In this document: piece after piece, positions 1 through 57,535 of the stretch | Layout of the letters: every line of letters begins with the position of its first letter | Position numbering within the stretch: position 1 is the stretch's first letter | Notes under the pieces: generated by a model | The model's database searches: none | Seen by the model: the letters and a program-made list of their open reading frames with translations, nothing else | Told to the model about the DNA's origin: nothing | Program-made: the position numbers and the translations under genes | From: an uncultured Bacilli bacterium | Lineage (GTDB): Bacteria; Bacillota_I; Bacilli_A; RF39; UBA660 | Length of the DNA: 57,535 bases | Direction of reading: 5' to 3' | Assembly: GCA_944363795.1 (NCBI GenBank) | Contig: CALVVG010000002.1 | Coordinates: 1 to 57,535 of the forward strand

Positions 1-408
1 GGCTTGTTAAATAATAACCAAATAAATGATAAAAACGAATCTAATCCAGACTTAATAGAAGATGATGATATGACAATATTTAATTCAGAGACAATCGGTC
101 TTACAACGAATGCTTGTACCATTTTATTACAATACTTTGCTATGCTTTATAATGACATGACAGATAGCAAAGATGCTTATGAAGATAATGGAAATATTTT
201 AGGAATTAATTACAACAAGGAAGATAAAAAATTTGCATCTAAATTTGAAAAGTTAAATTTCAATGAGAAACTAGATGTATTTAGTGAAATTATAATCAGA
301 TATGATAATGAAACGTATTTTAATGATAAAACTTTAGTGTTGTCGTTTGATTCAAAGTTAAGCGGATATGATATTGCTCTTCTCATTGGCAAATTAAAAG
401 AAAAATAA
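1..408 (+). CDS. hypothetical protein, probably truncated at the left window edge (frame open from nt 1)
   Basis: ORF track 4..408. No stop upstream in frame to nt 1. No recognisable motif. Lies upstream of the serine recombinase inside the island. Confidence 0.4.
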   Translation, partial: GLLNNNQINDKNESNPDLIEDDDMTIFNSETIGLTTNACTILLQYFAMLYNDMTDSKDAYEDNGNILGINYNKEDKKFASKFEKLNFNEKLDVFSEIIIRYDNETYFNDKTLVLSFDSKLSGYDIALLIGKLKEK

Positions 409-485
409 TAATTGATACTGTTTTATAAAGAAATCGTAGAAATACGATTTTTTTATATGGAGAAAAATAATTCTAAAAGGTGTAT

Positions 486-671
486 ATGCAAGTAAATGTG
501 AAAGATGAAAAATTTGAATTGGATGATAAAACTAAAGAAGAATTAAACGCAAGAATTGTTATTGCATTATTCAAGATAATGTACAATCAAAATAAAATTT
601 CAAAAAAAGAATACAATTCTCTAGTATTAAAGACTTGTCGCACATTTAATATAAAAAAAGATTTGTGTTAA
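486..671 (+). CDS. small hypothetical protein (61 aa)
   Basis: ORF 480..671. ATG at 486 follows AAAAGG at 475-480. No recognisable domain. Confidence 0.3.
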   Translation: MQVNVKDEKFELDDKTKEELNARIVIALFKIMYNQNKISKKEYNSLVLKTCRTFNIKKDLC

Positions 672-701
672 ATTTATTTTAAGAAGGGATGTGAAGAAAC
701 T

Positions 702-2528
702 ATGTCTAGAACAGTTGCAATATATGCAAGAGTATCTACTGAACATGAGGCTCAATTATCTGCGCTTGATAATCAGGTTCAATATTATGATGGCATTTTA
801 TCTTCGCATCCAGATTGGAAATTGTATAAAAGATATATTGATGAAGGAATTACTGGAACTTCAATAAAAAAGAGAAAAAACTTTTTAAAGATGATGGAAG
901 ATGCTAATAATGGATGTTTTGATCTAATTATTACTCGTGAAGTATCACGTTTTGCTAGAAATACTGTTGACACGTTACAAGAAACGAGAAAGTTAAAGAA
1001 AATTGGAGTGGAAGTATATTTTACTGAAGATAATATTTGGACTTTTAATGATGAAGATGGTGAATTAAAATTAACAATAATGGCAACTCTTGCACAAAAC
1101 GAAAGTAAGAAAACATCGCAAAGAGTAAAAGCAGGTCAAAAAATTTCTTTTGAAAATGGTGTGATATATGGTACAGGTAATATTTTAGGTTATGATAAAA
1201 TAGGTAAAGAAATGATAGTTAATGATGAGCAATCTAAAACTGTAAAATTTATATTTGAATCATATTTAAAAGGTATGGGCTTAACTGAAATTAAAGACAA
1301 ATTAGAATCTATGGGACACAAAACTGCTACTGGTTTAAGTAGGTGGAATGTATCTTGTATAAATAGAGTTTTAAAAAATCCGTTTTATTGTGGAACTATT
1401 GTATATAGAAAGAGTTATGTTCCTGATTATCTAGAACAAAAACCAAAGAAAAATAATGGCGAGGTCGAACAAGTAATTAAAGAGGGTAAACATCAGCCAT
1501 TGGTTTCTAAAGAAGATTTCAATAAAGTTCAAGAGTTAATTAAAAGTCATTCAACTTGTAAAGAAAAAAAGGATGATAAAATTGGAAGTGGGATTCCAAA
1601 AAGTGTTTGGAGCAAAAAACTATTATGTGAATGTGGTTCTTCATTTAATAGAAGAACATATCATAAAAAAGATGATGGCTCTATAACATTTGCCTATCAT
1701 TGTTATAAACAAAAAAACATGGGATCATTAAGAAGTAGGCTAAAAAAAGGTTTGAGCATAGATGGAGCTTGTGATACTCCTATGGTTCAAGAATGGAAAT
1801 TATATTTAATGGCAAATGTGGTATTTAATTTAATATGGAATGATAAGGAACAAATAATTAATATTGCTAATAAATTGATTGATGAAACAATAATTGAAGA
1901 AGATTATAGCAATGAATTAGATGAAAAAATTACTGAAAATAACAAAAAAATTGAATTTTATAAAAATAAACAATCAAAATTGTTAGAATTATATTTAAGT
2001 GAAATGATAAATAAGGATATTTATATAAAGAAGAAAGAGGAATTAGATATTAGTATTTCACGAATGACTAAAGAGAACAATGAATTAATATTAAAAAAAG
2101 GGATTCCAAAAAATATTCTTAAAGATAAAATTAAAAATTTAAAACAATGTATAATAGATAATTTAAATTATCATGAAAATAATGTATCGGATGATATAAT
2201 AGATAATTTTGTCGAAAAAATTATTGTTCATAAAGATAAATTTGAGTGGAAATTAGCCTATTTAAATGATATAATAGATATGAATATAAATGGACGTCAA
2301 AAGTCATCAAAACTTGACTTATATGTAAATAATATTCTTTTGCGTTCCGAACAAGGATGTGGCACAAGCAAGTATCCGTCAAAAGGCAAACAAATAGGCA
2401 GTGAGAAAAGATTCTTTTTAACCCGTATAATCCTTACAAAAGATGATATTTTAAGATATTCAGATGAAGAGGAAGATACTAGTTTTATAAAATTAAAAAA
2501 GCCTATTATAATTGATATTTATATATAA
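702..2528 (+). CDS. large serine recombinase (resolvase/invertase catalytic domain, recombinase domain, zinc ribbon, coiled coil)
   Basis: N-terminus MSRTVAIYARVSTEHEAQLSALDNQ carries the catalytic-Ser motif YARVS. ITREVSRFARN and ESKKTSQRVKAG match the resolvase core. Cys cluster CECGSSFNRR...HCYKQ is present. Length is 608 aa. Confidence 0.9.
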   Translation: MSRTVAIYARVSTEHEAQLSALDNQVQYYDGILSSHPDWKLYKRYIDEGITGTSIKKRKNFLKMMEDANNGCFDLIITREVSRFARNTVDTLQETRKLKKIGVEVYFTEDNIWTFNDEDGELKLTIMATLAQNESKKTSQRVKAGQKISFENGVIYGTGNILGYDKIGKEMIVNDEQSKTVKFIFESYLKGMGLTEIKDKLESMGHKTATGLSRWNVSCINRVLKNPFYCGTIVYRKSYVPDYLEQKPKKNNGEVEQVIKEGKHQPLVSKEDFNKVQELIKSHSTCKEKKDDKIGSGIPKSVWSKKLLCECGSSFNRRTYHKKDDGSITFAYHCYKQKNMGSLRSRLKKGLSIDGACDTPMVQEWKLYLMANVVFNLIWNDKEQIINIANKLIDETIIEEDYSNELDEKITENNKKIEFYKNKQSKLLELYLSEMINKDIYIKKKEELDISISRMTKENNELILKKGIPKNILKDKIKNLKQCIIDNLNYHENNVSDDIIDNFVEKIIVHKDKFEWKLAYLNDIIDMNINGRQKSSKLDLYVNNILLRSEQGCGTSKYPSKGKQIGSEKRFFLTRIILTKDDILRYSDEEEDTSFIKLKKPIIIDIYI

Positions 2529-2720
2529 ATTAGACTAAGATAAAGTTATCTTGGTCTTTTTTGTGCAAAAAATAAATATTTTGCGACAAAAAAAAGGAGG
2601 TGAAAAAAATGCGATATTTATCTTTAAAACCAAAGTTAAAAGATTTGACGCAAGGATCAAGAATTGCTTTTGCAAGACAATTCAGAAAATTTACTCAAGA
2701 TGAAGTTTCAGAAAAGTTAG
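2434..2720 (+). repeat. direct repeat copy 1 (recombinase last ~95 nt, terminator hairpin, 5' third of HTH gene)
   Basis: By-eye alignment to 6347..6640. About 90% identity over the last 97 nt of the recombinase ORF. Same AGACTAAGAT hairpin stem. About three quarters identity over the first ~110 nt of the HTH ORF. Confidence 0.8.
2532..2563 (+). terminator. intrinsic terminator after the recombinase gene
   Basis: Hairpin AGACTAAGATA-aagt-TATCTTGGTCT followed by a T-run. Confidence 0.7.
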
Positions 2721-3142
2721 GGTTAACTGGAGAAAATAAAAGAGTAAATATGACAAGATATGAAAAAGGTGAAAGAACACCTAAAGACGATAGACTTATT
2801 GAAATTGCTAATATTTTAAAAATTAATCATCATTCTATTGAAAAATATAATTTTGAAAATCCCTTGGATATAGTTTATATATTTATGTGGTTAGAAGAAT
2901 TATATCCTAAAATGAATATTGATTTGGCAATGTCAGAACAACTTCAAAATAAAACAAATACTTTAATTAGAAATTTCATAAAAGAATGGCAACAAAATAA
3001 ACAAAAAAGAGAAAAGCGAGAAATAAGTTACGAAGAGTATATTGAATGGAAATTAACTTTTATATTAGATACTATAGAGTTACAAATTATTGGTAAAAAT
3101 AAAAGAAATAGTTACGTAAGTAATTATATAAAGAAAATTTAG
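2609..3142 (+). CDS. XRE-family helix-turn-helix transcriptional regulator
   Basis: AGGAGG at 2595-2600, ATG at 2609. GSRIAFARQFRKFTQDEVSEKLGL...NMTRYEKGERTP has an HTH_3-like pattern. Confidence 0.75.
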   Translation: MRYLSLKPKLKDLTQGSRIAFARQFRKFTQDEVSEKLGLTGENKRVNMTRYEKGERTPKDDRLIEIANILKINHHSIEKYNFENPLDIVYIFMWLEELYPKMNIDLAMSEQLQNKTNTLIRNFIKEWQQNKQKREKREISYEEYIEWKLTFILDTIELQIIGKNKRNSYVSNYIKKI

Positions 3143-3201
3143 TTGAAATATAGTCTTTTTAACCTTTATTTGATAAAATAAATCACTAAGAGGTGATTTG
3201 T

Positions 3202-4473
3202 GTGATAGAAAGCATATATATTAAAAATTTCAAAAAATTCGATAGAGAAACTATAAAAATAGAACAACATAATATTTTTATTGGAGAAAACGATTCTGGT
3301 AAAAGCACAGTACTACAGGCGTTAGATATTTTCTTTAATCAGGAAAAAATTGAAAAAATATTTGCTAGAAATCAATCAGAGCCTATTGAAATAGGAATAA
3401 GATACAATGGTGTCATGTACAAGAAAATTTATAGTGGAGCTACTTATAGAGTAACAGAAATACCTGAAAACATAGATGATTTAAATAATATTAAATACAT
3501 TTATATTCCGGTAGGAAAATATAATGTATCAGAAATAATACAACAACTATCAATAGCTAAAGTGTTAGAAAATACTAATAAAGAACTTCTCGATGAGTTA
3601 AAAAGAATATCCCAGAACTCAATTAATGAAGTAATCAGTGGAATAGATAAAGATTTGATAGTTTTGAATCAAGATACAACCAATATCCTAGGAAAAGAAA
3701 AATTTTCATATAATTCTAGTCTTAAGTTTGCAGTAGAAACTGATGGAGTAAGTGTTGAAGCTAGAGGATCAGGATTTCAAAAGAATCTTTTATATGCTTT
3801 GCTCATTGGAAATCAATATAATAACGTTATATTAGGAATTGATGAAATAGAAAATTCATTTTCAGTTAATAACGCAAAAGCTATAATAAAAAACATACAT
3901 GAAAGAATTGGGCAAACATTATTTACTACACATTCTCCACAAATACTTAACGCAAGAAATAATGCTAATATTCACCCGCTATTTAGTGATAACAACAAAT
4001 CATTAATAGAATTGCTTGAATCTTTAGATGATACCAATAATAAGGATTATGTATTAGTAGAAGGTCTTTATGATTTGAATTGGGTTAAGACAGCAATAAA
4101 TCTATTAGGAAAATCAAATGAATATATTGTTTTACCAAGTGGAGGTTGTGGGAATATAGAACACTTAAGAAACGAATTAGAAAGTTATAATAAAAAATGC
4201 TATTTAATAAAAGATGGGGACACTAACGAAGAAAAATCATTATCAAAAGATTGCATAGAACTATATGCGCCATTAGAAGCAATTAACGAAATCTTGGGTT
4301 TAGATTTAAAACATATACCAGTTACAAAAGAAGAGTTCTTTAATTTAACTGAAATTGAAGGTGTTAGAAACAATGAAACAGTTAAAAGTAAGTTATCAAA
4401 AGAAATAAATAAGTATTTAAAATTCGATAATCCATTAGTACAAGAAATAGAAGCATTAATTAGTGATAATTAG
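3202..4473 (+). CDS. ABC/AAA-type ATPase fused to a C-terminal Toprim-like domain (OLD-family / DUF4435-like nuclease candidate)
   Basis: Walker A GENDSGKST. Signature-like RGSGFQKNLLYALL. Walker B ILGIDEIENS. H-loop TTHSP. C-terminal YVLVEGLYD ... IKDGD matches the Toprim E...DxD pattern. Probable GTG start at 3202 after AAGAGGTGA. Confidence 0.65.
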   Translation: MIESIYIKNFKKFDRETIKIEQHNIFIGENDSGKSTVLQALDIFFNQEKIEKIFARNQSEPIEIGIRYNGVMYKKIYSGATYRVTEIPENIDDLNNIKYIYIPVGKYNVSEIIQQLSIAKVLENTNKELLDELKRISQNSINEVISGIDKDLIVLNQDTTNILGKEKFSYNSSLKFAVETDGVSVEARGSGFQKNLLYALLIGNQYNNVILGIDEIENSFSVNNAKAIIKNIHERIGQTLFTTHSPQILNARNNANIHPLFSDNNKSLIELLESLDDTNNKDYVLVEGLYDLNWVKTAINLLGKSNEYIVLPSGGCGNIEHLRNELESYNKKCYLIKDGDTNEEKSLSKDCIELYAPLEAINEILGLDLKHIPVTKEEFFNLTEIEGVRNNETVKSKLSKEINKYLKFDNPLVQEIEALISDN

Positions 4474-4522
4474 AAAAAATTAATTAATACACTATTTTTT
4501 CAAGAAGGGAAATGATATTACT

Positions 4523-5176
4523 ATGAAAAAAAAATTATTAGATTCTATTGAATTATATCATGAAGGTTATGGTGCCGGAGAAGGAACTACAGAATATTAC
4601 GAATATAAATGTCCTTGTGGAAACGGTACCATCATTGAAGAACATGATAATATACCTGGTTTTAGAGAACATGATGTATTTGTCAATTGTTCATATTGTA
4701 ACAAATTATTTTCAGTTAACACATTAAGCAGTGTACGTGATTGGAAATTAGATGGTTTCTTTGTAAAAGGGCTAACAAATTCAAAAATAAGGTTAGATGA
4801 AGGACTTAAAAACTTTGATGTAGGTATTTCTCTTATAAATTTTTTTGAGTTTCTTAGTTGGACTTTTTCTATTAGAGAAAAGTGTAATATAAATAATGAA
4901 GAGAATGCATGTTTTTATTCTTTAAAAGATGTGTTGAATTTGCTAAAACACGACTATGATTTAATACAACTTAATTTTTTGATTACCAATAAATATATCA
5001 CAAAACCTATAAAAGATAATGAGGCGAATATGATTGTATTTGGAGATATTTCATCAGTTGAGAATATCGGAACAGAGCGATTATCAAGATACAATTCCAA
5101 TCTTTTGAATAGGAGTGTGACTGAAATAACGCAGAAAATCTTTGAGGATACATTGATAATCTATAATAAAAAATAA
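4523..5176 (+). CDS. hypothetical protein with an N-terminal CxC...CxxC zinc-ribbon-like motif
   Basis: YKCPCGNG...VNCSYCNK. 49 nt downstream of the ATPase-Toprim gene on the same strand. The remaining ~150 aa are unrecognised. Confidence 0.5.
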   Translation: MKKKLLDSIELYHEGYGAGEGTTEYYEYKCPCGNGTIIEEHDNIPGFREHDVFVNCSYCNKLFSVNTLSSVRDWKLDGFFVKGLTNSKIRLDEGLKNFDVGISLINFFEFLSWTFSIREKCNINNEENACFYSLKDVLNLLKHDYDLIQLNFLITNKYITKPIKDNEANMIVFGDISSVENIGTERLSRYNSNLLNRSVTEITQKIFEDTLIIYNKK

Positions 5177-5260
5177 TAATGAATTACAATTTGCTAAAAA
5201 CGAAAAAATATTGACATGTACGCAACGGATAGTGATATTGTGTTATTGAGGTGAAAAAAT

Positions 5261-6157
5261 ATGAGATTAAATGAAGTTATTAAGCAAGTTGATTTAAGTA
5301 AAAGGGCAATAAAATTTTATGAAGAAAAAGGTCTATTAAAGACTAAAAGGGATAGTAATGGTTATAGAAATTATACTAAAGATGATATTAGTTTGTTAAA
5401 AGAAATTTCCTCATATAGAAAAATGGGAATAGGTTTAACCGATATTAAAAGAATTTTAACTGATAAAAGCGTACTGAAACAAATTTTAATAGAAAAGAAA
5501 AAAGAAATAACATCTTGCAAAAAAGAATTAGAAGCATTAGAAATGTTTATAGAAAATAATGATATAGAAGAATTTTATAATTCAGTTGATTATAAAACTA
5601 TTGCAGATGCAATTAAAAATTCTATTCCTGGATTTTATGGATATTATTTTTTAAATCATTTTTTACCATATTTACAAATAAAAATTCAAACGCAAGAGCA
5701 ACAAGAGGCATATAATAGGATTATTGAATTCTGGGATAATACAAATATTAGAATTCCCTTTTTAATGAAATTAAATTCTTGGATTATATTTAAAATGAAC
5801 TCTAAAAAATCACTTAAAAGTCAAGCTGAACAACTTGATTCTCAAATCAAGAAATTGCTCGATCCTACTGAACAAGAATACGAAAAGCTAAAGAAAAAAG
5901 TTAATGATGGATATAAGTTGAAAAATAGCATTTTTTATAAATATAGTTTAGCAGGAATAAGTCAAAGAAAGTTTATGAAAGAATTACAAAATAAGGGATA
6001 TAATGATATATTTATTCCAAGTATGATTGCATTATCACCAAAGTATAAAGAATATTATAATGCTTTAATGGCAATTAATAAAAGGATTTGTGATGACTTA
6101 AATCTATATTATGACAGCAATTTTAATTTGATTAAAAAAACTAAAGGAAAGAAATAA
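5261..6157 (+). CDS. MerR-family transcriptional regulator with a long uncharacterised C-terminal domain
   Basis: N-terminus MRLNEVIKQVDLSKRAIKFYEEKGLL...NGYRNYTKDDISLLKEISSYRKMGIGLTDIKRIL is a classic MerR HTH. TTGACA at 5211-5216 lies upstream. Confidence 0.8.
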   Translation: MRLNEVIKQVDLSKRAIKFYEEKGLLKTKRDSNGYRNYTKDDISLLKEISSYRKMGIGLTDIKRILTDKSVLKQILIEKKKEITSCKKELEALEMFIENNDIEEFYNSVDYKTIADAIKNSIPGFYGYYFLNHFLPYLQIKIQTQEQQEAYNRIIEFWDNTNIRIPFLMKLNSWIIFKMNSKKSLKSQAEQLDSQIKKLLDPTEQEYEKLKKKVNDGYKLKNSIFYKYSLAGISQRKFMKELQNKGYNDIFIPSMIALSPKYKEYYNALMAINKRICDDLNLYYDSNFNLIKKTKGKK

Positions 6158-6247
6158 ATTACAATTTATCAAGTAGACGAAAAAAATATTTTTTGGTATA
6201 ATTAACATACATATTAAAAAAATAAGTCAAATAGTATTCGTTTTTGA

Positions 6248-6442
6248 GGAAAAACACCCCACGAATATGACAGTGGTACAAGCCACAATAAAATCTGCTG
6301 AGAAAAATCAATAGAACATAAAAAAGTGATTTTTGCTAGATTAATGCTTACAAAAAAAGATATTTTAAAATATTGTGATGAAGAGGAAGATACTAGTTTT
6401 ATAAAATTAAAAAAGCCAATTATTGTTAATATCTATATATAA
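6248..6442 (+). pseudogene. 3' remnant of a related large serine recombinase gene
   Basis: Translation GKTPHEYDSGTSHNKIC*EKSIEHKKVIFARLMLTKKDILKYCDEEEDTSFIKLKKPIIVNIYI aligns to the last ~65 aa of the intact recombinase. In-frame stop at 6299-6301. The upstream ~540 codons are absent. Confidence 0.65.
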
Positions 6443-6640
6443 ACGAAGACTAAGATGACTTATATGTCGTAAATCTTAGTCTTTTTCTATGATATGCGAC
6501 AAGAAATTGGAGGATTGTAAAATGCGATTAATTTATACTAAACCAAAATTAAAAGATTTATCACAAGGTTCTAGAATTGCTTTTGCAAGGCAATTTAGAT
6601 ATATGACACAAGATAATGTATCTGATAAATTAAGATTAAT
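6347..6640 (+). repeat. direct repeat copy 2 (decayed)
   Basis: See copy 1. Translated tail LTKKDILKYCDEEEDTSFIKLKKPIIVNIYI matches LTKDDILRYSDEEEDTSFIKLKKPIIIDIYI. Confidence 0.8.
6447..6487 (+). terminator. terminator hairpin homologous to 2532..2563
   Basis: AGACTAAGAT ... ATCTTAGTCT followed by TTTTT. Confidence 0.6.
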
Positions 6641-6765
6641 TGGGAATTTAAAGAAAGACTATGACAAGATATAGAAATGAGGATAAAGCTTTAAAGTTTA
6701 ATAGAACTTTTGAAGCTAATTGTGAAATAGTTAATGGTGTATATTATAATCTAATTAATAAATAA
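6522..6765 (+). pseudogene. frameshifted XRE-family HTH gene, paralog of 2609..3142
   Basis: MRLIYTKPKLKDLSQGSRIAFARQFRYMTQDNVSDKL matches the N-terminus of the intact copy. The conserved MTRY segment continues in the +1 frame from 6661 (MTRYRNEDKALKF...), implying a frameshift in the A-rich run near 6650-6660. Confidence 0.65.
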
Positions 6766-7029
6766 TATAGAAATGATAGAATTTATGATTTAGAACCATG
6801 AATGAAAGTATCAAATATATTATTTAAATTTATTTATTTTTGTGCTAAAAATAAATAAATTATGTTGAATATTTATTTTACAAATTTTAGTTCTTGAAAT
6901 ATGATGGTAAATAATATAATATTATGTATAGAAAGCGAGAATATTATGAGTTTTTAGCATTGGTTTATGTAATTAATTAAGAAAGTAGGTAAATTTACAT
7001 TTTTAAGTGTTATTCGAAACGTATATTAG

Positions 7030-7164
7030 AATGAGAAAGACGAAATACCTTTTTCTACTGGTTATATTTCTAAAGCAGATTTGGATAAAATTATCAAATT
7101 TTGGAATATTAAAATACAAGATTTAAAAAATTTTAAATTATTTGACGAAAGGATTTGGAACTAA
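7030..7164 (+). pseudogene. start-less fragment resembling the middle part of the island HTH proteins
   Basis: Frame reads ...PFSTGYISKADLDKIIKFWNIKIQDLKNFKLFDERIWN*, comparable to PKDDRLIEIANILKINHHSIEKYNFENP in the 2609..3142 product. No start codon. Its stop abuts the ATG of the next gene. Confidence 0.3.
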
Positions 7165-7425
7165 ATGATTGATATTAGATTTGAAAAGGAAAATAATAGA
7201 GCAATAGCAATAATTGATAATAAGGTGATTGGAAAATGTAATTTTTTGATTGAAAATAATACTTGGAATATTATTAATACAAAAGTTGACTCAACTTATC
7301 AAGGCCAAGGTATAGCAAAAGATTTAGTTACTTGTGTGATTGAAAACGCCAAGAAAGAAAATTGTGTTGTTATTGCTGATTGTTCTTATGCTAATAAAAT
7401 CATAAATATCAATCGAAAAGAGTAA
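7165..7425 (+). CDS. small GNAT-like N-acetyltransferase-fold protein (YjdJ-type)
   Basis: 86 aa. QGQGIAKDLV ... ADCSYA pattern is typical of the short GNAT-like family. Confidence 0.55.
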   Translation: MIDIRFEKENNRAIAIIDNKVIGKCNFLIENNTWNIINTKVDSTYQGQGIAKDLVTCVIENAKKENCVVIADCSYANKIININRKE

Positions 7426-7552
7426 GCTATGAAATAGTAAGTCAGTTTATATTCGGTTTGGATACCTTAAGAAAGAATCCATTGAATGTGACTATGGTAC
7501 AATCTGCCATTAAAGAGCATAAGAATATTTATGAATGAAAATTAAAAATTAT

Positions 7553-7582
7553 GAAAAGAGTTGAAAAAGGCTCTTTTTTTAT
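7553..7582 (+). terminator. weak hairpin plus T-run at the island/chromosome transition
   Basis: AAAAGAG-ttgaaaaagg-CTCTTTTTTT. Confidence 0.35.
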
Positions 7583-7674
7583 TACTATAAAAACAATTAT
7601 ACAATTGTATTATTTTATATCAAACGAGACAAATTTTTAAATATCTAAAATGTAGTTAAAAAAAGGAAAATAGT

Positions 7675-8406
7675 TTGTTTAAGGAAATAATAGTGGTGAA
7701 AGGAGGTCGTAAAATAAAAATATTAGATAATAAATTATTTATAATTGCAATATATATTATTTTAGTATTAATTATTACTAGTTTGCTGATTTTTGCTTTT
7801 TATTTATATAATAAACCTATAAATAATTCAATAGCAACAGCAGATATGCAGAAAGAACATGAAATGGATTTGGAAGAAATAAATGATGAAGTACCAAAAA
7901 TGTATGTTGAGGTAAAAGGAGCTATTAATAAACCGGGTGTATATGAAGTTACGAGTAATAATATTATTAATGATGTAATTAATTTTGCAGGAGGATTAAA
8001 GGAAAATGCTTATACAGATAATATAAATTTTAGTAAAAAAGTTAGTGATGAATTAGTTATTTATGTATATACTAAAAGTGAGTATGTCAAAAACAATAAA
8101 GTTACAAGTGAATGCAATACAGATAGTTACCTAATTGATAATTGTACTGAAAGTAAAGTTAGTATTATTACTGCTACTGAAAATAATAATGATAATAATG
8201 ATAATAATGAATCATTGTTAATTAATATAAATCTGGCTACACTAGATCAATTAATTACATTGCCAGGAATTGGTGAAAGTAAAGCTAATAATATAATCGC
8301 TTATAGAGAAGAAAAAGGATTTTTTAATACTATCAATGATTTAAAAAATGTTAGTGGAATTGGAGATGCAACATTCGAGCAGCTTAAAAAGTTTATTACA
8401 GTATAA
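7675..8406 (+). CDS. comEA: competence protein ComEA (membrane-anchored helix-hairpin-helix DNA receptor)
   Basis: N-terminal TM segment. SLBB-like VEVKGAINKPGVYEV. C-terminal HhH LDQLITLPGIGESKANNIIAYREEKGFFNTINDLKNVSGIGDATFEQLK. The TTG start is uncertain. Confidence 0.85.
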   Translation: MFKEIIVVKGGRKIKILDNKLFIIAIYIILVLIITSLLIFAFYLYNKPINNSIATADMQKEHEMDLEEINDEVPKMYVEVKGAINKPGVYEVTSNNIINDVINFAGGLKENAYTDNINFSKKVSDELVIYVYTKSEYVKNNKVTSECNTDSYLIDNCTESKVSIITATENNNDNNDNNESLLININLATLDQLITLPGIGESKANNIIAYREEKGFFNTINDLKNVSGIGDATFEQLKKFITV

Positions 8407-10453
8407 TTTAATTTTTATTATTCTTTTTTTGTTTTTAATTTTATACATTTTAATTTTTACTAATATAATCAAATATAAATCCGTTTATAATGGCGATGAA
8501 CAAAAAATTGAGGGAAAAATAATAAGCTTTAGTTTAAATGGAAATAAATTAAAATTAAATGTTTTAGCAAAAGAAAAAATAATTGCAACATATTATATTG
8601 ATACAAGAGAAGAAAAAGAAAAAATTTTAAATAAAATTAATATTGGTGATCAAATAATTTTATATGGAGAATTGCAGAAACCTCTCAATAATACAATTCC
8701 TAATAATTTTAATTATAAAAAATATTTGAAAAATAATAAAATTTATTATTTAATCAATGTTGAAAGTTTCGTTGTTAAATCGTCTAATTGTTTTAGAAAT
8801 AAAATAAAGGATTTTTTGTATAAGAGGGCATATAATTTAAAAAATAGTGATTATTTATTAGCTTTAGTTTTAGGAGATAAATCTTTATTAAGTAATGATG
8901 AATATAACGCGTATCAAAATAACGGAACTGCACATTTGTTAGCAATTTCTGGTTCACATATTGCGGTTTTAATATTTATATTTTCTAAAATACTACAAAA
9001 ATTACATGAAGTTAAAAAGCTAATGATTTTAAGCATTATATTATTATTTTTTAGCTTTTTGACAGGTTTTCAGGCTTCTATTAATAGAGCTATATTATTC
9101 TTTATATTAAATAGTATTAATAAGATATTTAAACTACATTTTAATAATTTACAAATTTTATTTTTTACAGCGTTTATCATGATATTACTAAATCCTTTTA
9201 TCATTTATAATATAGGCTTTATATATTCATTTGTCACCTGTGGCGGTATAATATATTTTCAAGATAGAATAAACGGAAATTATATTAATAAATTATTCAA
9301 GGTTAGTTTTATTGCTTTTATATTTAGTTTACCAATTAGTATATATATAAATTATGAATTTAATATTATGTCAATATTATTTAATATGGTTTTTGTTCCC
9401 TTAATTTCCTTGATAATATTTCCAGTGGCTATATTAGCTTTTATATTTTCTTTTTTTAATCCTATTTTTAGTTTAATGTTACAATTTGTTAGTTTTTTAA
9501 ATACAATTTTTGTTAATTTAAGCTTAATTATATATATTCCTAAAACATCTATTTTTATAATTGCTTTTTTATATATTATTTTGTTGCTTATCAGAAAGAA
9601 TTTAGTATTTATAATTATATTTTTATTGATTTTAATATTTATTAAAATTATTCCATATTTGGGTACTGATTATAAAATTTATTTTTTTGATGTTGGGCAG
9701 GGTGATTCAGCATTAATTATTTTCCCACATAATAATAAAACAATTTTGATTGATACAGGAGGTGTAGTAAATTATAAACAGGAAGAGTGGGAGAAAAGCA
9801 CTAAAAATTACAATTTAAGTGATAATATAATTAAATTTTTTAAAAGTATTGGAATTAGAAAAATTGATTATTTAATTATTAGTCATGGTGATTATGACCA
9901 TATTGGAGAGTCAATTAATATAGTCAATAATTTTAAAATAAAAAATGTAATATTTAATAAAGGTTCTTATAACAATTTAGAATTAGAATTAATTAATATA
10001 TTAAATAATAAAAAAATTCCTTATTTTCAAGATATAAATACGATAAATATAAAAAATGGGAATATATTTTTTTTGAATAAAGAATTGTATGATGATGAAA
10101 ATGATAATTCAATAGTACTATATAGTCAAATAAATAATTTCAAATTATTGTTTATGGGAGATGCTAGTGCTACAGTTGAAAATGATATATTAAATAAATT
10201 TAGCTTAAAAAATATTGATATATTAAAAGTTGGTCATCATGGTTCAAATACATCATCAAGTAAAAACTTTATTAATAAACTTAATCCAAGATATGCTATA
10301 ATATCCGTAGGAAAAAATAATAGATATGGGCATCCAATGAAAGAAGTATTAAATCAATTGTCAAATTCGATTGTATATAGAACTGATATAAATGGTACTA
10401 TCATGTTTAGAATAAGCAAACAATCTGTTATGATTGAACAATGGAATTCTTAA
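8348..10453 (+). CDS. comEC: DNA internalization channel ComEC/Rec2 (competence domain plus metallo-beta-lactamase domain)
   Basis: Polytopic membrane protein. NGTAHLLAISGSHI competence motif. C-terminal FDVGQGDS ... SHGDYDHIG ... GHHGS MBL motifs. The start is uncertain and overlaps the comEA 3' end. Confidence 0.85.
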   Translation: MLVELEMQHSSSLKSLLQYNLIFIILFLFLILYILIFTNIIKYKSVYNGDEQKIEGKIISFSLNGNKLKLNVLAKEKIIATYYIDTREEKEKILNKINIGDQIILYGELQKPLNNTIPNNFNYKKYLKNNKIYYLINVESFVVKSSNCFRNKIKDFLYKRAYNLKNSDYLLALVLGDKSLLSNDEYNAYQNNGTAHLLAISGSHIAVLIFIFSKILQKLHEVKKLMILSIILLFFSFLTGFQASINRAILFFILNSINKIFKLHFNNLQILFFTAFIMILLNPFIIYNIGFIYSFVTCGGIIYFQDRINGNYINKLFKVSFIAFIFSLPISIYINYEFNIMSILFNMVFVPLISLIIFPVAILAFIFSFFNPIFSLMLQFVSFLNTIFVNLSLIIYIPKTSIFIIAFLYIILLLIRKNLVFIIIFLLILIFIKIIPYLGTDYKIYFFDVGQGDSALIIFPHNNKTILIDTGGVVNYKQEEWEKSTKNYNLSDNIIKFFKSIGIRKIDYLIISHGDYDHIGESINIVNNFKIKNVIFNKGSYNNLELELINILNNKKIPYFQDINTINIKNGNIFFLNKELYDDENDNSIVLYSQINNFKLLFMGDASATVENDILNKFSLKNIDILKVGHHGSNTSSSKNFINKLNPRYAIISVGKNNRYGHPMKEVLNQLSNSIVYRTDINGTIMFRISKQSVMIEQWNS

Positions 10454-10591
10454 ATTATGGATACAAATACCTATACCTATATTTATTATTTTGCATAAAA
10501 TATAATACATTATATAATGTTTAAAATAGATGGAGAAGAGATTCTCTTTTCTTATTTTCATAATTATAGTAAAATAAAAAAGAGGTATAAA

Positions 10592-11530
10592 ATGAATATA
10601 TATATAATTAGTTGCGAAAGTTATCATTTAATGGATAAAGAAATAGCTAAAATTGTTAAAGATAATCACTATTTACTTTTTAATATGAATAATATATCAT
10701 TATCTGATATTATAGAAGAGGCAAATTATTTTTCTTTAACTGGAGAAACAAAATATATTGTTGTAAAAAATGCTGATTTTTTAGGGGGAGAAAAATTAGA
10801 GGACAACGATCAAAAAAAATTAATTACTTATATTAATAATCCTAATATTAATACTGTAATTATTTTCACAACTTTAAAACCACTAGCGTGGAAAAAAATT
10901 GAAAAAGAAATTAATGCTAATAATTATCAAATAATTAATTATAATAAATTAGATAAAAAGTCTATAATAAACGAAATTACTAAATATGTTAAAGAACGAA
11001 ACTATGAAATAGATTATCAAAGTATTAATTATTTAATCGATAATTCTTATTCCAGTTTAGATATCATTTTTAATGAATTAGATAAAATTATGTTATTTTA
11101 TTTAAAACCACAAAAGATTAATTTTAAGGATATAAACAATTTAGTTGGTATAGAAATTAATAATAATAGCTTTCGTTTTGTAAATTTAGTAATTGAAAAA
11201 AACTTAAGTGAAAGTCTTAAGTCATTAAATGATTTAAAAATTAATAAAGTAGAACCAATTAGTTTAGTAGCATTATTAGCACGTGAGTATCGCTTGATGT
11301 ATTATGTAAAAAAAATGCAAGAAAAAAATTTAACAAAATATGAAATGTGCCAAGAATTACAATTGCGAGATTGGCAACTTAATAAAATATATAATAATGC
11401 TATTACTTATAGTAAAACCGAATTAGAAAAAAATTTAGTAGATTTATGTAATATTGATTTAAATATTAAAAAGGGAATATGGGATAAAGATATTGCTTTA
11501 TATGGATTTTTACTAGAAGCATGTATTTAA
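10592..11530 (+). CDS. holA: DNA polymerase III delta subunit
   Basis: Position directly after comEC, as in Bacillus. About 312 aa. AGAGG RBS before the ATG at 10592. Sequence similarity is weak by eye, so the call rests mostly on synteny and size. Confidence 0.65.
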   Translation: MNIYIISCESYHLMDKEIAKIVKDNHYLLFNMNNISLSDIIEEANYFSLTGETKYIVVKNADFLGGEKLEDNDQKKLITYINNPNINTVIIFTTLKPLAWKKIEKEINANNYQIINYNKLDKKSIINEITKYVKERNYEIDYQSINYLIDNSYSSLDIIFNELDKIMLFYLKPQKINFKDINNLVGIEINNNSFRFVNLVIEKNLSESLKSLNDLKINKVEPISLVALLAREYRLMYYVKKMQEKNLTKYEMCQELQLRDWQLNKIYNNAITYSKTELEKNLVDLCNIDLNIKKGIWDKDIALYGFLLEACI

Positions 11531-12453
11531 ATTTTTTTAATTTTTTCAGTGTTTTTAAAATTTAATTTTGCAACTTTTTTTAATATATCTTTGCCAAATT
11601 TTTCTACCAATTTTTTACCAAATTTATCTACATTTTCTCCAGCACCTTTTGGGACTTCTTCATTAATTAAATTGCTTATTTTAGCAATTTCTTTTAAAAA
11701 GATGTATCTACTTATGATTGATGCACAAGCAACACTTAGACATTTGTCTTCTGCTTTAGGAGTAAAAGTAATGTTATTAATTTTATTTTTAATATCTTTT
11801 AAATATTCATAATATTTGGTGGGTGGGGTAAATTGGTCAACAATAATTTTATCATAATTTAAATTTTTATTAACCATGGTTAGTAAAGCTTTGTTATGTA
11901 AAATAGCTTTTATTTTGTTCATATTTAAATCATCACTATATTTGTTATTATAGTCTTCATTATTTAAAACAAATATACTATAAGGAATTTCATTCATAAT
12001 TTGAGGAGCTATTTTATTTATGGTTTCATCATTTATTTTTTTAGAATCTCCAACATTTAAACTATTTAAAAAATTTTGCTTATCTTTAGATACAAAAGTT
12101 GCTGTAACAACGATTGGACCAAAATAATCACCAGTTCCAACTTCATCAGATCCAATTGTGTTATACATATCATATTCATGGCGTTTATTATTTTCTTTAA
12201 TTTTATTTTTCCCCGTTTTTATATCTATAATACGATTATTTAATTTTTTTTCTAAATCAATCCATATATTGGCATCAACATCTGCACTGATACCTTGGAA
12301 CATTACTTTACCACTTTCATAAAGAGTAATTATAGTATCTGCTTCTTGAGCTTGAAAAATTGCATAAGGAGGAGTTTTTTCCCTAACAAGATTTTTATAA
12401 TAATGAATCATCTTTTCTTTGATATTTTCGCTAACTTTAAATACTATTGTCAT
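11527..12453 (-). CDS. rnhC: ribonuclease HIII
   Basis: GSDEVGTGDYFGP catalytic motif. N-terminal TBP-like domain. 308 aa. Confidence 0.85.
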   Translation of the reverse strand: MTIVFKVSENIKEKMIHYYKNLVREKTPPYAIFQAQEADTIITLYESGKVMFQGISADVDANIWIDLEKKLNNRIIDIKTGKNKIKENNKRHEYDMYNTIGSDEVGTGDYFGPIVVTATFVSKDKQNFLNSLNVGDSKKINDETINKIAPQIMNEIPYSIFVLNNEDYNNKYSDDLNMNKIKAILHNKALLTMVNKNLNYDKIIVDQFTPPTKYYEYLKDIKNKINNITFTPKAEDKCLSVACASIISRYIFLKEIAKISNLINEEVPKGAGENVDKFGKKLVEKFGKDILKKVAKLNFKNTEKIKKI

Positions 12454-12540
12454 TTTTTTACCTCACTTGGTTTAATTTTAACATAATTTTCTTTATTTTT
12501 CATCATAATTATAATATAATTAAAATGAGGAGATAAAGTT

Positions 12541-13242
12541 ATGAATTTGATGGATGTAATTAGTATTTTAATTATATTACTTTTTATTGTTTTAGGCTTT
12601 AAAAAGGGAGTAATTAAAAGCTTGGTACAACTTGTTGGAACATGTGCCGTTTTAGTTTTGGCTTTTGTGTTTAAAGATTTTTTAGCAAATTTTTTGATGA
12701 GCTTTTTGCCATTTTTTAATTTTGGTGGATTATTCGAAGGTATTTCATCGATTAATATCTTAATGTATGAATTAATTTCCTTTGTGATATTATATGTGCT
12801 ATTTTATTGTATACTAAGTATTATAATTAATTTAGCAGGTTTAGTAGAAAAAATTTTAAAATTCACTGTAATTTTAGCCATTCCTTCTAAAATATTAGGA
12901 GCTATTTTAGGATTAGTAGAAGGAATAATTATGGCATTTTTAATATTATTCATTTTATTCCATTTGCCACAAACTGAAAATATGGTAGCAGAAAGTAAAT
13001 TTGCAATAATTATTTTAGAAAGAACCCCTGTTATTGGTAATGTTGCTGCTAATACTACTCAAGCTTTAGAAGAAATAGTTGTACTATTAAACGAAATGCA
13101 AGAATCTAATAATAGAGAACAAGTAGATGCTAATGTATTAACTATTTTACAAAAATATGGCATAATTAATACTGCAGATGCTAAAAAATTACAAGAAGAA
13201 GGAAAAATAAAATTAGAAAATGTAATAATTGAGGAGGTGTGA
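12541..13242 (+). CDS. CvpA-family membrane protein
   Basis: Four predicted TM helices. N-terminal MDVISILIILLFIVLGFKKGVIK matches the CvpA pattern. Located next to rnhC, as in Bacillus. Confidence 0.65.
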   Translation: MNLMDVISILIILLFIVLGFKKGVIKSLVQLVGTCAVLVLAFVFKDFLANFLMSFLPFFNFGGLFEGISSINILMYELISFVILYVLFYCILSIIINLAGLVEKILKFTVILAIPSKILGAILGLVEGIIMAFLILFILFHLPQTENMVAESKFAIIILERTPVIGNVAANTTQALEEIVVLLNEMQESNNREQVDANVLTILQKYGIINTADAKKLQEEGKIKLENVIIEEV

Positions 13243-13246
13243 TTAT

Positions 13247-13534
13247 ATGATAAAACATTTAGAAAAATCAGAGGATTTTAATACGCTAATAAAAGATAAA
13301 GTTTTAGTTGATTTTTATGCCGATTGGTGTGGACCTTGTAAAATGTTAGCACCATTATTGGAAGAAATTAAAAACGTTAACATTTTAAAGGTTAATGTAG
13401 ATTTATATCCAGATTTAGCTGCCAAATATGGTATAATGAGTATTCCAACTTTAATTTTATTTGAAAATAGTAAAGAATTAAAAAAAGAAATAGGTTTTAA
13501 AACTTTAGATGAAATAAAAAAAATGTGTGAATAA
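13247..13534 (+). CDS. trxA: thioredoxin
   Basis: WCGPCK active site. GAGGAGG RBS upstream of the ATG at 13247. Confidence 0.9.
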   Translation: MIKHLEKSEDFNTLIKDKVLVDFYADWCGPCKMLAPLLEEIKNVNILKVNVDLYPDLAAKYGIMSIPTLILFENSKELKKEIGFKTLDEIKKMCE

Positions 13535-13542
13535 GGAGTTTT

Positions 13543-14037
13543 ATGAAAAAAAGAATATTGATGTTAATTGTTTTACTTGGTATAGGATTTGTATTAAGTG
13601 GATGTTTAGCAAGTCAAGATAAAGTTTTTACTATAGATGATTTACAAATTACTTTAACGGATGATTTTAAAGAAACTGATCAAGACGAAGGATTTACAGC
13701 TTATTTTGAAAGTAATACTATTGGAGTAGCAATAATGAAAGAAACATTTGCTTCATTAGAAGTAATTGATTTAAATTCTGAATCCACTATTGAAAAATAT
13801 ATTGCTGCAGTACAAAGTGCTGGCAATGTAAGTTATGAAATTCAAAATAAAGATAATATTACATATTTTACTTACGAAAGTGAAATAGATGGAACGAATT
13901 TTTATTATATGACTGCTTTTTATAAAGGTAACGATGCTTTTTGGATAGTTAATTTATTTTGTGAAGAAACTAATAAAAGTGAATTGGAAAATTCTTTAAT
14001 GAACTTTGCAAAAAGTGTTAAATTTATAAAAGAATAA
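13543..14037 (+). CDS. lipoprotein, function unknown
   Basis: Signal peptide with lipobox LSGC (MKKRILMLIVLLGIGFVLSGC). Confidence 0.6.
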   Translation: MKKRILMLIVLLGIGFVLSGCLASQDKVFTIDDLQITLTDDFKETDQDEGFTAYFESNTIGVAIMKETFASLEVIDLNSESTIEKYIAAVQSAGNVSYEIQNKDNITYFTYESEIDGTNFYYMTAFYKGNDAFWIVNLFCEETNKSELENSLMNFAKSVKFIKE

Positions 14038-14052
14038 AAACATTTTATTACT

Positions 14053-14090
14053 AAAACCCGTCGCATTATTTTTAACGACGGGTTTTTATT
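14053..14090 (+). terminator. intrinsic terminator
   Basis: AAAACCCGTCG ... CGACGGGTTTTT, a GC-rich stem with a T-run. Confidence 0.8.
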
Positions 14091-14099
14091 AAACTTTAG

Positions 14100-14315
14100 T
14101 ATGTGGCTTACGGAGTAAGCCATCAAAAAACCACTAGCTAAGCTAGTGGTATTAATACGCTTAAAGCAATATGACATCTCACCGTGCTATAATATGATGC
14201 GTTCAAGCTCATATAATGCACGAAAGGAGAGATGTCATGGCTAAAAGTTTAGCACATACAAAATATATGTGCAAGTACCATATTGTGTTTATTTAACATC
14301 ATTATCGATGTTAAT
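14100..14315 (+). mobile_element. miniature or truncated IS200/IS605-family element: hairpin-rich left end, first 19 codons of a Y1 transposase, terminal hairpin
   Basis: ORF 14237..14296 encodes MAKSLAHTKYMCKYHIVFI*, matching the conserved IS200 TnpA N-terminus (KSLAHT.W/Y.CKYHIVF). Hairpins at 14104-14122 and 14130-14150. ATGACATCTC (14171-14180) pairs with GAGATGTCAT (14229-14238) across the RBS and start codon. AACATC/GATGTT hairpin lies near 14295-14312. Confidence 0.7.
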
Positions 14316-14329
14316 TTACAATAATATAT

Positions 14330-14686
14330 TTAATTTTGTTTTTTTATTACAGTAGCTCCCACATTTTTATAAGTTCGGGTTAGTAATCCAGCTCCTAATT
14401 TAATACCTCCAAAGTAACGAACTACAACAAGTAATGCATTGTTGATTTTTTGTATTTCTAATAAATTATAAAGTGGTAACCCTGCTGTATTAGTTGGTTC
14501 TTTGTCATCACTTTTGCCGGCTGTATTGCCATATTTATAAGCATATACAATATGTTTAGCTTTTTTATGTTCTTTTTTTAAATTAGTAATAATATTACTT
14601 ACTTCTTCTTGAGTATTTAATTTATAAAAATAAGCTATAAATTTAGACTTTTTAACTTCTAATGTAAAACTATTGATTAATTTCAT
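14330..14686 (-). CDS. YigZ/IMPACT-family protein (UPF0029 N-terminal domain only)
   Basis: HIVYAYKYG...SDDKEPTNTAGLPL...VVVRYFGGIKLGAGLLTRTY, typical of the IMPACT/YigZ core. Confidence 0.7.
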   Translation of the reverse strand: MKLINSFTLEVKKSKFIAYFYKLNTQEEVSNIITNLKKEHKKAKHIVYAYKYGNTAGKSDDKEPTNTAGLPLYNLLEIQKINNALLVVVRYFGGIKLGAGLLTRTYKNVGATVIKKQN

Positions 14687-14754
14687 TAAATCACCATCAA
14701 TATTATATCGTAAAAAAAGTATATTTTGTAGTATAATAGATAAAGGTGGTAAAA

Positions 14755-16527
14755 ATGCTTAAAGAAAAGTTAAAGACAATACCTCATTTACCTGGATCTT
14801 ACCAAATGCGTAATGTACATAATAATATAATATATGTTGGAAAAGCTAAGGATTTATTTAAGAGAGTAAATAGCTATTTTAAGGGAAATGTAACTGGTAA
14901 AACTGCTAAAATGGTTAGTGAAGTGGTGGATTTTACTTATATTACAACAACTACAGAGCAAGAAGCATTTATTTTAGAACTTAATTTGATTAAAGAATAC
15001 AATCCTAAATATAATATTTTACTCAAAGATGATAAAAGTTACCCTTATATAGAATATATTAGTAAACCTTATCCAAAATTAAAAGTGGCAAGATATTTAA
15101 ATATCAAAAAAAAGGATAAAAAAATGTTATTTGGGCCTTATCCTAATGCTTATGCAGCTAGGAAAATTGTAAGCTTAATTAATCGATTATATCCACTAAA
15201 AAAATGTGATGGTATGCCAAAAAAAGTTTGTTTATATTATCATATTGGTGAATGCTTGGGTTACTGCGAAAAAAATGTTAATCAGGAAAAGTTACAAATA
15301 ATGGAAAATGAAATATTAGGATTTTTAAAAGGTGATGATAAAATATTAATAAATAAAATAATGGAAAAAATCAATGCTTTTAGTGAAAATTTAAATTTTG
15401 AGGCAGCTATAGAATTAAAAAAAGAATTACAATATATAAAGGTAATATTGGATAAACAAAGAGTTGAATTACATGACTATGTTAACAGAGACGTTATTAG
15501 TTATTATTTTGATGAAGGAATAATTTCTGTTCAAATATTATTTATAAGAAATGGCAAAATTATTGGTGGAAACAATGATAAATTTTATTTAATTAGTGAT
15601 GTCTTTGATGAGGTAAATTCTTACATATTAAACTTTTATACTAAACATGAAATACCCAAAGAACTACTTTTAATGGATGGTTTAAATGCAGATGTTATTA
15701 GCAATATTTTAAATACTAAAGCATATATTCCTCAAAAAGGAAACAAGAAAAACTTAGTAGAAATGGCTAGTGTCAATGCTAAAATAAGTTTGGAACAAGA
15801 AGTAAAAATTATTAGAAACAATGAAAAAAGAAGTGTTTTGGCAAATGAAGAATTAAAAGATTTACTGAAGTTATCAGTATTAGATAGAATAGATTCATTT
15901 GATAATTCTAATCTTTTTGGCTCATTTGCAGTAAGTGGAATGGTTGTATTTAAAAATGGTAATCCTTGTAAAAAAGAATATCGTAAATATAAAGTAAGTA
16001 TTGATAAAAATGATGATTATAATACTATGAAGGAAGTTATTTATAGAAGGTATTACAGAGCTTTAGTTGATAAACTAGAATTACCGGAATTGATTTTAGT
16101 TGATGGTGGAGAAAATCAAATAAGAGCTTGTAAAGAAGTTTTAAATTCTTTACATTTAAATATTAAGGTTTGCGGGTTAAAAAAAGATGAGCATCATAGA
16201 ACAAGTGAACTTATTGATGGTGATACATTAGAAAAACTTGAAATAGCTAAAAATAGTAACTTATTTCATTATTTAACTCGTATTCAAGATGAGGTTCATA
16301 GATATACTATTAATTATCATAAAACTTTACGAGATAAAGGTAGTATAGCTAGTGTATTAGATAATATTGATGGTATAGGTAAAATTAGAAAAAAAGAGTT
16401 AATAAAAAAATATGGTAGTTTAAAAAAAATGAGTGAAGCATCTGTTAAAGAATTACAAGAAATTATTCCAGAGCAGGTAGCAATAAATTTAATTAAATAT
16501 TTGAAAGAAAGGAATGAAGCCCATTGA
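14755..16527 (+). CDS. uvrC: excinuclease ABC subunit C
   Basis: GIY-YIG N-terminus (PGSYQMRN...IIYVGKAKDL). UvrB-binding, endonuclease and C-terminal HhH regions. About 590 aa. Confidence 0.9.
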   Translation: MLKEKLKTIPHLPGSYQMRNVHNNIIYVGKAKDLFKRVNSYFKGNVTGKTAKMVSEVVDFTYITTTTEQEAFILELNLIKEYNPKYNILLKDDKSYPYIEYISKPYPKLKVARYLNIKKKDKKMLFGPYPNAYAARKIVSLINRLYPLKKCDGMPKKVCLYYHIGECLGYCEKNVNQEKLQIMENEILGFLKGDDKILINKIMEKINAFSENLNFEAAIELKKELQYIKVILDKQRVELHDYVNRDVISYYFDEGIISVQILFIRNGKIIGGNNDKFYLISDVFDEVNSYILNFYTKHEIPKELLLMDGLNADVISNILNTKAYIPQKGNKKNLVEMASVNAKISLEQEVKIIRNNEKRSVLANEELKDLLKLSVLDRIDSFDNSNLFGSFAVSGMVVFKNGNPCKKEYRKYKVSIDKNDDYNTMKEVIYRRYYRALVDKLELPELILVDGGENQIRACKEVLNSLHLNIKVCGLKKDEHHRTSELIDGDTLEKLEIAKNSNLFHYLTRIQDEVHRYTINYHKTLRDKGSIASVLDNIDGIGKIRKKELIKKYGSLKKMSEASVKELQEIIPEQVAINLIKYLKERNEAH

Positions 16528-17645
16528 TTAGGTTAAATAAAAATCCTAATATCAAAATTAATTCAGAAATTAATTATTATTTTAATCCCGATTTTGTTTA
16601 TATTCCCATAAATTCTCAAATATTAGTAAAACAAAATGAATCTATTACTAAAGGTCAATTTGTAACATCCAATTTAGAATCACCAATTTCTGGTGTTGCA
16701 ATGGGAATTAAAAATATGCAAATAGAAAAAAATATGCAAAAATGTTTAGTAATAGCAAATGACTATAAAGAAATATCTAAAAATAAAAAAATAAAAATGC
16801 GGCAAATTACTATAGATAAAATTATCAAAATATTAACTGAGAATCATGAAGAAAAATTATTGAAAAAATTTAAAAATCAAAATAGGTTTGATAGAATTAT
16901 TATTAGTGCTATTAATGATGAACCCTATGTTTACAATAATATATTTATATTGAAAGAAAATATTTCTGATTTATTGATGATAATTGATCATCTTAGTTTA
17001 ATTTATAAAAGTGATAATAATTATTTAATAATAAAAAATAATGAGGCAAACATTATAAATGAATGTCTTAATGTAATTGGTACATATCCAAATATAAAGT
17101 TAACATTAGTAAATGATGAATATTTGTTAGGAAAAGAAGAATTCATTGTTAAAAAACTGAAAGTTGAAAATTCTAAAAATTTATATTTGGAAGTTGAGGA
17201 TTTAAATATTTTAGCAAATTATTTGTTGGGTAAGGACAATTCTACTAAATTAATAACAATTTCCGGTGATGCTATTTTAGAAAATAAAACAATTTTAACT
17301 AAAAAAAATGTAATGCTTTTAGATATTATAAAAAAATATATTAAAATTATTGAAAAACAATATATAGTAATTATTAATGGGCTTATGTGTGGGTATGAAA
17401 TTGTAACAATGGATAAATTTATCGTTACAAATAACATAAATTCAATTAATATAATAAAACCACCGATTTATAAAACTACCGAATGCATAAATTGTGGTAA
17501 ATGTATCGAAATTTGTCCGAAAAAAGTAAATCCTATTAATTTACAAAACGTAAAAAATTGTATAAATTGTGGACTATGCTCTTATATTTGTCCTTGTTTT
17601 ATCAATTTAAAAAAACGTTTAGAAAAGGGTAAAAATTATGAATAA
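16524..17645 (+). CDS. RnfC-like protein with two C-terminal 4Fe-4S clusters
   Basis: N-terminal barrel-sandwich-like SPISGVAMGI. INDEPYVYNN resembles the RnfC ECEPY segment. CINCGKCIEICP and CINCGLCSYICP. Shorter than canonical RnfC. Confidence 0.55.
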   Translation: MIRLNKNPNIKINSEINYYFNPDFVYIPINSQILVKQNESITKGQFVTSNLESPISGVAMGIKNMQIEKNMQKCLVIANDYKEISKNKKIKMRQITIDKIIKILTENHEEKLLKKFKNQNRFDRIIISAINDEPYVYNNIFILKENISDLLMIIDHLSLIYKSDNNYLIIKNNEANIINECLNVIGTYPNIKLTLVNDEYLLGKEEFIVKKLKVENSKNLYLEVEDLNILANYLLGKDNSTKLITISGDAILENKTILTKKNVMLLDIIKKYIKIIEKQYIVIINGLMCGYEIVTMDKFIVTNNINSINIIKPPIYKTTECINCGKCIEICPKKVNPINLQNVKNCINCGLCSYICPCFINLKKRLEKGKNYE

Positions 17646-18495
17646 TATTTATTTTCACAATCAAGATACTTTAAAAAAAATAGTTATTAAATATTTATTG
17701 GGATTAATCCCTTTAATTATATATGGTTTTTATAAAAATGGCATATTGCTGTACTTAGATAATTTAATATCATTTACTAATTTGTTTACTATTTTTTATT
17801 TATTAATTATTGGTATAGTATTACTATTAATAGTTAATTATATATTTAAGAAAGACACATTTTGGAATATGGATTTAATATTAGTGATTATTGTATCAAT
17901 GTTTATGCCTTCAAGAATTAATTTAATTATATATACTATATTTTTATTTTTATCGTTAATTATTATTAATTTAATATCTAAAAAAATCAAATATAATAAA
18001 ATATCATTAGTTGTTTTATTGATTCTTTTAGGTTTAATCTTATTTAATAAATTAAATTATATGAATTTAGCTGAAGAAATGGAGATTTATGCATTAAATT
18101 TTTTTGATTTAATATGTGGTAGAAGTGTTGGTGGTATTGCTACATCTAATATTGTATTGGGAATAATTTGTTTATTTTATTTTGCATTTTTTAATAATTA
18201 TAAAAAAATAATTGCCTTTAGCAGTTTAGTAGCATTTGTAATCTGTACTTTAATTATAAAAAATTTTGATATATATGCAATTTTAACTAGTAATGCAATA
18301 TTAGCTTTAATTTTAATTGCTCCAGAAAGTATCAATACCCCAATAAATCTAAAACAAATGGTAATTTATGGTATTGGATTAGGAATATTAGTAAGTATTT
18401 TTACTAATTTTGTTTCAATGCAAATTGGCTGTTTTTTGGCTATATTTATTTGGAGCATTTTAATGGATGTACTTGTCAATTTATTAGAAAAATGA
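17638..18495 (+). CDS. RnfD/NqrB-like polytopic membrane protein
   Basis: Eight to nine predicted TM helices. GRSVGGIATSNIVLGI resembles the RnfD G..GE.S segment. Translationally overlaps the RnfC-like gene. Confidence 0.45.
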   Translation: MNNIYFHNQDTLKKIVIKYLLGLIPLIIYGFYKNGILLYLDNLISFTNLFTIFYLLIIGIVLLLIVNYIFKKDTFWNMDLILVIIVSMFMPSRINLIIYTIFLFLSLIIINLISKKIKYNKISLVVLLILLGLILFNKLNYMNLAEEMEIYALNFFDLICGRSVGGIATSNIVLGIICLFYFAFFNNYKKIIAFSSLVAFVICTLIIKNFDIYAILTSNAILALILIAPESINTPINLKQMVIYGIGLGILVSIFTNFVSMQIGCFLAIFIWSILMDVLVNLLEK

Positions 18496-18583
18496 TAAAA
18501 TAATTGCGATTTTGAAAAATACATCATTAAAAAAAGGAAATAGCATAATAAATGGTAATAATTATATATAGAAGGGATTTTTT

Positions 18584-20332
18584 ATGAGCTATATTAAAGA
18601 TACTGAGATAAATGCTATTCGTGAACAAGCGGATATAGTAGATATATTAGCAGATTATATTCATTTAGAGCAAAAAGGGAAAAATTTTTGGGCAAAATGT
18701 CCTTTTCATGGAAGTGGTAATGAAAGAACTCCTAGTTTTGCGGTTTCACGGGATCGCCAAACTTATTATTGTTTTTCATGTAAAAAATATGGTAATGTGT
18801 TTTCATTTATTATGGAATATGAAAACGTTGGTTATATAGAAGCTATAAAAATGGTGGCTGATAAAGTGGGATATAAATTAAATACAATTGAATTTGGCCC
18901 TCAAATAACAGCTAACAAAGATTTATATGATATTATGTCATTTGCAGAAAAATATTATCTTAATAATATATTTACTGAATCAGGAATAAAAGCCCGTAAA
19001 TATTTAGAAGATAGGGGTATTAACGAAAAAATAATTAGAGAATTTAGTTTGGGACTTGCCCCAATTGGAAAAAATACATTAAATAAATTATTAGTAAAAA
19101 AAGGATATAATGATAAACAATTAGATGAAGTTGGATTATTAAACAAGATTGGTATTGACACTTACGATACTTTTACTGATCGCATAATGATTCCAATTAA
19201 TGATTTAAAAGGGCAAGTTGTTGGATTTACAGGACGAATATTTAATGGTGAAGAAAATACTGCTAAATATATGAATTCAAAAGAAACAGTAATTTTTAAA
19301 AAAAGTAATATATTATTTAACTACTATAATGCTAAAAATGCTATTCGTGATGAAAAAAAAGTTATAGTTGTTGAAGGAAATATGGATGCTATTAAATTAA
19401 GTGCCAGTGGTATTAAAAATGTTGTGGCTTTAATGGGAGTGGTTTTATCTAAATTTCAAATTGAAGTATTGGCAAAACTAAAAGTTCCCATAATATTAAT
19501 GTTAGATAATGACTCCGCAGGATTAAATGCTACTTTAAAAAACGGGGAATTATTGGAAAAAGAAAATTTGAATGTATGCGTGGTAAGGCTTAATGATGTT
19601 AAAGATCCCGATGAATATATTCGATTTAAAGGTGTTGATGCTTTAAAAGATAATATAAAGCATGCTCAAAAATTTATTGATTTTAAATTAAAATATTATA
19701 AAGAAGGAAAAAATTTAGATAATGTAGAAGATTTAAGACAATATGTAAAGGAAGTTTTAAATAGTTTAAATAATACTGATGACTTGACAAAAAGCATAAT
19801 TATATCTAAAATAAGCAAGGATTATGCAATTGATATTCATGTATTGCAAGAAGAAGTAAATAAAGGGAAAGAGATTATTAAGGAAAAGAAAATAATTAAA
19901 GAAGAAAAATCTGTTCCCAAGTTTACTAAATATCATATAGCAGCAAGTAAAATTTTATATCATATGATGCATGATAAAAAATATATTACTATTTATAAAA
20001 ATAAACTAGGATATTTTAAAGAAAAAATAGAAAGGATAGTTGCAAGTGAAATAGTATTTTATAGTAATGAGCATAATAATATTAATATAGCAGATTTTAT
20101 TAGCTATTTAATCCCTCAAGAGGAATTAAATAAATATGTTAATCAAATAATAAGTGAAAACATTAATTCTGTAGTTAGTGAATCAGAATTTAATAATTGT
20201 ATAAATGTTATACTTAAATTATTAAAAAAAGATGAAATAAAATTATTAAAAGAAAAAATTAAAAATGAGATGGATATAAATAAAAAGGTTGAGTTAATAG
20301 CAAAATTGACTGAAATTAAAAAGGAAGTGTGA
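18584..20332 (+). CDS. dnaG: DNA primase
   Basis: Zinc finger CPFHGSGNERTPSFAVS...YYCFSC. Toprim VVEGNMD ... LDNDSAG. Confidence 0.9.
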   Translation: MSYIKDTEINAIREQADIVDILADYIHLEQKGKNFWAKCPFHGSGNERTPSFAVSRDRQTYYCFSCKKYGNVFSFIMEYENVGYIEAIKMVADKVGYKLNTIEFGPQITANKDLYDIMSFAEKYYLNNIFTESGIKARKYLEDRGINEKIIREFSLGLAPIGKNTLNKLLVKKGYNDKQLDEVGLLNKIGIDTYDTFTDRIMIPINDLKGQVVGFTGRIFNGEENTAKYMNSKETVIFKKSNILFNYYNAKNAIRDEKKVIVVEGNMDAIKLSASGIKNVVALMGVVLSKFQIEVLAKLKVPIILMLDNDSAGLNATLKNGELLEKENLNVCVVRLNDVKDPDEYIRFKGVDALKDNIKHAQKFIDFKLKYYKEGKNLDNVEDLRQYVKEVLNSLNNTDDLTKSIIISKISKDYAIDIHVLQEEVNKGKEIIKEKKIIKEEKSVPKFTKYHIAASKILYHMMHDKKYITIYKNKLGYFKEKIERIVASEIVFYSNEHNNINIADFISYLIPQEELNKYVNQIISENINSVVSESEFNNCINVILKLLKKDEIKLLKEKIKNEMDINKKVELIAKLTEIKKEV

Positions 20333-20335
20333 AAT

Positions 20336-21442
20336 ATGAATGAAATTAAAACATTAGAAGAAAGGGAAAATAATTTAATTGCATTAGGAAAAAAGAAAGG
20401 TTTTATAACCTATGAAGAATTAGCAGAAGAATTAAAAGGTTTGGACATCGACAATGATGATTTAGATAATTTGTATACAAAACTAGTTGAAAATGAAATT
20501 ACAGTTGTCTCTGAGGATGAAGTTGATAATAGCGGCGGAGTTGCTAGAATTAAGCCTAAAGAAGAAAGTGAAAATATTATTTTAAATGATGAAGATATTA
20601 CAAAAGATATAAATATAAATGATCCAGTACGTATGTATCTAAAAGAAATAGGTAGAATATCACTACTTTCTGGAACTGAAGAAATGGAAATATCTCAAAG
20701 GGTAGCTAATGGTGATGAAGATGCTAAAAGAATATTAGCAGAATCTAATTTGCGTTTAGTAGTAAGTATTGCTAAAAGATATGTTGGTAGAGGACTATTA
20801 TTTTTGGATTTAATTCAAGAAGGTAATATTGGGCTGATGAAAGCTGTAGAAAAATTTGATTATGACAAAGGTTATAAATTTTCTACGTATGCTACATGGT
20901 GGATTAGACAAGCTATTACAAGAGCATTGGCTGATCAAGCACGAACTATTAGAGTTCCAGTACACATGGTAGAAACTATTAATAAGATGTCAAGAATTCA
21001 AAGACAATTGACATTAGAATTGAATAGAGAACCAACTGAGGAAGAAATTGCCAAAAAAATGGGAGTTGGAGTTGAAAAGGTAAGAGAAGTTTTAAAAATT
21101 AGTCAAGAACCAGTTTCTTTAGAAACACCAATTGGTGAAGAAGAAGATTCTCATTTAGGAGACTTTTTAAAAGATGAATCTAGTTTATCACCTGAAGAAT
21201 ATACAGAAAATGAAATATTAAAAGAAGAAATAAAGGAAGTATTAATGTCCCTTCAAGCAAGAGAGCAAGAAGTTTTAGAATTGCGTTTTGGATTAATTGA
21301 TGGAACTTGTCATACTTTAGAAGAAGTAGGTAAAAAGTTTAATGTAACAAGGGAAAGAATTAGACAAATAGAAGCTAAAGCATTAAGAAAATTACGTCAT
21401 CCATCTCGTGCAAAAAAATTAAGAGACTTTTTGGAAGAATAA
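20336..21442 (+). CDS. sigA: RNA polymerase primary sigma factor
   Basis: Regions 2-4 present: [38 protein letters not shown] and [30 protein letters not shown]. Confidence 0.95.
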
Positions 21443-22066
21443 ATGATAAGTATTAGGTTAAAGACAATAGCATCATTAATTGATTATAATAGTAGTGTTA
21501 TTGACATTGGTACAGATCATGCATATTTGCCAATTTATTTGTACTTACATAATATTACTAAAAATATTACTGCAACAGATGTTTCTTCTAATGTTTTAAA
21601 AATAAGTTTAAAAAATTTACAAAAATTTAATCTAGAAAATAAAATAAAATTAATTAAATCTGATGGATTTAAGAATATTATACAAAGATATGATATAGCA
21701 GTTGTAGCAGGAATGGGAACTTATAATATAATAAAAATATTGAATAAATCTGATATTCCTAACACATTGATACTTCAAAGTAATAATAATCATTATTTAT
21801 TAAGATTACATTTAAATAGTTTGGGATATAAAATAGAAAAAGAAATTGCTATATATGAGGATAATCATTACTATATAATTATTAAATATGTTAAAGAAAG
21901 CGAAGTTTTAACTACAGAAGAATTATTGTTTGGTAAATCTAATAATTTAAAATATTATCTATATTTAAAAAATAAGTATCAAATATTATATGAACGAGCA
22001 AAAGATCAAAAATTTTTAGATTATATTAGTATACTCAATAAAATTATTGAAAAAATACCGGAGTAG
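21443..22066 (+). CDS. trmK: tRNA (adenine22-N1)-methyltransferase TrmK
   Basis: IDIGTDHAYLPIYL motif. Position after sigA, as in Bacillus. Confidence 0.75.
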   Translation: MISIRLKTIASLIDYNSSVIDIGTDHAYLPIYLYLHNITKNITATDVSSNVLKISLKNLQKFNLENKIKLIKSDGFKNIIQRYDIAVVAGMGTYNIIKILNKSDIPNTLILQSNNNHYLLRLHLNSLGYKIEKEIAIYEDNHYYIIIKYVKESEVLTTEELLFGKSNNLKYYLYLKNKYQILYERAKDQKFLDYISILNKIIEKIPE

Positions 22067-22331
22067 ATTGGATAGTAATACTACTATTCTTTTTTTGATT
22101 AAAATTGCTTTCTTCATTATTTTGATTTATAGTTTTTTGAATTGGAACATTATTATTACTGGAATGATTAAATTCTTTTAACATATGTAATATTTTACGG
22201 GCATTTCCAACCATAGGTTTAACTTGTTGATAAAGTGGAATAACTTGATTAGCAATACTTAAGCCTTTGGAAATGCCATTCAATACTTTTCCAATTGATA
22301 AGCTATTACTTATAGTATTTACACCAAACAT
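22044..22331 (-). CDS. small YqfQ-like protein
   Basis: AGGTGA RBS before the ATG at 22331. N-terminal MFG...L.G.SK.L pattern and location near sigA/trmK recall Bacillus yqfQ. Weak call. Confidence 0.35.
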   Translation of the reverse strand: MFGVNTISNSLSIGKVLNGISKGLSIANQVIPLYQQVKPMVGNARKILHMLKEFNHSSNNNVPIQKTINQNNEESNFNQKKNSSITIQSTPVFFQ

Positions 22332-22449
22332 GATAATCACCTATTAAATTATATGAAAAATAAAAAATAAATGTTAAAATAATTTTCTAAATCAATTGTA
22401 ATAATTAAATAAATTTGGTATACTAAATTAAGAGTAAAGGATGATATTA

Positions 22450-24024
22450 ATGCAAGAAACTGTAAAAGAAAATCCTAGTAAAAATAATTTAATCGAAATT
22501 TTAAAAACACCATTTACTATTTTATATAATATTCTTGTATATGCTGGTATTGGAATTAAAGCAACTTTTTTTGATTTGTGGGTTAATTTATATAATAGTG
22601 CAAGTTATCAAGTAGATAAAACTTATCGATACACAAAACAACAATTTATGGAAGAAGAAGATAAAATATATGAAATGACGAAGAAAAAGCCTAAAAAGGA
22701 AAAAATATATAAATATAGTGCTAAAACTTTGGCAAAATTAGAGGAAGAAAAAAAAGAATTATTAATAGATTTACAAACTTCCGGAGCAACACGGAGTAAA
22801 ACCCCTCATACTTATTATTATAAAGTAAAGGATGCCAGTGGTAAAATAATAACTGGAACAATGAATGGACTTAGTAAATTGGATATCAATTCATATTTAT
22901 TAAATGAAGGATATGAAATTTATATGATTAAAACATCTCCTTTTATTGATTTTATTTATAAAGAAACAAGCTTTGGTGGCAAGAAAATGTCAACTAAAGA
23001 TTTAATATTTTGGTTAACACAATTGTCCACTTATATAAAGGCAGGATTAACTTTAAATGAAGCTATAAAAATCTTAAATACTCAAATGAAAGGTAGTAAA
23101 GCTCGAAGTACAGCTTTTAAAGCTATTTCTTATGAACTTACGTTAGGAGAATCTTTTTCTAGTGCTTTAGAAAAACAAGGGGATATGTTTCCAGCTTTAT
23201 TGATTAACATGATTAAGGCGGCAGAGGCTAGCGGTACATTAATCGAAACTTTAGATGATATGGCCAATTATTATACTGAAATTAATGAAACTCATAAACA
23301 AATGATAAGTGCAATGACATATCCTACCATAATTACAATTTTTTCAATTGGAGTAATTGTATTTATTTTAATATATGTTGTTCCTAAATTTACAGAAATA
23401 TATGAAGCTAATGATGCTAAAATTACTGGTATAACTAAAATTGTATTAGATGTTAGTAATTTTATAACGGAGCAATATATGGCAATAATTGCAGTGATTT
23501 TTGTAATTGTATTTATTATAATTATCTTATATAAAAGCGTTAAAGCATTTAAAACAAGTATGCAAATAATATTAATGCATATTCCTATCGTAAAAAACGT
23601 AATTATTTATAATGAATTAACAATTTTTTCTAAAACATTTGCTTCATTATTGAGAAATAATGTGTTTATAACTGAAAGTATGGATATTTTAAGTAAGATA
23701 ACAAATAATGAAGTATATAAGGCAATATTGTATAAAACTATTAATAATATTGTCAAAGGTGAAAAGATTTCTGAAGCTTTTAAAGATCATTGGGCAATAC
23801 CTGACGTTGCTTATTATATGATAGTTACGGGCGAATCTACTGGTGATTTAGCTAATATGATGCAAAAAGTTAGCGAATACTATCAATTACTGCATAAAAA
23901 TATTATAAATAATTTAAAAGCTTTTATTGAACCAATAATGATTTCTTGTCTATCTATTCTTGTCGGTTTAATTATTATTGCAGTAATAGTACCATTATTT
24001 GGTATGTATGACCAAATATCTTAG
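22450..24024 (+). CDS. type II secretion / type IV pilus platform protein (GspF/PilC/ComGB family) with an N-terminal extension
   Basis: Two GspF repeats (LSTYIKAGLTLNEAI...; FASLLRNNVFITESM...). Three TM segments. About 110 extra N-terminal residues. Confidence 0.8.
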   Translation: MQETVKENPSKNNLIEILKTPFTILYNILVYAGIGIKATFFDLWVNLYNSASYQVDKTYRYTKQQFMEEEDKIYEMTKKKPKKEKIYKYSAKTLAKLEEEKKELLIDLQTSGATRSKTPHTYYYKVKDASGKIITGTMNGLSKLDINSYLLNEGYEIYMIKTSPFIDFIYKETSFGGKKMSTKDLIFWLTQLSTYIKAGLTLNEAIKILNTQMKGSKARSTAFKAISYELTLGESFSSALEKQGDMFPALLINMIKAAEASGTLIETLDDMANYYTEINETHKQMISAMTYPTIITIFSIGVIVFILIYVVPKFTEIYEANDAKITGITKIVLDVSNFITEQYMAIIAVIFVIVFIIIILYKSVKAFKTSMQIILMHIPIVKNVIIYNELTIFSKTFASLLRNNVFITESMDILSKITNNEVYKAILYKTINNIVKGEKISEAFKDHWAIPDVAYYMIVTGESTGDLANMMQKVSEYYQLLHKNIINNLKAFIEPIMISCLSILVGLIIIAVIVPLFGMYDQIS

Positions 24025-24036
24025 AAGGGATTTGTT

Positions 24037-24786
24037 ATGGCAGTATTATTATTTATTATTGGAATTATATTTGGATCGTTTTTTCTTGTAGTAGGCACTA
24101 GACTTCCAAAAGGCGAAGATGCCTTTTTTTCTAGAAGTAAATGTGACTACTGTAACCATAAGTTGAAATGGTACAATTTAATACCTATACTTTCATATTT
24201 GTTTCAATTAGGAAGATGTAGTTATTGCAATAAAAAGATTAATCTAGAATATATAATTGTTGAATTAATAACGGGAATACTATTTGTACTATGTTATATA
24301 TATTTTCCTATTGGTTATAATTTTTATGTTTCTTTAATAATATGTTCTTTATTAATGATTATTTTTATTAGTGATTTCAAATATATGATTATTTTAGATT
24401 CACCATTAGTTATTTCTAGTATATTAATTATAATATTGAAGATAATATATCGAGGTTTTAATGAAACTTTAATAAGTGTTATTTCAGGAATTGCTTTATT
24501 TTTTGTTATGTTATTAATATTTGATATTGGCAAATTAATATTTAAAAAAGAAACTCTAGGTGGGGGTGATATAAAATTAGCATTTGTAATGGGACTTACA
24601 TTAAACTTTTATTTAGGATTAGTTGCTATAGTTTTGTCAACATTTTTGGCTTTACCATATGCAATTGCATCTTTGGAAATAAAAAAAAGTAATGCATTTC
24701 CATATGGACCATTTTTATGTGGGGCATTATTTTTAGTTTTTTTCCATTACGATAAATTTATTAATTTGCTAAATTTTTTATTTTAA
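24037..24786 (+). CDS. prepilin peptidase (A24 family)
   Basis: Zinc-binding CDYC...CSYC. Catalytic-Asp region GGGDIKL. Polytopic membrane protein. Confidence 0.85.
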   Translation: MAVLLFIIGIIFGSFFLVVGTRLPKGEDAFFSRSKCDYCNHKLKWYNLIPILSYLFQLGRCSYCNKKINLEYIIVELITGILFVLCYIYFPIGYNFYVSLIICSLLMIIFISDFKYMIILDSPLVISSILIIILKIIYRGFNETLISVISGIALFFVMLLIFDIGKLIFKKETLGGGDIKLAFVMGLTLNFYLGLVAIVLSTFLALPYAIASLEIKKSNAFPYGPFLCGALFLVFFHYDKFINLLNFLF

Positions 24787-24816
24787 AAAATCCAATCATG
24801 AGTTTGGATTTTTTTA
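24785..24816. terminator. bidirectional terminator hairpin
   Basis: AAAAAATCCAA-tcatgagt-TTGGATTTTTTT, between convergent genes. Confidence 0.65.
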
Positions 24817-24906
24817 TACTATATATACAATTATACTTGCTGCTACACTGCCTAAAATTAATATTAACATTATCCAGACTACAAGTTTTTGTACTTTTTT
24901 ATTCAT
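24814..24906 (-). CDS. 30-aa hydrophobic peptide (single TM)
   Basis: Not in the ORF track because it is too short. GAAGGGA RBS, then ATG. Encodes MNKKVQKLVVWIMLILILGSVAASIIVYIV*. Confidence 0.35.
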   Translation of the reverse strand: MNKKVQKLVVWIMLILILGSVAASIIVYIV

Positions 24907-24987
24907 TTTATTAATCCCTTCTTTCTAATTATTAATAATTTATCATATTTATATAAAATTTTCAATATACTTTAATGGTGATATAGT

Positions 24988-25566
24988 ATGTGGACAAGCA
25001 ATGGAAAAAAACTTTATTTATTTTTAGGAATAATATTTATTGTTGGTATAATAGCAGGAATTTTTTTCTTGTTTTATTTAGATGAAGCTAGTAAAGAGAT
25101 AATATTTTTAAATATTAACGATTGGATTCAGGGCTTAGAAAAAAATCATATAAATAATATTGTTAATCATCTAATTATTTTATCTAGTTTGTTTATCACT
25201 AGTTTATTTTTGATTGGCTTACCATTTGTATTATTTTTTATTTTCTATAATGGATTTAGCATGGGATTTATAATTTCATCTTTAATTAATATTTTAGGAG
25301 TTAAAGGATTATTATATGGCATTATATATATTTTAATATCAAAAGGTGTATATATATTTTTCTTAAGCATTTTTGTAGTAACATTAATTAAAATTATATT
25401 TATAGTGGTTTTTAAATTATTAAAAGGAATTAAGATTAATAAAGATTTATTAATCTTATTAGTGAAGAAAGCATTAATTTGCATAGCAATAATATTAATA
25501 TACGATATTATTTTATATTTTTTTGGAACTAAATTAATAAACATCTTTAATTTTTTATTAAATTAA
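24988..25566 (+). CDS. SpoIIM-like membrane protein
   Basis: 192 aa, about 5 TM helices. Overall pattern resembles stage II sporulation protein M. No catalytic motif available to confirm. Confidence 0.5.
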   Translation: MWTSNGKKLYLFLGIIFIVGIIAGIFFLFYLDEASKEIIFLNINDWIQGLEKNHINNIVNHLIILSSLFITSLFLIGLPFVLFFIFYNGFSMGFIISSLINILGVKGLLYGIIYILISKGVYIFFLSIFVVTLIKIIFIVVFKLLKGIKINKDLLILLVKKALICIAIILIYDIILYFFGTKLINIFNFLLN

Positions 25567-25588
25567 TGTATACTATAAACGTGATATT

Positions 25589-26701
25589 ATGGAAAAAGTT
25601 ATAGTTGGCGTTAGTGGAGGAGTAGATTCTGCAGTTGCTCTTTTGCTACTAAAAAATCAGGGTTATGATGTGGAAGGATTATTCATGAGAAATTGGGATA
25701 GTAATATTAGTAATGATATTTTAGGTAATCCTAATGATTTAAATGATATATGTCCACAAGAAAAAGATTATAATGATGCTTTAGAATTATGTAATAAACT
25801 TAATATAAAATTGCATCGAATAGATTTTATTAAAGAATATTGGGATTATGTGTTTACATATTTTTTAGATGAATTAAAAAAAGGAAGAACACCTAATCCA
25901 GATTTATTATGTAATAAATTTATAAAATTTGATTTATTTATTAAAGAAGCTAAAAAATTAGGAGCTGATTATGTTGCTACTGGTCATTATGCTAGAATTG
26001 TAAATGGCAAATTATTAAGAGCTGTTGATTTAAATAAGGATCAAACTTATTTTTTGGCTGATGTACCCGCTAAAAATTTTAGAAACGTTTTATTTCCTGT
26101 AGGAGATTATAAAAAAGATGAAATTCGTAAAATTGCTTTAGAGCATGGTTTAAATGTTGCTAAAAAAAAGGATTCTACAGGAATTTGCTTTATTGGAGAA
26201 AGAAACTATCAACAATTTATTGCTAATTATTTAAAACCTAATCCTGGTAATATTGTAAATGTTGCCAATAAACAAATAATTGGTAAACATACAGGATTAA
26301 TGAATTATACTATAGGACAACGAAGAAATGTCGGTATTAGTGGTAATGCAGAAAGACACTATGTTTGTGGTAAGGATGTTAAAAATAATATTTTATATGT
26401 TGCTTTTGGTGAAGATAATAAATATTTATTATCAGATGCGTGTATAATAGAAAAAGTTAACTTTATTTCTGGCTTTAGGCCCACATTTTGTACTGCTAAA
26501 TTTAGATATCGTGATCAAGACCACCCAGTTGAATTAAATTATTTAGATGATGGTAATATATTAGTTAAATATCCAGGTAAAGCAAAGTCTGTTACTCCTG
26601 GTCAAGCATGTGTACTATATTTAGGTGAAGAATGTTTGGGATGTGGTTTTATAAAAGAAGTTATGTTAAATAATACTAAATTATGGTATTTACAAAGCTA
26701 G
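25589..26701 (+). CDS. mnmA: tRNA 2-thiouridine(34) synthase MnmA
   Basis: PP-loop VGVSGGVDSAV. NPDLLCNKFIKF. KDQTYFL. TGICFIGE. Confidence 0.92.
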   Translation: MEKVIVGVSGGVDSAVALLLLKNQGYDVEGLFMRNWDSNISNDILGNPNDLNDICPQEKDYNDALELCNKLNIKLHRIDFIKEYWDYVFTYFLDELKKGRTPNPDLLCNKFIKFDLFIKEAKKLGADYVATGHYARIVNGKLLRAVDLNKDQTYFLADVPAKNFRNVLFPVGDYKKDEIRKIALEHGLNVAKKKDSTGICFIGERNYQQFIANYLKPNPGNIVNVANKQIIGKHTGLMNYTIGQRRNVGISGNAERHYVCGKDVKNNILYVAFGEDNKYLLSDACIIEKVNFISGFRPTFCTAKFRYRDQDHPVELNYLDDGNILVKYPGKAKSVTPGQACVLYLGEECLGCGFIKEVMLNNTKLWYLQS

Positions 26702-26765
26702 ACTTGATTTTGAGTGTTAAGTTATGTATAATAAAAATGTAAAGATTAAAGAAGGTAGTGAGGTT

Positions 26766-27536
26766 ATGGATAGATTAAATGAATTATTACAAGAATTAGG
26801 ATTAACAAAAGTTAAGCTTGCTAAATATTTAGGGGTATCACGACAAATGGTATATAATTATTTAGTTCTTGATAGTCTAGATAAATGGCCAAAAGAAAAA
26901 AAAGTTTTATTATTACAATTGTTAGATATTAAAGATAGTAGTGATAAATCAATCAATAATATTGTAGTTAACACACAATATTTGATGGAAGTAGAAAAAA
27001 GATTAAATAATGCCATTAAAACCAGTAATTGTATGGATTCTTGTGTTGATTTTAGTAATTTAACTAAAGAAAAGCGTACTTTATTAAACGATTTTATATT
27101 TTTATTAAAAGAAAAATTAGAAGATGATGAAAATGGTGGGGCTACTGCAATTCGTTATATGTACTATTTATTACAATCTATGGATAATATTCCCGAAATA
27201 AAATATTTTTTAGGATACATGGCTAAATCAAACGGTTTTATCAAACCTGAAGATTATGCTTTTAATGAAGAAAAACAATTTATTTTTGAAAGTATATTAT
27301 ATACGGCTTTAACCCTATATACTAGTGGTGGTGCTAGTAAAAGTCGAGTTGCAGAACATCATCAAAAGTTTATACAAGAAATAGAGCAAAAAAAAGAAGA
27401 AAAACTTAGTAGGACTCAAGAATTAACAACAGTTAGAATACAGGCATTAAGGGAATTAGGATATAATTCAATAAATAATAATAATGCTGCTGAAGTGTTT
27501 GAAAAAATAGCAGAAATAGAATCTAGAAAAGTTTAA
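26766..27536 (+). CDS. HTH-domain protein, function unknown
   Basis: N-terminal LGLTKVKLAKYLGVSRQMVYNYL HTH. GTGAGG RBS before the ATG at 26766. Confidence 0.55.
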   Translation: MDRLNELLQELGLTKVKLAKYLGVSRQMVYNYLVLDSLDKWPKEKKVLLLQLLDIKDSSDKSINNIVVNTQYLMEVEKRLNNAIKTSNCMDSCVDFSNLTKEKRTLLNDFIFLLKEKLEDDENGGATAIRYMYYLLQSMDNIPEIKYFLGYMAKSNGFIKPEDYAFNEEKQFIFESILYTALTLYTSGGASKSRVAEHHQKFIQEIEQKKEEKLSRTQELTTVRIQALRELGYNSINNNNAAEVFEKIAEIESRKV

Positions 27537-27548
27537 AGGTGTTAATCT

Positions 27549-28352
27549 ATGAAAAAAATGGCAAACAATAGGAAAAAAATTAGAATAATTTTAGGAATAA
27601 TTATTTTATTATTAATTATAGTTTTTATATTATTTACAATAAAACAAAATAAATTAAATGTTAGTAGCAAATTAACAGAAGAATTATATAGCTATGTTGG
27701 AGGTAGTAAGTTAGAAGTTTGTAATGGTCTTAGCAATTATGATGAAAAAGAAATAACATTTAATGATTTAGAAAATTCAGTAAGAATTTGTAATTCGTAT
27801 GAGCTTTTAGATAACACCAAAAAAAGTATAATTACTTTGGATGAAAATAAAGATAATACTTGTAATTTAAGTGATAATATAGAATTTGCAACTGATAATT
27901 ATGAAGATGATGTTTGTACTATTTCTAAAATATCAAGTGATATTATAAATGACCAATATCAAAAAATATATGGTAAAAGTATTGAAAATTATGAAAATTT
28001 TCAATATGATGCTACAACTATTTGTTATTATGAAGATGGTTATTATTATTGTGGTTTAGCTACAAGCTATACTATAACAATTGGAAGTGAACCACGTACA
28101 TATAGAACCATTAAAGATATTCAAGAACAAGATAATAAAATAGTAATTTATGATTATTTTGTTAAGGTTGAAAATGATGAATGCTATACTTCTTATAACG
28201 ACGAAACAAAGAATGACGATTGTACAAAACATTATGACTCAAATAAAAAAATAAATTATAGTTTTTTAAAAAAGTATGGAACTTTATTTAAACATACTTT
28301 TGAAAAAAATAAAGATGGTTATTATTGGATTAAGAGTGAGCCAGTCAAATAA
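27549..28352 (+). CDS. membrane-anchored Cys-rich extracytoplasmic protein, function unknown
   Basis: N-terminal signal anchor. Multiple Cys residues in the exported part. Confidence 0.45.
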   Translation: MKKMANNRKKIRIILGIIILLLIIVFILFTIKQNKLNVSSKLTEELYSYVGGSKLEVCNGLSNYDEKEITFNDLENSVRICNSYELLDNTKKSIITLDENKDNTCNLSDNIEFATDNYEDDVCTISKISSDIINDQYQKIYGKSIENYENFQYDATTICYYEDGYYYCGLATSYTITIGSEPRTYRTIKDIQEQDNKIVIYDYFVKVENDECYTSYNDETKNDDCTKHYDSNKKINYSFLKKYGTLFKHTFEKNKDGYYWIKSEPVK

Positions 28353-28382
28353 CAAATGTTATTGCATTTGTTATTTTTTTTG
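28351..28382 (+). terminator. intrinsic terminator
   Basis: AACAAATG-ttattg-CATTTGTT followed by ATTTTTTTTT. Confidence 0.7.
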
Positions 28383-28451
28383 TAGAAAACCAATGACTTT
28401 TTATTAAATGAATGGTATAATAAATTTATATTTTAGAAGGTAGGCAAACTT

Positions 28452-29498
28452 ATGAATGATGAGATAATTATTATAATACCATCCTATAATCCACCAGAAA
28501 ATTTATTTGAAGGTTTATTGAATAAATTAAAGGATGGATTTAAAAATGTCTTAATTATTAATGATGGATCTAATGCAAAATATAATAATTTTTTTAAAAA
28601 CGCAGAAAATAAATATAAATATAAAGTATTAAAAAATGATAATAATTTAGGGAAGGGCAGTGCAATAAAAAAAGGGTATAATTATGCTTTAGAAAATTAC
28701 CCAAATGTTAAAGTATATGTTGTAATTGATTGTGATAACCAACATGATATTGATGATATGATTAAATGTTGTCAAAAATCAATAAAAAATCCAAATAGTC
28801 TAGTAATTGGAGCCAGAAATTTTGATTTAGAAAATGTTCCATTTAGAAATAAATGTGGCAATATTTTAACAAGAAATGTATTTAAATGGCTATTTAATTA
28901 TCATTTAAATGATGTTCAAACTGGATTAAGAGCAATAAGTCCACAAGTAGCAAAAAAATTAGTTACCGTTGTAGGCAATCGTTATAATTATGAATTAAAT
29001 TGCCTAATTTATTGTTGTGAAAATGGTATACCAATATATGAAGTGCCTATTAAAACAATTTATATTGGAAGTAATAAATATTCACATTTTAATCCCATCA
29101 AAGATTCTATAATAATTTATAAGGAGTTTGTAAACTATTATTTTAAATTTATTATACCTTATATAGTAAGTTTGATCATATTTTTGGTAATTTTTTATTG
29201 TTGGGATTCTACTAATGATTTATTCGCAATATGTTTTACTAATGCTATTTCTGGTTTTATTTTAATGATACTGCATTTTTTATTTAATTATAAAAATATA
29301 TATAAACATGGTAGAGTAGGAGATAATATAATTTATATTCTTAGAAAAGTATTAAAAATAATTATAGCTGGTATTTTAATATATATTTTATATAATATTT
29401 TAAATATTAATCTTTTATTTAGCAAACTTATAATAGATTCAATTTTAACTTTTATTATGTGGTCACTCTTTCAAAAGTTAATGTCAAAAAAAAATTAG
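28452..29498 (+). CDS. family 2 glycosyltransferase with a C-terminal GtrA-like multi-TM region
   Basis: IIIPSYNP ... INDGS ... DCDNQHD (DxD). C-terminal 130 aa hydrophobic. Confidence 0.75.
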   Translation: MNDEIIIIIPSYNPPENLFEGLLNKLKDGFKNVLIINDGSNAKYNNFFKNAENKYKYKVLKNDNNLGKGSAIKKGYNYALENYPNVKVYVVIDCDNQHDIDDMIKCCQKSIKNPNSLVIGARNFDLENVPFRNKCGNILTRNVFKWLFNYHLNDVQTGLRAISPQVAKKLVTVVGNRYNYELNCLIYCCENGIPIYEVPIKTIYIGSNKYSHFNPIKDSIIIYKEFVNYYFKFIIPYIVSLIIFLVIFYCWDSTNDLFAICFTNAISGFILMILHFLFNYKNIYKHGRVGDNIIYILRKVLKIIIAGILIYILYNILNINLLFSKLIIDSILTFIMWSLFQKLMSKKN

Positions 29499-29823
29499 CT
29501 TCCCCTACTTTTATTTAATAATAGGGGAATGCCTACTATATTAAATTCATGTATATATAAACCTTATTATATATATTAAATAAGGTTATAATTATATAAA
29601 ACAAAATAATAAGTATTAATATTTAAATAATAAAAATAATAAATTATTATGCAAAATTTATGCAAATTAAATGTAAAAAATAAAAAGCAAAATACAATAT
29701 TATTATAGCAATTTAATAAATATTAATTTGAAATTTTAAAATACTTTAAATTCAAGAAAATTTAGGATTTTTAACAATATTTATTTAATGAAATAATATA
29801 TATTATGTTAACTAAATCGTTGT

Positions 29824-29861
29824 TTTAAAAAAATCACTTTTATAACTAAAGTGATTTTTTA
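29824..29861 (-). terminator. terminator of the gtrA-like gene (minus strand)
   Basis: Minus strand reads AAATCACTTT-agttata-AAAGTGATTTTTTT. Confidence 0.55.
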
Positions 29862-30263
29862 TTTTTCTATAAAGATTTTTCTAGTTATAAAATTATATAT
29901 CATAACTACTATTGTAGATATTATCTTACAAATCATATAGTATATATTTAGTAATTCAGTACCCAAAAACATAACTAATTGGTTGATGCCCAATCCAATA
30001 ACACTTAAAATGACAAATAACAAAACTTCTTTATATGTTTGCTTTTTTTTAACATCAAAAACCCATATGACACTTAATATGTAATTGAACGCTAAAGATA
30101 CTATAAATGATATAATTGATGAAATTAAATAATGAATATTACAAAACTCTGTTAATATAAATAACAATCCTGCATCAATTAAAAATGCTAATCCCCCTAC
30201 TACACCAAATTTAAATATTTGATAAAAAAGTTTATTTTTAATTATTTTTTTTATCATTTTCAT
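29859..30263 (-). CDS. GtrA-family membrane protein (candidate lipid-linked sugar flippase)
   Basis: 134 aa, four TM helices. FKFGVVGGLAFLID motif. Confidence 0.8.
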   Translation of the reverse strand: MKMIKKIIKNKLFYQIFKFGVVGGLAFLIDAGLLFILTEFCNIHYLISSIISFIVSLAFNYILSVIWVFDVKKKQTYKEVLLFVILSVIGLGINQLVMFLGTELLNIYYMICKIISTIVVMIYNFITRKIFIEK

Positions 30264-31179
30264 TTCTCACATTTAAATATAATTCATATAGTTGTTTATG
30301 TTTTTTAACTATAACTTCTAATATGATTCCTGTTATCCATAAAAGTAAGCTAATAACTAAAAATATTGAAGATACAATTAAAGATGGAAATTTTGGAACT
30401 AGCCCAGTATTAAAATATTCAATTACTACAGGTACTCCTAGTATTAATGACAATATTAATAGTATTAAAGCAAAAATGCCAAAGAAATAAAATGGTTTAT
30501 ATTCTTTAAATAAAGTTGCTATCATTTTCAAAACTTTAAATCCGTCACTATAAGTATTTAATTTAGAAACACTTCCTTTCGGACGATCACGATAATCGAC
30601 AGGAATTTCCATTAATTTAAAATTTTTATCTACAGCATGGATCGTCATTTCTGTTTCTATTTCAAATCCTTTAGATAAAACTGGAAAACCTTTAACAAAC
30701 TCTTTACTAAAAGCTCTATATCCAGTCATTATATCCTTTATTTTATTTTTAAATAATACATTAATTAAAAAACGAACTATTTTATTACCAAAATTGTGAA
30801 ATAACCTTTTATTTTCTGTAAAATAAGTACTTGATAATCTATCTCCTATAACCATATCTGCTCTACCACTTAAAACCAAATCGCACATTGTTTTCGCGTT
30901 TTCCGCAGGATATGTATCATCGCCATCAATCATTAAATAACAATCAGCTTCAATTTCTCTAAACATAGTTCGAATGACATTTCCTTTGCCTTGACGATAT
31001 TCATATTTAACAATTGCTCCAGCTTTTTTGGCAATTTCATCTGTTTTATCAGTAGAATTATTATCATAAACATAAATATCTGCAGTTGGCAGTTCCTTTT
31101 TATAATCTTTTATTACTTTTTCAATTGTTTGAGCTTCATTATAACATGGTATTAAAACAGCTATTTTTTTATTTTTCAT
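30238..31179 (-). CDS. family 2 glycosyltransferase (polyprenyl-phosphate sugar synthase type, CsbB/GtrB-like)
   Basis: VLIPCYNE ... YDNNSTDKT ... IDGDDTY. Two C-terminal TM helices. Confidence 0.85.
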   Translation of the reverse strand: MKNKKIAVLIPCYNEAQTIEKVIKDYKKELPTADIYVYDNNSTDKTDEIAKKAGAIVKYEYRQGKGNVIRTMFREIEADCYLMIDGDDTYPAENAKTMCDLVLSGRADMVIGDRLSSTYFTENKRLFHNFGNKIVRFLINVLFKNKIKDIMTGYRAFSKEFVKGFPVLSKGFEIETEMTIHAVDKNFKLMEIPVDYRDRPKGSVSKLNTYSDGFKVLKMIATLFKEYKPFYFFGIFALILLILSLILGVPVVIEYFNTGLVPKFPSLIVSSIFLVISLLLWITGIILEVIVKKHKQLYELYLNVRNENDKKNN

Positions 31180-31230
31180 TTTACTACTACACCTCTTCTT
31201 TTATTATACCTAAAGTTTAATAAAAAGCAA

Positions 31231-33021
31231 TTAGTTATCATCTTTTTTTTCTAAAAAATTCGATATAATAAACGGCATTGCAAATATAAACGGTAAAGCA
31301 TATCTAAAGTATGTATTAGCTGGGCCAACTACACAAACTAAAATTAACACTAAAGTTGGCAAAAGTATTAATATTTTTTTGTAATTTTTTTTATAGAATG
31401 TATATGCCAATAAAGTAAATATTATCCAAACATTAAAAGCAATATTAGAAATGAAACCAATAATAGGTATGTACGGAAATTCTACAGCAAAACCTGATAA
31501 TATATTTCTCATCGTTTTTAAAGAATTATAATGATAATTAAATCCATCTTCAGTTATTCTATCATCAAATTTATAATAGACATACCAATTTGTTTTTTCT
31601 GGATAAAAGAAACCATAAACATTATTCATTGTAGCTTCAATATAGGTACCAGGATGTTTCAATAAACCTTTAAACCAAACGTTAAAATATTTTAACAATT
31701 CCTCATTTGTAGTATATTTATTGTACGCGTTCTTTACTGGATCAGCAAGTTCTGGATCATAACGCTCCGCAATATCATCGTATCCTAACACATAATTTAT
31801 TATTTTTATATCTTCCTTACTTAAATCTTCACTATGATATTTGACATATCTAGCAGTCTGTTGAAAAGGTACTGATAACATTTCTCTAATACTTCCCGGA
31901 GTAATTTTAAAATATGGTAATAATATATTATTAAAAAAACTATTAAAACTAATTACTACAAAAAATACTAATAACAACTCTTTCCATTTCTTTTTGACAA
32001 CAAATAATAAAAATGGAAATGATAAGATTATTACATGAATACCATTATTTCTAAAAAGACATATTAAAATTAATAACATTATAATTAATAAATAATTCCA
32101 CCATTTATAGTTTTTTCCTTCAGTGCTAATCAAATTATGAATACATATTATATATAGAATTATAAATGCACCAAATAAAACATCTTTAACCCCACTCATA
32201 GCGTATAAAGGAAACATCGGTACTAGTGCATAAATAAATAATGTAATAATTAAATATTTATGATTTATTTTCATTTTATTCATATAGTATATTGTAAAAG
32301 CTAATACCGTTGATAAAATAATAATCTGAATTAAGCTATATATAAATAAGCCTAAATTGTCATTGCCAATTAATGTTCCTAATTTTAAACAGGAACCTAA
32401 TAAAATAGTATGTGTTACAGGGTGATGATTTGTCATTACTACATTTTCATCTAACAATACACTATAATCGGCATATTTAGTTCTAATACCAAAAAATTGT
32501 TTTATTTGAAAACTTGGATCAGGTGATAAAATAATTGGGTAAAAGGAAATTATGTAGGGTAACCAACAAATAATAATAAAAATTAAACTAAATAAAAATG
32601 GATGTTTTTTAAATTTAGTGATAAATTTATTAGTATTATTTTTATTAAATTTAAAGGTATCTAAAAATTTAAAAATATAACCAATTATTACATTAAATAG
32701 ATAAAAATAACCTAAATACATAATAACTGATATTCCCAAAAAACCAATATTTTTAAAGATTAATAAACAGCTATCCACTTTCATAAAACTATAGCCAAAA
32801 ATCATAAAAAATGCTAGTAGCATGCTTAAAATACAAATTGATTTATTATGATTAACTTTTTTATTTTTATAAAATTTAAAAAGTAAATATATTAATAATG
32901 TACTTGCCAAAAAACCTAGTTTAAATAAATTTTTAAATTCTCCTAGATATAAATTATAAATATCAAAGTTTAAGCTTATAAATGTGCATAAAACTAAAAA
33001 AAACAATTTAAATTTTTTCAT
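31231..33021 (-). CDS. large polytopic membrane protein, candidate GT-C-type glycosyltransferase
   Basis: 596 aa with more than 10 TM helices and a soluble C-proximal region. Operonic with the GT2 and GtrA genes. Confidence 0.5.
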   Translation of the reverse strand: MKKFKLFFLVLCTFISLNFDIYNLYLGEFKNLFKLGFLASTLLIYLLFKFYKNKKVNHNKSICILSMLLAFFMIFGYSFMKVDSCLLIFKNIGFLGISVIMYLGYFYLFNVIIGYIFKFLDTFKFNKNNTNKFITKFKKHPFLFSLIFIIICWLPYIISFYPIILSPDPSFQIKQFFGIRTKYADYSVLLDENVVMTNHHPVTHTILLGSCLKLGTLIGNDNLGLFIYSLIQIIILSTVLAFTIYYMNKMKINHKYLIITLFIYALVPMFPLYAMSGVKDVLFGAFIILYIICIHNLISTEGKNYKWWNYLLIIMLLILICLFRNNGIHVIILSFPFLLFVVKKKWKELLLVFFVVISFNSFFNNILLPYFKITPGSIREMLSVPFQQTARYVKYHSEDLSKEDIKIINYVLGYDDIAERYDPELADPVKNAYNKYTTNEELLKYFNVWFKGLLKHPGTYIEATMNNVYGFFYPEKTNWYVYYKFDDRITEDGFNYHYNSLKTMRNILSGFAVEFPYIPIIGFISNIAFNVWIIFTLLAYTFYKKNYKKILILLPTLVLILVCVVGPANTYFRYALPFIFAMPFIISNFLEKKDDN

Positions 33022-33063
33022 TTAATCACCTACAATTAAATTATATCAAAAAAATACATTATT

Positions 33064-33816
33064 TTAAAATAATAATGTATTTATTATAATTAATATTATT
33101 CCACTTATAAATCCTATAATTAAAGCTTTATTTTCATTGTATTTTAATGCCTTTGGAAATAATTCTTGTATGGACAATGTGATCATTAAACCCGCAACAA
33201 TTATTAATATAATACTAATCATCATTTCTGACATAAAATCTTTTAAAAAAACAAAAGCTAAAATTGCCCCTATCGGTTCTGCCATTCCTGATATAAATGC
33301 ATTTTTAAAAGCTAATTTTTTATTTCCTGTGGAATAATATATTGGTATTGCAATACTAATTCCTTCTGGTATATTATGAAGCATAATCGCAATACTAAGT
33401 TTTATTCCTAAATTAATATCCTGATAACTACTTAAAAATGTAGCAATACCTTCTGGTAAATTGTGAAAAATTAAGACAATCATATTTAAAATTCCAAGCC
33501 GGTATAAATCTTCTTTTTGGCTTTCTTTTTTTATTAACATGCTTAAAGTTGTTATAAAAATATAACTAATTATAAAAGCTACTATTAATAATATTATTGA
33601 TTTTGATATCCCATAAACATTAAAATATTGAAAAAATGATTCAGGAATTAAATCTAAAATGCTTATTCCTATCATAATAGCTATTGAAAAAGATAAACAA
33701 AATGTAATAAATTTATTGTAATTCTTTTTTTTTATTTTAAAAAAAGTTAAAAAAGCCCCAATAAGTGTTGAAAGGCCAGCTATACTAGAAATTAAAAGAG
33801 GAACTAAAGAAACCAT
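33064..33816 (-). CDS. zupT: ZIP-family zinc transporter ZupT
   Basis: HNLPEGIATF and HNIPEGISIA motifs. About 250 aa with 8 TM helices. Collinear with E. coli ZupT by eye. Confidence 0.85.
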   Translation of the reverse strand: MVSLVPLLISSIAGLSTLIGAFLTFFKIKKKNYNKFITFCLSFSIAIMIGISILDLIPESFFQYFNVYGISKSIILLIVAFIISYIFITTLSMLIKKESQKEDLYRLGILNMIVLIFHNLPEGIATFLSSYQDINLGIKLSIAIMLHNIPEGISIAIPIYYSTGNKKLAFKNAFISGMAEPIGAILAFVFLKDFMSEMMISIILIIVAGLMITLSIQELFPKALKYNENKALIIGFISGIILIIINTLLF

Positions 33817-33851
33817 AATCCTCACCTATTTTAATAATATTAACTATTAAG

Positions 33852-34793
33852 TTATTTTATGTTTCTCAATTCCTGTAAATATTCCCTATAAATAGAATAA
33901 TCTTTATTTAAATAAAGACAATAATTAATTTTACCTATTAAAGAATTTATATATTTCTTTTTATTCATAATTTTTTTCTTTTTTAAATGACTATCTATTC
34001 CATATTTTTTTATATAATACATTTCTTGCCGAATTTTATGACGATATTCTTTTTTAGCATTGATTTTTTTATTAACAACAATTCCTGTTACTATTTGACA
34101 CTTATTTGAATATACTATATGTATTTTTTTGTAGTTTAATTTTAAATGAATTTTCTGTAATTCTTGCTTTACAATTTTAATAATAGCTGAAGTATTAAAA
34201 TCCCCAGAGAATGTTAAGTCATCGCAATATCTTGTATAATTAATATTGTTAATTGAGCAAAACTTTCCAATAACCCAATCAAAATTTCGTAAAATTATAT
34301 TTGATATATATGGTGAACTTGGTGCACCTTGCGGTAATTTATTATGGTAAGTTGTTAGTTTTGTTAACAAAATACCAATAGATTTAGGATATAATTCTTC
34401 TCTAAAACAACTTTTATATATTTGCCAAAATGTAATATTGTCAAAAAAATCTTTTATATCCAATTTTAAAATTTTCTTTTGATTTACATGAATAAGTGCA
34501 TTGTCTTTTAAACTAATTCCTTTTTTATAAGCAGTAGCATATGGAGAAATCCTTTTTTCTATTAAGACATTGTGCAGAATATTTCTTTGAATATTTTTTA
34601 ACAAAGGACTAGGTTCATAAACATTTCTAGGTTTTCCATTTTTTTTATAAATTGTTGTTTCTATATAATGATTTTCTATATTATTACTAAGATAATATAA
34701 AATTTGTTTTAATTTTTTTATATCTTTAGTTTTTAGCAAATTAAAAGAAAGTAAGAATTCGTCATATGCCTGTATTGGTAAATGTTGCCACAT
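33852..34793 (-). CDS. retron-type reverse transcriptase
   Basis: RNVYEPSPLLKNIQ, LKLDIKDFFDNI, KLPQGAPSSPYISN, YTRYCDDLTFS (YxDD box) and the retron-typical VTGIVVN. Collinear by eye with Ec86 RT. GGGAGG RBS at 34802-34808. Confidence 0.9.
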   Translation of the reverse strand: MWQHLPIQAYDEFLLSFNLLKTKDIKKLKQILYYLSNNIENHYIETTIYKKNGKPRNVYEPSPLLKNIQRNILHNVLIEKRISPYATAYKKGISLKDNALIHVNQKKILKLDIKDFFDNITFWQIYKSCFREELYPKSIGILLTKLTTYHNKLPQGAPSSPYISNIILRNFDWVIGKFCSINNINYTRYCDDLTFSGDFNTSAIIKIVKQELQKIHLKLNYKKIHIVYSNKCQIVTGIVVNKKINAKKEYRHKIRQEMYYIKKYGIDSHLKKKKIMNKKKYINSLIGKINYCLYLNKDYSIYREYLQELRNIK

Positions 34794-34809
34794 AATTCTT
34801 ACCTCCCTT

Positions 34810-34970
34810 TAGAGCAATATACTAAATATTGTAAATATGAAAATGTACCAAAGCGTAGCTTATACGTATTACGTATGGCAGTACATTGCAATATTTATAT
34901 GGAATTGATTAATAATTACTTATCTTTAGCGACTCGCTAAAGTTTTTAAATATACCCTATATTGCTCAGT
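34810..34970 (-). ncRNA. retron msr/msd non-coding RNA (candidate)
   Basis: 10-bp inverted repeat a1 GAGCAATATA (34958-34967, minus sense) and a2 TATATTGCTC (34812-34821). GGG immediately 3' of a1 (34955-34957). msr-like hairpin at 34924-34942. Nested msd-like stems at 34842-34848/34881-34887 and 34862-34876. Confidence 0.7.
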
Positions 34971-35004
34971 CATATTATATCAAAATTTTATAGTAAAATA
35001 AATC
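34971..35004 (-). promoter_or_regulatory. retron promoter (extended -10)
   Basis: Minus strand TGATATAAT. TATAAT is at 34974-34979 and TG at 34981-34982. The predicted start falls at the first bases of a1. Confidence 0.5.
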
Positions 35005-35661
35005 TTATTTTTTACAGAATTCAATTAAAGATTGAAATATCTTTAGGGAATTTTCATCATTTAAATCTTCTGGATGCCATTGTAATCCCAAAATAAATTT
35101 TTTATTAGGTATATGAATCGCTTCTATTATATCATCGTGGCTTTTGGCATCGATATTAAAAAATGATTCTACAATTACTGTGCTCATATGCCTACTATTC
35201 ACACATATTTTTGTTTTGCCTAAAATATGAAATAATAATCCTTCTCCGATTATTATTTCATGTACATAATCATTATCTAAAACATTATGATTAATATTAC
35301 TATTAATTTTAATAGTTTTATCACTTTGAATACTACCACAAAAGTTATTCATATTAGCAATAGCTTGCATGCCAGCGCATATACCAAGTAAAGGAACATC
35401 ATTTTCTACGGCATATTTTATAATTATTTCATCATTTAGATTCCAAGTATTGCCACCAGGAATAATAAAACCATTACATATTTTTAAAATATTTAATAAA
35501 TTTTTATAAGCAGTAGAAAAATCATCAGAATTTAAAGGAATTAATAATGGAATACCACCGCTACTAACTACTTTATTAATAATACTTTTATTTACTTTAA
35601 CTATTTCTCTTTCGTTATATAAATCTGTTCTAGTTGTAATACCAATTATAGGTTTATTCAT
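35005..35661 (-). CDS. class I glutamine amidotransferase-like / peptidase C26 (gamma-glutamyl hydrolase family)
   Basis: GICAGMQ nucleophile elbow and LGLQWHPE His/Glu motif. Confidence 0.8.
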   Translation of the reverse strand: MNKPIIGITTRTDLYNEREIVKVNKSIINKVVSSGGIPLLIPLNSDDFSTAYKNLLNILKICNGFIIPGGNTWNLNDEIIIKYAVENDVPLLGICAGMQAIANMNNFCGSIQSDKTIKINSNINHNVLDNDYVHEIIIGEGLLFHILGKTKICVNSRHMSTVIVESFFNIDAKSHDDIIEAIHIPNKKFILGLQWHPEDLNDENSLKIFQSLIEFCKK

Positions 35662-35749
35662 AAAATTTGTCCTTTCTAATTATTTCCAATTAAATATATG
35701 ATTAATTTGATAAAAACGTTTCATAATAATAGTGGGAGGTAACAATATA

Positions 35750-35872
35750 ATGAGTAAATCAAAAAGTTCTGCTAGAAGTAATTCAAAAAACAATTGCAAA
35801 GCTTCTAGTTCAAGTAGTGCCAAAAGTAACTCTAAAGCACGAAACAATGCTCGTAACGAAAGTTGCAATTAA
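35750..35872 (+). CDS. 40-aa Ser/Asn/Lys-rich peptide
   Basis: GGGAGG at 35734-35739, ATG at 35750. Encodes MSKSKSSARSNSKNNCKASSSSSAKSNSKARNNARNESCN*. The 62-aa minus-strand ORF in the track is its antisense shadow. Confidence 0.45.
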   Translation: MSKSKSSARSNSKNNCKASSSSSAKSNSKARNNARNESCN

Positions 35873-35874
35873 AT

Positions 35875-36780
35875 TTAATCAATTCCATTTTCTTTATGAG
35901 CTCGAGGATGATGTTGATAATCGTCCTCGATTTTTTTATTACTTAAATGAGAATATATTTCGGTAGTAACTAAATTTTCATGTCCTAGCAGTTCCTGAAT
36001 AATCCGTAAATCTGCACCATTATTTAATAAATAGGTAGCAAAAGAATGTCTTAGTGTATGGGGAGATACATTTTTATTAATCCCAGCTTCTTGAGTAATC
36101 TTTTTTAAGATTTTAAAAAAGCCTTGTCTACTTATTTTTTTCCCATCTTTATTAATAAAAACATAATTACTATTTTGGGTTTTTAAAATAAATTTTCGAT
36201 ATTCCTCAATATAAAGTTTAAGATAGTTTAAGGCTGTATTGCCAATTGGAATTATTCGATCTTTTTTTCCTTTACCTAAAACTCTAATTACACATTCATC
36301 ATAATCTATTTGATTTAACTCTAAGTTAATTAATTCACTAATTCTGGCTCCTGTTGCAAACAATACTTCTAGCATTGCTTTATTACGATAATCAATAGGT
36401 TTTATTAAACGTATATCAAGTAATTTATTAATTACTTCAATCGTTAAATAATTAGGTAGTTTTTTTTCTATTTTAGGAGCCTTTAAATTATCACAAGGAT
36501 TGCAATTTACTTTATTATTATATACCATATAATTGTAAAATGAATTATAAACAGACAAATAATGAGCTTTAGTTTTAGCGCTTACATTTATTTGTTTTAA
36601 AAAATTTCTTATATCATCAGCAGACACATCTAAAATACTTTTATTATAGGTTTCTTTTAATAATTTTAAATTTTCACCATAAGAATCAATGGTATTATTA
36701 GAAACTCTTCTTTCATATTTCAAATATTCTAAATAATCAATAATACTTGCATCATTTATATGTTCCATTATATTTTTCAT
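35875..36780 (-). CDS. xerD: tyrosine recombinase XerD/XerC family
   Basis: ATGARISEL ... HTLRHSFATYLLNNGADLRIIQELLGHENLVTTEIYSH (R..HxxR..Y). 301 aa. Confidence 0.8.
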   Translation of the reverse strand: MKNIMEHINDASIIDYLEYLKYERRVSNNTIDSYGENLKLLKETYNKSILDVSADDIRNFLKQINVSAKTKAHYLSVYNSFYNYMVYNNKVNCNPCDNLKAPKIEKKLPNYLTIEVINKLLDIRLIKPIDYRNKAMLEVLFATGARISELINLELNQIDYDECVIRVLGKGKKDRIIPIGNTALNYLKLYIEEYRKFILKTQNSNYVFINKDGKKISRQGFFKILKKITQEAGINKNVSPHTLRHSFATYLLNNGADLRIIQELLGHENLVTTEIYSHLSNKKIEDDYQHHPRAHKENGID

Positions 36781-36833
36781 ACAAACATTATACCGCTTTT
36801 ATATAGTTTATGCTATAATATTTACGTGATATT

Positions 36834-38027
36834 ATGAAAATTTTAGCAGATAAAATTCGTCCTCAAAAATTATCGGATGTTATAGGACAAACACATTTAA
36901 TTGGTAATGGTAAGATTTTAACTAATCTTATTAATAACCACAAGATATTTTCAATGATTTTTTATGGTAAACCAGGAATTGGTAAAACTAGTATAGCCAA
37001 TGCAATAGTAAATGAACTAAACGTTAAATATAAATTTATGAATGCCACTATTAATAATAAAAATGATTTTGACATTGCTATTGAAGAAGCCAAAATTAAT
37101 GGAGATATGGTGTTAATAGTAGATGAAATACATCGTATGAATAAAGATAAACAAGATTTATTATTACCATATATAGAAAATGGGACGATTATTTTAATTG
37201 GTTTAACAACATCAAATCCCTATCATAAAATTAACCCTGCTATCAGAAGTAGATGTCAAATATTTGAACTTCATGAATTAACCACTGATGATATAGTTTC
37301 AGGTTTAAAAAAAGCTAGCAATTATTTAGAAAATATTGAAATATGTGATGAAGTTTTTGATTATATAGCTAATTTAGCTAGTGGAGATTTACGCTTTGCT
37401 ATAAATTTATTAGAAATGGCTTATTATTCTTCTAGCGATAATCAAATTAATTTAGAGTTAATTAAAAGTATTAATTCAAAACCAGTTTTTTTTCACGATA
37501 AAGATGCAGATGGTCATTATGATGTTTTAAGTGCGTTGCAAAAATCAATTAGAGGAAGTGATGTAGATGCTTCCATACACTATTTAGCTAGACTAATAGA
37601 AGCAGAAGATTTAGATAGTATTTATAGAAGGTTATCTGTTATAGCATATGAAGATATTGGAATGGCTAATCCCGGAATTGGTCCTAAAGTTATGGCAGCT
37701 ATAAGTGCTGCAGAATTAGTTGGTTTACCAGAAGCACGAATTCCTTTGGGACAAATAGTTGTAGAAATGGCTTTATCTCCCAAAAGTAATAGTTCGCATC
37801 TAGCTTTAGATGAAGCATTAAATGATATTAGAAAAGGATCTACTGGTAACGTTCCAAGCCACATTAAAACTTCAAGCAAGGAATATCTTTATCCGCATAA
37901 TTATCCTAATTCTTGGGTTAAACAAGATTATTTACCTAATAATCTTTTAGGCCGACAATATTATAAACCTAAGAACAATAAAGTTGAATTAAATTTAAAT
38001 AAGTTGCATGAGGAGATGAAAAAATGA
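36834..38027 (+). CDS. rarA: replication-associated recombination protein A (MgsA/RarA AAA+ ATPase)
   Basis: GKPGIGKTS Walker A, VDEIHR Walker B, SGDLRFAIN. C-terminal MgsA domain ALQKSIRGSD.DA..YYLARL. Confidence 0.9.
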   Translation: MKILADKIRPQKLSDVIGQTHLIGNGKILTNLINNHKIFSMIFYGKPGIGKTSIANAIVNELNVKYKFMNATINNKNDFDIAIEEAKINGDMVLIVDEIHRMNKDKQDLLLPYIENGTIILIGLTTSNPYHKINPAIRSRCQIFELHELTTDDIVSGLKKASNYLENIEICDEVFDYIANLASGDLRFAINLLEMAYYSSSDNQINLELIKSINSKPVFFHDKDADGHYDVLSALQKSIRGSDVDASIHYLARLIEAEDLDSIYRRLSVIAYEDIGMANPGIGPKVMAAISAAELVGLPEARIPLGQIVVEMALSPKSNSSHLALDEALNDIRKGSTGNVPSHIKTSSKEYLYPHNYPNSWVKQDYLPNNLLGRQYYKPKNNKVELNLNKLHEEMKK

Positions 38028-38998
38028 AAATAAGTGTTATTGGTACCGGAGCATATGGATTAGCTATAAGCCATTCGTTAGCAAAAAAAAATAACCAAAT
38101 TTCTATGTGGACAGAAAATGAAAATTTGGTTTCTGAGTTTCAAAAAACAGGTAACTTATTTTCAATATTACCTATTACATTGTCAAATAATTTATCCATT
38201 ACCACTGATTTAAAAGAAAATCTTAAAAATACTAAACTTATATATATAGTTACTGCTAGTAAATATATTGAGAATATATGTCGAGAAATTAAACCATATT
38301 ATACATCTAAAATTCCTATATGTATTGCTTCTAAAGGAATCGATGATAAAAGCAATGAATTATTATCAGATTTAGTAAAAAATATACTTAATACTTCTAA
38401 TATTGCTGTTATTTCTGGGCCAACATTTGCAATAGACATGGCCAATGATGAACCAGTAGCATTAGCTATTGGAAGCAAAAGTATAAAAGCTAAAAATATG
38501 GTATTAAAAACACTTCCAAATGATAGTTTAAAGTTACGACCTACTAAAGATATTATTGGCATTCAATTATGTGGCGCTATAAAAAATGTTATTGCTATAG
38601 CTGCTGGTATATTAAAAGGTTTAGGCTATTCTGAATCAACTCAAGCCTTTTTAATAAATGAATCTCTACATGATATAAAACATATTATATATTATTTAGG
38701 AGGTAATCCTAAAACAATTTTATCATTTGCAGGTATCGGCGATTTAATGCTGACATGTACTAGCACCAAAAGTCGTAATTATAGCTTTGGATATATCATA
38801 GGTAACACTAATGATATAAAACAAATTAAAAATTATTTAAAAAATAATACAGTTGAGGGATACTACACCTTAGATACGGTTTATAAATTATTAAAAAGTA
38901 AAAATATTAATATTGAATTAATTACTACCATATACAATATTGTTTATAATTATGAATCTCCTAATTCATTAGCCAATTTATTAATAACAAAAAAATAA
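38024..38998 (+). CDS. gpsA: NAD(P)H-dependent glycerol-3-phosphate dehydrogenase
   Basis: N-terminal ISVIGTGAYG Rossmann motif. GAIKNVIAIAAG. GDLMLTCTS..SRN. Confidence 0.88.
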   Translation: MKISVIGTGAYGLAISHSLAKKNNQISMWTENENLVSEFQKTGNLFSILPITLSNNLSITTDLKENLKNTKLIYIVTASKYIENICREIKPYYTSKIPICIASKGIDDKSNELLSDLVKNILNTSNIAVISGPTFAIDMANDEPVALAIGSKSIKAKNMVLKTLPNDSLKLRPTKDIIGIQLCGAIKNVIAIAAGILKGLGYSESTQAFLINESLHDIKHIIYYLGGNPKTILSFAGIGDLMLTCTSTKSRNYSFGYIIGNTNDIKQIKNYLKNNTVEGYYTLDTVYKLLKSKNINIELITTIYNIVYNYESPNSLANLLITKK

Positions 38999-39013
38999 TT
39001 AAATTTAAATTAA

Positions 39014-39682
39014 TTATTTTTTTTGCAATTCTTTTAACACATAATAGGCTATTTTTATTCCCGCAATTGCTGGAGTAAAAATACATGATGAAATATCTCT
39101 TTCGGTATTATTTGGCAATTCTTCTGAATAAACTACTGGAATTTTTAAAGATATATTTTCTTTCTTTAATTTACTTCTTAGAACTTTTGCTAACGGGTCA
39201 TTTTTTGTTTTATCCAATGTCGTGTAAATAATATTTTCAGTAGAAAATCTTTTTCCTGTACCTAAAGCACTAATGATTTTTATATTATTATTTAAAGCAT
39301 ATTTGATTAATAAAATTTTGGCTTTTACATCATCACATGCATCTATAATATAATCATAATTTCCCAATTGATTGATATTTGTAGAACTAATATTTTCTTT
39401 ATAACCAATTATTTTTATTTGATTATTTATTTGCTTTGCGTGTTTAATAGCTTCATCTATTTTAAATTTCCCAATATTGGTATTATTAGCAATAATTTGT
39501 CTATTTAAATTACTGAGTTCTATTTTATCTTTATCATAAATAATAATATTACTTATTCCAGATCTTACTAGAGATTCTAAAACAAAACCTCCTACTCCAC
39601 CAACACCTACTAGTAAAATTTTTTTTGTTTTAATATTATTAAAATTTTCTCTTCCAATTAATTTTATTAATCTATCATACAT
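39014..39682 (-). CDS. tcdA: tRNA threonylcarbamoyladenosine dehydratase (ThiF/HesA-family, TcdA/YrvM-like)
   Basis: VGVGGVGG Rossmann motif. LSNLNRQ. DACD. Confidence 0.75.
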   Translation of the reverse strand: MYDRLIKLIGRENFNNIKTKKILLVGVGGVGGFVLESLVRSGISNIIIYDKDKIELSNLNRQIIANNTNIGKFKIDEAIKHAKQINNQIKIIGYKENISSTNINQLGNYDYIIDACDDVKAKILLIKYALNNNIKIISALGTGKRFSTENIIYTTLDKTKNDPLAKVLRSKLKKENISLKIPVVYSEELPNNTERDISSCIFTPAIAGIKIAYYVLKELQKK

Positions 39683-39701
39683 ATTTACCACCAAATTAAA
39701 A

Positions 39702-39876
39702 GCCCAAAAGAAAGTCCTGCTTTGATAAAAACCCGCTCACGCGAGGTGGGCATCACATGAACTGTTTTAGGATCCTTATACACTTAATGGATAAGTATTC
39801 TACACCACAGCTCAATTAGATTCCCGTATATCATATCTAGTCGGTTTTATAATAGACATAGACTAATCTTCTAGGC
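39702..39876 (-). ncRNA. structured sRNA of about 175 nt, candidate 6S RNA
   Basis: Promoter on the minus strand: TTGCTA (39906-39911), 17 nt, TGGTATAAT (-10 at 39883-39888). The predicted 5' end GCCUAGAAGAUUAGUC pairs with the 3' end GACUUUCUUUUGGGC (39702-39716), then UUUU. Locally GC-enriched interior (CUCGC-GUGA-GCGGG hairpin). No ORF. Confidence 0.45.
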
Positions 39877-39917
39877 AATTTAATTATACCAAATTTATAA
39901 TTTATTAGCAATACAAA

Positions 39918-40733
39918 CTATTTATTTTTAAGAGATTTTACAGTATTTAAATCTATTGTTGTATCAATATTTACAAATTCTTCTAAAGCGTTGTTAACTT
40001 TAGTTACCCAACTTGGTTTAGCTATCTTTTCGCCATTTGAATTATATGTTGGATTATAAATTCTTCCAATACTTTCAACAGTATTTAATCCATTAATAAA
40101 ATATCCATCGTTTAATAACTTAATATAACTTAAAATACCATATTCTATATTTTTATATTTTATTAATGATCCATTAGACATACCGCCAAAAATATTATTT
40201 TTATTTAACATACTACTTGCAGTATAATTAGATTCTATTTGAGCAATAGCTGCTGCAATACTAAAATCTACACCATCGTATATGTTGGTAAAATATTTAA
40301 TTAATGCAACCATATAATCTTTATCATCTTGACATTTAGTAATAGTATTATCAAATAAATATTTTTCATTATCCTCTAAAGTATATAAATACTCTAATAA
40401 AGTATATTCTATGTTTTCGGAATTTAACAAATTAATATTTTCATAATCATTTTTTAATTTTTCTATTAATATTTCAAAATCAATTTTAAAAGTATTAGCT
40501 AAAAATTCTATAGTATCTTTATTATCTACTAAAAAAATTTCTAAAAGTTCTTCTTCACTTAATATTCTAACTGTTTCTGGTTCACTTATTTGAGTTTCAA
40601 ACATTTCCAAAGAATTAACTAATAATTCTTTTTTATAAGAAATATTATGTATGATTATCATAATTATCAGTAAAATTAAACCCCCGATAACAAATAATAT
40701 CCCCTTTTTATTATTTATAATGTAATCTTTCAT
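39918..40733 (-). CDS. membrane-anchored protein with a C-terminal glucosaminidase (N-acetylglucosaminidase-type cell-wall hydrolase) domain
   Basis: N-terminal TM helix. AAIAQIESNYTASSMLNKNNIFGG matches the Glucosaminidase-family core. Confidence 0.65.
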   Translation of the reverse strand: MKDYIINNKKGILFVIGGLILLIIMIIIHNISYKKELLVNSLEMFETQISEPETVRILSEEELLEIFLVDNKDTIEFLANTFKIDFEILIEKLKNDYENINLLNSENIEYTLLEYLYTLEDNEKYLFDNTITKCQDDKDYMVALIKYFTNIYDGVDFSIAAAIAQIESNYTASSMLNKNNIFGGMSNGSLIKYKNIEYGILSYIKLLNDGYFINGLNTVESIGRIYNPTYNSNGEKIAKPSWVTKVNNALEEFVNIDTTIDLNTVKSLKNK

Positions 40734-40822
40734 CTAATTTATTATACGCTCCTTAATTGAAGTATGTTCATATTATAACATATAATACTTCAAATTGCAA
40801 TTTTACATTAAAAGAACATATT

Positions 40823-42682
40823 TTAAATAAATATATCGGAATTTGATACATTTGTTATATTATCAGATGCTGGCGTTTGAGAAATATTTGGATTAAAATT
40901 GTTTTGAGGCACTATGTTAATATCTTTTTTTGGTTCCCATTTCCAACACGATGATACATCACAATTACTGCTATATGGCATTGGATTAGGTAATTCCATT
41001 TTGACTATCATAGGAATTTTAAATGCTCCTCCAAAGCAAACACATGTACCAGGTTGTAATACTTTTTGCTTATCTAATATATCAGCGGAAATGTTAGGAA
41101 GCATTTCTCCGATATATTTAATATCTAGAGGATGTGTCATTTTAAATATCAAAAAATTATTACATTGAGCAATTACGGTATCTGATATTTCAACTGGTCT
41201 TTGACTAATAATATCTAGTATAACCCCATATTTACGGCCTTCTTTAGCAATACGATCAAATATATTATACCCTAGTAAGAATGTATCATTATCTTTTTGA
41301 ATGTACCTATGTGCTTCTTCTAAAAATAGATGAAAAGGAACTTGAGCTCTTAATTCACTGCCTTTAGCAAAATCGAATATAATCCTGGAAATTATTTTCA
41401 CAAAAACTTTAGCAAATATATCATCTATATCTTCTAGGTTAATATTAATAATTTGAGCTTTTTTACTTCCACTTGCAATTAAAGATACAATATAATCTTT
41501 TAATGGAACATAATTACTATTAAAAAAATTATTAATTTTACTATTAATTATGGAATTTAATCTAACTTTTAAAATAACTGAATCATCATGTAAATTTTGA
41601 TTATGTTGAAATCCTTCACTTATCAACGTAAATTCTAATGCTTTAGCAAAATCTTTCAAAGAATAACTTGCTTCCTCTGGTGCTTGTATCGTATCTAAAG
41701 TATCATTTATTTTCCCTAAAATATAATTAGTTATAAGTACTGATTCACCAAAATTACCATTTGAATCTATTTCGAAGCATTCACTAAATGTTCTTGTATA
41801 ACCAAGTCCAGGAATTACTGAATCAAAATTAAATTCAGGAGTATTACATACTTCAATTATTGTAAATATTTCATTTTTTTTGCTAGCTACAGTTTCACTA
41901 CTAAAAAGAACAGCTAATAGAGCTTTAGCAATTAAATGATTTTTATAATCATTGGCTTCTTGGGAATTAGTGGAAAAAATTTTAGCCAATTTTATAGTAT
42001 GTTCAATAATTGGCAATTGTGCATGATTAGATGCTTGTAATAGTAGGGCCATATCATCAAGTTTTAACAAATTAACCGGTATACTTAATGGAATATCACC
42101 TACATCGCTAGGATTAGTTGTAATAAATTTATAACTATAATTAGCATTAATTTCATTTAATTTGCCAAAAGCATTTTTATATTCCCCAAATGAATCAAAT
42201 ATAAATAAATTGGCATTATATTGTATTGAAAATTTATTGTTAAAAATATTTTGTACAATTCTAGCAACCCCACAAGATTTACCAGAACCAGAGTTGCCAA
42301 AAATAGCTAAATGATTTGAAAACAAACTATTTATATTAGGACATATTTGAAAACCTTTATAAATGGCACTTTCCCCCAAAATAAAGCTTGATGCATCGTA
42401 TGTACCAACTAATTCCATTAATTCATCTTTATTAATCATTCTAATTTTAGAAGTTAAAAGAGGTTTTCTAAGTACACCATTAACATATTTTCCATTAATA
42501 TATTCACCTAAAAATCTAATTTTAATTATTTCATTACTTAATTCTGACACTTCTCCCAGAATTTTTTGATTAGCCTCTTCAAATATAACATTCATGTTCA
42601 TTAAATCTGCAGCATTTACTTCTTTTTGTAGATTTTCAACATGAGCTTCACTATCTCCTATATATATTATTTTACCAAACAT
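40823..42682 (-). CDS. HerA/DUF87-family P-loop ATPase (FtsK-HerA superfamily)
   Basis: AGGAGAG RBS before the ATG at 42682. N-terminal barrel-like region. Walker A FGNSGSGKSCG. Walker B HLFLEEAHRY. GRKYGVILDIISQRP...AQCNNFLIFKM is typical of HerA-like ATPases. Confidence 0.75.
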   Translation of the reverse strand: MFGKIIYIGDSEAHVENLQKEVNAADLMNMNVIFEEANQKILGEVSELSNEIIKIRFLGEYINGKYVNGVLRKPLLTSKIRMINKDELMELVGTYDASSFILGESAIYKGFQICPNINSLFSNHLAIFGNSGSGKSCGVARIVQNIFNNKFSIQYNANLFIFDSFGEYKNAFGKLNEINANYSYKFITTNPSDVGDIPLSIPVNLLKLDDMALLLQASNHAQLPIIEHTIKLAKIFSTNSQEANDYKNHLIAKALLAVLFSSETVASKKNEIFTIIEVCNTPEFNFDSVIPGLGYTRTFSECFEIDSNGNFGESVLITNYILGKINDTLDTIQAPEEASYSLKDFAKALEFTLISEGFQHNQNLHDDSVILKVRLNSIINSKINNFFNSNYVPLKDYIVSLIASGSKKAQIININLEDIDDIFAKVFVKIISRIIFDFAKGSELRAQVPFHLFLEEAHRYIQKDNDTFLLGYNIFDRIAKEGRKYGVILDIISQRPVEISDTVIAQCNNFLIFKMTHPLDIKYIGEMLPNISADILDKQKVLQPGTCVCFGGAFKIPMIVKMELPNPMPYSSNCDVSSCWKWEPKKDINIVPQNNFNPNISQTPASDNITNVSNSDIFI

Positions 42683-42737
42683 ATTTATCTCTCCTATGCT
42701 ATCTAAATTATACCATAGCATAAAAAAAAGTAAAAGG

Positions 42738-43217
42738 TCATTTTACTTCAAAATTATGATTATTTAAATTATAGTTTGTTATTAACCCTTTATCTGATAA
42801 TGGGATAAAATATATTAATATTTTATTGCTATTAGTAACATTTTTATTAACAAAATATGTTAAGTTTATTCCCATATCAGCAATTTCCAAATCAATATTT
42901 TCAATTTTTAAATTTTCATCATATAAAATAAAATCTATAATATAATCGTTTTTTTCTAAATCTCCAGCAGTTAAAAATACTCTTTCATTTATATTATATT
43001 TTTTTAAAAACTTAATATAATCGTCATAATTAGTGATTAAAACCGATGTATAATCTTCATCTTTTTTTTCAATTATAATGCCTTCTGCAATTGTTTTATA
43101 ATTTCTACTTATACCTATATTTCCTAAAATAATTCCTAAAAATGCAGCAATAGCTAAAACAACTACAACAATTATTCCCAGTAATATATGATATTTATTC
43201 AATTTCATAATATTCAT
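42738..43217 (-). CDS. membrane-anchored hypothetical protein
   Basis: N-terminal TM helix (HILLGIIVVVVLAIAAFLGIILG). No recognised domain. Start is ambiguous (43217 or 43208). Confidence 0.45.
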   Translation of the reverse strand: MNIMKLNKYHILLGIIVVVVLAIAAFLGIILGNIGISRNYKTIAEGIIIEKKDEDYTSVLITNYDDYIKFLKKYNINERVFLTAGDLEKNDYIIDFILYDENLKIENIDLEIADMGINLTYFVNKNVTNSNKILIYFIPLSDKGLITNYNLNNHNFEVK

Positions 43218-43263
43218 CCCTCAAACTATAATAACATAATATTATAATAAAAAAAAGGCATAG

Positions 43264-44694
43264 TTAATTATCTAACTTGTCTTTCAAAATTTCTTTAGTA
43301 ATTACGGGATTAGCTTTTCCCCTTGTTTCTTTCATAACTTGACCTACAAAATAATCAAATAAATTAGTTTTACCATTTTTGTATTCTTCTACTTGTTTTT
43401 GGTTATTACTGATAATATTATTAATAATATCTTCTATAACATTTTTATCTGATATTTGAGCATTATCACTATTTATAAAATTTTTTGGTTCCTTTTCTTC
43501 TTCTAAAGATTTAAAAAATATTTCTTTAGCTTGTTTAGATGATATGATTCCTTTCACTTGGGCATCTATAATTTGTTTTAAGAATGATGGTTTTAAATAA
43601 AAATCTTTTAAAATAATATCATATTTACTTAAATAAGCTATTATTTGAACGATTAACCAATTAGCAGCGGTTTTGGCATCCATACCTAAATTAATGCATT
43701 CTTCAAAGTAATCCGCATAATTTTTTTCTTTAACAATGATTGTTGCGTCATATTCACTTAATCCTAATTCATTAATATATTTATTTTTTCTTTCCCTAGG
43801 CAAAACAGGAATATCCTTTTTAATTTCTTCTAACCATATCTTATCTATTTTATATTTAGGAATATTTGGTTCTACAAAATATTTATAATCAATAGCATCT
43901 ACTTTACTACGCATGTGAATCGTTGTTCCGGTTTCTTCATCAAATCTTCTTGTTTCTTGAACAACTTCGTCATATCTGCCTGCATCTTTAAGTTCTGATT
44001 GTCTTTTAATTTCATAATTAATGGCGTCATATACATTACCAAATGAATTAATATTTTTTATTTCAACTTTAGTACCTAATTCTGTAGCATTTTCTTCCAT
44101 TATAGAAACATTAACATCACATCTGATTTGACCTTTTTTAGTATCTGCTTCAGAAACTTCGCAATATTGATAAATTCTTCGCATAGTTTCCAAAAAAGCA
44201 ACTGCTTCTTCTGCAGAATTTAAACATGGTTCAGTAACAAGTTCTAGAAGTGGAACTCCTGCTCTATTATAATCAATTAATGATACATCAAAATAGTGAT
44301 CTAATGAAGCTGCATCTTCTTCTAAATGAATGTCATGAATTAAAACTTCTTTTTCGTAGCCGTCACATTCGATTATAATGCTACCATCAACACCAACTGG
44401 ATCATGCATTTGGGTAATTTGAAATCCTTTGGGTAAATCAGGATAATAATAATTTTTACGATCAAAATACATATATTCAGGTTGTTTGCAATTTAAAACT
44501 ATACTCATCATCAAAGCTTTTTTAATACACTCTTTATTTACTACAGGCAATGTACCAGGAAAAGCCATATCAACCGGACGAACATTTATATTAGCAATTT
44601 CATTATATGAATTTCTAGCACTAGAAAACACTTTGGAATTACTTTTAAGTTCACAATGCATTTCTAAACCAATTACAGCTTTATATTTATTCAT
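43264..44694 (-). CDS. gatB: Asp/Glu-tRNA amidotransferase subunit B
   Basis: VIGLEMHCEL ... FDRKNYYYPDLPKGFQITQ. GGAGG RBS before the ATG at 44694. Confidence 0.93.
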   Translation of the reverse strand: MNKYKAVIGLEMHCELKSNSKVFSSARNSYNEIANINVRPVDMAFPGTLPVVNKECIKKALMMSIVLNCKQPEYMYFDRKNYYYPDLPKGFQITQMHDPVGVDGSIIIECDGYEKEVLIHDIHLEEDAASLDHYFDVSLIDYNRAGVPLLELVTEPCLNSAEEAVAFLETMRRIYQYCEVSEADTKKGQIRCDVNVSIMEENATELGTKVEIKNINSFGNVYDAINYEIKRQSELKDAGRYDEVVQETRRFDEETGTTIHMRSKVDAIDYKYFVEPNIPKYKIDKIWLEEIKKDIPVLPRERKNKYINELGLSEYDATIIVKEKNYADYFEECINLGMDAKTAANWLIVQIIAYLSKYDIILKDFYLKPSFLKQIIDAQVKGIISSKQAKEIFFKSLEEEKEPKNFINSDNAQISDKNVIEDIINNIISNNQKQVEEYKNGKTNLFDYFVGQVMKETRGKANPVITKEILKDKLDN

Positions 44695-46144
44695 GATAAC
44701 CTCCTGCAATCATTCCTTTATAATTCATTTGCGATTCTAAAGCAAATGCAATGTTTAAAATGTTAGCATCATCATAACAATTGCCAGTAATATTAACACC
44801 AACAGGAAGTCCATCAATAAAACCATTTGGAATAGTAATAGATGGGAATCCACCAAAATTACCAATTTGTAAATGTTCTTCAAGTACTGCTGTATTATCA
44901 CTATTTAGTTCATCTTTAGAACCATCAATATATGGTGCTACTCCCGTAGAAACTGGTAATATAAGACCATCATATTTTGAAAATAATTCTTTCATTCGAT
45001 CAACAATTAAACGTCTTATTCTTTGCGCATTAACAAAGTATCTTTCTTGATTTTCCTTTTGTAATATATAAGAACCTATTACAAACCTTCTTTTAATTAA
45101 TGGAGAAAAACCTTTAGTTCGATGATCTTTCATCATATCCATAATGTCATTTCCTTTTCCTCTTGGGCCAAAAATTATGCCAGTTAAATTTGACATATTA
45201 CTAGTAGCTTCAGCACAAGATAAACATACGTATACACTTGGAATAACATTTAATAATTCTTTATCGCATAATACTTCTTCTACATCCACACCAATATCTT
45301 TTAATTTTTTAATAGTTTCTCTAAATATTGCCAAATGCTTTTTAAGTTCACTAGAGGCATCTGGATAATTACTTTCATCTACTATTTCTTTGATATAAAA
45401 TAATTTTTTTCCTTTTACATTTCCATTTATTGAGTCATATAAATTAATTTTACTTGAATCCCAACTGGTTTGATCGTATTTATCAATGCCTTTCATTGCA
45501 TCTACTACTATAGCAGCATCTTTAACGCTTCTAGTAAGTACACCACAATGGTCTAAGCTAGATGCAAAAGGAAATAAACCATATCTTGAAATCATTCCAT
45601 AAGTAGGTTTATATCCAACAATACCACAAAATGCTGCTGGCTTTCTAATTGAATCACCAGTATCACTTCCTAAAGCATATGGATACACTCCAGCTGCTAC
45701 TGCTGCTGCTGAACCGCTTGAAGAACCAGCACACATTCTTTTAGGATCCCATGGATTTCTGATAATACCTGTATGAGCAGTAGTACCAGTTCCTCCCATA
45801 CCGAATTCATCTAAAGCTGTTTTATTAACTGCTATAGCCCCATGTTTTTTTAAATTAGCAACAGCAGTTGCATCAAAAAATGGAATATAATCTTTTAATG
45901 TATTACTTGACCCAGTTGATAATATATCTTTAGTTGAATAATTATCTTTTATACCATAGGGAATGCCAGATAATAAATCATCAGTAATATTACCTCCTTT
46001 TGCATCATCCATAATAGTTACAAAAGCATTACATATTTTTTGAATTTCATGAGATTTTATCAATGATTCTTTAACTAATTCATCACTAGTTATTTCCCCA
46101 TTTTTAAGCTTTTTATGTAATTCTTCAATGCTTAATTCTGTCAT
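44687..46144 (-). CDS. gatA: Asp/Glu-tRNA amidotransferase subunit A
   Basis: Amidase signature GGSSSGSAAAVAAG and GSDTGDSIRKPAAFCG. Confidence 0.93.
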   Translation of the reverse strand: MTELSIEELHKKLKNGEITSDELVKESLIKSHEIQKICNAFVTIMDDAKGGNITDDLLSGIPYGIKDNYSTKDILSTGSSNTLKDYIPFFDATAVANLKKHGAIAVNKTALDEFGMGGTGTTAHTGIIRNPWDPKRMCAGSSSGSAAAVAAGVYPYALGSDTGDSIRKPAAFCGIVGYKPTYGMISRYGLFPFASSLDHCGVLTRSVKDAAIVVDAMKGIDKYDQTSWDSSKINLYDSINGNVKGKKLFYIKEIVDESNYPDASSELKKHLAIFRETIKKLKDIGVDVEEVLCDKELLNVIPSVYVCLSCAEATSNMSNLTGIIFGPRGKGNDIMDMMKDHRTKGFSPLIKRRFVIGSYILQKENQERYFVNAQRIRRLIVDRMKELFSKYDGLILPVSTGVAPYIDGSKDELNSDNTAVLEEHLQIGNFGGFPSITIPNGFIDGLPVGVNITGNCYDDANILNIAFALESQMNYKGMIAGGYHE

Positions 46145-46440
46145 TATCCCACCACCTTTGGTACTTCTATTTCACGATCATCATATTTATCACAATTTCT
46201 TAATAAATCTTCAATAGGAATAGATTCTTCAGCTTCATCTTCTCTTAAATTAAATTCAAAATTATCTAAAGCATGAGTCATTGGAGTTACATTACTGATA
46301 TTTGGAATATTGGCAATTTTTTGCATATTTGCATCAATTATATCAAATTCTTTTAAAACCATTTCATTTTCTTCAAAAGTTAAACCTATCAATAATTTGT
46401 CGGCATAATCGTCTACCATTTCTTTAGTAAATTTATTCAC
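46144..46440 (-). CDS. gatC: Asp/Glu-tRNA amidotransferase subunit C
   Basis: NKFTKEMVDDYADKLLIGLTFEENE fits the GatC N-terminus. Proposed GTG start at 46440 overlaps the aspS stop. The track ORF extends to 46464. The TAATG overlap couples it to gatA. Confidence 0.75.
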   Translation of the reverse strand: MNKFTKEMVDDYADKLLIGLTFEENEMVLKEFDIIDANMQKIANIPNISNVTPMTHALDNFEFNLREDEAEESIPIEDLLRNCDKYDDREIEVPKVVG

Positions 46441-48202
46441 TTTCTTCACCTTTTTCATATTCAATTTTAATACCCAATTCTTTTAATTGTGATTCACTAA
46501 CTGTATCAGGTGCTCCATCCATTAAATCTTGGGCACTTTGTGTTTTTGGAAATGCAATTACATCTTTGATATCATCAGTTTGAGCTAATACCATTATTAA
46601 TCTTTCTACACCTGGTGCTATACCAGCATGGGGTGGAACGCCATATTTAAATGCTTCTAACATAAAACCAAATCTAAGTTGGGCTTCAGCATCACTAATA
46701 CCTAATGCTTTAAAGATTTTAGCCAAATCTTTTTCTTTGTGATTTCTAACTCCACCACTCGCAAGTTCATAACCATTGACAACTAAATCGTAACTTCGTG
46801 ATATACAATGTTCTGGATCATTAATTGTATTAATGTCTTTTACCATTGTAAATGGATTATGTTCTGCTTTCCATCTTTTTTCTGTTTCTGAATATTCAAA
46901 AAATGGAAAATCTGTTATCCAAAGAAAATTAAGTTTATCCTTGTCTATTAAATCTAATTCTTTACCTATTTTAATTCTTAAAGCTCCTAAGGAAGCATAG
47001 ACAATTTTAGGCTTATCTGCAACTATTAATAACAAATCATTATTTTCGACATTATATTTTTCTTTTATTTTCAATAATTTTTCATCTTCTAAATTTTTAG
47101 CAATTACTCCATTAAATTGGTCATTATCGTATTTTAACCAAGCTAAACCTTTAGCACCATAAATTTTAACAAAATCAGTTAAATGTTCAACATCAGTTCT
47201 TGAATATTTATCACCATTATTTTTAACAATTAAACATTTAGCAATTCCACCATCTTCAATTGCTTTTCTAAATACATTCATATTAGTATCTGATAATATA
47301 TCAGTTAAATCTAATAATTCCATAGCAAATCTGGTATCTGGCTTATCAGATCCAAATCTATCCATTGCTTCTTGATAAGTCATTCTTGGAAAATCTTCTA
47401 ATTCTATCTTTTTAACATCTTTAACAATTTTTTTTATCATTCCTTCGGTTACATTAAATACATCTTCTTCTTCAGCAAATGACATTTCTAAATCAATTTG
47501 AGTAAATTCTGGTTGACGATCACGTCTTAAATCTTCATCACGAAAACTTCTCGCTATTTGATAGTACTTTTCAAAACCACTTACCATCAATATTTGTTTA
47601 AATATTTGTGGAGATTGTGGTAATGCATAAAATGATCCTTTACTAATTCTTGAAGGAACTAAATAATCTCGAGCCCCTTCAGGAGTACTCTTACATAATA
47701 TAGGTGTTTCAATTTCTAAAAATCCTAGATTATTTAAATACTCTCTAGCGCTAGTAATTACTTTATGTCTTAAAATAATATTATTTTTAAGCTTTTCTTT
47801 TCTCAATGATAAATAACGATATTTTAAAGCAACATTTTCATTGATATCTGTTTCATCATCATATACATTAAATGGTAATATATCACATTCACTAAGTATT
47901 TCCAAATCACTTACCATCAATTCTATTTCTCCTGTTGCAAGTTTGGGATTTATCATATCTGTTTCTCTAGCAACTATTTTTCCAGAAACTTTTATACAAT
48001 ACTCATTTTTTAAAGATTCAGCTAATTCAAATTCTTGTTTCAAAAAACCTCTATTAAACACAACTTGTAATATTCCTGATCTATCTCGTAAATCAACAAA
48101 TATTACACCACCCATATCTCTTCTTTTGTTTACCCAACCATATACCGTTACGGTTTTACCAACATCACTTTTTCTAAATTCAGCATTATTAAATTCTTTC
48201 AT
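46433..48202 (-). CDS. aspS: aspartate--tRNA ligase
   Basis: OB-fold N-terminus. Class II motifs FRDEDLRRDRQPEFTQID and GGVRNH...GIAPGVERL. Confidence 0.93.
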   Translation of the reverse strand: MKEFNNAEFRKSDVGKTVTVYGWVNKRRDMGGVIFVDLRDRSGILQVVFNRGFLKQEFELAESLKNEYCIKVSGKIVARETDMINPKLATGEIELMVSDLEILSECDILPFNVYDDETDINENVALKYRYLSLRKEKLKNNIILRHKVITSAREYLNNLGFLEIETPILCKSTPEGARDYLVPSRISKGSFYALPQSPQIFKQILMVSGFEKYYQIARSFRDEDLRRDRQPEFTQIDLEMSFAEEEDVFNVTEGMIKKIVKDVKKIELEDFPRMTYQEAMDRFGSDKPDTRFAMELLDLTDILSDTNMNVFRKAIEDGGIAKCLIVKNNGDKYSRTDVEHLTDFVKIYGAKGLAWLKYDNDQFNGVIAKNLEDEKLLKIKEKYNVENNDLLLIVADKPKIVYASLGALRIKIGKELDLIDKDKLNFLWITDFPFFEYSETEKRWKAEHNPFTMVKDINTINDPEHCISRSYDLVVNGYELASGGVRNHKEKDLAKIFKALGISDAEAQLRFGFMLEAFKYGVPPHAGIAPGVERLIMVLAQTDDIKDVIAFPKTQSAQDLMDGAPDTVSESQLKELGIKIEYEKGEESE

Positions 48203-48204
48203 TT

Positions 48205-48425
48205 TCCCTCCTATAATAAAAAAATCCTAGATTATGTAAGGGCGAGATATACCCGCGGTGCCACCTTACTTTTCTAGGCTCAATTTAATTTTATCGTATT
48301 TCTACGTTTTATGTTTTAACGGAAATGTTTTTTCGTTTAAATATTCAGCGGTATTTCCAGCAACTAACCTTCTCTGTTCTGCTTCTTTAAACTACTTTTT
48401 TCCCATAAAAATATATTGTCTTTAA
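48205..48425 (-). promoter_or_regulatory. T-box leader (tRNA-sensing riboswitch) with terminator, controlling aspS
   Basis: Minus strand AAGGTGGCACCGCGGG (48252-48268) is the conserved T-box sequence. AGAGA element upstream. Long hairpin CCTAG...GTAAGG...CCTTAC...CTAGG followed by T7. Promoter TTGACA (48450-48455), 17 nt, TAAAAT (48427-48432). Confidence 0.8.
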
Positions 48426-48461
48426 CATTTTAACCCAATTTAACATTAATGTCAATAAACT

Positions 48462-49361
48462 TTAACGGGCTTTTTTTACCCTTGCTAATTGCATATTTCT
48501 ATTTTCTTTGGCAGCTACCATTGTTTTTTCTTGATAATTTGAATATATTTGCATATTTTTTAAATTCATAACGATATGTAAGTTTTTAGAATAAGCATAG
48601 TTCACTAAATCTTTTAAATTGTCTGTATCTATATTATTTAGTTTTGGAATCATTTTAGCAATAGATACAATTAATTTTTCAAAAATTTTTAAATCATGTA
48701 TTTCATCATTATTAATATGTATATTATTAACATTTTTTTGATAATATGAAATTAATGATTTACAATTATTTGAGGCTTTAATTGCTTCCCCTTTATTATT
48801 AAATAAAACATAACTCCAAACATTTAGACCATTATCTAAGTATGTTATGTAATATCCAGACTCAGGAAATGTTTTTTTTAGTTCTCCTTGAAACTTCTTA
48901 ATTAATCCATAATCAGTTAATAAATATTTATAATTCCCATCTACATGTCTTTTATTCATCGTTATCATATTACAACCATTTCTTTCATAACCGATAAAAT
49001 TATTGTTTAATCTATCTCCATTAGAATTATTGGCGAATAAATAAAATTCACCAGCATGATAACAAATAAATAATTTTCCTCCAATATGATCAACAATTAA
49101 TGGCCTATCTTCATCCATAAAACTCCATCTAATTTTAAACATTTTAAAATTTGGATAAACAATTATTGGATCAGGCAAATCAAAATAAATTAACTTAGAA
49201 TTTGGATTTTCACTATACATTTTTGGACAATTGGCTATTAATTTTGAATATTGACTTTCTAAAATGTCTGGATGAAAAAATAAAAACTCATTTTCATTTT
49301 TTCCCACAATTGAACTTAGTCCGCTTATATCTAATCCCCATTCTTTAATAATATCAACCAT
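48462..49361 (-). CDS. hypothetical protein (299 aa), no recognised domain
   Basis: GAGAGGGA RBS before the ATG at 49361. Located 15 nt downstream of the hisS stop on the same strand. Confidence 0.5.
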   Translation of the reverse strand: MVDIIKEWGLDISGLSSIVGKNENEFLFFHPDILESQYSKLIANCPKMYSENPNSKLIYFDLPDPIIVYPNFKMFKIRWSFMDEDRPLIVDHIGGKLFICYHAGEFYLFANNSNGDRLNNNFIGYERNGCNMITMNKRHVDGNYKYLLTDYGLIKKFQGELKKTFPESGYYITYLDNGLNVWSYVLFNNKGEAIKASNNCKSLISYYQKNVNNIHINNDEIHDLKIFEKLIVSIAKMIPKLNNIDTDNLKDLVNYAYSKNLHIVMNLKNMQIYSNYQEKTMVAAKENRNMQLARVKKAR

Positions 49362-49375
49362 AATAATCCCTCTCT

Positions 49376-50629
49376 TTATATATTTCCTAAAATCCAATCG
49401 ACTATTTCCGATTCATCAATTTTCATTTCTTCTTTGGTAGCATTGTCTTTAACATTTATAAGGCCTTTATTTAAATCCTCACTATTTAAAATCACTAAAA
49501 ATTTAGCATTTAAACTATCAGCAATTTTAAATTGAGATTTTAAACTTAAATTATTACTATTCATTTCGGTTATTACATTATTTAATCGTAAATTTTGAGC
49601 CAAAATAATAGATTGCATTTTTTCTTCTTCATTAACGCTCATAATATAAACATCAATATTATTTTGTAAATTTGAAATATTAATCTTATTTTTTAATTCT
49701 AATATAATTCTTTCTATGCCTAAAGCAAAACCAACTGCTGGCAAATTCGGTCCTCCTAAATTTTCTACTAAAGAATTATAGCGGCCACCGCCTCCCAAGG
49801 TAATGCCATTATCCGTAGTTATATATTCCCAAACATTTTCATCGTAATAATCAAGTCCTCTAACAATTTTTTCATCTATTTCATAATCAATATCAAGATT
49901 TGTTAATAACATTTTTAACTTATCAAAGCGCTCTTTACTTTCTTTACTTAAATAATCACTTATTTTAGGTACATTTTTTAAAATATCGTTATTTTTATCA
50001 ATTTTACAATCGAGTATTCGTAAAGGATTACTATTAAATCTTTTTTTACAATCATCACATAATTCGTTAATATAAGGTGTTAAGTATTTTACTAATGCCT
50101 CAGTATAATTCTTTCTTGATATTTTATCCCCTAAACTATTGATTGCAACAGTAACATTATCTATTCCTAAGCTATTTAATAAATTATATCCAATACTTAT
50201 TACTTCAGCATCTATCATAGGATCAGCTGAATTAAATACTTCAACTCCAAATTGGGTAAATTCTCTATTACGTCCAGATTGTGGTCTTTCATAACGATAC
50301 ATAGTACCATTATAATACAATTTAATACAATCATTTTTATTTCCATACAATTTGTTTTCTATAACACTACGAACTACTCCAGCTGTACCTTCTGGTCTTA
50401 AAGTCATACTACGATCCCCACGATCTTTAAAATCATATGTTTCTTTAGTAACTATATCAGAAGTTTCACCAACACTGCGATGATAAAGTTCACTTGCTTC
50501 AAATATGGGAGTCCTAATTAAATCGTAATTATAATTAGCCATAAAATTTTCTATCTCATGATTAATATATGTATATATTTTTGCATCTAAGCCCATTAAA
50601 TCATAAGTACCTTTTGGTTTTGTTATCAT
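49376..50629 (-). CDS. hisS: histidine--tRNA ligase
   Basis: Class II motifs RPEGTAGVVR, YRYERPQSGRNREFTQFGVE and GGGRY. Confidence 0.93.
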   Translation of the reverse strand: MITKPKGTYDLMGLDAKIYTYINHEIENFMANYNYDLIRTPIFEASELYHRSVGETSDIVTKETYDFKDRGDRSMTLRPEGTAGVVRSVIENKLYGNKNDCIKLYYNGTMYRYERPQSGRNREFTQFGVEVFNSADPMIDAEVISIGYNLLNSLGIDNVTVAINSLGDKISRKNYTEALVKYLTPYINELCDDCKKRFNSNPLRILDCKIDKNNDILKNVPKISDYLSKESKERFDKLKMLLTNLDIDYEIDEKIVRGLDYYDENVWEYITTDNGITLGGGGRYNSLVENLGGPNLPAVGFALGIERIILELKNKINISNLQNNIDVYIMSVNEEEKMQSIILAQNLRLNNVITEMNSNNLSLKSQFKIADSLNAKFLVILNSEDLNKGLINVKDNATKEEMKIDESEIVDWILGNI

Positions 50630-50823
50630 AAAATCTTCCTTTCAAATTAATACTATTATAACTTATTTATTTATTTTTTTAAAGCTTTAAGGTTATAAAA
50701 AAACTAAAATTGTTTATAGATAGCAAATCATCAAACATAAGCTAAAGTAATTAATATCTTTATAAAAATAGTTGACGAAACTTAAAAGTTAAGCTAAACT
50801 ATCTTTTACAAGAAAGGACATTT

Positions 50824-51759
50824 ATGAATAAAGAAAATATTGAAGAACTAATCAATTCTTTAATTAATAGTGGTATAGTAAAAAGAACTACTCTAGAAGT
50901 ACTTGACATTTATAATAATTTTGAATTAGATGATGATTCAAAATATTTATTAGAAGATATATTAGGTCTTTATAAAGAGTATCTAAATTCATTGTTAATT
51001 TTAAATGAACACAAAGAAGTTTTTTTGAAAACTTTAAAACAAGAAGAAATTAAAAGAAATCAAGCCTTAGAAAATGTTAGCCCTTTTTTAATACAAATGT
51101 TTATGAATGCAAAACATAAATCAGCTACGAATTTAACTATACAAATAATGAAAGAACGCAATCTTTTCTCAAAAGATGATTTAATATTAATAAATAAAAC
51201 AATACTGAATGGGCTTTCTTTATCTTTAGATAATTCCGCTAATCATTTAAGAACGGCTAATAATTCATTTGTTGGAAAATTTAAAACTGAAAACGGAAGA
51301 ATAAAATTCGTTGATGATGTATCTTATATTCCAATTGATTATTCAGATATTAATGAAGCATTAGATAAAATTTTAGATATTTTAAACAAAAAAGATTTTG
51401 TAAATATAGAATCTATTTTTGTAAATCCAATATTTTTACATGGGTTTATTGCAGCTTTACAATGTTTTAAAGATGGTAATTCGCGTCTTGCTAGAATTTT
51501 ATTTCATTGTAAATTATGGCAATTAACTAACTTTTTTTATAACAGTAACTTAGAAAGTCCTGCCCTTTTTACATCTGAAGCAATTTTACATTACGAAAAA
51601 CAAGAAATATATCGTGAATTAATAAAACAAATAGCCATTAATCCAAACAATGAAAATTTTAATAAATGGTTACAATTCAATTTGTTATTAGTTGAAAAAC
51701 AAATATATTTAAATCAAGATAAAATGCACGAGTGTATGCGAATTTTAAAAAGATCCTAA
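50824..51759 (+). CDS. Fic/DOC-fold protein with a degenerate active-site motif
   Basis: FLHGFIAALQCFKDGNSRLARILF aligns to HxFx(D/E)GNGRxxR, with Q in place of the catalytic H and S in place of the second G. Confidence 0.6.
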   Translation: MNKENIEELINSLINSGIVKRTTLEVLDIYNNFELDDDSKYLLEDILGLYKEYLNSLLILNEHKEVFLKTLKQEEIKRNQALENVSPFLIQMFMNAKHKSATNLTIQIMKERNLFSKDDLILINKTILNGLSLSLDNSANHLRTANNSFVGKFKTENGRIKFVDDVSYIPIDYSDINEALDKILDILNKKDFVNIESIFVNPIFLHGFIAALQCFKDGNSRLARILFHCKLWQLTNFFYNSNLESPALFTSEAILHYEKQEIYRELIKQIAINPNNENFNKWLQFNLLLVEKQIYLNQDKMHECMRILKRS

Positions 51760-51769
51760 TATGGATCTT

Positions 51770-52204
51770 TTATGCTTCTAAAGCAATAGTAATTGGACCA
51801 TCATTTTGAATAAAAAGTTGCATATCAGCTCCAAAAATACCTGTTACAGTCTCTACATATTTATTCAATTCTTCATTAAATTTATCATATAATTTAATGG
51901 CTTTTTCTCCATTTAAAGCTTTAATATACGAAGGCCTATTACCTTTTTTAGTATCTGCATATAAGGTAAATTGTGATATTGATAAAATTTTTCCCTTAAC
52001 ATCTAAAATAGATTTATTCATAATACCATTTTCATCATCAAATATTCTTAAATTTACAACCTTTTTAACTAATTTATCTATCTCTTTATTAGAATCTTCT
52101 TCAGTAAAACCTACTAATAAAACTAAACCAGCATCTATTTTATTAATTAATTTATTATTTACTTCAACTTTCCCTTTTCTACATCTTTGGACTATTACTC
52201 GCAT
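51770..52204 (-). CDS. dtd: D-aminoacyl-tRNA deacylase
   Basis: MRVIVQR ... ILSISQFTLYADTKKGNRPSY ... GADMQ. 144 aa. Confidence 0.92.
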   Translation of the reverse strand: MRVIVQRCRKGKVEVNNKLINKIDAGLVLLVGFTEEDSNKEIDKLVKKVVNLRIFDDENGIMNKSILDVKGKILSISQFTLYADTKKGNRPSYIKALNGEKAIKLYDKFNEELNKYVETVTGIFGADMQLFIQNDGPITIALEA

Positions 52205-52764
52205 TCTTCCTCCAATTTATCTAATATATCTTTGATTTCTAACCAATTATTAGCTCTTATAATACCATTTTTTTGCAAAAAGTCTTTTGTTAAATTTTTA
52301 TTATGATATGCACTAAATAAAATTTTAATTTTAGCATTTTTTAAATTTTCTATTTTATCATCAATTTTAATATCACAATTTAATAGTTCTTTATCATTGA
52401 TAAATATAAAATTATGTGGATCTATAAAAGGTAATTTTTCAATTAAATAATTATGTTTATATAAAGCAATTTTACCACTTAATTCAGGAATTACATTATA
52501 AATATATGCTGTACCAATATATACTTTATATTTTTCATTTAAATATTTTAATACTTCAATTGTATTAGGAATTAAATTAGAATAATCATATAGATTGTTA
52601 TTTATAAAATAATTAAAGAAACCTTCCTTATCGGGGATAAAATCATACATATAAAAATCACTAGTTTCTTCTTTTTTATGGTTAGTTTTAAAATATTGAT
52701 TAATCAAATATAAATAACCACCCTCTGTTATGCAATCGTCCATATCTACCATAATACTTTTCAT
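52195..52764 (-). CDS. HAD-superfamily 5'(3')-deoxyribonucleotidase-like protein
   Basis: N-terminal VDMDDCIT (DxDx[TV] HAD motif I). Size and pattern fit the NT5C-like family. Confidence 0.5.
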   Translation of the reverse strand: MKSIMVDMDDCITEGGYLYLINQYFKTNHKKEETSDFYMYDFIPDKEGFFNYFINNNLYDYSNLIPNTIEVLKYLNEKYKVYIGTAYIYNVIPELSGKIALYKHNYLIEKLPFIDPHNFIFINDKELLNCDIKIDDKIENLKNAKIKILFSAYHNKNLTKDFLQKNGIIRANNWLEIKDILDKLEEECE

Positions 52765-52771
52765 TTTTCAC

Positions 52772-54898
52772 CTATAAATTATTAGTAACATCTAAAACAT
52801 TACTCATTTTTAAAACTGAATTTTTGATTTTTTCAAGTTCTTCTTTATTTCTAATTCGAATATTTAATTCATAAATAAGGTTATCACCTTTTTCTAAAGT
52901 TCTACATGATCTTACCACAGAATCTTTTTTTCCAATTTCTGTTATTACTTCTGCTAGAATATCTTTACTATCTTTAACAGCAACATATATATTCGTATAG
53001 TAATAATTAGTACTACAGTCATTCCATTCTACACTAATAAGTCTATCACTATCATTTGGAACATTTGGACAACCTTTTTTATGAACACTAATACCTTGCC
53101 CCTTTGTAATATATCCTATTATTTCATCTCCTTTAACAGGCATACAACATTTTGCAATATTAACCATAATATTACCAGTACCTTCAACTAAAATATCACT
53201 TTTATAATTAATCTTAGGTAATTCTCTTTTTCTTTCAAAAAATAAATCGTCAACTTGATGCTTATCATTTTGTGTTAAATTAATGATATAACCAGCAGTA
53301 TATCTTAATGCTCCAATACCAAAATAAATATCTTCTATATCCTTAACTTTTAAATCCTTAATTAATTTTTCAATGTTTTTATTATCCAATGTTTCACTAA
53401 AAGATAATTTTCTTTTTCTTAATTCCTTTTCTAATATATCTTTGCCTTTTAAAATATATTCTTCTTTATCTTTTTTACTAAAATATGCTTTAATTTTGTT
53501 TTTAGCTTGATTTGTTTTAGCAATATTTAACCAATCTTTATTTGGCTTAGCATTAGCATTAGTTTTAATATTTACGACATCGTCATTATGCAATTCGTAA
53601 GATAATGGTACTATTTGATCATTAACAATAGCTCCCACCGTTGTATCTCCTACTTTAGAATGTATTCTATAAGCAAAATCTATTGGAGTAGAACCAACAG
53701 GAAGTTCAATAACATCTCCTTTGGGAGTATAAGTATATATTAAATCGGAAAATATATTAGTATTTATAGCGTTTTCAAAATCAATGTCTGATTCATTAGT
53801 ATTTGATTCAATAACATTACGAAACATTTCTAATTTTTGTTCCATTATATTTTGAATTTTTTTAGTTCCTTTTTCTTTATATGACCAATGACTTGCTACT
53901 CCTTTTTCAGCAATTTCATCCATTTCGTATGTTCTAACTTGGACTTCAAAAACTTTACCTTCTACACCAAATACGGTTGTATGTAAGGATTGATACATGT
54001 TTTCTTTGGGACTAGCTATATAATCTTTAAAACGTTTAGGCATTGGTCTAAACCTTGAATGAATTAACCCAATTGTTTGGTAACATTCTGTTTCAGTATT
54101 TACAAATACTCTTAAAGCAAGTATATCATATATGTTATCCCATTTTTTGCCATTATTTAACTTATTATAAATACTATATACACTCTTAACTCTACCTTTA
54201 ATTTCAAATGTTATTCCAGCATCAGTTAAAATTTCAATAATGCTTTCTTTCATTTCTTCTAAATAATCATTTAACTCAGCTACTGTATTATTTAATTTTT
54301 CTAATATATCATTGTAAACATCTGGTTTTAGATAATATAGCGATAAATTCTCTAATTCACTTTTAATAGAATTTATACCTAATCGATGAGCAATAGGAAC
54401 TAAAACACTCATAGTTTCATTAGCTTTTTCTTTTTGCTTAGCAGGATTAATAGCCCAATTTGTACGCATATTATGTAAACGATCTGCTAATTTAATATAT
54501 AAAACACGTACATCTTCTGCTAATCCAACTAATATTTTTCTTAAATATAATACCGAAGATTCATTATTATCTGGTAATTCTAATTTATTAATTTTAGATA
54601 CTGATTGAACAATTTTAGCTACTTCTTCGCCAAAAATATCAACTAATTGTTCATAAGTTGTTTTGCCATTATTAATAACCTCATGAAGTAATGCGGCAAT
54701 TATAGTTATATCATCAACATTTAAATCAAGTAAAATTTTTGTTACTTCTAAAGGATGTGTGATAAAATCATCACCACTTAAACGTTTCATTCCTTCATGT
54801 TCTTTTAAAGCATATTCATAAGCTTTCTTTATTTCTAAATAAGAATCTCTTTTTTTTAATTTTTCTTCTAAAAGTTGAAAAGTTATTTTGTCTTTCAT
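52772..54898 (-). CDS. relA: bifunctional (p)ppGpp synthetase/hydrolase RelA/SpoT homolog
   Basis: HD domain (HPLEV...LHEVI), synthetase domain (YQSLHTTV), TGS and ACT regions. 708 aa. Confidence 0.93.
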   Translation of the reverse strand: MKDKITFQLLEEKLKKRDSYLEIKKAYEYALKEHEGMKRLSGDDFITHPLEVTKILLDLNVDDITIIAALLHEVINNGKTTYEQLVDIFGEEVAKIVQSVSKINKLELPDNNESSVLYLRKILVGLAEDVRVLYIKLADRLHNMRTNWAINPAKQKEKANETMSVLVPIAHRLGINSIKSELENLSLYYLKPDVYNDILEKLNNTVAELNDYLEEMKESIIEILTDAGITFEIKGRVKSVYSIYNKLNNGKKWDNIYDILALRVFVNTETECYQTIGLIHSRFRPMPKRFKDYIASPKENMYQSLHTTVFGVEGKVFEVQVRTYEMDEIAEKGVASHWSYKEKGTKKIQNIMEQKLEMFRNVIESNTNESDIDFENAINTNIFSDLIYTYTPKGDVIELPVGSTPIDFAYRIHSKVGDTTVGAIVNDQIVPLSYELHNDDVVNIKTNANAKPNKDWLNIAKTNQAKNKIKAYFSKKDKEEYILKGKDILEKELRKRKLSFSETLDNKNIEKLIKDLKVKDIEDIYFGIGALRYTAGYIINLTQNDKHQVDDLFFERKRELPKINYKSDILVEGTGNIMVNIAKCCMPVKGDEIIGYITKGQGISVHKKGCPNVPNDSDRLISVEWNDCSTNYYYTNIYVAVKDSKDILAEVITEIGKKDSVVRSCRTLEKGDNLIYELNIRIRNKEELEKIKNSVLKMSNVLDVTNNL

Positions 54899-54977
54899 TG
54901 TATCACTCCATGTTATTTTTTATATTTACCACATATATTTATTATATAACAAAATATAATTTAATTAAAGGAGAAAT

Positions 54978-56273
54978 ATGTCTAGAACAGAAAATGCCTT
55001 TTTAAAATCGACATTAATACTTATATTTAGTGGTTTTTTCACGAAAACAATTGGTTTTATTATTAAAATTATTTACACTAGAATAATTGGTCCATATGGA
55101 ATTAGCTTATATACTATTGCTACACCTACATATTCTTTACTTTTGACAATTGCTACATTAGCCATTCCTATTTCTATTTCTAAATTAGTTGCTGAAAATA
55201 GAGGCAGAAGCATTAGAATTTTAACTTCAGCTGCATTTTTAATTTTAACCATTAATTTTATATTAATAATAATTATTTTATTTTCAGCAGATTTTATTGC
55301 TTCAACACTTTTAAAAGAGCCTAAAGCTGCTTTAATATTAATAGCAATGGCACTTACTTTACCTTTTGTATCTATATCCAGTGTCTTAAAAGGCTATTTT
55401 GCTGGCAAACAAAATATGATGCCTCATGCTACCAGTAATATTATAGAACAAATTATTCGGCTTATAATTATCATTATTATTCTACCTATATTAATGCAAA
55501 AAAGTGTTATGCATGCTGTAATTGGCTTAATATTATTAACAATAATTTCTGAAATTAGTAGTATAATTGTTTTCTTTTTCTTTTTACCAAAACACATAAA
55601 TTTACATACTAATTTGCGTCCAACAAAAGATATAACTAAAAATATTTTGGATATATCACTTCCCACAGTATCAAGCAGAATTGTTGGGAATATTGGTTAT
55701 TTTTTTGAACCTATCATTTTAACTAATTTATTGTTAATTTCCGGTTATTCAAATTCCTATATATTGGCTGAATATGGAGCATATAATGCCTACAGTATAT
55801 CTTTATTGACTATGCCTTCATTTTTTATTGCCGCTGTAGCTACATCATTATTACCAGAAGTATCAAAATTTTATGCTAATGGTAATATTTTAATGGTTAA
55901 ACGTCGTATTAAACAAGGCATACTTTTTTCTTTAATAATTGGTATATCCTTTTCTTTTATTATATATACATTTAGAGATCCATTGCTATTTACTTTGTAT
56001 AAAACGACAATTGGTAGCAAATATATTAAAATACTTGCTCCAATATTTGTTTTATTTTATTTAGAAGGAGTTCTAACGTCTGCTTTGCAAGCTATGGGAC
56101 ATGCCAAAAAGACAATGCGAATTTCTTTGTATGGAGTAATATTAAAATTAATTGTTTTATCAATCTTTTCATTATGTCATATAGGTATTTATAGCTTAGT
56201 TATAGCCGAAATAATCAATATAATATTTGTGGTATCTTTAAACACTATAGCTATAAAAAAAATAATAAAATAA
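54978..56273 (+). CDS. MOP-superfamily polysaccharide/peptidoglycan-precursor flippase-like protein (SpoVB/MurJ-like)
   Basis: N-terminal AFLKSTLILIFSGFFTKTIGFIIKIIYTRIIGPYG. About 12 TM helices. Shorter than Bacillus SpoVB. Confidence 0.6.
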   Translation: MSRTENAFLKSTLILIFSGFFTKTIGFIIKIIYTRIIGPYGISLYTIATPTYSLLLTIATLAIPISISKLVAENRGRSIRILTSAAFLILTINFILIIIILFSADFIASTLLKEPKAALILIAMALTLPFVSISSVLKGYFAGKQNMMPHATSNIIEQIIRLIIIIIILPILMQKSVMHAVIGLILLTIISEISSIIVFFFFLPKHINLHTNLRPTKDITKNILDISLPTVSSRIVGNIGYFFEPIILTNLLLISGYSNSYILAEYGAYNAYSISLLTMPSFFIAAVATSLLPEVSKFYANGNILMVKRRIKQGILFSLIIGISFSFIIYTFRDPLLFTLYKTTIGSKYIKILAPIFVLFYLEGVLTSALQAMGHAKKTMRISLYGVILKLIVLSIFSLCHIGIYSLVIAEIINIIFVVSLNTIAIKKIIK

Positions 56274-56277
56274 CTAT

Positions 56278-57414
56278 TTATAAAGATATTCTATAAGGAT
56301 CTGCAGAAGCACCAGTACCACCCTCAAGAATTACTTCAGACTTGAGATAAAAGGAAGGACGGGTCTCCCATTCATCATGTGCATAGTCACAATTGATAAT
56401 GCCGTTCACTAAAAACACATTATCCGAGTCGTCCGATCTGCGAGAATTTGTCCATTCATAGCCACTACCATATAACCAGTTATTATTGGTATTATTATAT
56501 TTAAACAATGCTGTTTGCCAATTATCAGGACTAGCGGAATATCCATAATCACTTATATACATTAAGCCTACTGCCATTGTTTCTTCATAGCCGTTTTGAT
56601 TTTTTATTTCTACATTATAATATTGTTTTGCTGTATTTGTACTACTCCTAACCATTCCCCCAACTTGCCATTGACGTGTTTCATCTATCAAACTTTGCCA
56701 TTCATTACTTAATGTATTCCAATATGTGGTATTTAAAGTTGTATACATATCTGGCTTTTCTGTTTCGTTCCATGTATTACTTCTTCCAGAATCCCAAGCA
56801 TACTTTCCTATACTACTATTTTTTATTAATTTTACATTATATGTTCCATCTTGATCATCATCAAATATTCCTATGATTCGATATAACTTATCATTAGGGC
56901 ATGTTGTTACATCACTTCCAAAGCAGACATAATTACTAGGATTTGCTCCTGAATACCTGTATGAATTATCTCCAGCTTCTTGATCAGCATTTGTATATGT
57001 TCCTACTCCATCATGATAATATAATCCATTTGCTCCATCTGTTGTATAAACATTGTTTATTATATAATCAGCAAATGTTTCTTTTTTAACATCAAAATAA
57101 ACGTAACATTTATTACTTGTGTTTGACTGCATTATTACTTTTTTATTTTCATCATTCCAAGAGAGTGTTCCACCATTTTCACATTTACTTAAGGTTTCAT
57201 TAAATATATATCCATCAATCGGCCACTCACTCGCCGTAGTTTCTTCATATATTCCAGTACCTGCTTCTGTTTCTAACATCATTGTTAGTATATTGGAATT
57301 TTTTACTTCCACTTTAGTTTCATTAAAGTCAGCTTGTTTATTTTTTATTAAATTAAATATTAATGTAATTACTATTATTGATAATATAGTTAATAAAGCA
57401 ACTTTTTTAGTCAT
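56278..57414 (-). CDS. membrane-anchored or secreted hypothetical protein
   Basis: N-terminal signal anchor MTKKVALLTILSIIVITLIF. Trp/Tyr/Asn-rich extracellular part. No motif recognised. Confidence 0.45.
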   Translation of the reverse strand: MTKKVALLTILSIIVITLIFNLIKNKQADFNETKVEVKNSNILTMMLETEAGTGIYEETTASEWPIDGYIFNETLSKCENGGTLSWNDENKKVIMQSNTSNKCYVYFDVKKETFADYIINNVYTTDGANGLYYHDGVGTYTNADQEAGDNSYRYSGANPSNYVCFGSDVTTCPNDKLYRIIGIFDDDQDGTYNVKLIKNSSIGKYAWDSGRSNTWNETEKPDMYTTLNTTYWNTLSNEWQSLIDETRQWQVGGMVRSSTNTAKQYYNVEIKNQNGYEETMAVGLMYISDYGYSASPDNWQTALFKYNNTNNNWLYGSGYEWTNSRRSDDSDNVFLVNGIINCDYAHDEWETRPSFYLKSEVILEGGTGASADPYRISL

Positions 57415-57444
57415 TACTACACCTCTATTTTATTCCATACTATC

Positions 57445-57535
<91 letters not shown>

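Follow-up and report, generated by a model that had tools for sequence, protein, structure and literature searches.

The DNA analysed here, a stretch of 57,535 nucleotides that we refer to as the window, probably carries on its minus strand a working retron with two parts, a member of the Ec107-like 'orphan' group (Mestre clade 2) that keeps to one fixed position in the chromosome of a lineage of low-GC gut Bacilli. This estimate concerns the identity and the molecular mechanism of the locus, not its biological role. A retron consists of a reverse transcriptase (RT) and a structured RNA that is copied into a small DNA, and retrons are usually explained as phage sensors that guard a toxin. An initial annotation had described the locus as a retron with no recognisable canonical effector. 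The parts that it named, i.e. a single-domain RT with the retron motif set, an extended -10 promoter, a perfect 10-bp a1/a2 repeat followed by GGG, an 8-bp msr-like hairpin and nested msd-like stems, were all recovered at their positions:

33852-34793, minus strand: retron RT open reading frame, 313 aa, single domain, Ec107-like clade
34802-34807, minus strand: ribosome binding site GGGAGG, ending 8 nt upstream of the RT gene's start codon
34812-34967, minus strand: msr-msd ncRNA gene from a1 to a2, 156 nt, described by covariance model R1
34958-34967, minus strand: a1 arm GAGCAATATA, as RNA GAGCAAUAUA, pairs with a2
34812-34821, minus strand: a2 arm TATATTGCTC, as RNA UAUAUUGCUC, pairs with a1
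34957, minus strand: candidate branching (priming) G, first base 3' of a1
34957-34955, minus strand: GGG after a1, as read in the sequence
34942-34924, minus strand: conserved msr hairpin CTTTAGCG-AGT-CGCTAAAG, as RNA CUUUAGCG-AGU-CGCUAAAG, with an invariant CGAGUCG core
34822-34897, minus strand: msd, the predicted template of an msDNA of about 76-79 nt
34896-34891 with 34838-34833, minus strand: basal stem of the msd
34887-34881 with 34848-34842, minus strand: middle stem of the msd
34876-34871 with 34867-34862, minus strand: apical hairpin of the msd
34832-34822, minus strand: conserved single-stranded stretch ACAAUAUUUAG of the msd
34974-34982, minus strand: extended -10 promoter TGATATAAT, 6 nt before a1

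The translation of the RT gene contains LKLDIKDFFDNI, LPQGAPSSPYISN, the catalytic YCDD box, VTGIVVN and NALIH, the last of which corresponds to NAxxH. An NAxxH motif upstream of the fingers domain and a VTG motif in the thumb-proximal region are specific to retron RTs, and the columns N98, H102, T236 and G237 were invariant in an alignment of 31 relatives. Pfam recognised RVT_1 alone and no extra domain. Among the PADLOC models, RT_Ec107-like matched best and over the full length (1.8e-116, 387 bits), RT_III-A came second, 48 bits lower (339 bits), and the top 25 matches were all retron RT models. The same order, Ec107-like above III-A, was obtained for the Ec107 RT of E. coli and for three relatives. 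By this order of profile scores, which is the basis of the assignment, the window RT would group with Ec107 rather than with type III-A. The NCBIfam model for group II intron RTs gave 53.6 bits (cut-off 300) and the Drt2 model 50.7 bits (cut-off 390); on the NCBIfam retron families St85, Ec67 and TIR the RT scored below their cut-offs. Judged by its profile matches, the RT belongs to the retron lineage and not to the group II intron, DGR, Abi or UG RTs. This comparison had been proposed in the initial annotation as a check on retron identity, and its choice of refuting checks was sound.

Database searches returned 3924 relatives of the RT at E <= 1e-10, the closest 120 of which all have one domain only and, with few exceptions, a length of about 310-320 aa. 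One distant relative (L013) scored equally on the Ec107-like and III-A models. The closest counterparts of the RT in collections of phages and plasmids shared 37% and 46% identity with it, and no evidence was found in those collections that this RT clade travels on phages or plasmids. A second RT candidate in the window, matched by PADLOC RT_UG29 (5e-50), is the primase domain of the housekeeping DnaG (18584-20332), and a local RT profile detected no second RT in the window.

The RNA upstream of the RT gene is conserved and covaries. An a1/a2 pairing was present at the homologous position in 66 of 68 relatives, compared with 3.4% when the a2 window was shuffled, and all eight aligned pairs (8/8) showed compensatory changes. 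The two arms of the window are perfectly complementary across 10 bp, and both carry a matched TA/TA extension by which they are 2 bp longer than those of the relatives. Because of this extension an early RNA alignment (A1) misplaced the a1 of the window, and alignment A5 was used in its place. The arms of the relatives were located by a search that took the CGAGUCG hairpin and a G-N-G motif as anchors, and later by the covariance model; a first inverted-repeat finder had returned spurious AT-rich repeats in many loci. In a plain MAFFT alignment 91.7% of the cells of a six-helix structure were paired (32-43% when the partners were slid) with double changes in 32 of 40 pairs, and none of 500 shuffles covaried as strongly. 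The corresponding values of a model-fitted alignment of 71 distinct sequences were 92.9% and 37 of 40 pairs. The stem of the msr hairpin was 97.8% paired with double changes in 5 of its 8 pairs, and helices 4-6, which are the nested stems of the msd, were 83-96% paired with double changes in 16 of 20 pairs. Helix 2, a small first msr hairpin after the branch G, is a feature of the family that is missing from the window ncRNA. G34957 corresponds to column G12, which is invariant in the 29-sequence alignment; around the branch, the 65 other relatives that were scored have G-Y-G, and GGG is found in the window only. We infer that G34957 is the 2'-5' branch point. The fold of the whole ncRNA has a z-score of -2.9, and the predicted msDNA (34822-34900, plus strand) folds with -12.9 kcal/mol (z = -4.07).

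Covariance model R1 was built from 29 seed rows, the sequence of the window among them and that of Ec107 not. Its sole site in the window is a full-length match at 34810-34969 (minus strand); the score of 106.7 bits, obtained with the window in the seed, lies in the lower part of the family (full-length relatives 81-159 bits, L001 64 bits). A single copy directly 5' of the RT was present in 95 of 100 related loci, with 13-22 nt between the end of a2 and the RT start codon in the relatives, and the E. coli Ec107 ncRNA, which is outside the seed, was recognised in full length with 52.8 bits (E 1e-6). R1 found no match in the loci of more distant retron RTs. An Rfam scan of 33000-37000 at E <= 10 returned no retron family and no Rfam family on the ncRNA, and a PyrD-leader match in that region was attributed to chance. 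By sequence and predicted fold, the ncRNA appears to be of the Ec107 structural type.

A TGnTAnaAT box 4-7 nt upstream of a1 was kept in 52 of 66 related loci, compared with 1.5% of random 28-nt windows. Since the promoter of the window ends 6 nt before a1, transcription should begin at or just 5' of a1. A generic sigma-70 scan of this region of 24.5% GC yielded promoter-like sites that were not above chance, and the promoter call therefore rests on conservation; the scan does not list 34974-34982 because the -35 element is weak. A ribosome binding site of the GGAGG type is found at the same place in the relatives. No terminator was detected by scan between the RT gene and zupT, and the transcript thus probably runs on into zupT; the sole 'terminator' that the scan reported is the msr hairpin read in antisense. 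The initially annotated distance of 35 nt to zupT is correct for the ATG at 33816, but it shrinks to 26 nt with the GTG at 33825 of the mechanical ORF list.

In the mechanism that we propose, the extended -10 promoter (34982-34974) would give rise to a transcript that runs from a1 through the ncRNA and the RT gene and probably into zupT. The RNA would fold with a1 paired to a2, and the RT would recognise the invariant GCGAGUCGC hairpin (34942-34924), which is its probable recognition element. Priming on the 2'-OH of the invariant G34957, the RT would then copy the msd, beginning near 34822 and ending near 34897, with both end points of reverse transcription placed there on the model of other retrons. 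The template would be removed by host RNase H, and the predicted product is a hairpin msDNA, about 76-79 nt long, that remains attached to the msr RNA.

The locus resembles Retron-Eco5 (Ec107) of E. coli in several respects. Both RTs score best on RT_Ec107-like (387 bits for the window, 437 bits for Ec107), and in both the ncRNA lies directly 5' of an RT with one domain and about 315 aa, without an accessory gene and among housekeeping genes; for Ec107 these are pyrE and slmA, and of 5426 complete E. coli genomes 366 carry it. The a1 arm ends in ..GCAAUA, followed (in Ec107 by way of G-C-G) by the hairpin with the GCGAGUCGC core, and the msr hairpin GGCGAGUCGCU is present in E. coli Ec107 too. 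The two retrons differ in that their RTs share only 38% identity over the full length (E 4e-79), that the host of the window retron is a gut Bacilli MAG of 24.5% GC whereas that of Ec107 is a proteobacterium, that the ncRNA (156 nt versus about 180 nt) and the predicted msDNA (about 76-79 nt versus 107 nt) are shorter in the window, that the window has no first msr hairpin, and that its branch context is GGG instead of GCG. Type III-A retrons, the sister RT group, combine an RT with a PRTase-like effector and in some cases also with a winged-helix protein. RT_III-A is the second-best model for the window RT; unlike type III-A, however, neither the window nor the 98 related loci examined have a PRTase-like or winged-helix gene beside the RT.

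An Ec107 branch without associated protein was described by Mestre et al. in 2020 (PMC7736814), and a survey of SPIRE in 2026 found that its counterpart clade2_Ec107like, with 192 members the second most abundant retron group, is 93% Bacillota and 91% host-associated and has no recurrent accessory modules (10.64898/2026.05.14.725207). The window shares with the clade2_Ec107like retrons of host-associated Bacillota a high-confidence RT, an Ec107-type msr/msd and the lack of a recurrent accessory module, and the 98 loci that we compared in 49 lineages have no shared neighbour, which matches the description of that group. It is a further member of a described effector-less group and nothing categorically new, so that the novelty claimed in the initial annotation was overstated. 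In no essential respect does it depart from that group; a local feature that those papers do not mention is a pair of genes, one for a DUF1292 protein and one with an HExxH (zincin) motif, which follows the RT in some species of the window's syntenic subgroup. On expression in E. coli, retrons of clade 2 rank with the strongest producers of RT-DNA (PMC10849725), and starvation-induced expression of Ec107 is reported in the title of a paper cited within PMC7736814.

In the window the retron is flanked on the same strand by a C26/GATase gene upstream and by zupT downstream. The PADLOC retron effector models matched none of the 50 other window ORFs of at least 100 aa and none of the RT neighbours scanned, in agreement with the statement that no canonical effector is adjacent. 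No neighbour cluster occurred in more than 9 of the 49 RT lineages (98 loci). The window does not have the specifically linked effector gene nearby that marks a tripartite defence retron; it has the arrangement of the Ec107-like orphans, with no specifically associated accessory protein. The two flanking genes had been offered as an unconventional partner of the retron. Their adjacency on the same strand, with no terminator found between the RT gene and zupT, is compatible with an effector function of the C26/GATase-like protein or the ZupT permease, as are the recurrence of RT-ZupT adjacency in eight RT lineages and the position of Ec107 beside pyrE and of the RT of the window's relatives beside pyrG, both encoding enzymes of nucleotide metabolism. 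However, C26 is a neighbour in 9 and ZupT in 8 of the 49 lineages, all of them in the window's own syntenic subgroup, and the adjacency belongs to a region-wide synteny (GpsA-RarA-XerD-C26-...-ZupT-DUF6020-GT2-GtrA). A relative with an empty site (L122/L123) retains XerD-C26-(231 aa gene)-ZupT without RT and without ncRNA; C26 and ZupT stay together there and are thus bystanders, by the very criterion that the initial annotation had set. In about 40 other RT lineages the neighbours are unrelated (among them AMP-binding/3HCDH, HMGL-like, cyclophilin-like, ToxN, SpoIVA, UvrD and NUDIX proteins), and in every other relative that bears the RT, pyrG stands between C26 and the retron, next to the RT. 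Neither protein matched a PADLOC defence model beyond noise, and ZupT reached 220.5 bits (2.2e-65) on the ZupT equivalog model, under the curated cut-off of 252. An effector function of either neighbour is, in our view, very improbable and close to refuted.

The suggestion that the retron is effector-less or decayed was borne out in its first half but not in its second. An intact ORF, an RT dN/dS of 0.17-0.34, also in pairs without any accessory gene, and the covarying, conserved ncRNA show that the locus is not decayed, and the retron is found at the same site across species with an RT dS > 1.3. The gene pair mentioned above lies between the RT gene and zupT in three sister lineages (L035-37, L125 and L127), separated from the end of the RT gene by 2-5 nt or overlapping it by 22 nt according to the gene calls; the pair is absent from the window, which has only 26-35 nt from the RT gene to zupT. 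In a fourth lineage (L128/L129) the pair is decayed, with both the RT gene and the HExxH gene in fragments. That the RT has occasionally decayed among the relatives (L128, possibly L043) indicates that the element is dispensable in some lineages. The HExxH protein had no sequence match in Pfam, PADLOC, NCBIfam or PDB, its AlphaFold model has a mean pLDDT of 51, and its invariant HExxH...E motif is what makes it a putative metallopeptidase. Within the syntenic group the module occurs in a single subclade, and among 5.8 billion proteins it is limited to 5 protein clusters, a narrow spread that makes a local addition more likely than an ancestral state of the clade. In comparison with these sister loci the window copy could be a derivative that lost its partner, and the locus might then be a functionless remnant that was left after the loss of the DUF1292 and HExxH genes or of an ancestral PRTase; a loss of the PRTase partner in the Ec107 branch was suggested by Mestre et al. 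(PMC7736814). The two additional genes of the sister lineages and the fragmented copy in L128/L129 would fit such a history, but the window RT has all catalytic motifs and is under purifying selection (dN/dS 0.17-0.21 for the window versus relatives, 0.18-0.21 for module-less pairs), the pairing of the ncRNA is maintained by compensatory changes that include the window-specific TA/TA insertion in a1/a2, and the restriction of the module to one subclade also speaks against it. We consider a remnant improbable.

With no toxin adjacent, a mechanism in which msDNA restrains a neighbouring toxin is inapplicable in cis. The locus might instead belong to a tripartite retron in which a toxin encoded elsewhere is kept in check or activated by the RT-msDNA complex, as the sequence in view covers only 57 kb and the sister group III-A, on whose model the window RT scores 339 bits, uses PRTase-like effectors. 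Mestre et al. raised the option that the effector of orphan retrons is encoded elsewhere, but they also reported that homologues of known retron-associated proteins are absent from most orphan-retron genomes (PMC7736814). The lack of a PADLOC retron effector match among the other ORFs of the window and the retention of the RT through complete neighbour turnover in 49 lineages count against an unlinked toxin, too. To our knowledge, the toxins and antidotes of defence systems are almost always linked, which we likewise counted against this reading, and we regard it as rather unlikely. If the retron is functional, as we assume, the broader possibility that the RT-msDNA complex acts with some partner encoded away from the locus comes close to an even chance; that there is no dedicated effector at all, with the complex serving, for instance, as a decoy or physiological signal, is somewhat less probable, and what is left falls to other roles.

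An abundant retron group of host-associated Bacillota without a toxin gene is a standing puzzle, and the window is a clean example of it, with purifying selection and a covarying RNA. The relatives provide a natural genotype series of an empty site (L122/L123), bare RT and ncRNA (window, L001, L038, L040 and L126), RT and ncRNA with the DUF1292/HExxH pair (L035, L125 and L127) and a decayed copy (L128), which could make it testable whether RT-msDNA is active by itself and whether the two added genes encode an effector. As a speculation that we hold with considerable doubt, the Ec107-like retrons of gut Bacilli may be long-term, vertically inherited residents whose RT-msDNA has a function independent of any linked toxin. 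If this were true, the DUF1292 and HExxH genes would be a hitherto unrecognised, optional accessory module of the retron, and the window would represent its bare core state.

The window carries a genuine two-part retron of the Ec107-like kind, and it is intact. PADLOC assigns its reverse transcriptase (RT) to the retron RTs; the best model, RT_Ec107-like, matches over the full length (1.8e-116, 387 bits), followed by RT_III-A with 339 bits; with RT_Ec107-like as the top retron RT HMM, the identity proposed in the initial annotation is borne out. RVT_1 is the only Pfam domain, and in NCBIfam the protein reaches none of the cut-offs for the retron families St85, Ec67 and TIR, and it falls far short of those for group II intron RT and Drt2. 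The RT of the E. coli reference retron Ec107 (Retron-Eco5) is 38% identical over the full length (E 4e-79) and ranks the PADLOC models in the same order. The RT motifs, promoter, a1/a2 repeats, GGG and hairpin read earlier from the sequence are all present, and the locus is laid out as follows.

35005-35661, upstream of the retron: peptidase C26/class-I GATase gene, 218 aa
34982-34974, minus strand: promoter with extended -10 box TGATATAAT, upstream of a1
34967-34958, minus strand: a1 arm GAGCAATATA, pairs with a2
34957-34955, minus strand: GGG directly after a1
34942-34924, minus strand: hairpin CTTTAGCG-AGT-CGCTAAAG, followed by an AT-rich stretch
34896-34833, minus strand: nested stem-loop between the AT-rich stretch and a2
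34821-34812, minus strand: a2 arm TATATTGCTC, partner of a1
34807-34802, minus strand: GGGAGG between a2 and the RT ATG
33852-34793, minus strand: RT ORF, 313 aa, with motifs LKLDIKDFFDNI, LPQGAPSSPYISN, YCDD and VTGIVVN plus NALIH
Downstream of the RT: ZIP-family permease (ZupT equivalog model, 2.2e-65; 220.5 bits, under the model's curated cut-off of 252)

RT relatives were sampled from species-representative genomes (13), from metagenomes (80 of at least 549 that exist) and by exact-protein look-up (several). A layout search anchored on the invariant CGAGUCG motif in 68 non-identical upstream regions found a common arrangement in 66, namely a1 (6-11 bp), G-Y-G, 16-31 nt, hairpin and msd, a2, 13-22 nt and the ATG. 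At least ten distinct a1 cores occur, each with a matching a2, and shuffling of the a2 window left the layout in 3.4%. In 52 of these 66 loci a1 is preceded, at a distance of 4-7 nt, by an extended -10 box, a motif found in 1.5% of random windows. A six-helix model was drawn on 29 sequences aligned with plain MAFFT. In it 91.7% of the cells are paired, a share that falls to 32-43% if the partners are shifted by 1-3 columns; both sides have changed in 32 of its 40 pairs, and the covariation score of 0.393 (0.155 in shuffles) was reached by none of 500 shuffles. A covariance model made from the same alignment detects exactly one copy in 95 of 100 RT loci, in every case on the strand of the RT and with its end immediately 5' of the RT start; of the remaining five loci, four are truncated at the RT, and the other is the most divergent one. 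The model found no second copy in the window, no ncRNA at empty-site loci and no match at the loci of more distant retron RTs.

The E. coli Ec107 locus was retrieved via a search with two msd fragments from a primer table (PMC8563936). Present in 366 of 5426 complete E. coli genomes, it is arranged as pyrE, ncRNA, 319-aa RT and slmA. Its ncRNA, absent from the seed, is matched by the covariance model over the full length (52.8 bits, E 1e-6) and reads directly as ..GGCAATA-GCG.. with a GGCGAGTCGCT hairpin. This RNA family is conserved and covarying, and Ec107 shares it. The window copy departs slightly from the rest: a1 is followed by GGG in no other member, the small first hairpin is missing, and its a1 and a2 share a matched two-base extension; the predicted fold of the 160-nt RNA, with a1 paired to a2, has z = -2.9. 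By homology, the way in which this retron would synthesise msDNA can be predicted with confidence. A putative RNase HIII-like gene (11527-12453, minus strand, 308 aa), recognised by eye from its N-terminal sequence and returning nothing in a PADLOC scan, is noted only because msDNA maturation depends on host RNase H in the studied retrons (PMC8989520).

The initial annotation considered an effector-less or decayed retron, of which the former reading stands as a known clade property and the latter does not. The RT dN/dS is 0.17-0.34 in eight comparisons, with 0.17-0.21 for the window against its relatives and 0.18 and 0.21 for pairs of related loci without any accessory gene (L044/L124 and L040/L044); the value for PyrG from these genomes is 0.03-0.07. 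The window retron is not decayed. The retron site remains constant while RT synonymous divergence exceeds 1.3, and among phage and plasmid RTs the best matches are only 37% and 46% identical. It had also been suggested that the C26 protein or ZupT might serve as an unconventional partner. In a survey of 98 loci, grouped into 49 RT lineages at 85% identity, the commonest neighbour cluster occurs in at most 9 lineages, and the most recurrent neighbours (GATase/PyrG 9, ZupT 8, XerD 6 lineages) all belong to the window's syntenic subgroup with the order GpsA-RarA-XerD-C26-(240 aa)-PyrG-RT-ZupT-DUF6020-GT2-GtrA. Neighbours in other lineages (AMP-binding plus 3HCDH, HMGL-like, cyclophilin-like, ToxN, SpoIVA, a small methyltransferase, UvrD, NUDIX, DUF4379) gave no match to retron effector models. 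A more distant, RT-less relative on a 952-kb Hadza gut contig (L122:5630-7759 and L123; ZupT 70%, XerD 68% identical) has the same synteny, HerA-...-ThiF-GpsA-RarA-XerD-C26-(231 aa)-ZupT, and neither RT nor ncRNA was found there. Because this relative keeps both genes, the result that the initial annotation itself had named as refuting a partnership, C26 and ZupT are bystanders.

The 231-aa protein, with weak SigI sigma factor similarity (1.3e-5), sits where the retron (and pyrG) lie elsewhere. The window is the only RT-bearing subgroup member without pyrG between C26 and retron (34794-35004, compared with L001, L035, L038, L040, L042-L044 and L124-L128), and this CTP synthase gene was not found anywhere within the 57 kb. 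Pyrimidine-synthesis genes neighbour the retron in two phyla, pyrE in E. coli and pyrG in the relatives, a parallel that could be fortuitous, as unrelated genes flank the retron in most other lineages.

Between XerD and C26, in antisense, lies a small conserved ORF (35732-35872, plus strand; about 40 aa, Ser/Asn/Lys/Arg-rich, ending ..ARNESCN). An equivalent 38-42-aa gene is called in all syntenic relatives with gene tables spanning the interval, the sequence being compared with L035 only; a 62-aa ORF (35680-35868, minus strand) is its antisense shadow. A 632-aa HerA/DUF87-type ATPase (40823-42721, minus strand; PADLOC HerA 3.7e-105) is probably a conserved chromosomal gene and not a defence island, since it is found in L001 (85% identical) and in the RT-less relative. 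A four-gene row (702-5176, plus strand) of a large serine recombinase (608 aa), an HTH protein with weak RmrA-like matches, an AAA ATPase of 426 aa with N-terminal matches to the models of AriA, GajA, OLD and AbiL (up to 2.5e-20) and a Cys-rich protein (217 aa) possibly represents a small, mobile islet of defence genes; it lies about 29 kb from the retron, with no evidence of a link between the two. A Fic-domain protein is encoded at 50824-51759 (plus strand; PADLOC SoFic 1.6e-16). A misleading PADLOC RT_UG29 match (5e-50) at 18584-20332 (plus strand) is housekeeping DnaG, covering only the primase part of the 2280-position model.

In the classification of Mestre et al. (PMC7736814) the clade 2 branch with Ec107 (59 RTs) is without an associated protein cluster; most hosts of such orphan retrons have no homologues of the known partners of retrons, and an effector in trans or a different mechanism were both left as possibilities. 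A recent survey (10.64898/2026.05.14.725207) lists clade2_Ec107like as the second most abundant group, its 192 members being 93% Bacillota and 91% host-associated. Clade 2 is among the best RT-DNA producers in an experimental census (PMC10849725), and Ec107 was left out of the defence tests of Millman et al. The related contigs come from human, Hadza and animal gut metagenomes and are labelled uncultured Bacilli or Tenericutes, and these sources, with a GC content of 24.5%, match the published clade ecology. As the published description agrees, the window retron fits an existing category, and the missing effector characterises its clade, as was already known, and is no peculiarity of this locus.

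Two extra genes stand between RT and zupT in L035-37, L125 and L127, some members of one subclade of the syntenic group with mutually 71-87% identical RTs. The module occupies these positions in three sister lineages.

L035:6943-8272
L125:5462-6779
L127:4748-6053

The first gene, which abuts or overlaps the RT gene end, encodes a DUF1292-like protein (86-88 aa), the second a protein of 350-358 aa in which an HExxH...NEGYT motif is invariant; the window, where the corresponding interval is 33826-33851, holds no trace of them. A set of 5.8 billion proteins contains only 5 clusters of the HExxH family. Pfam, PADLOC, NCBIfam and PDB gave no match for it, and its structure model (pLDDT 51) is too poor for a fold search. 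L125 (with module) and L126 (without) have identical ZupT proteins and 87% identical RTs; recent inter-lineage recombination over the RT-zupT segment is suggested by this identity and an RT dS of 0.23, against a PyrG dS of 0.79. At the same chromosomal site in L128 (3476-5870) and L129, both RT (pieces of 64, 117 and 129 aa in L128) and HExxH gene (57 and 245 aa) are fragmented, with ncRNA (104.5 bits) and DUF1292 gene intact; the HExxH fragmentation is probably real decay, as the identical split occurs in contigs of two samples. The DUF1292/HExxH pair is a candidate retron accessory or passenger insertion. The residual value of the locus lies in a natural genotype series at one chromosomal site, together with this candidate module.
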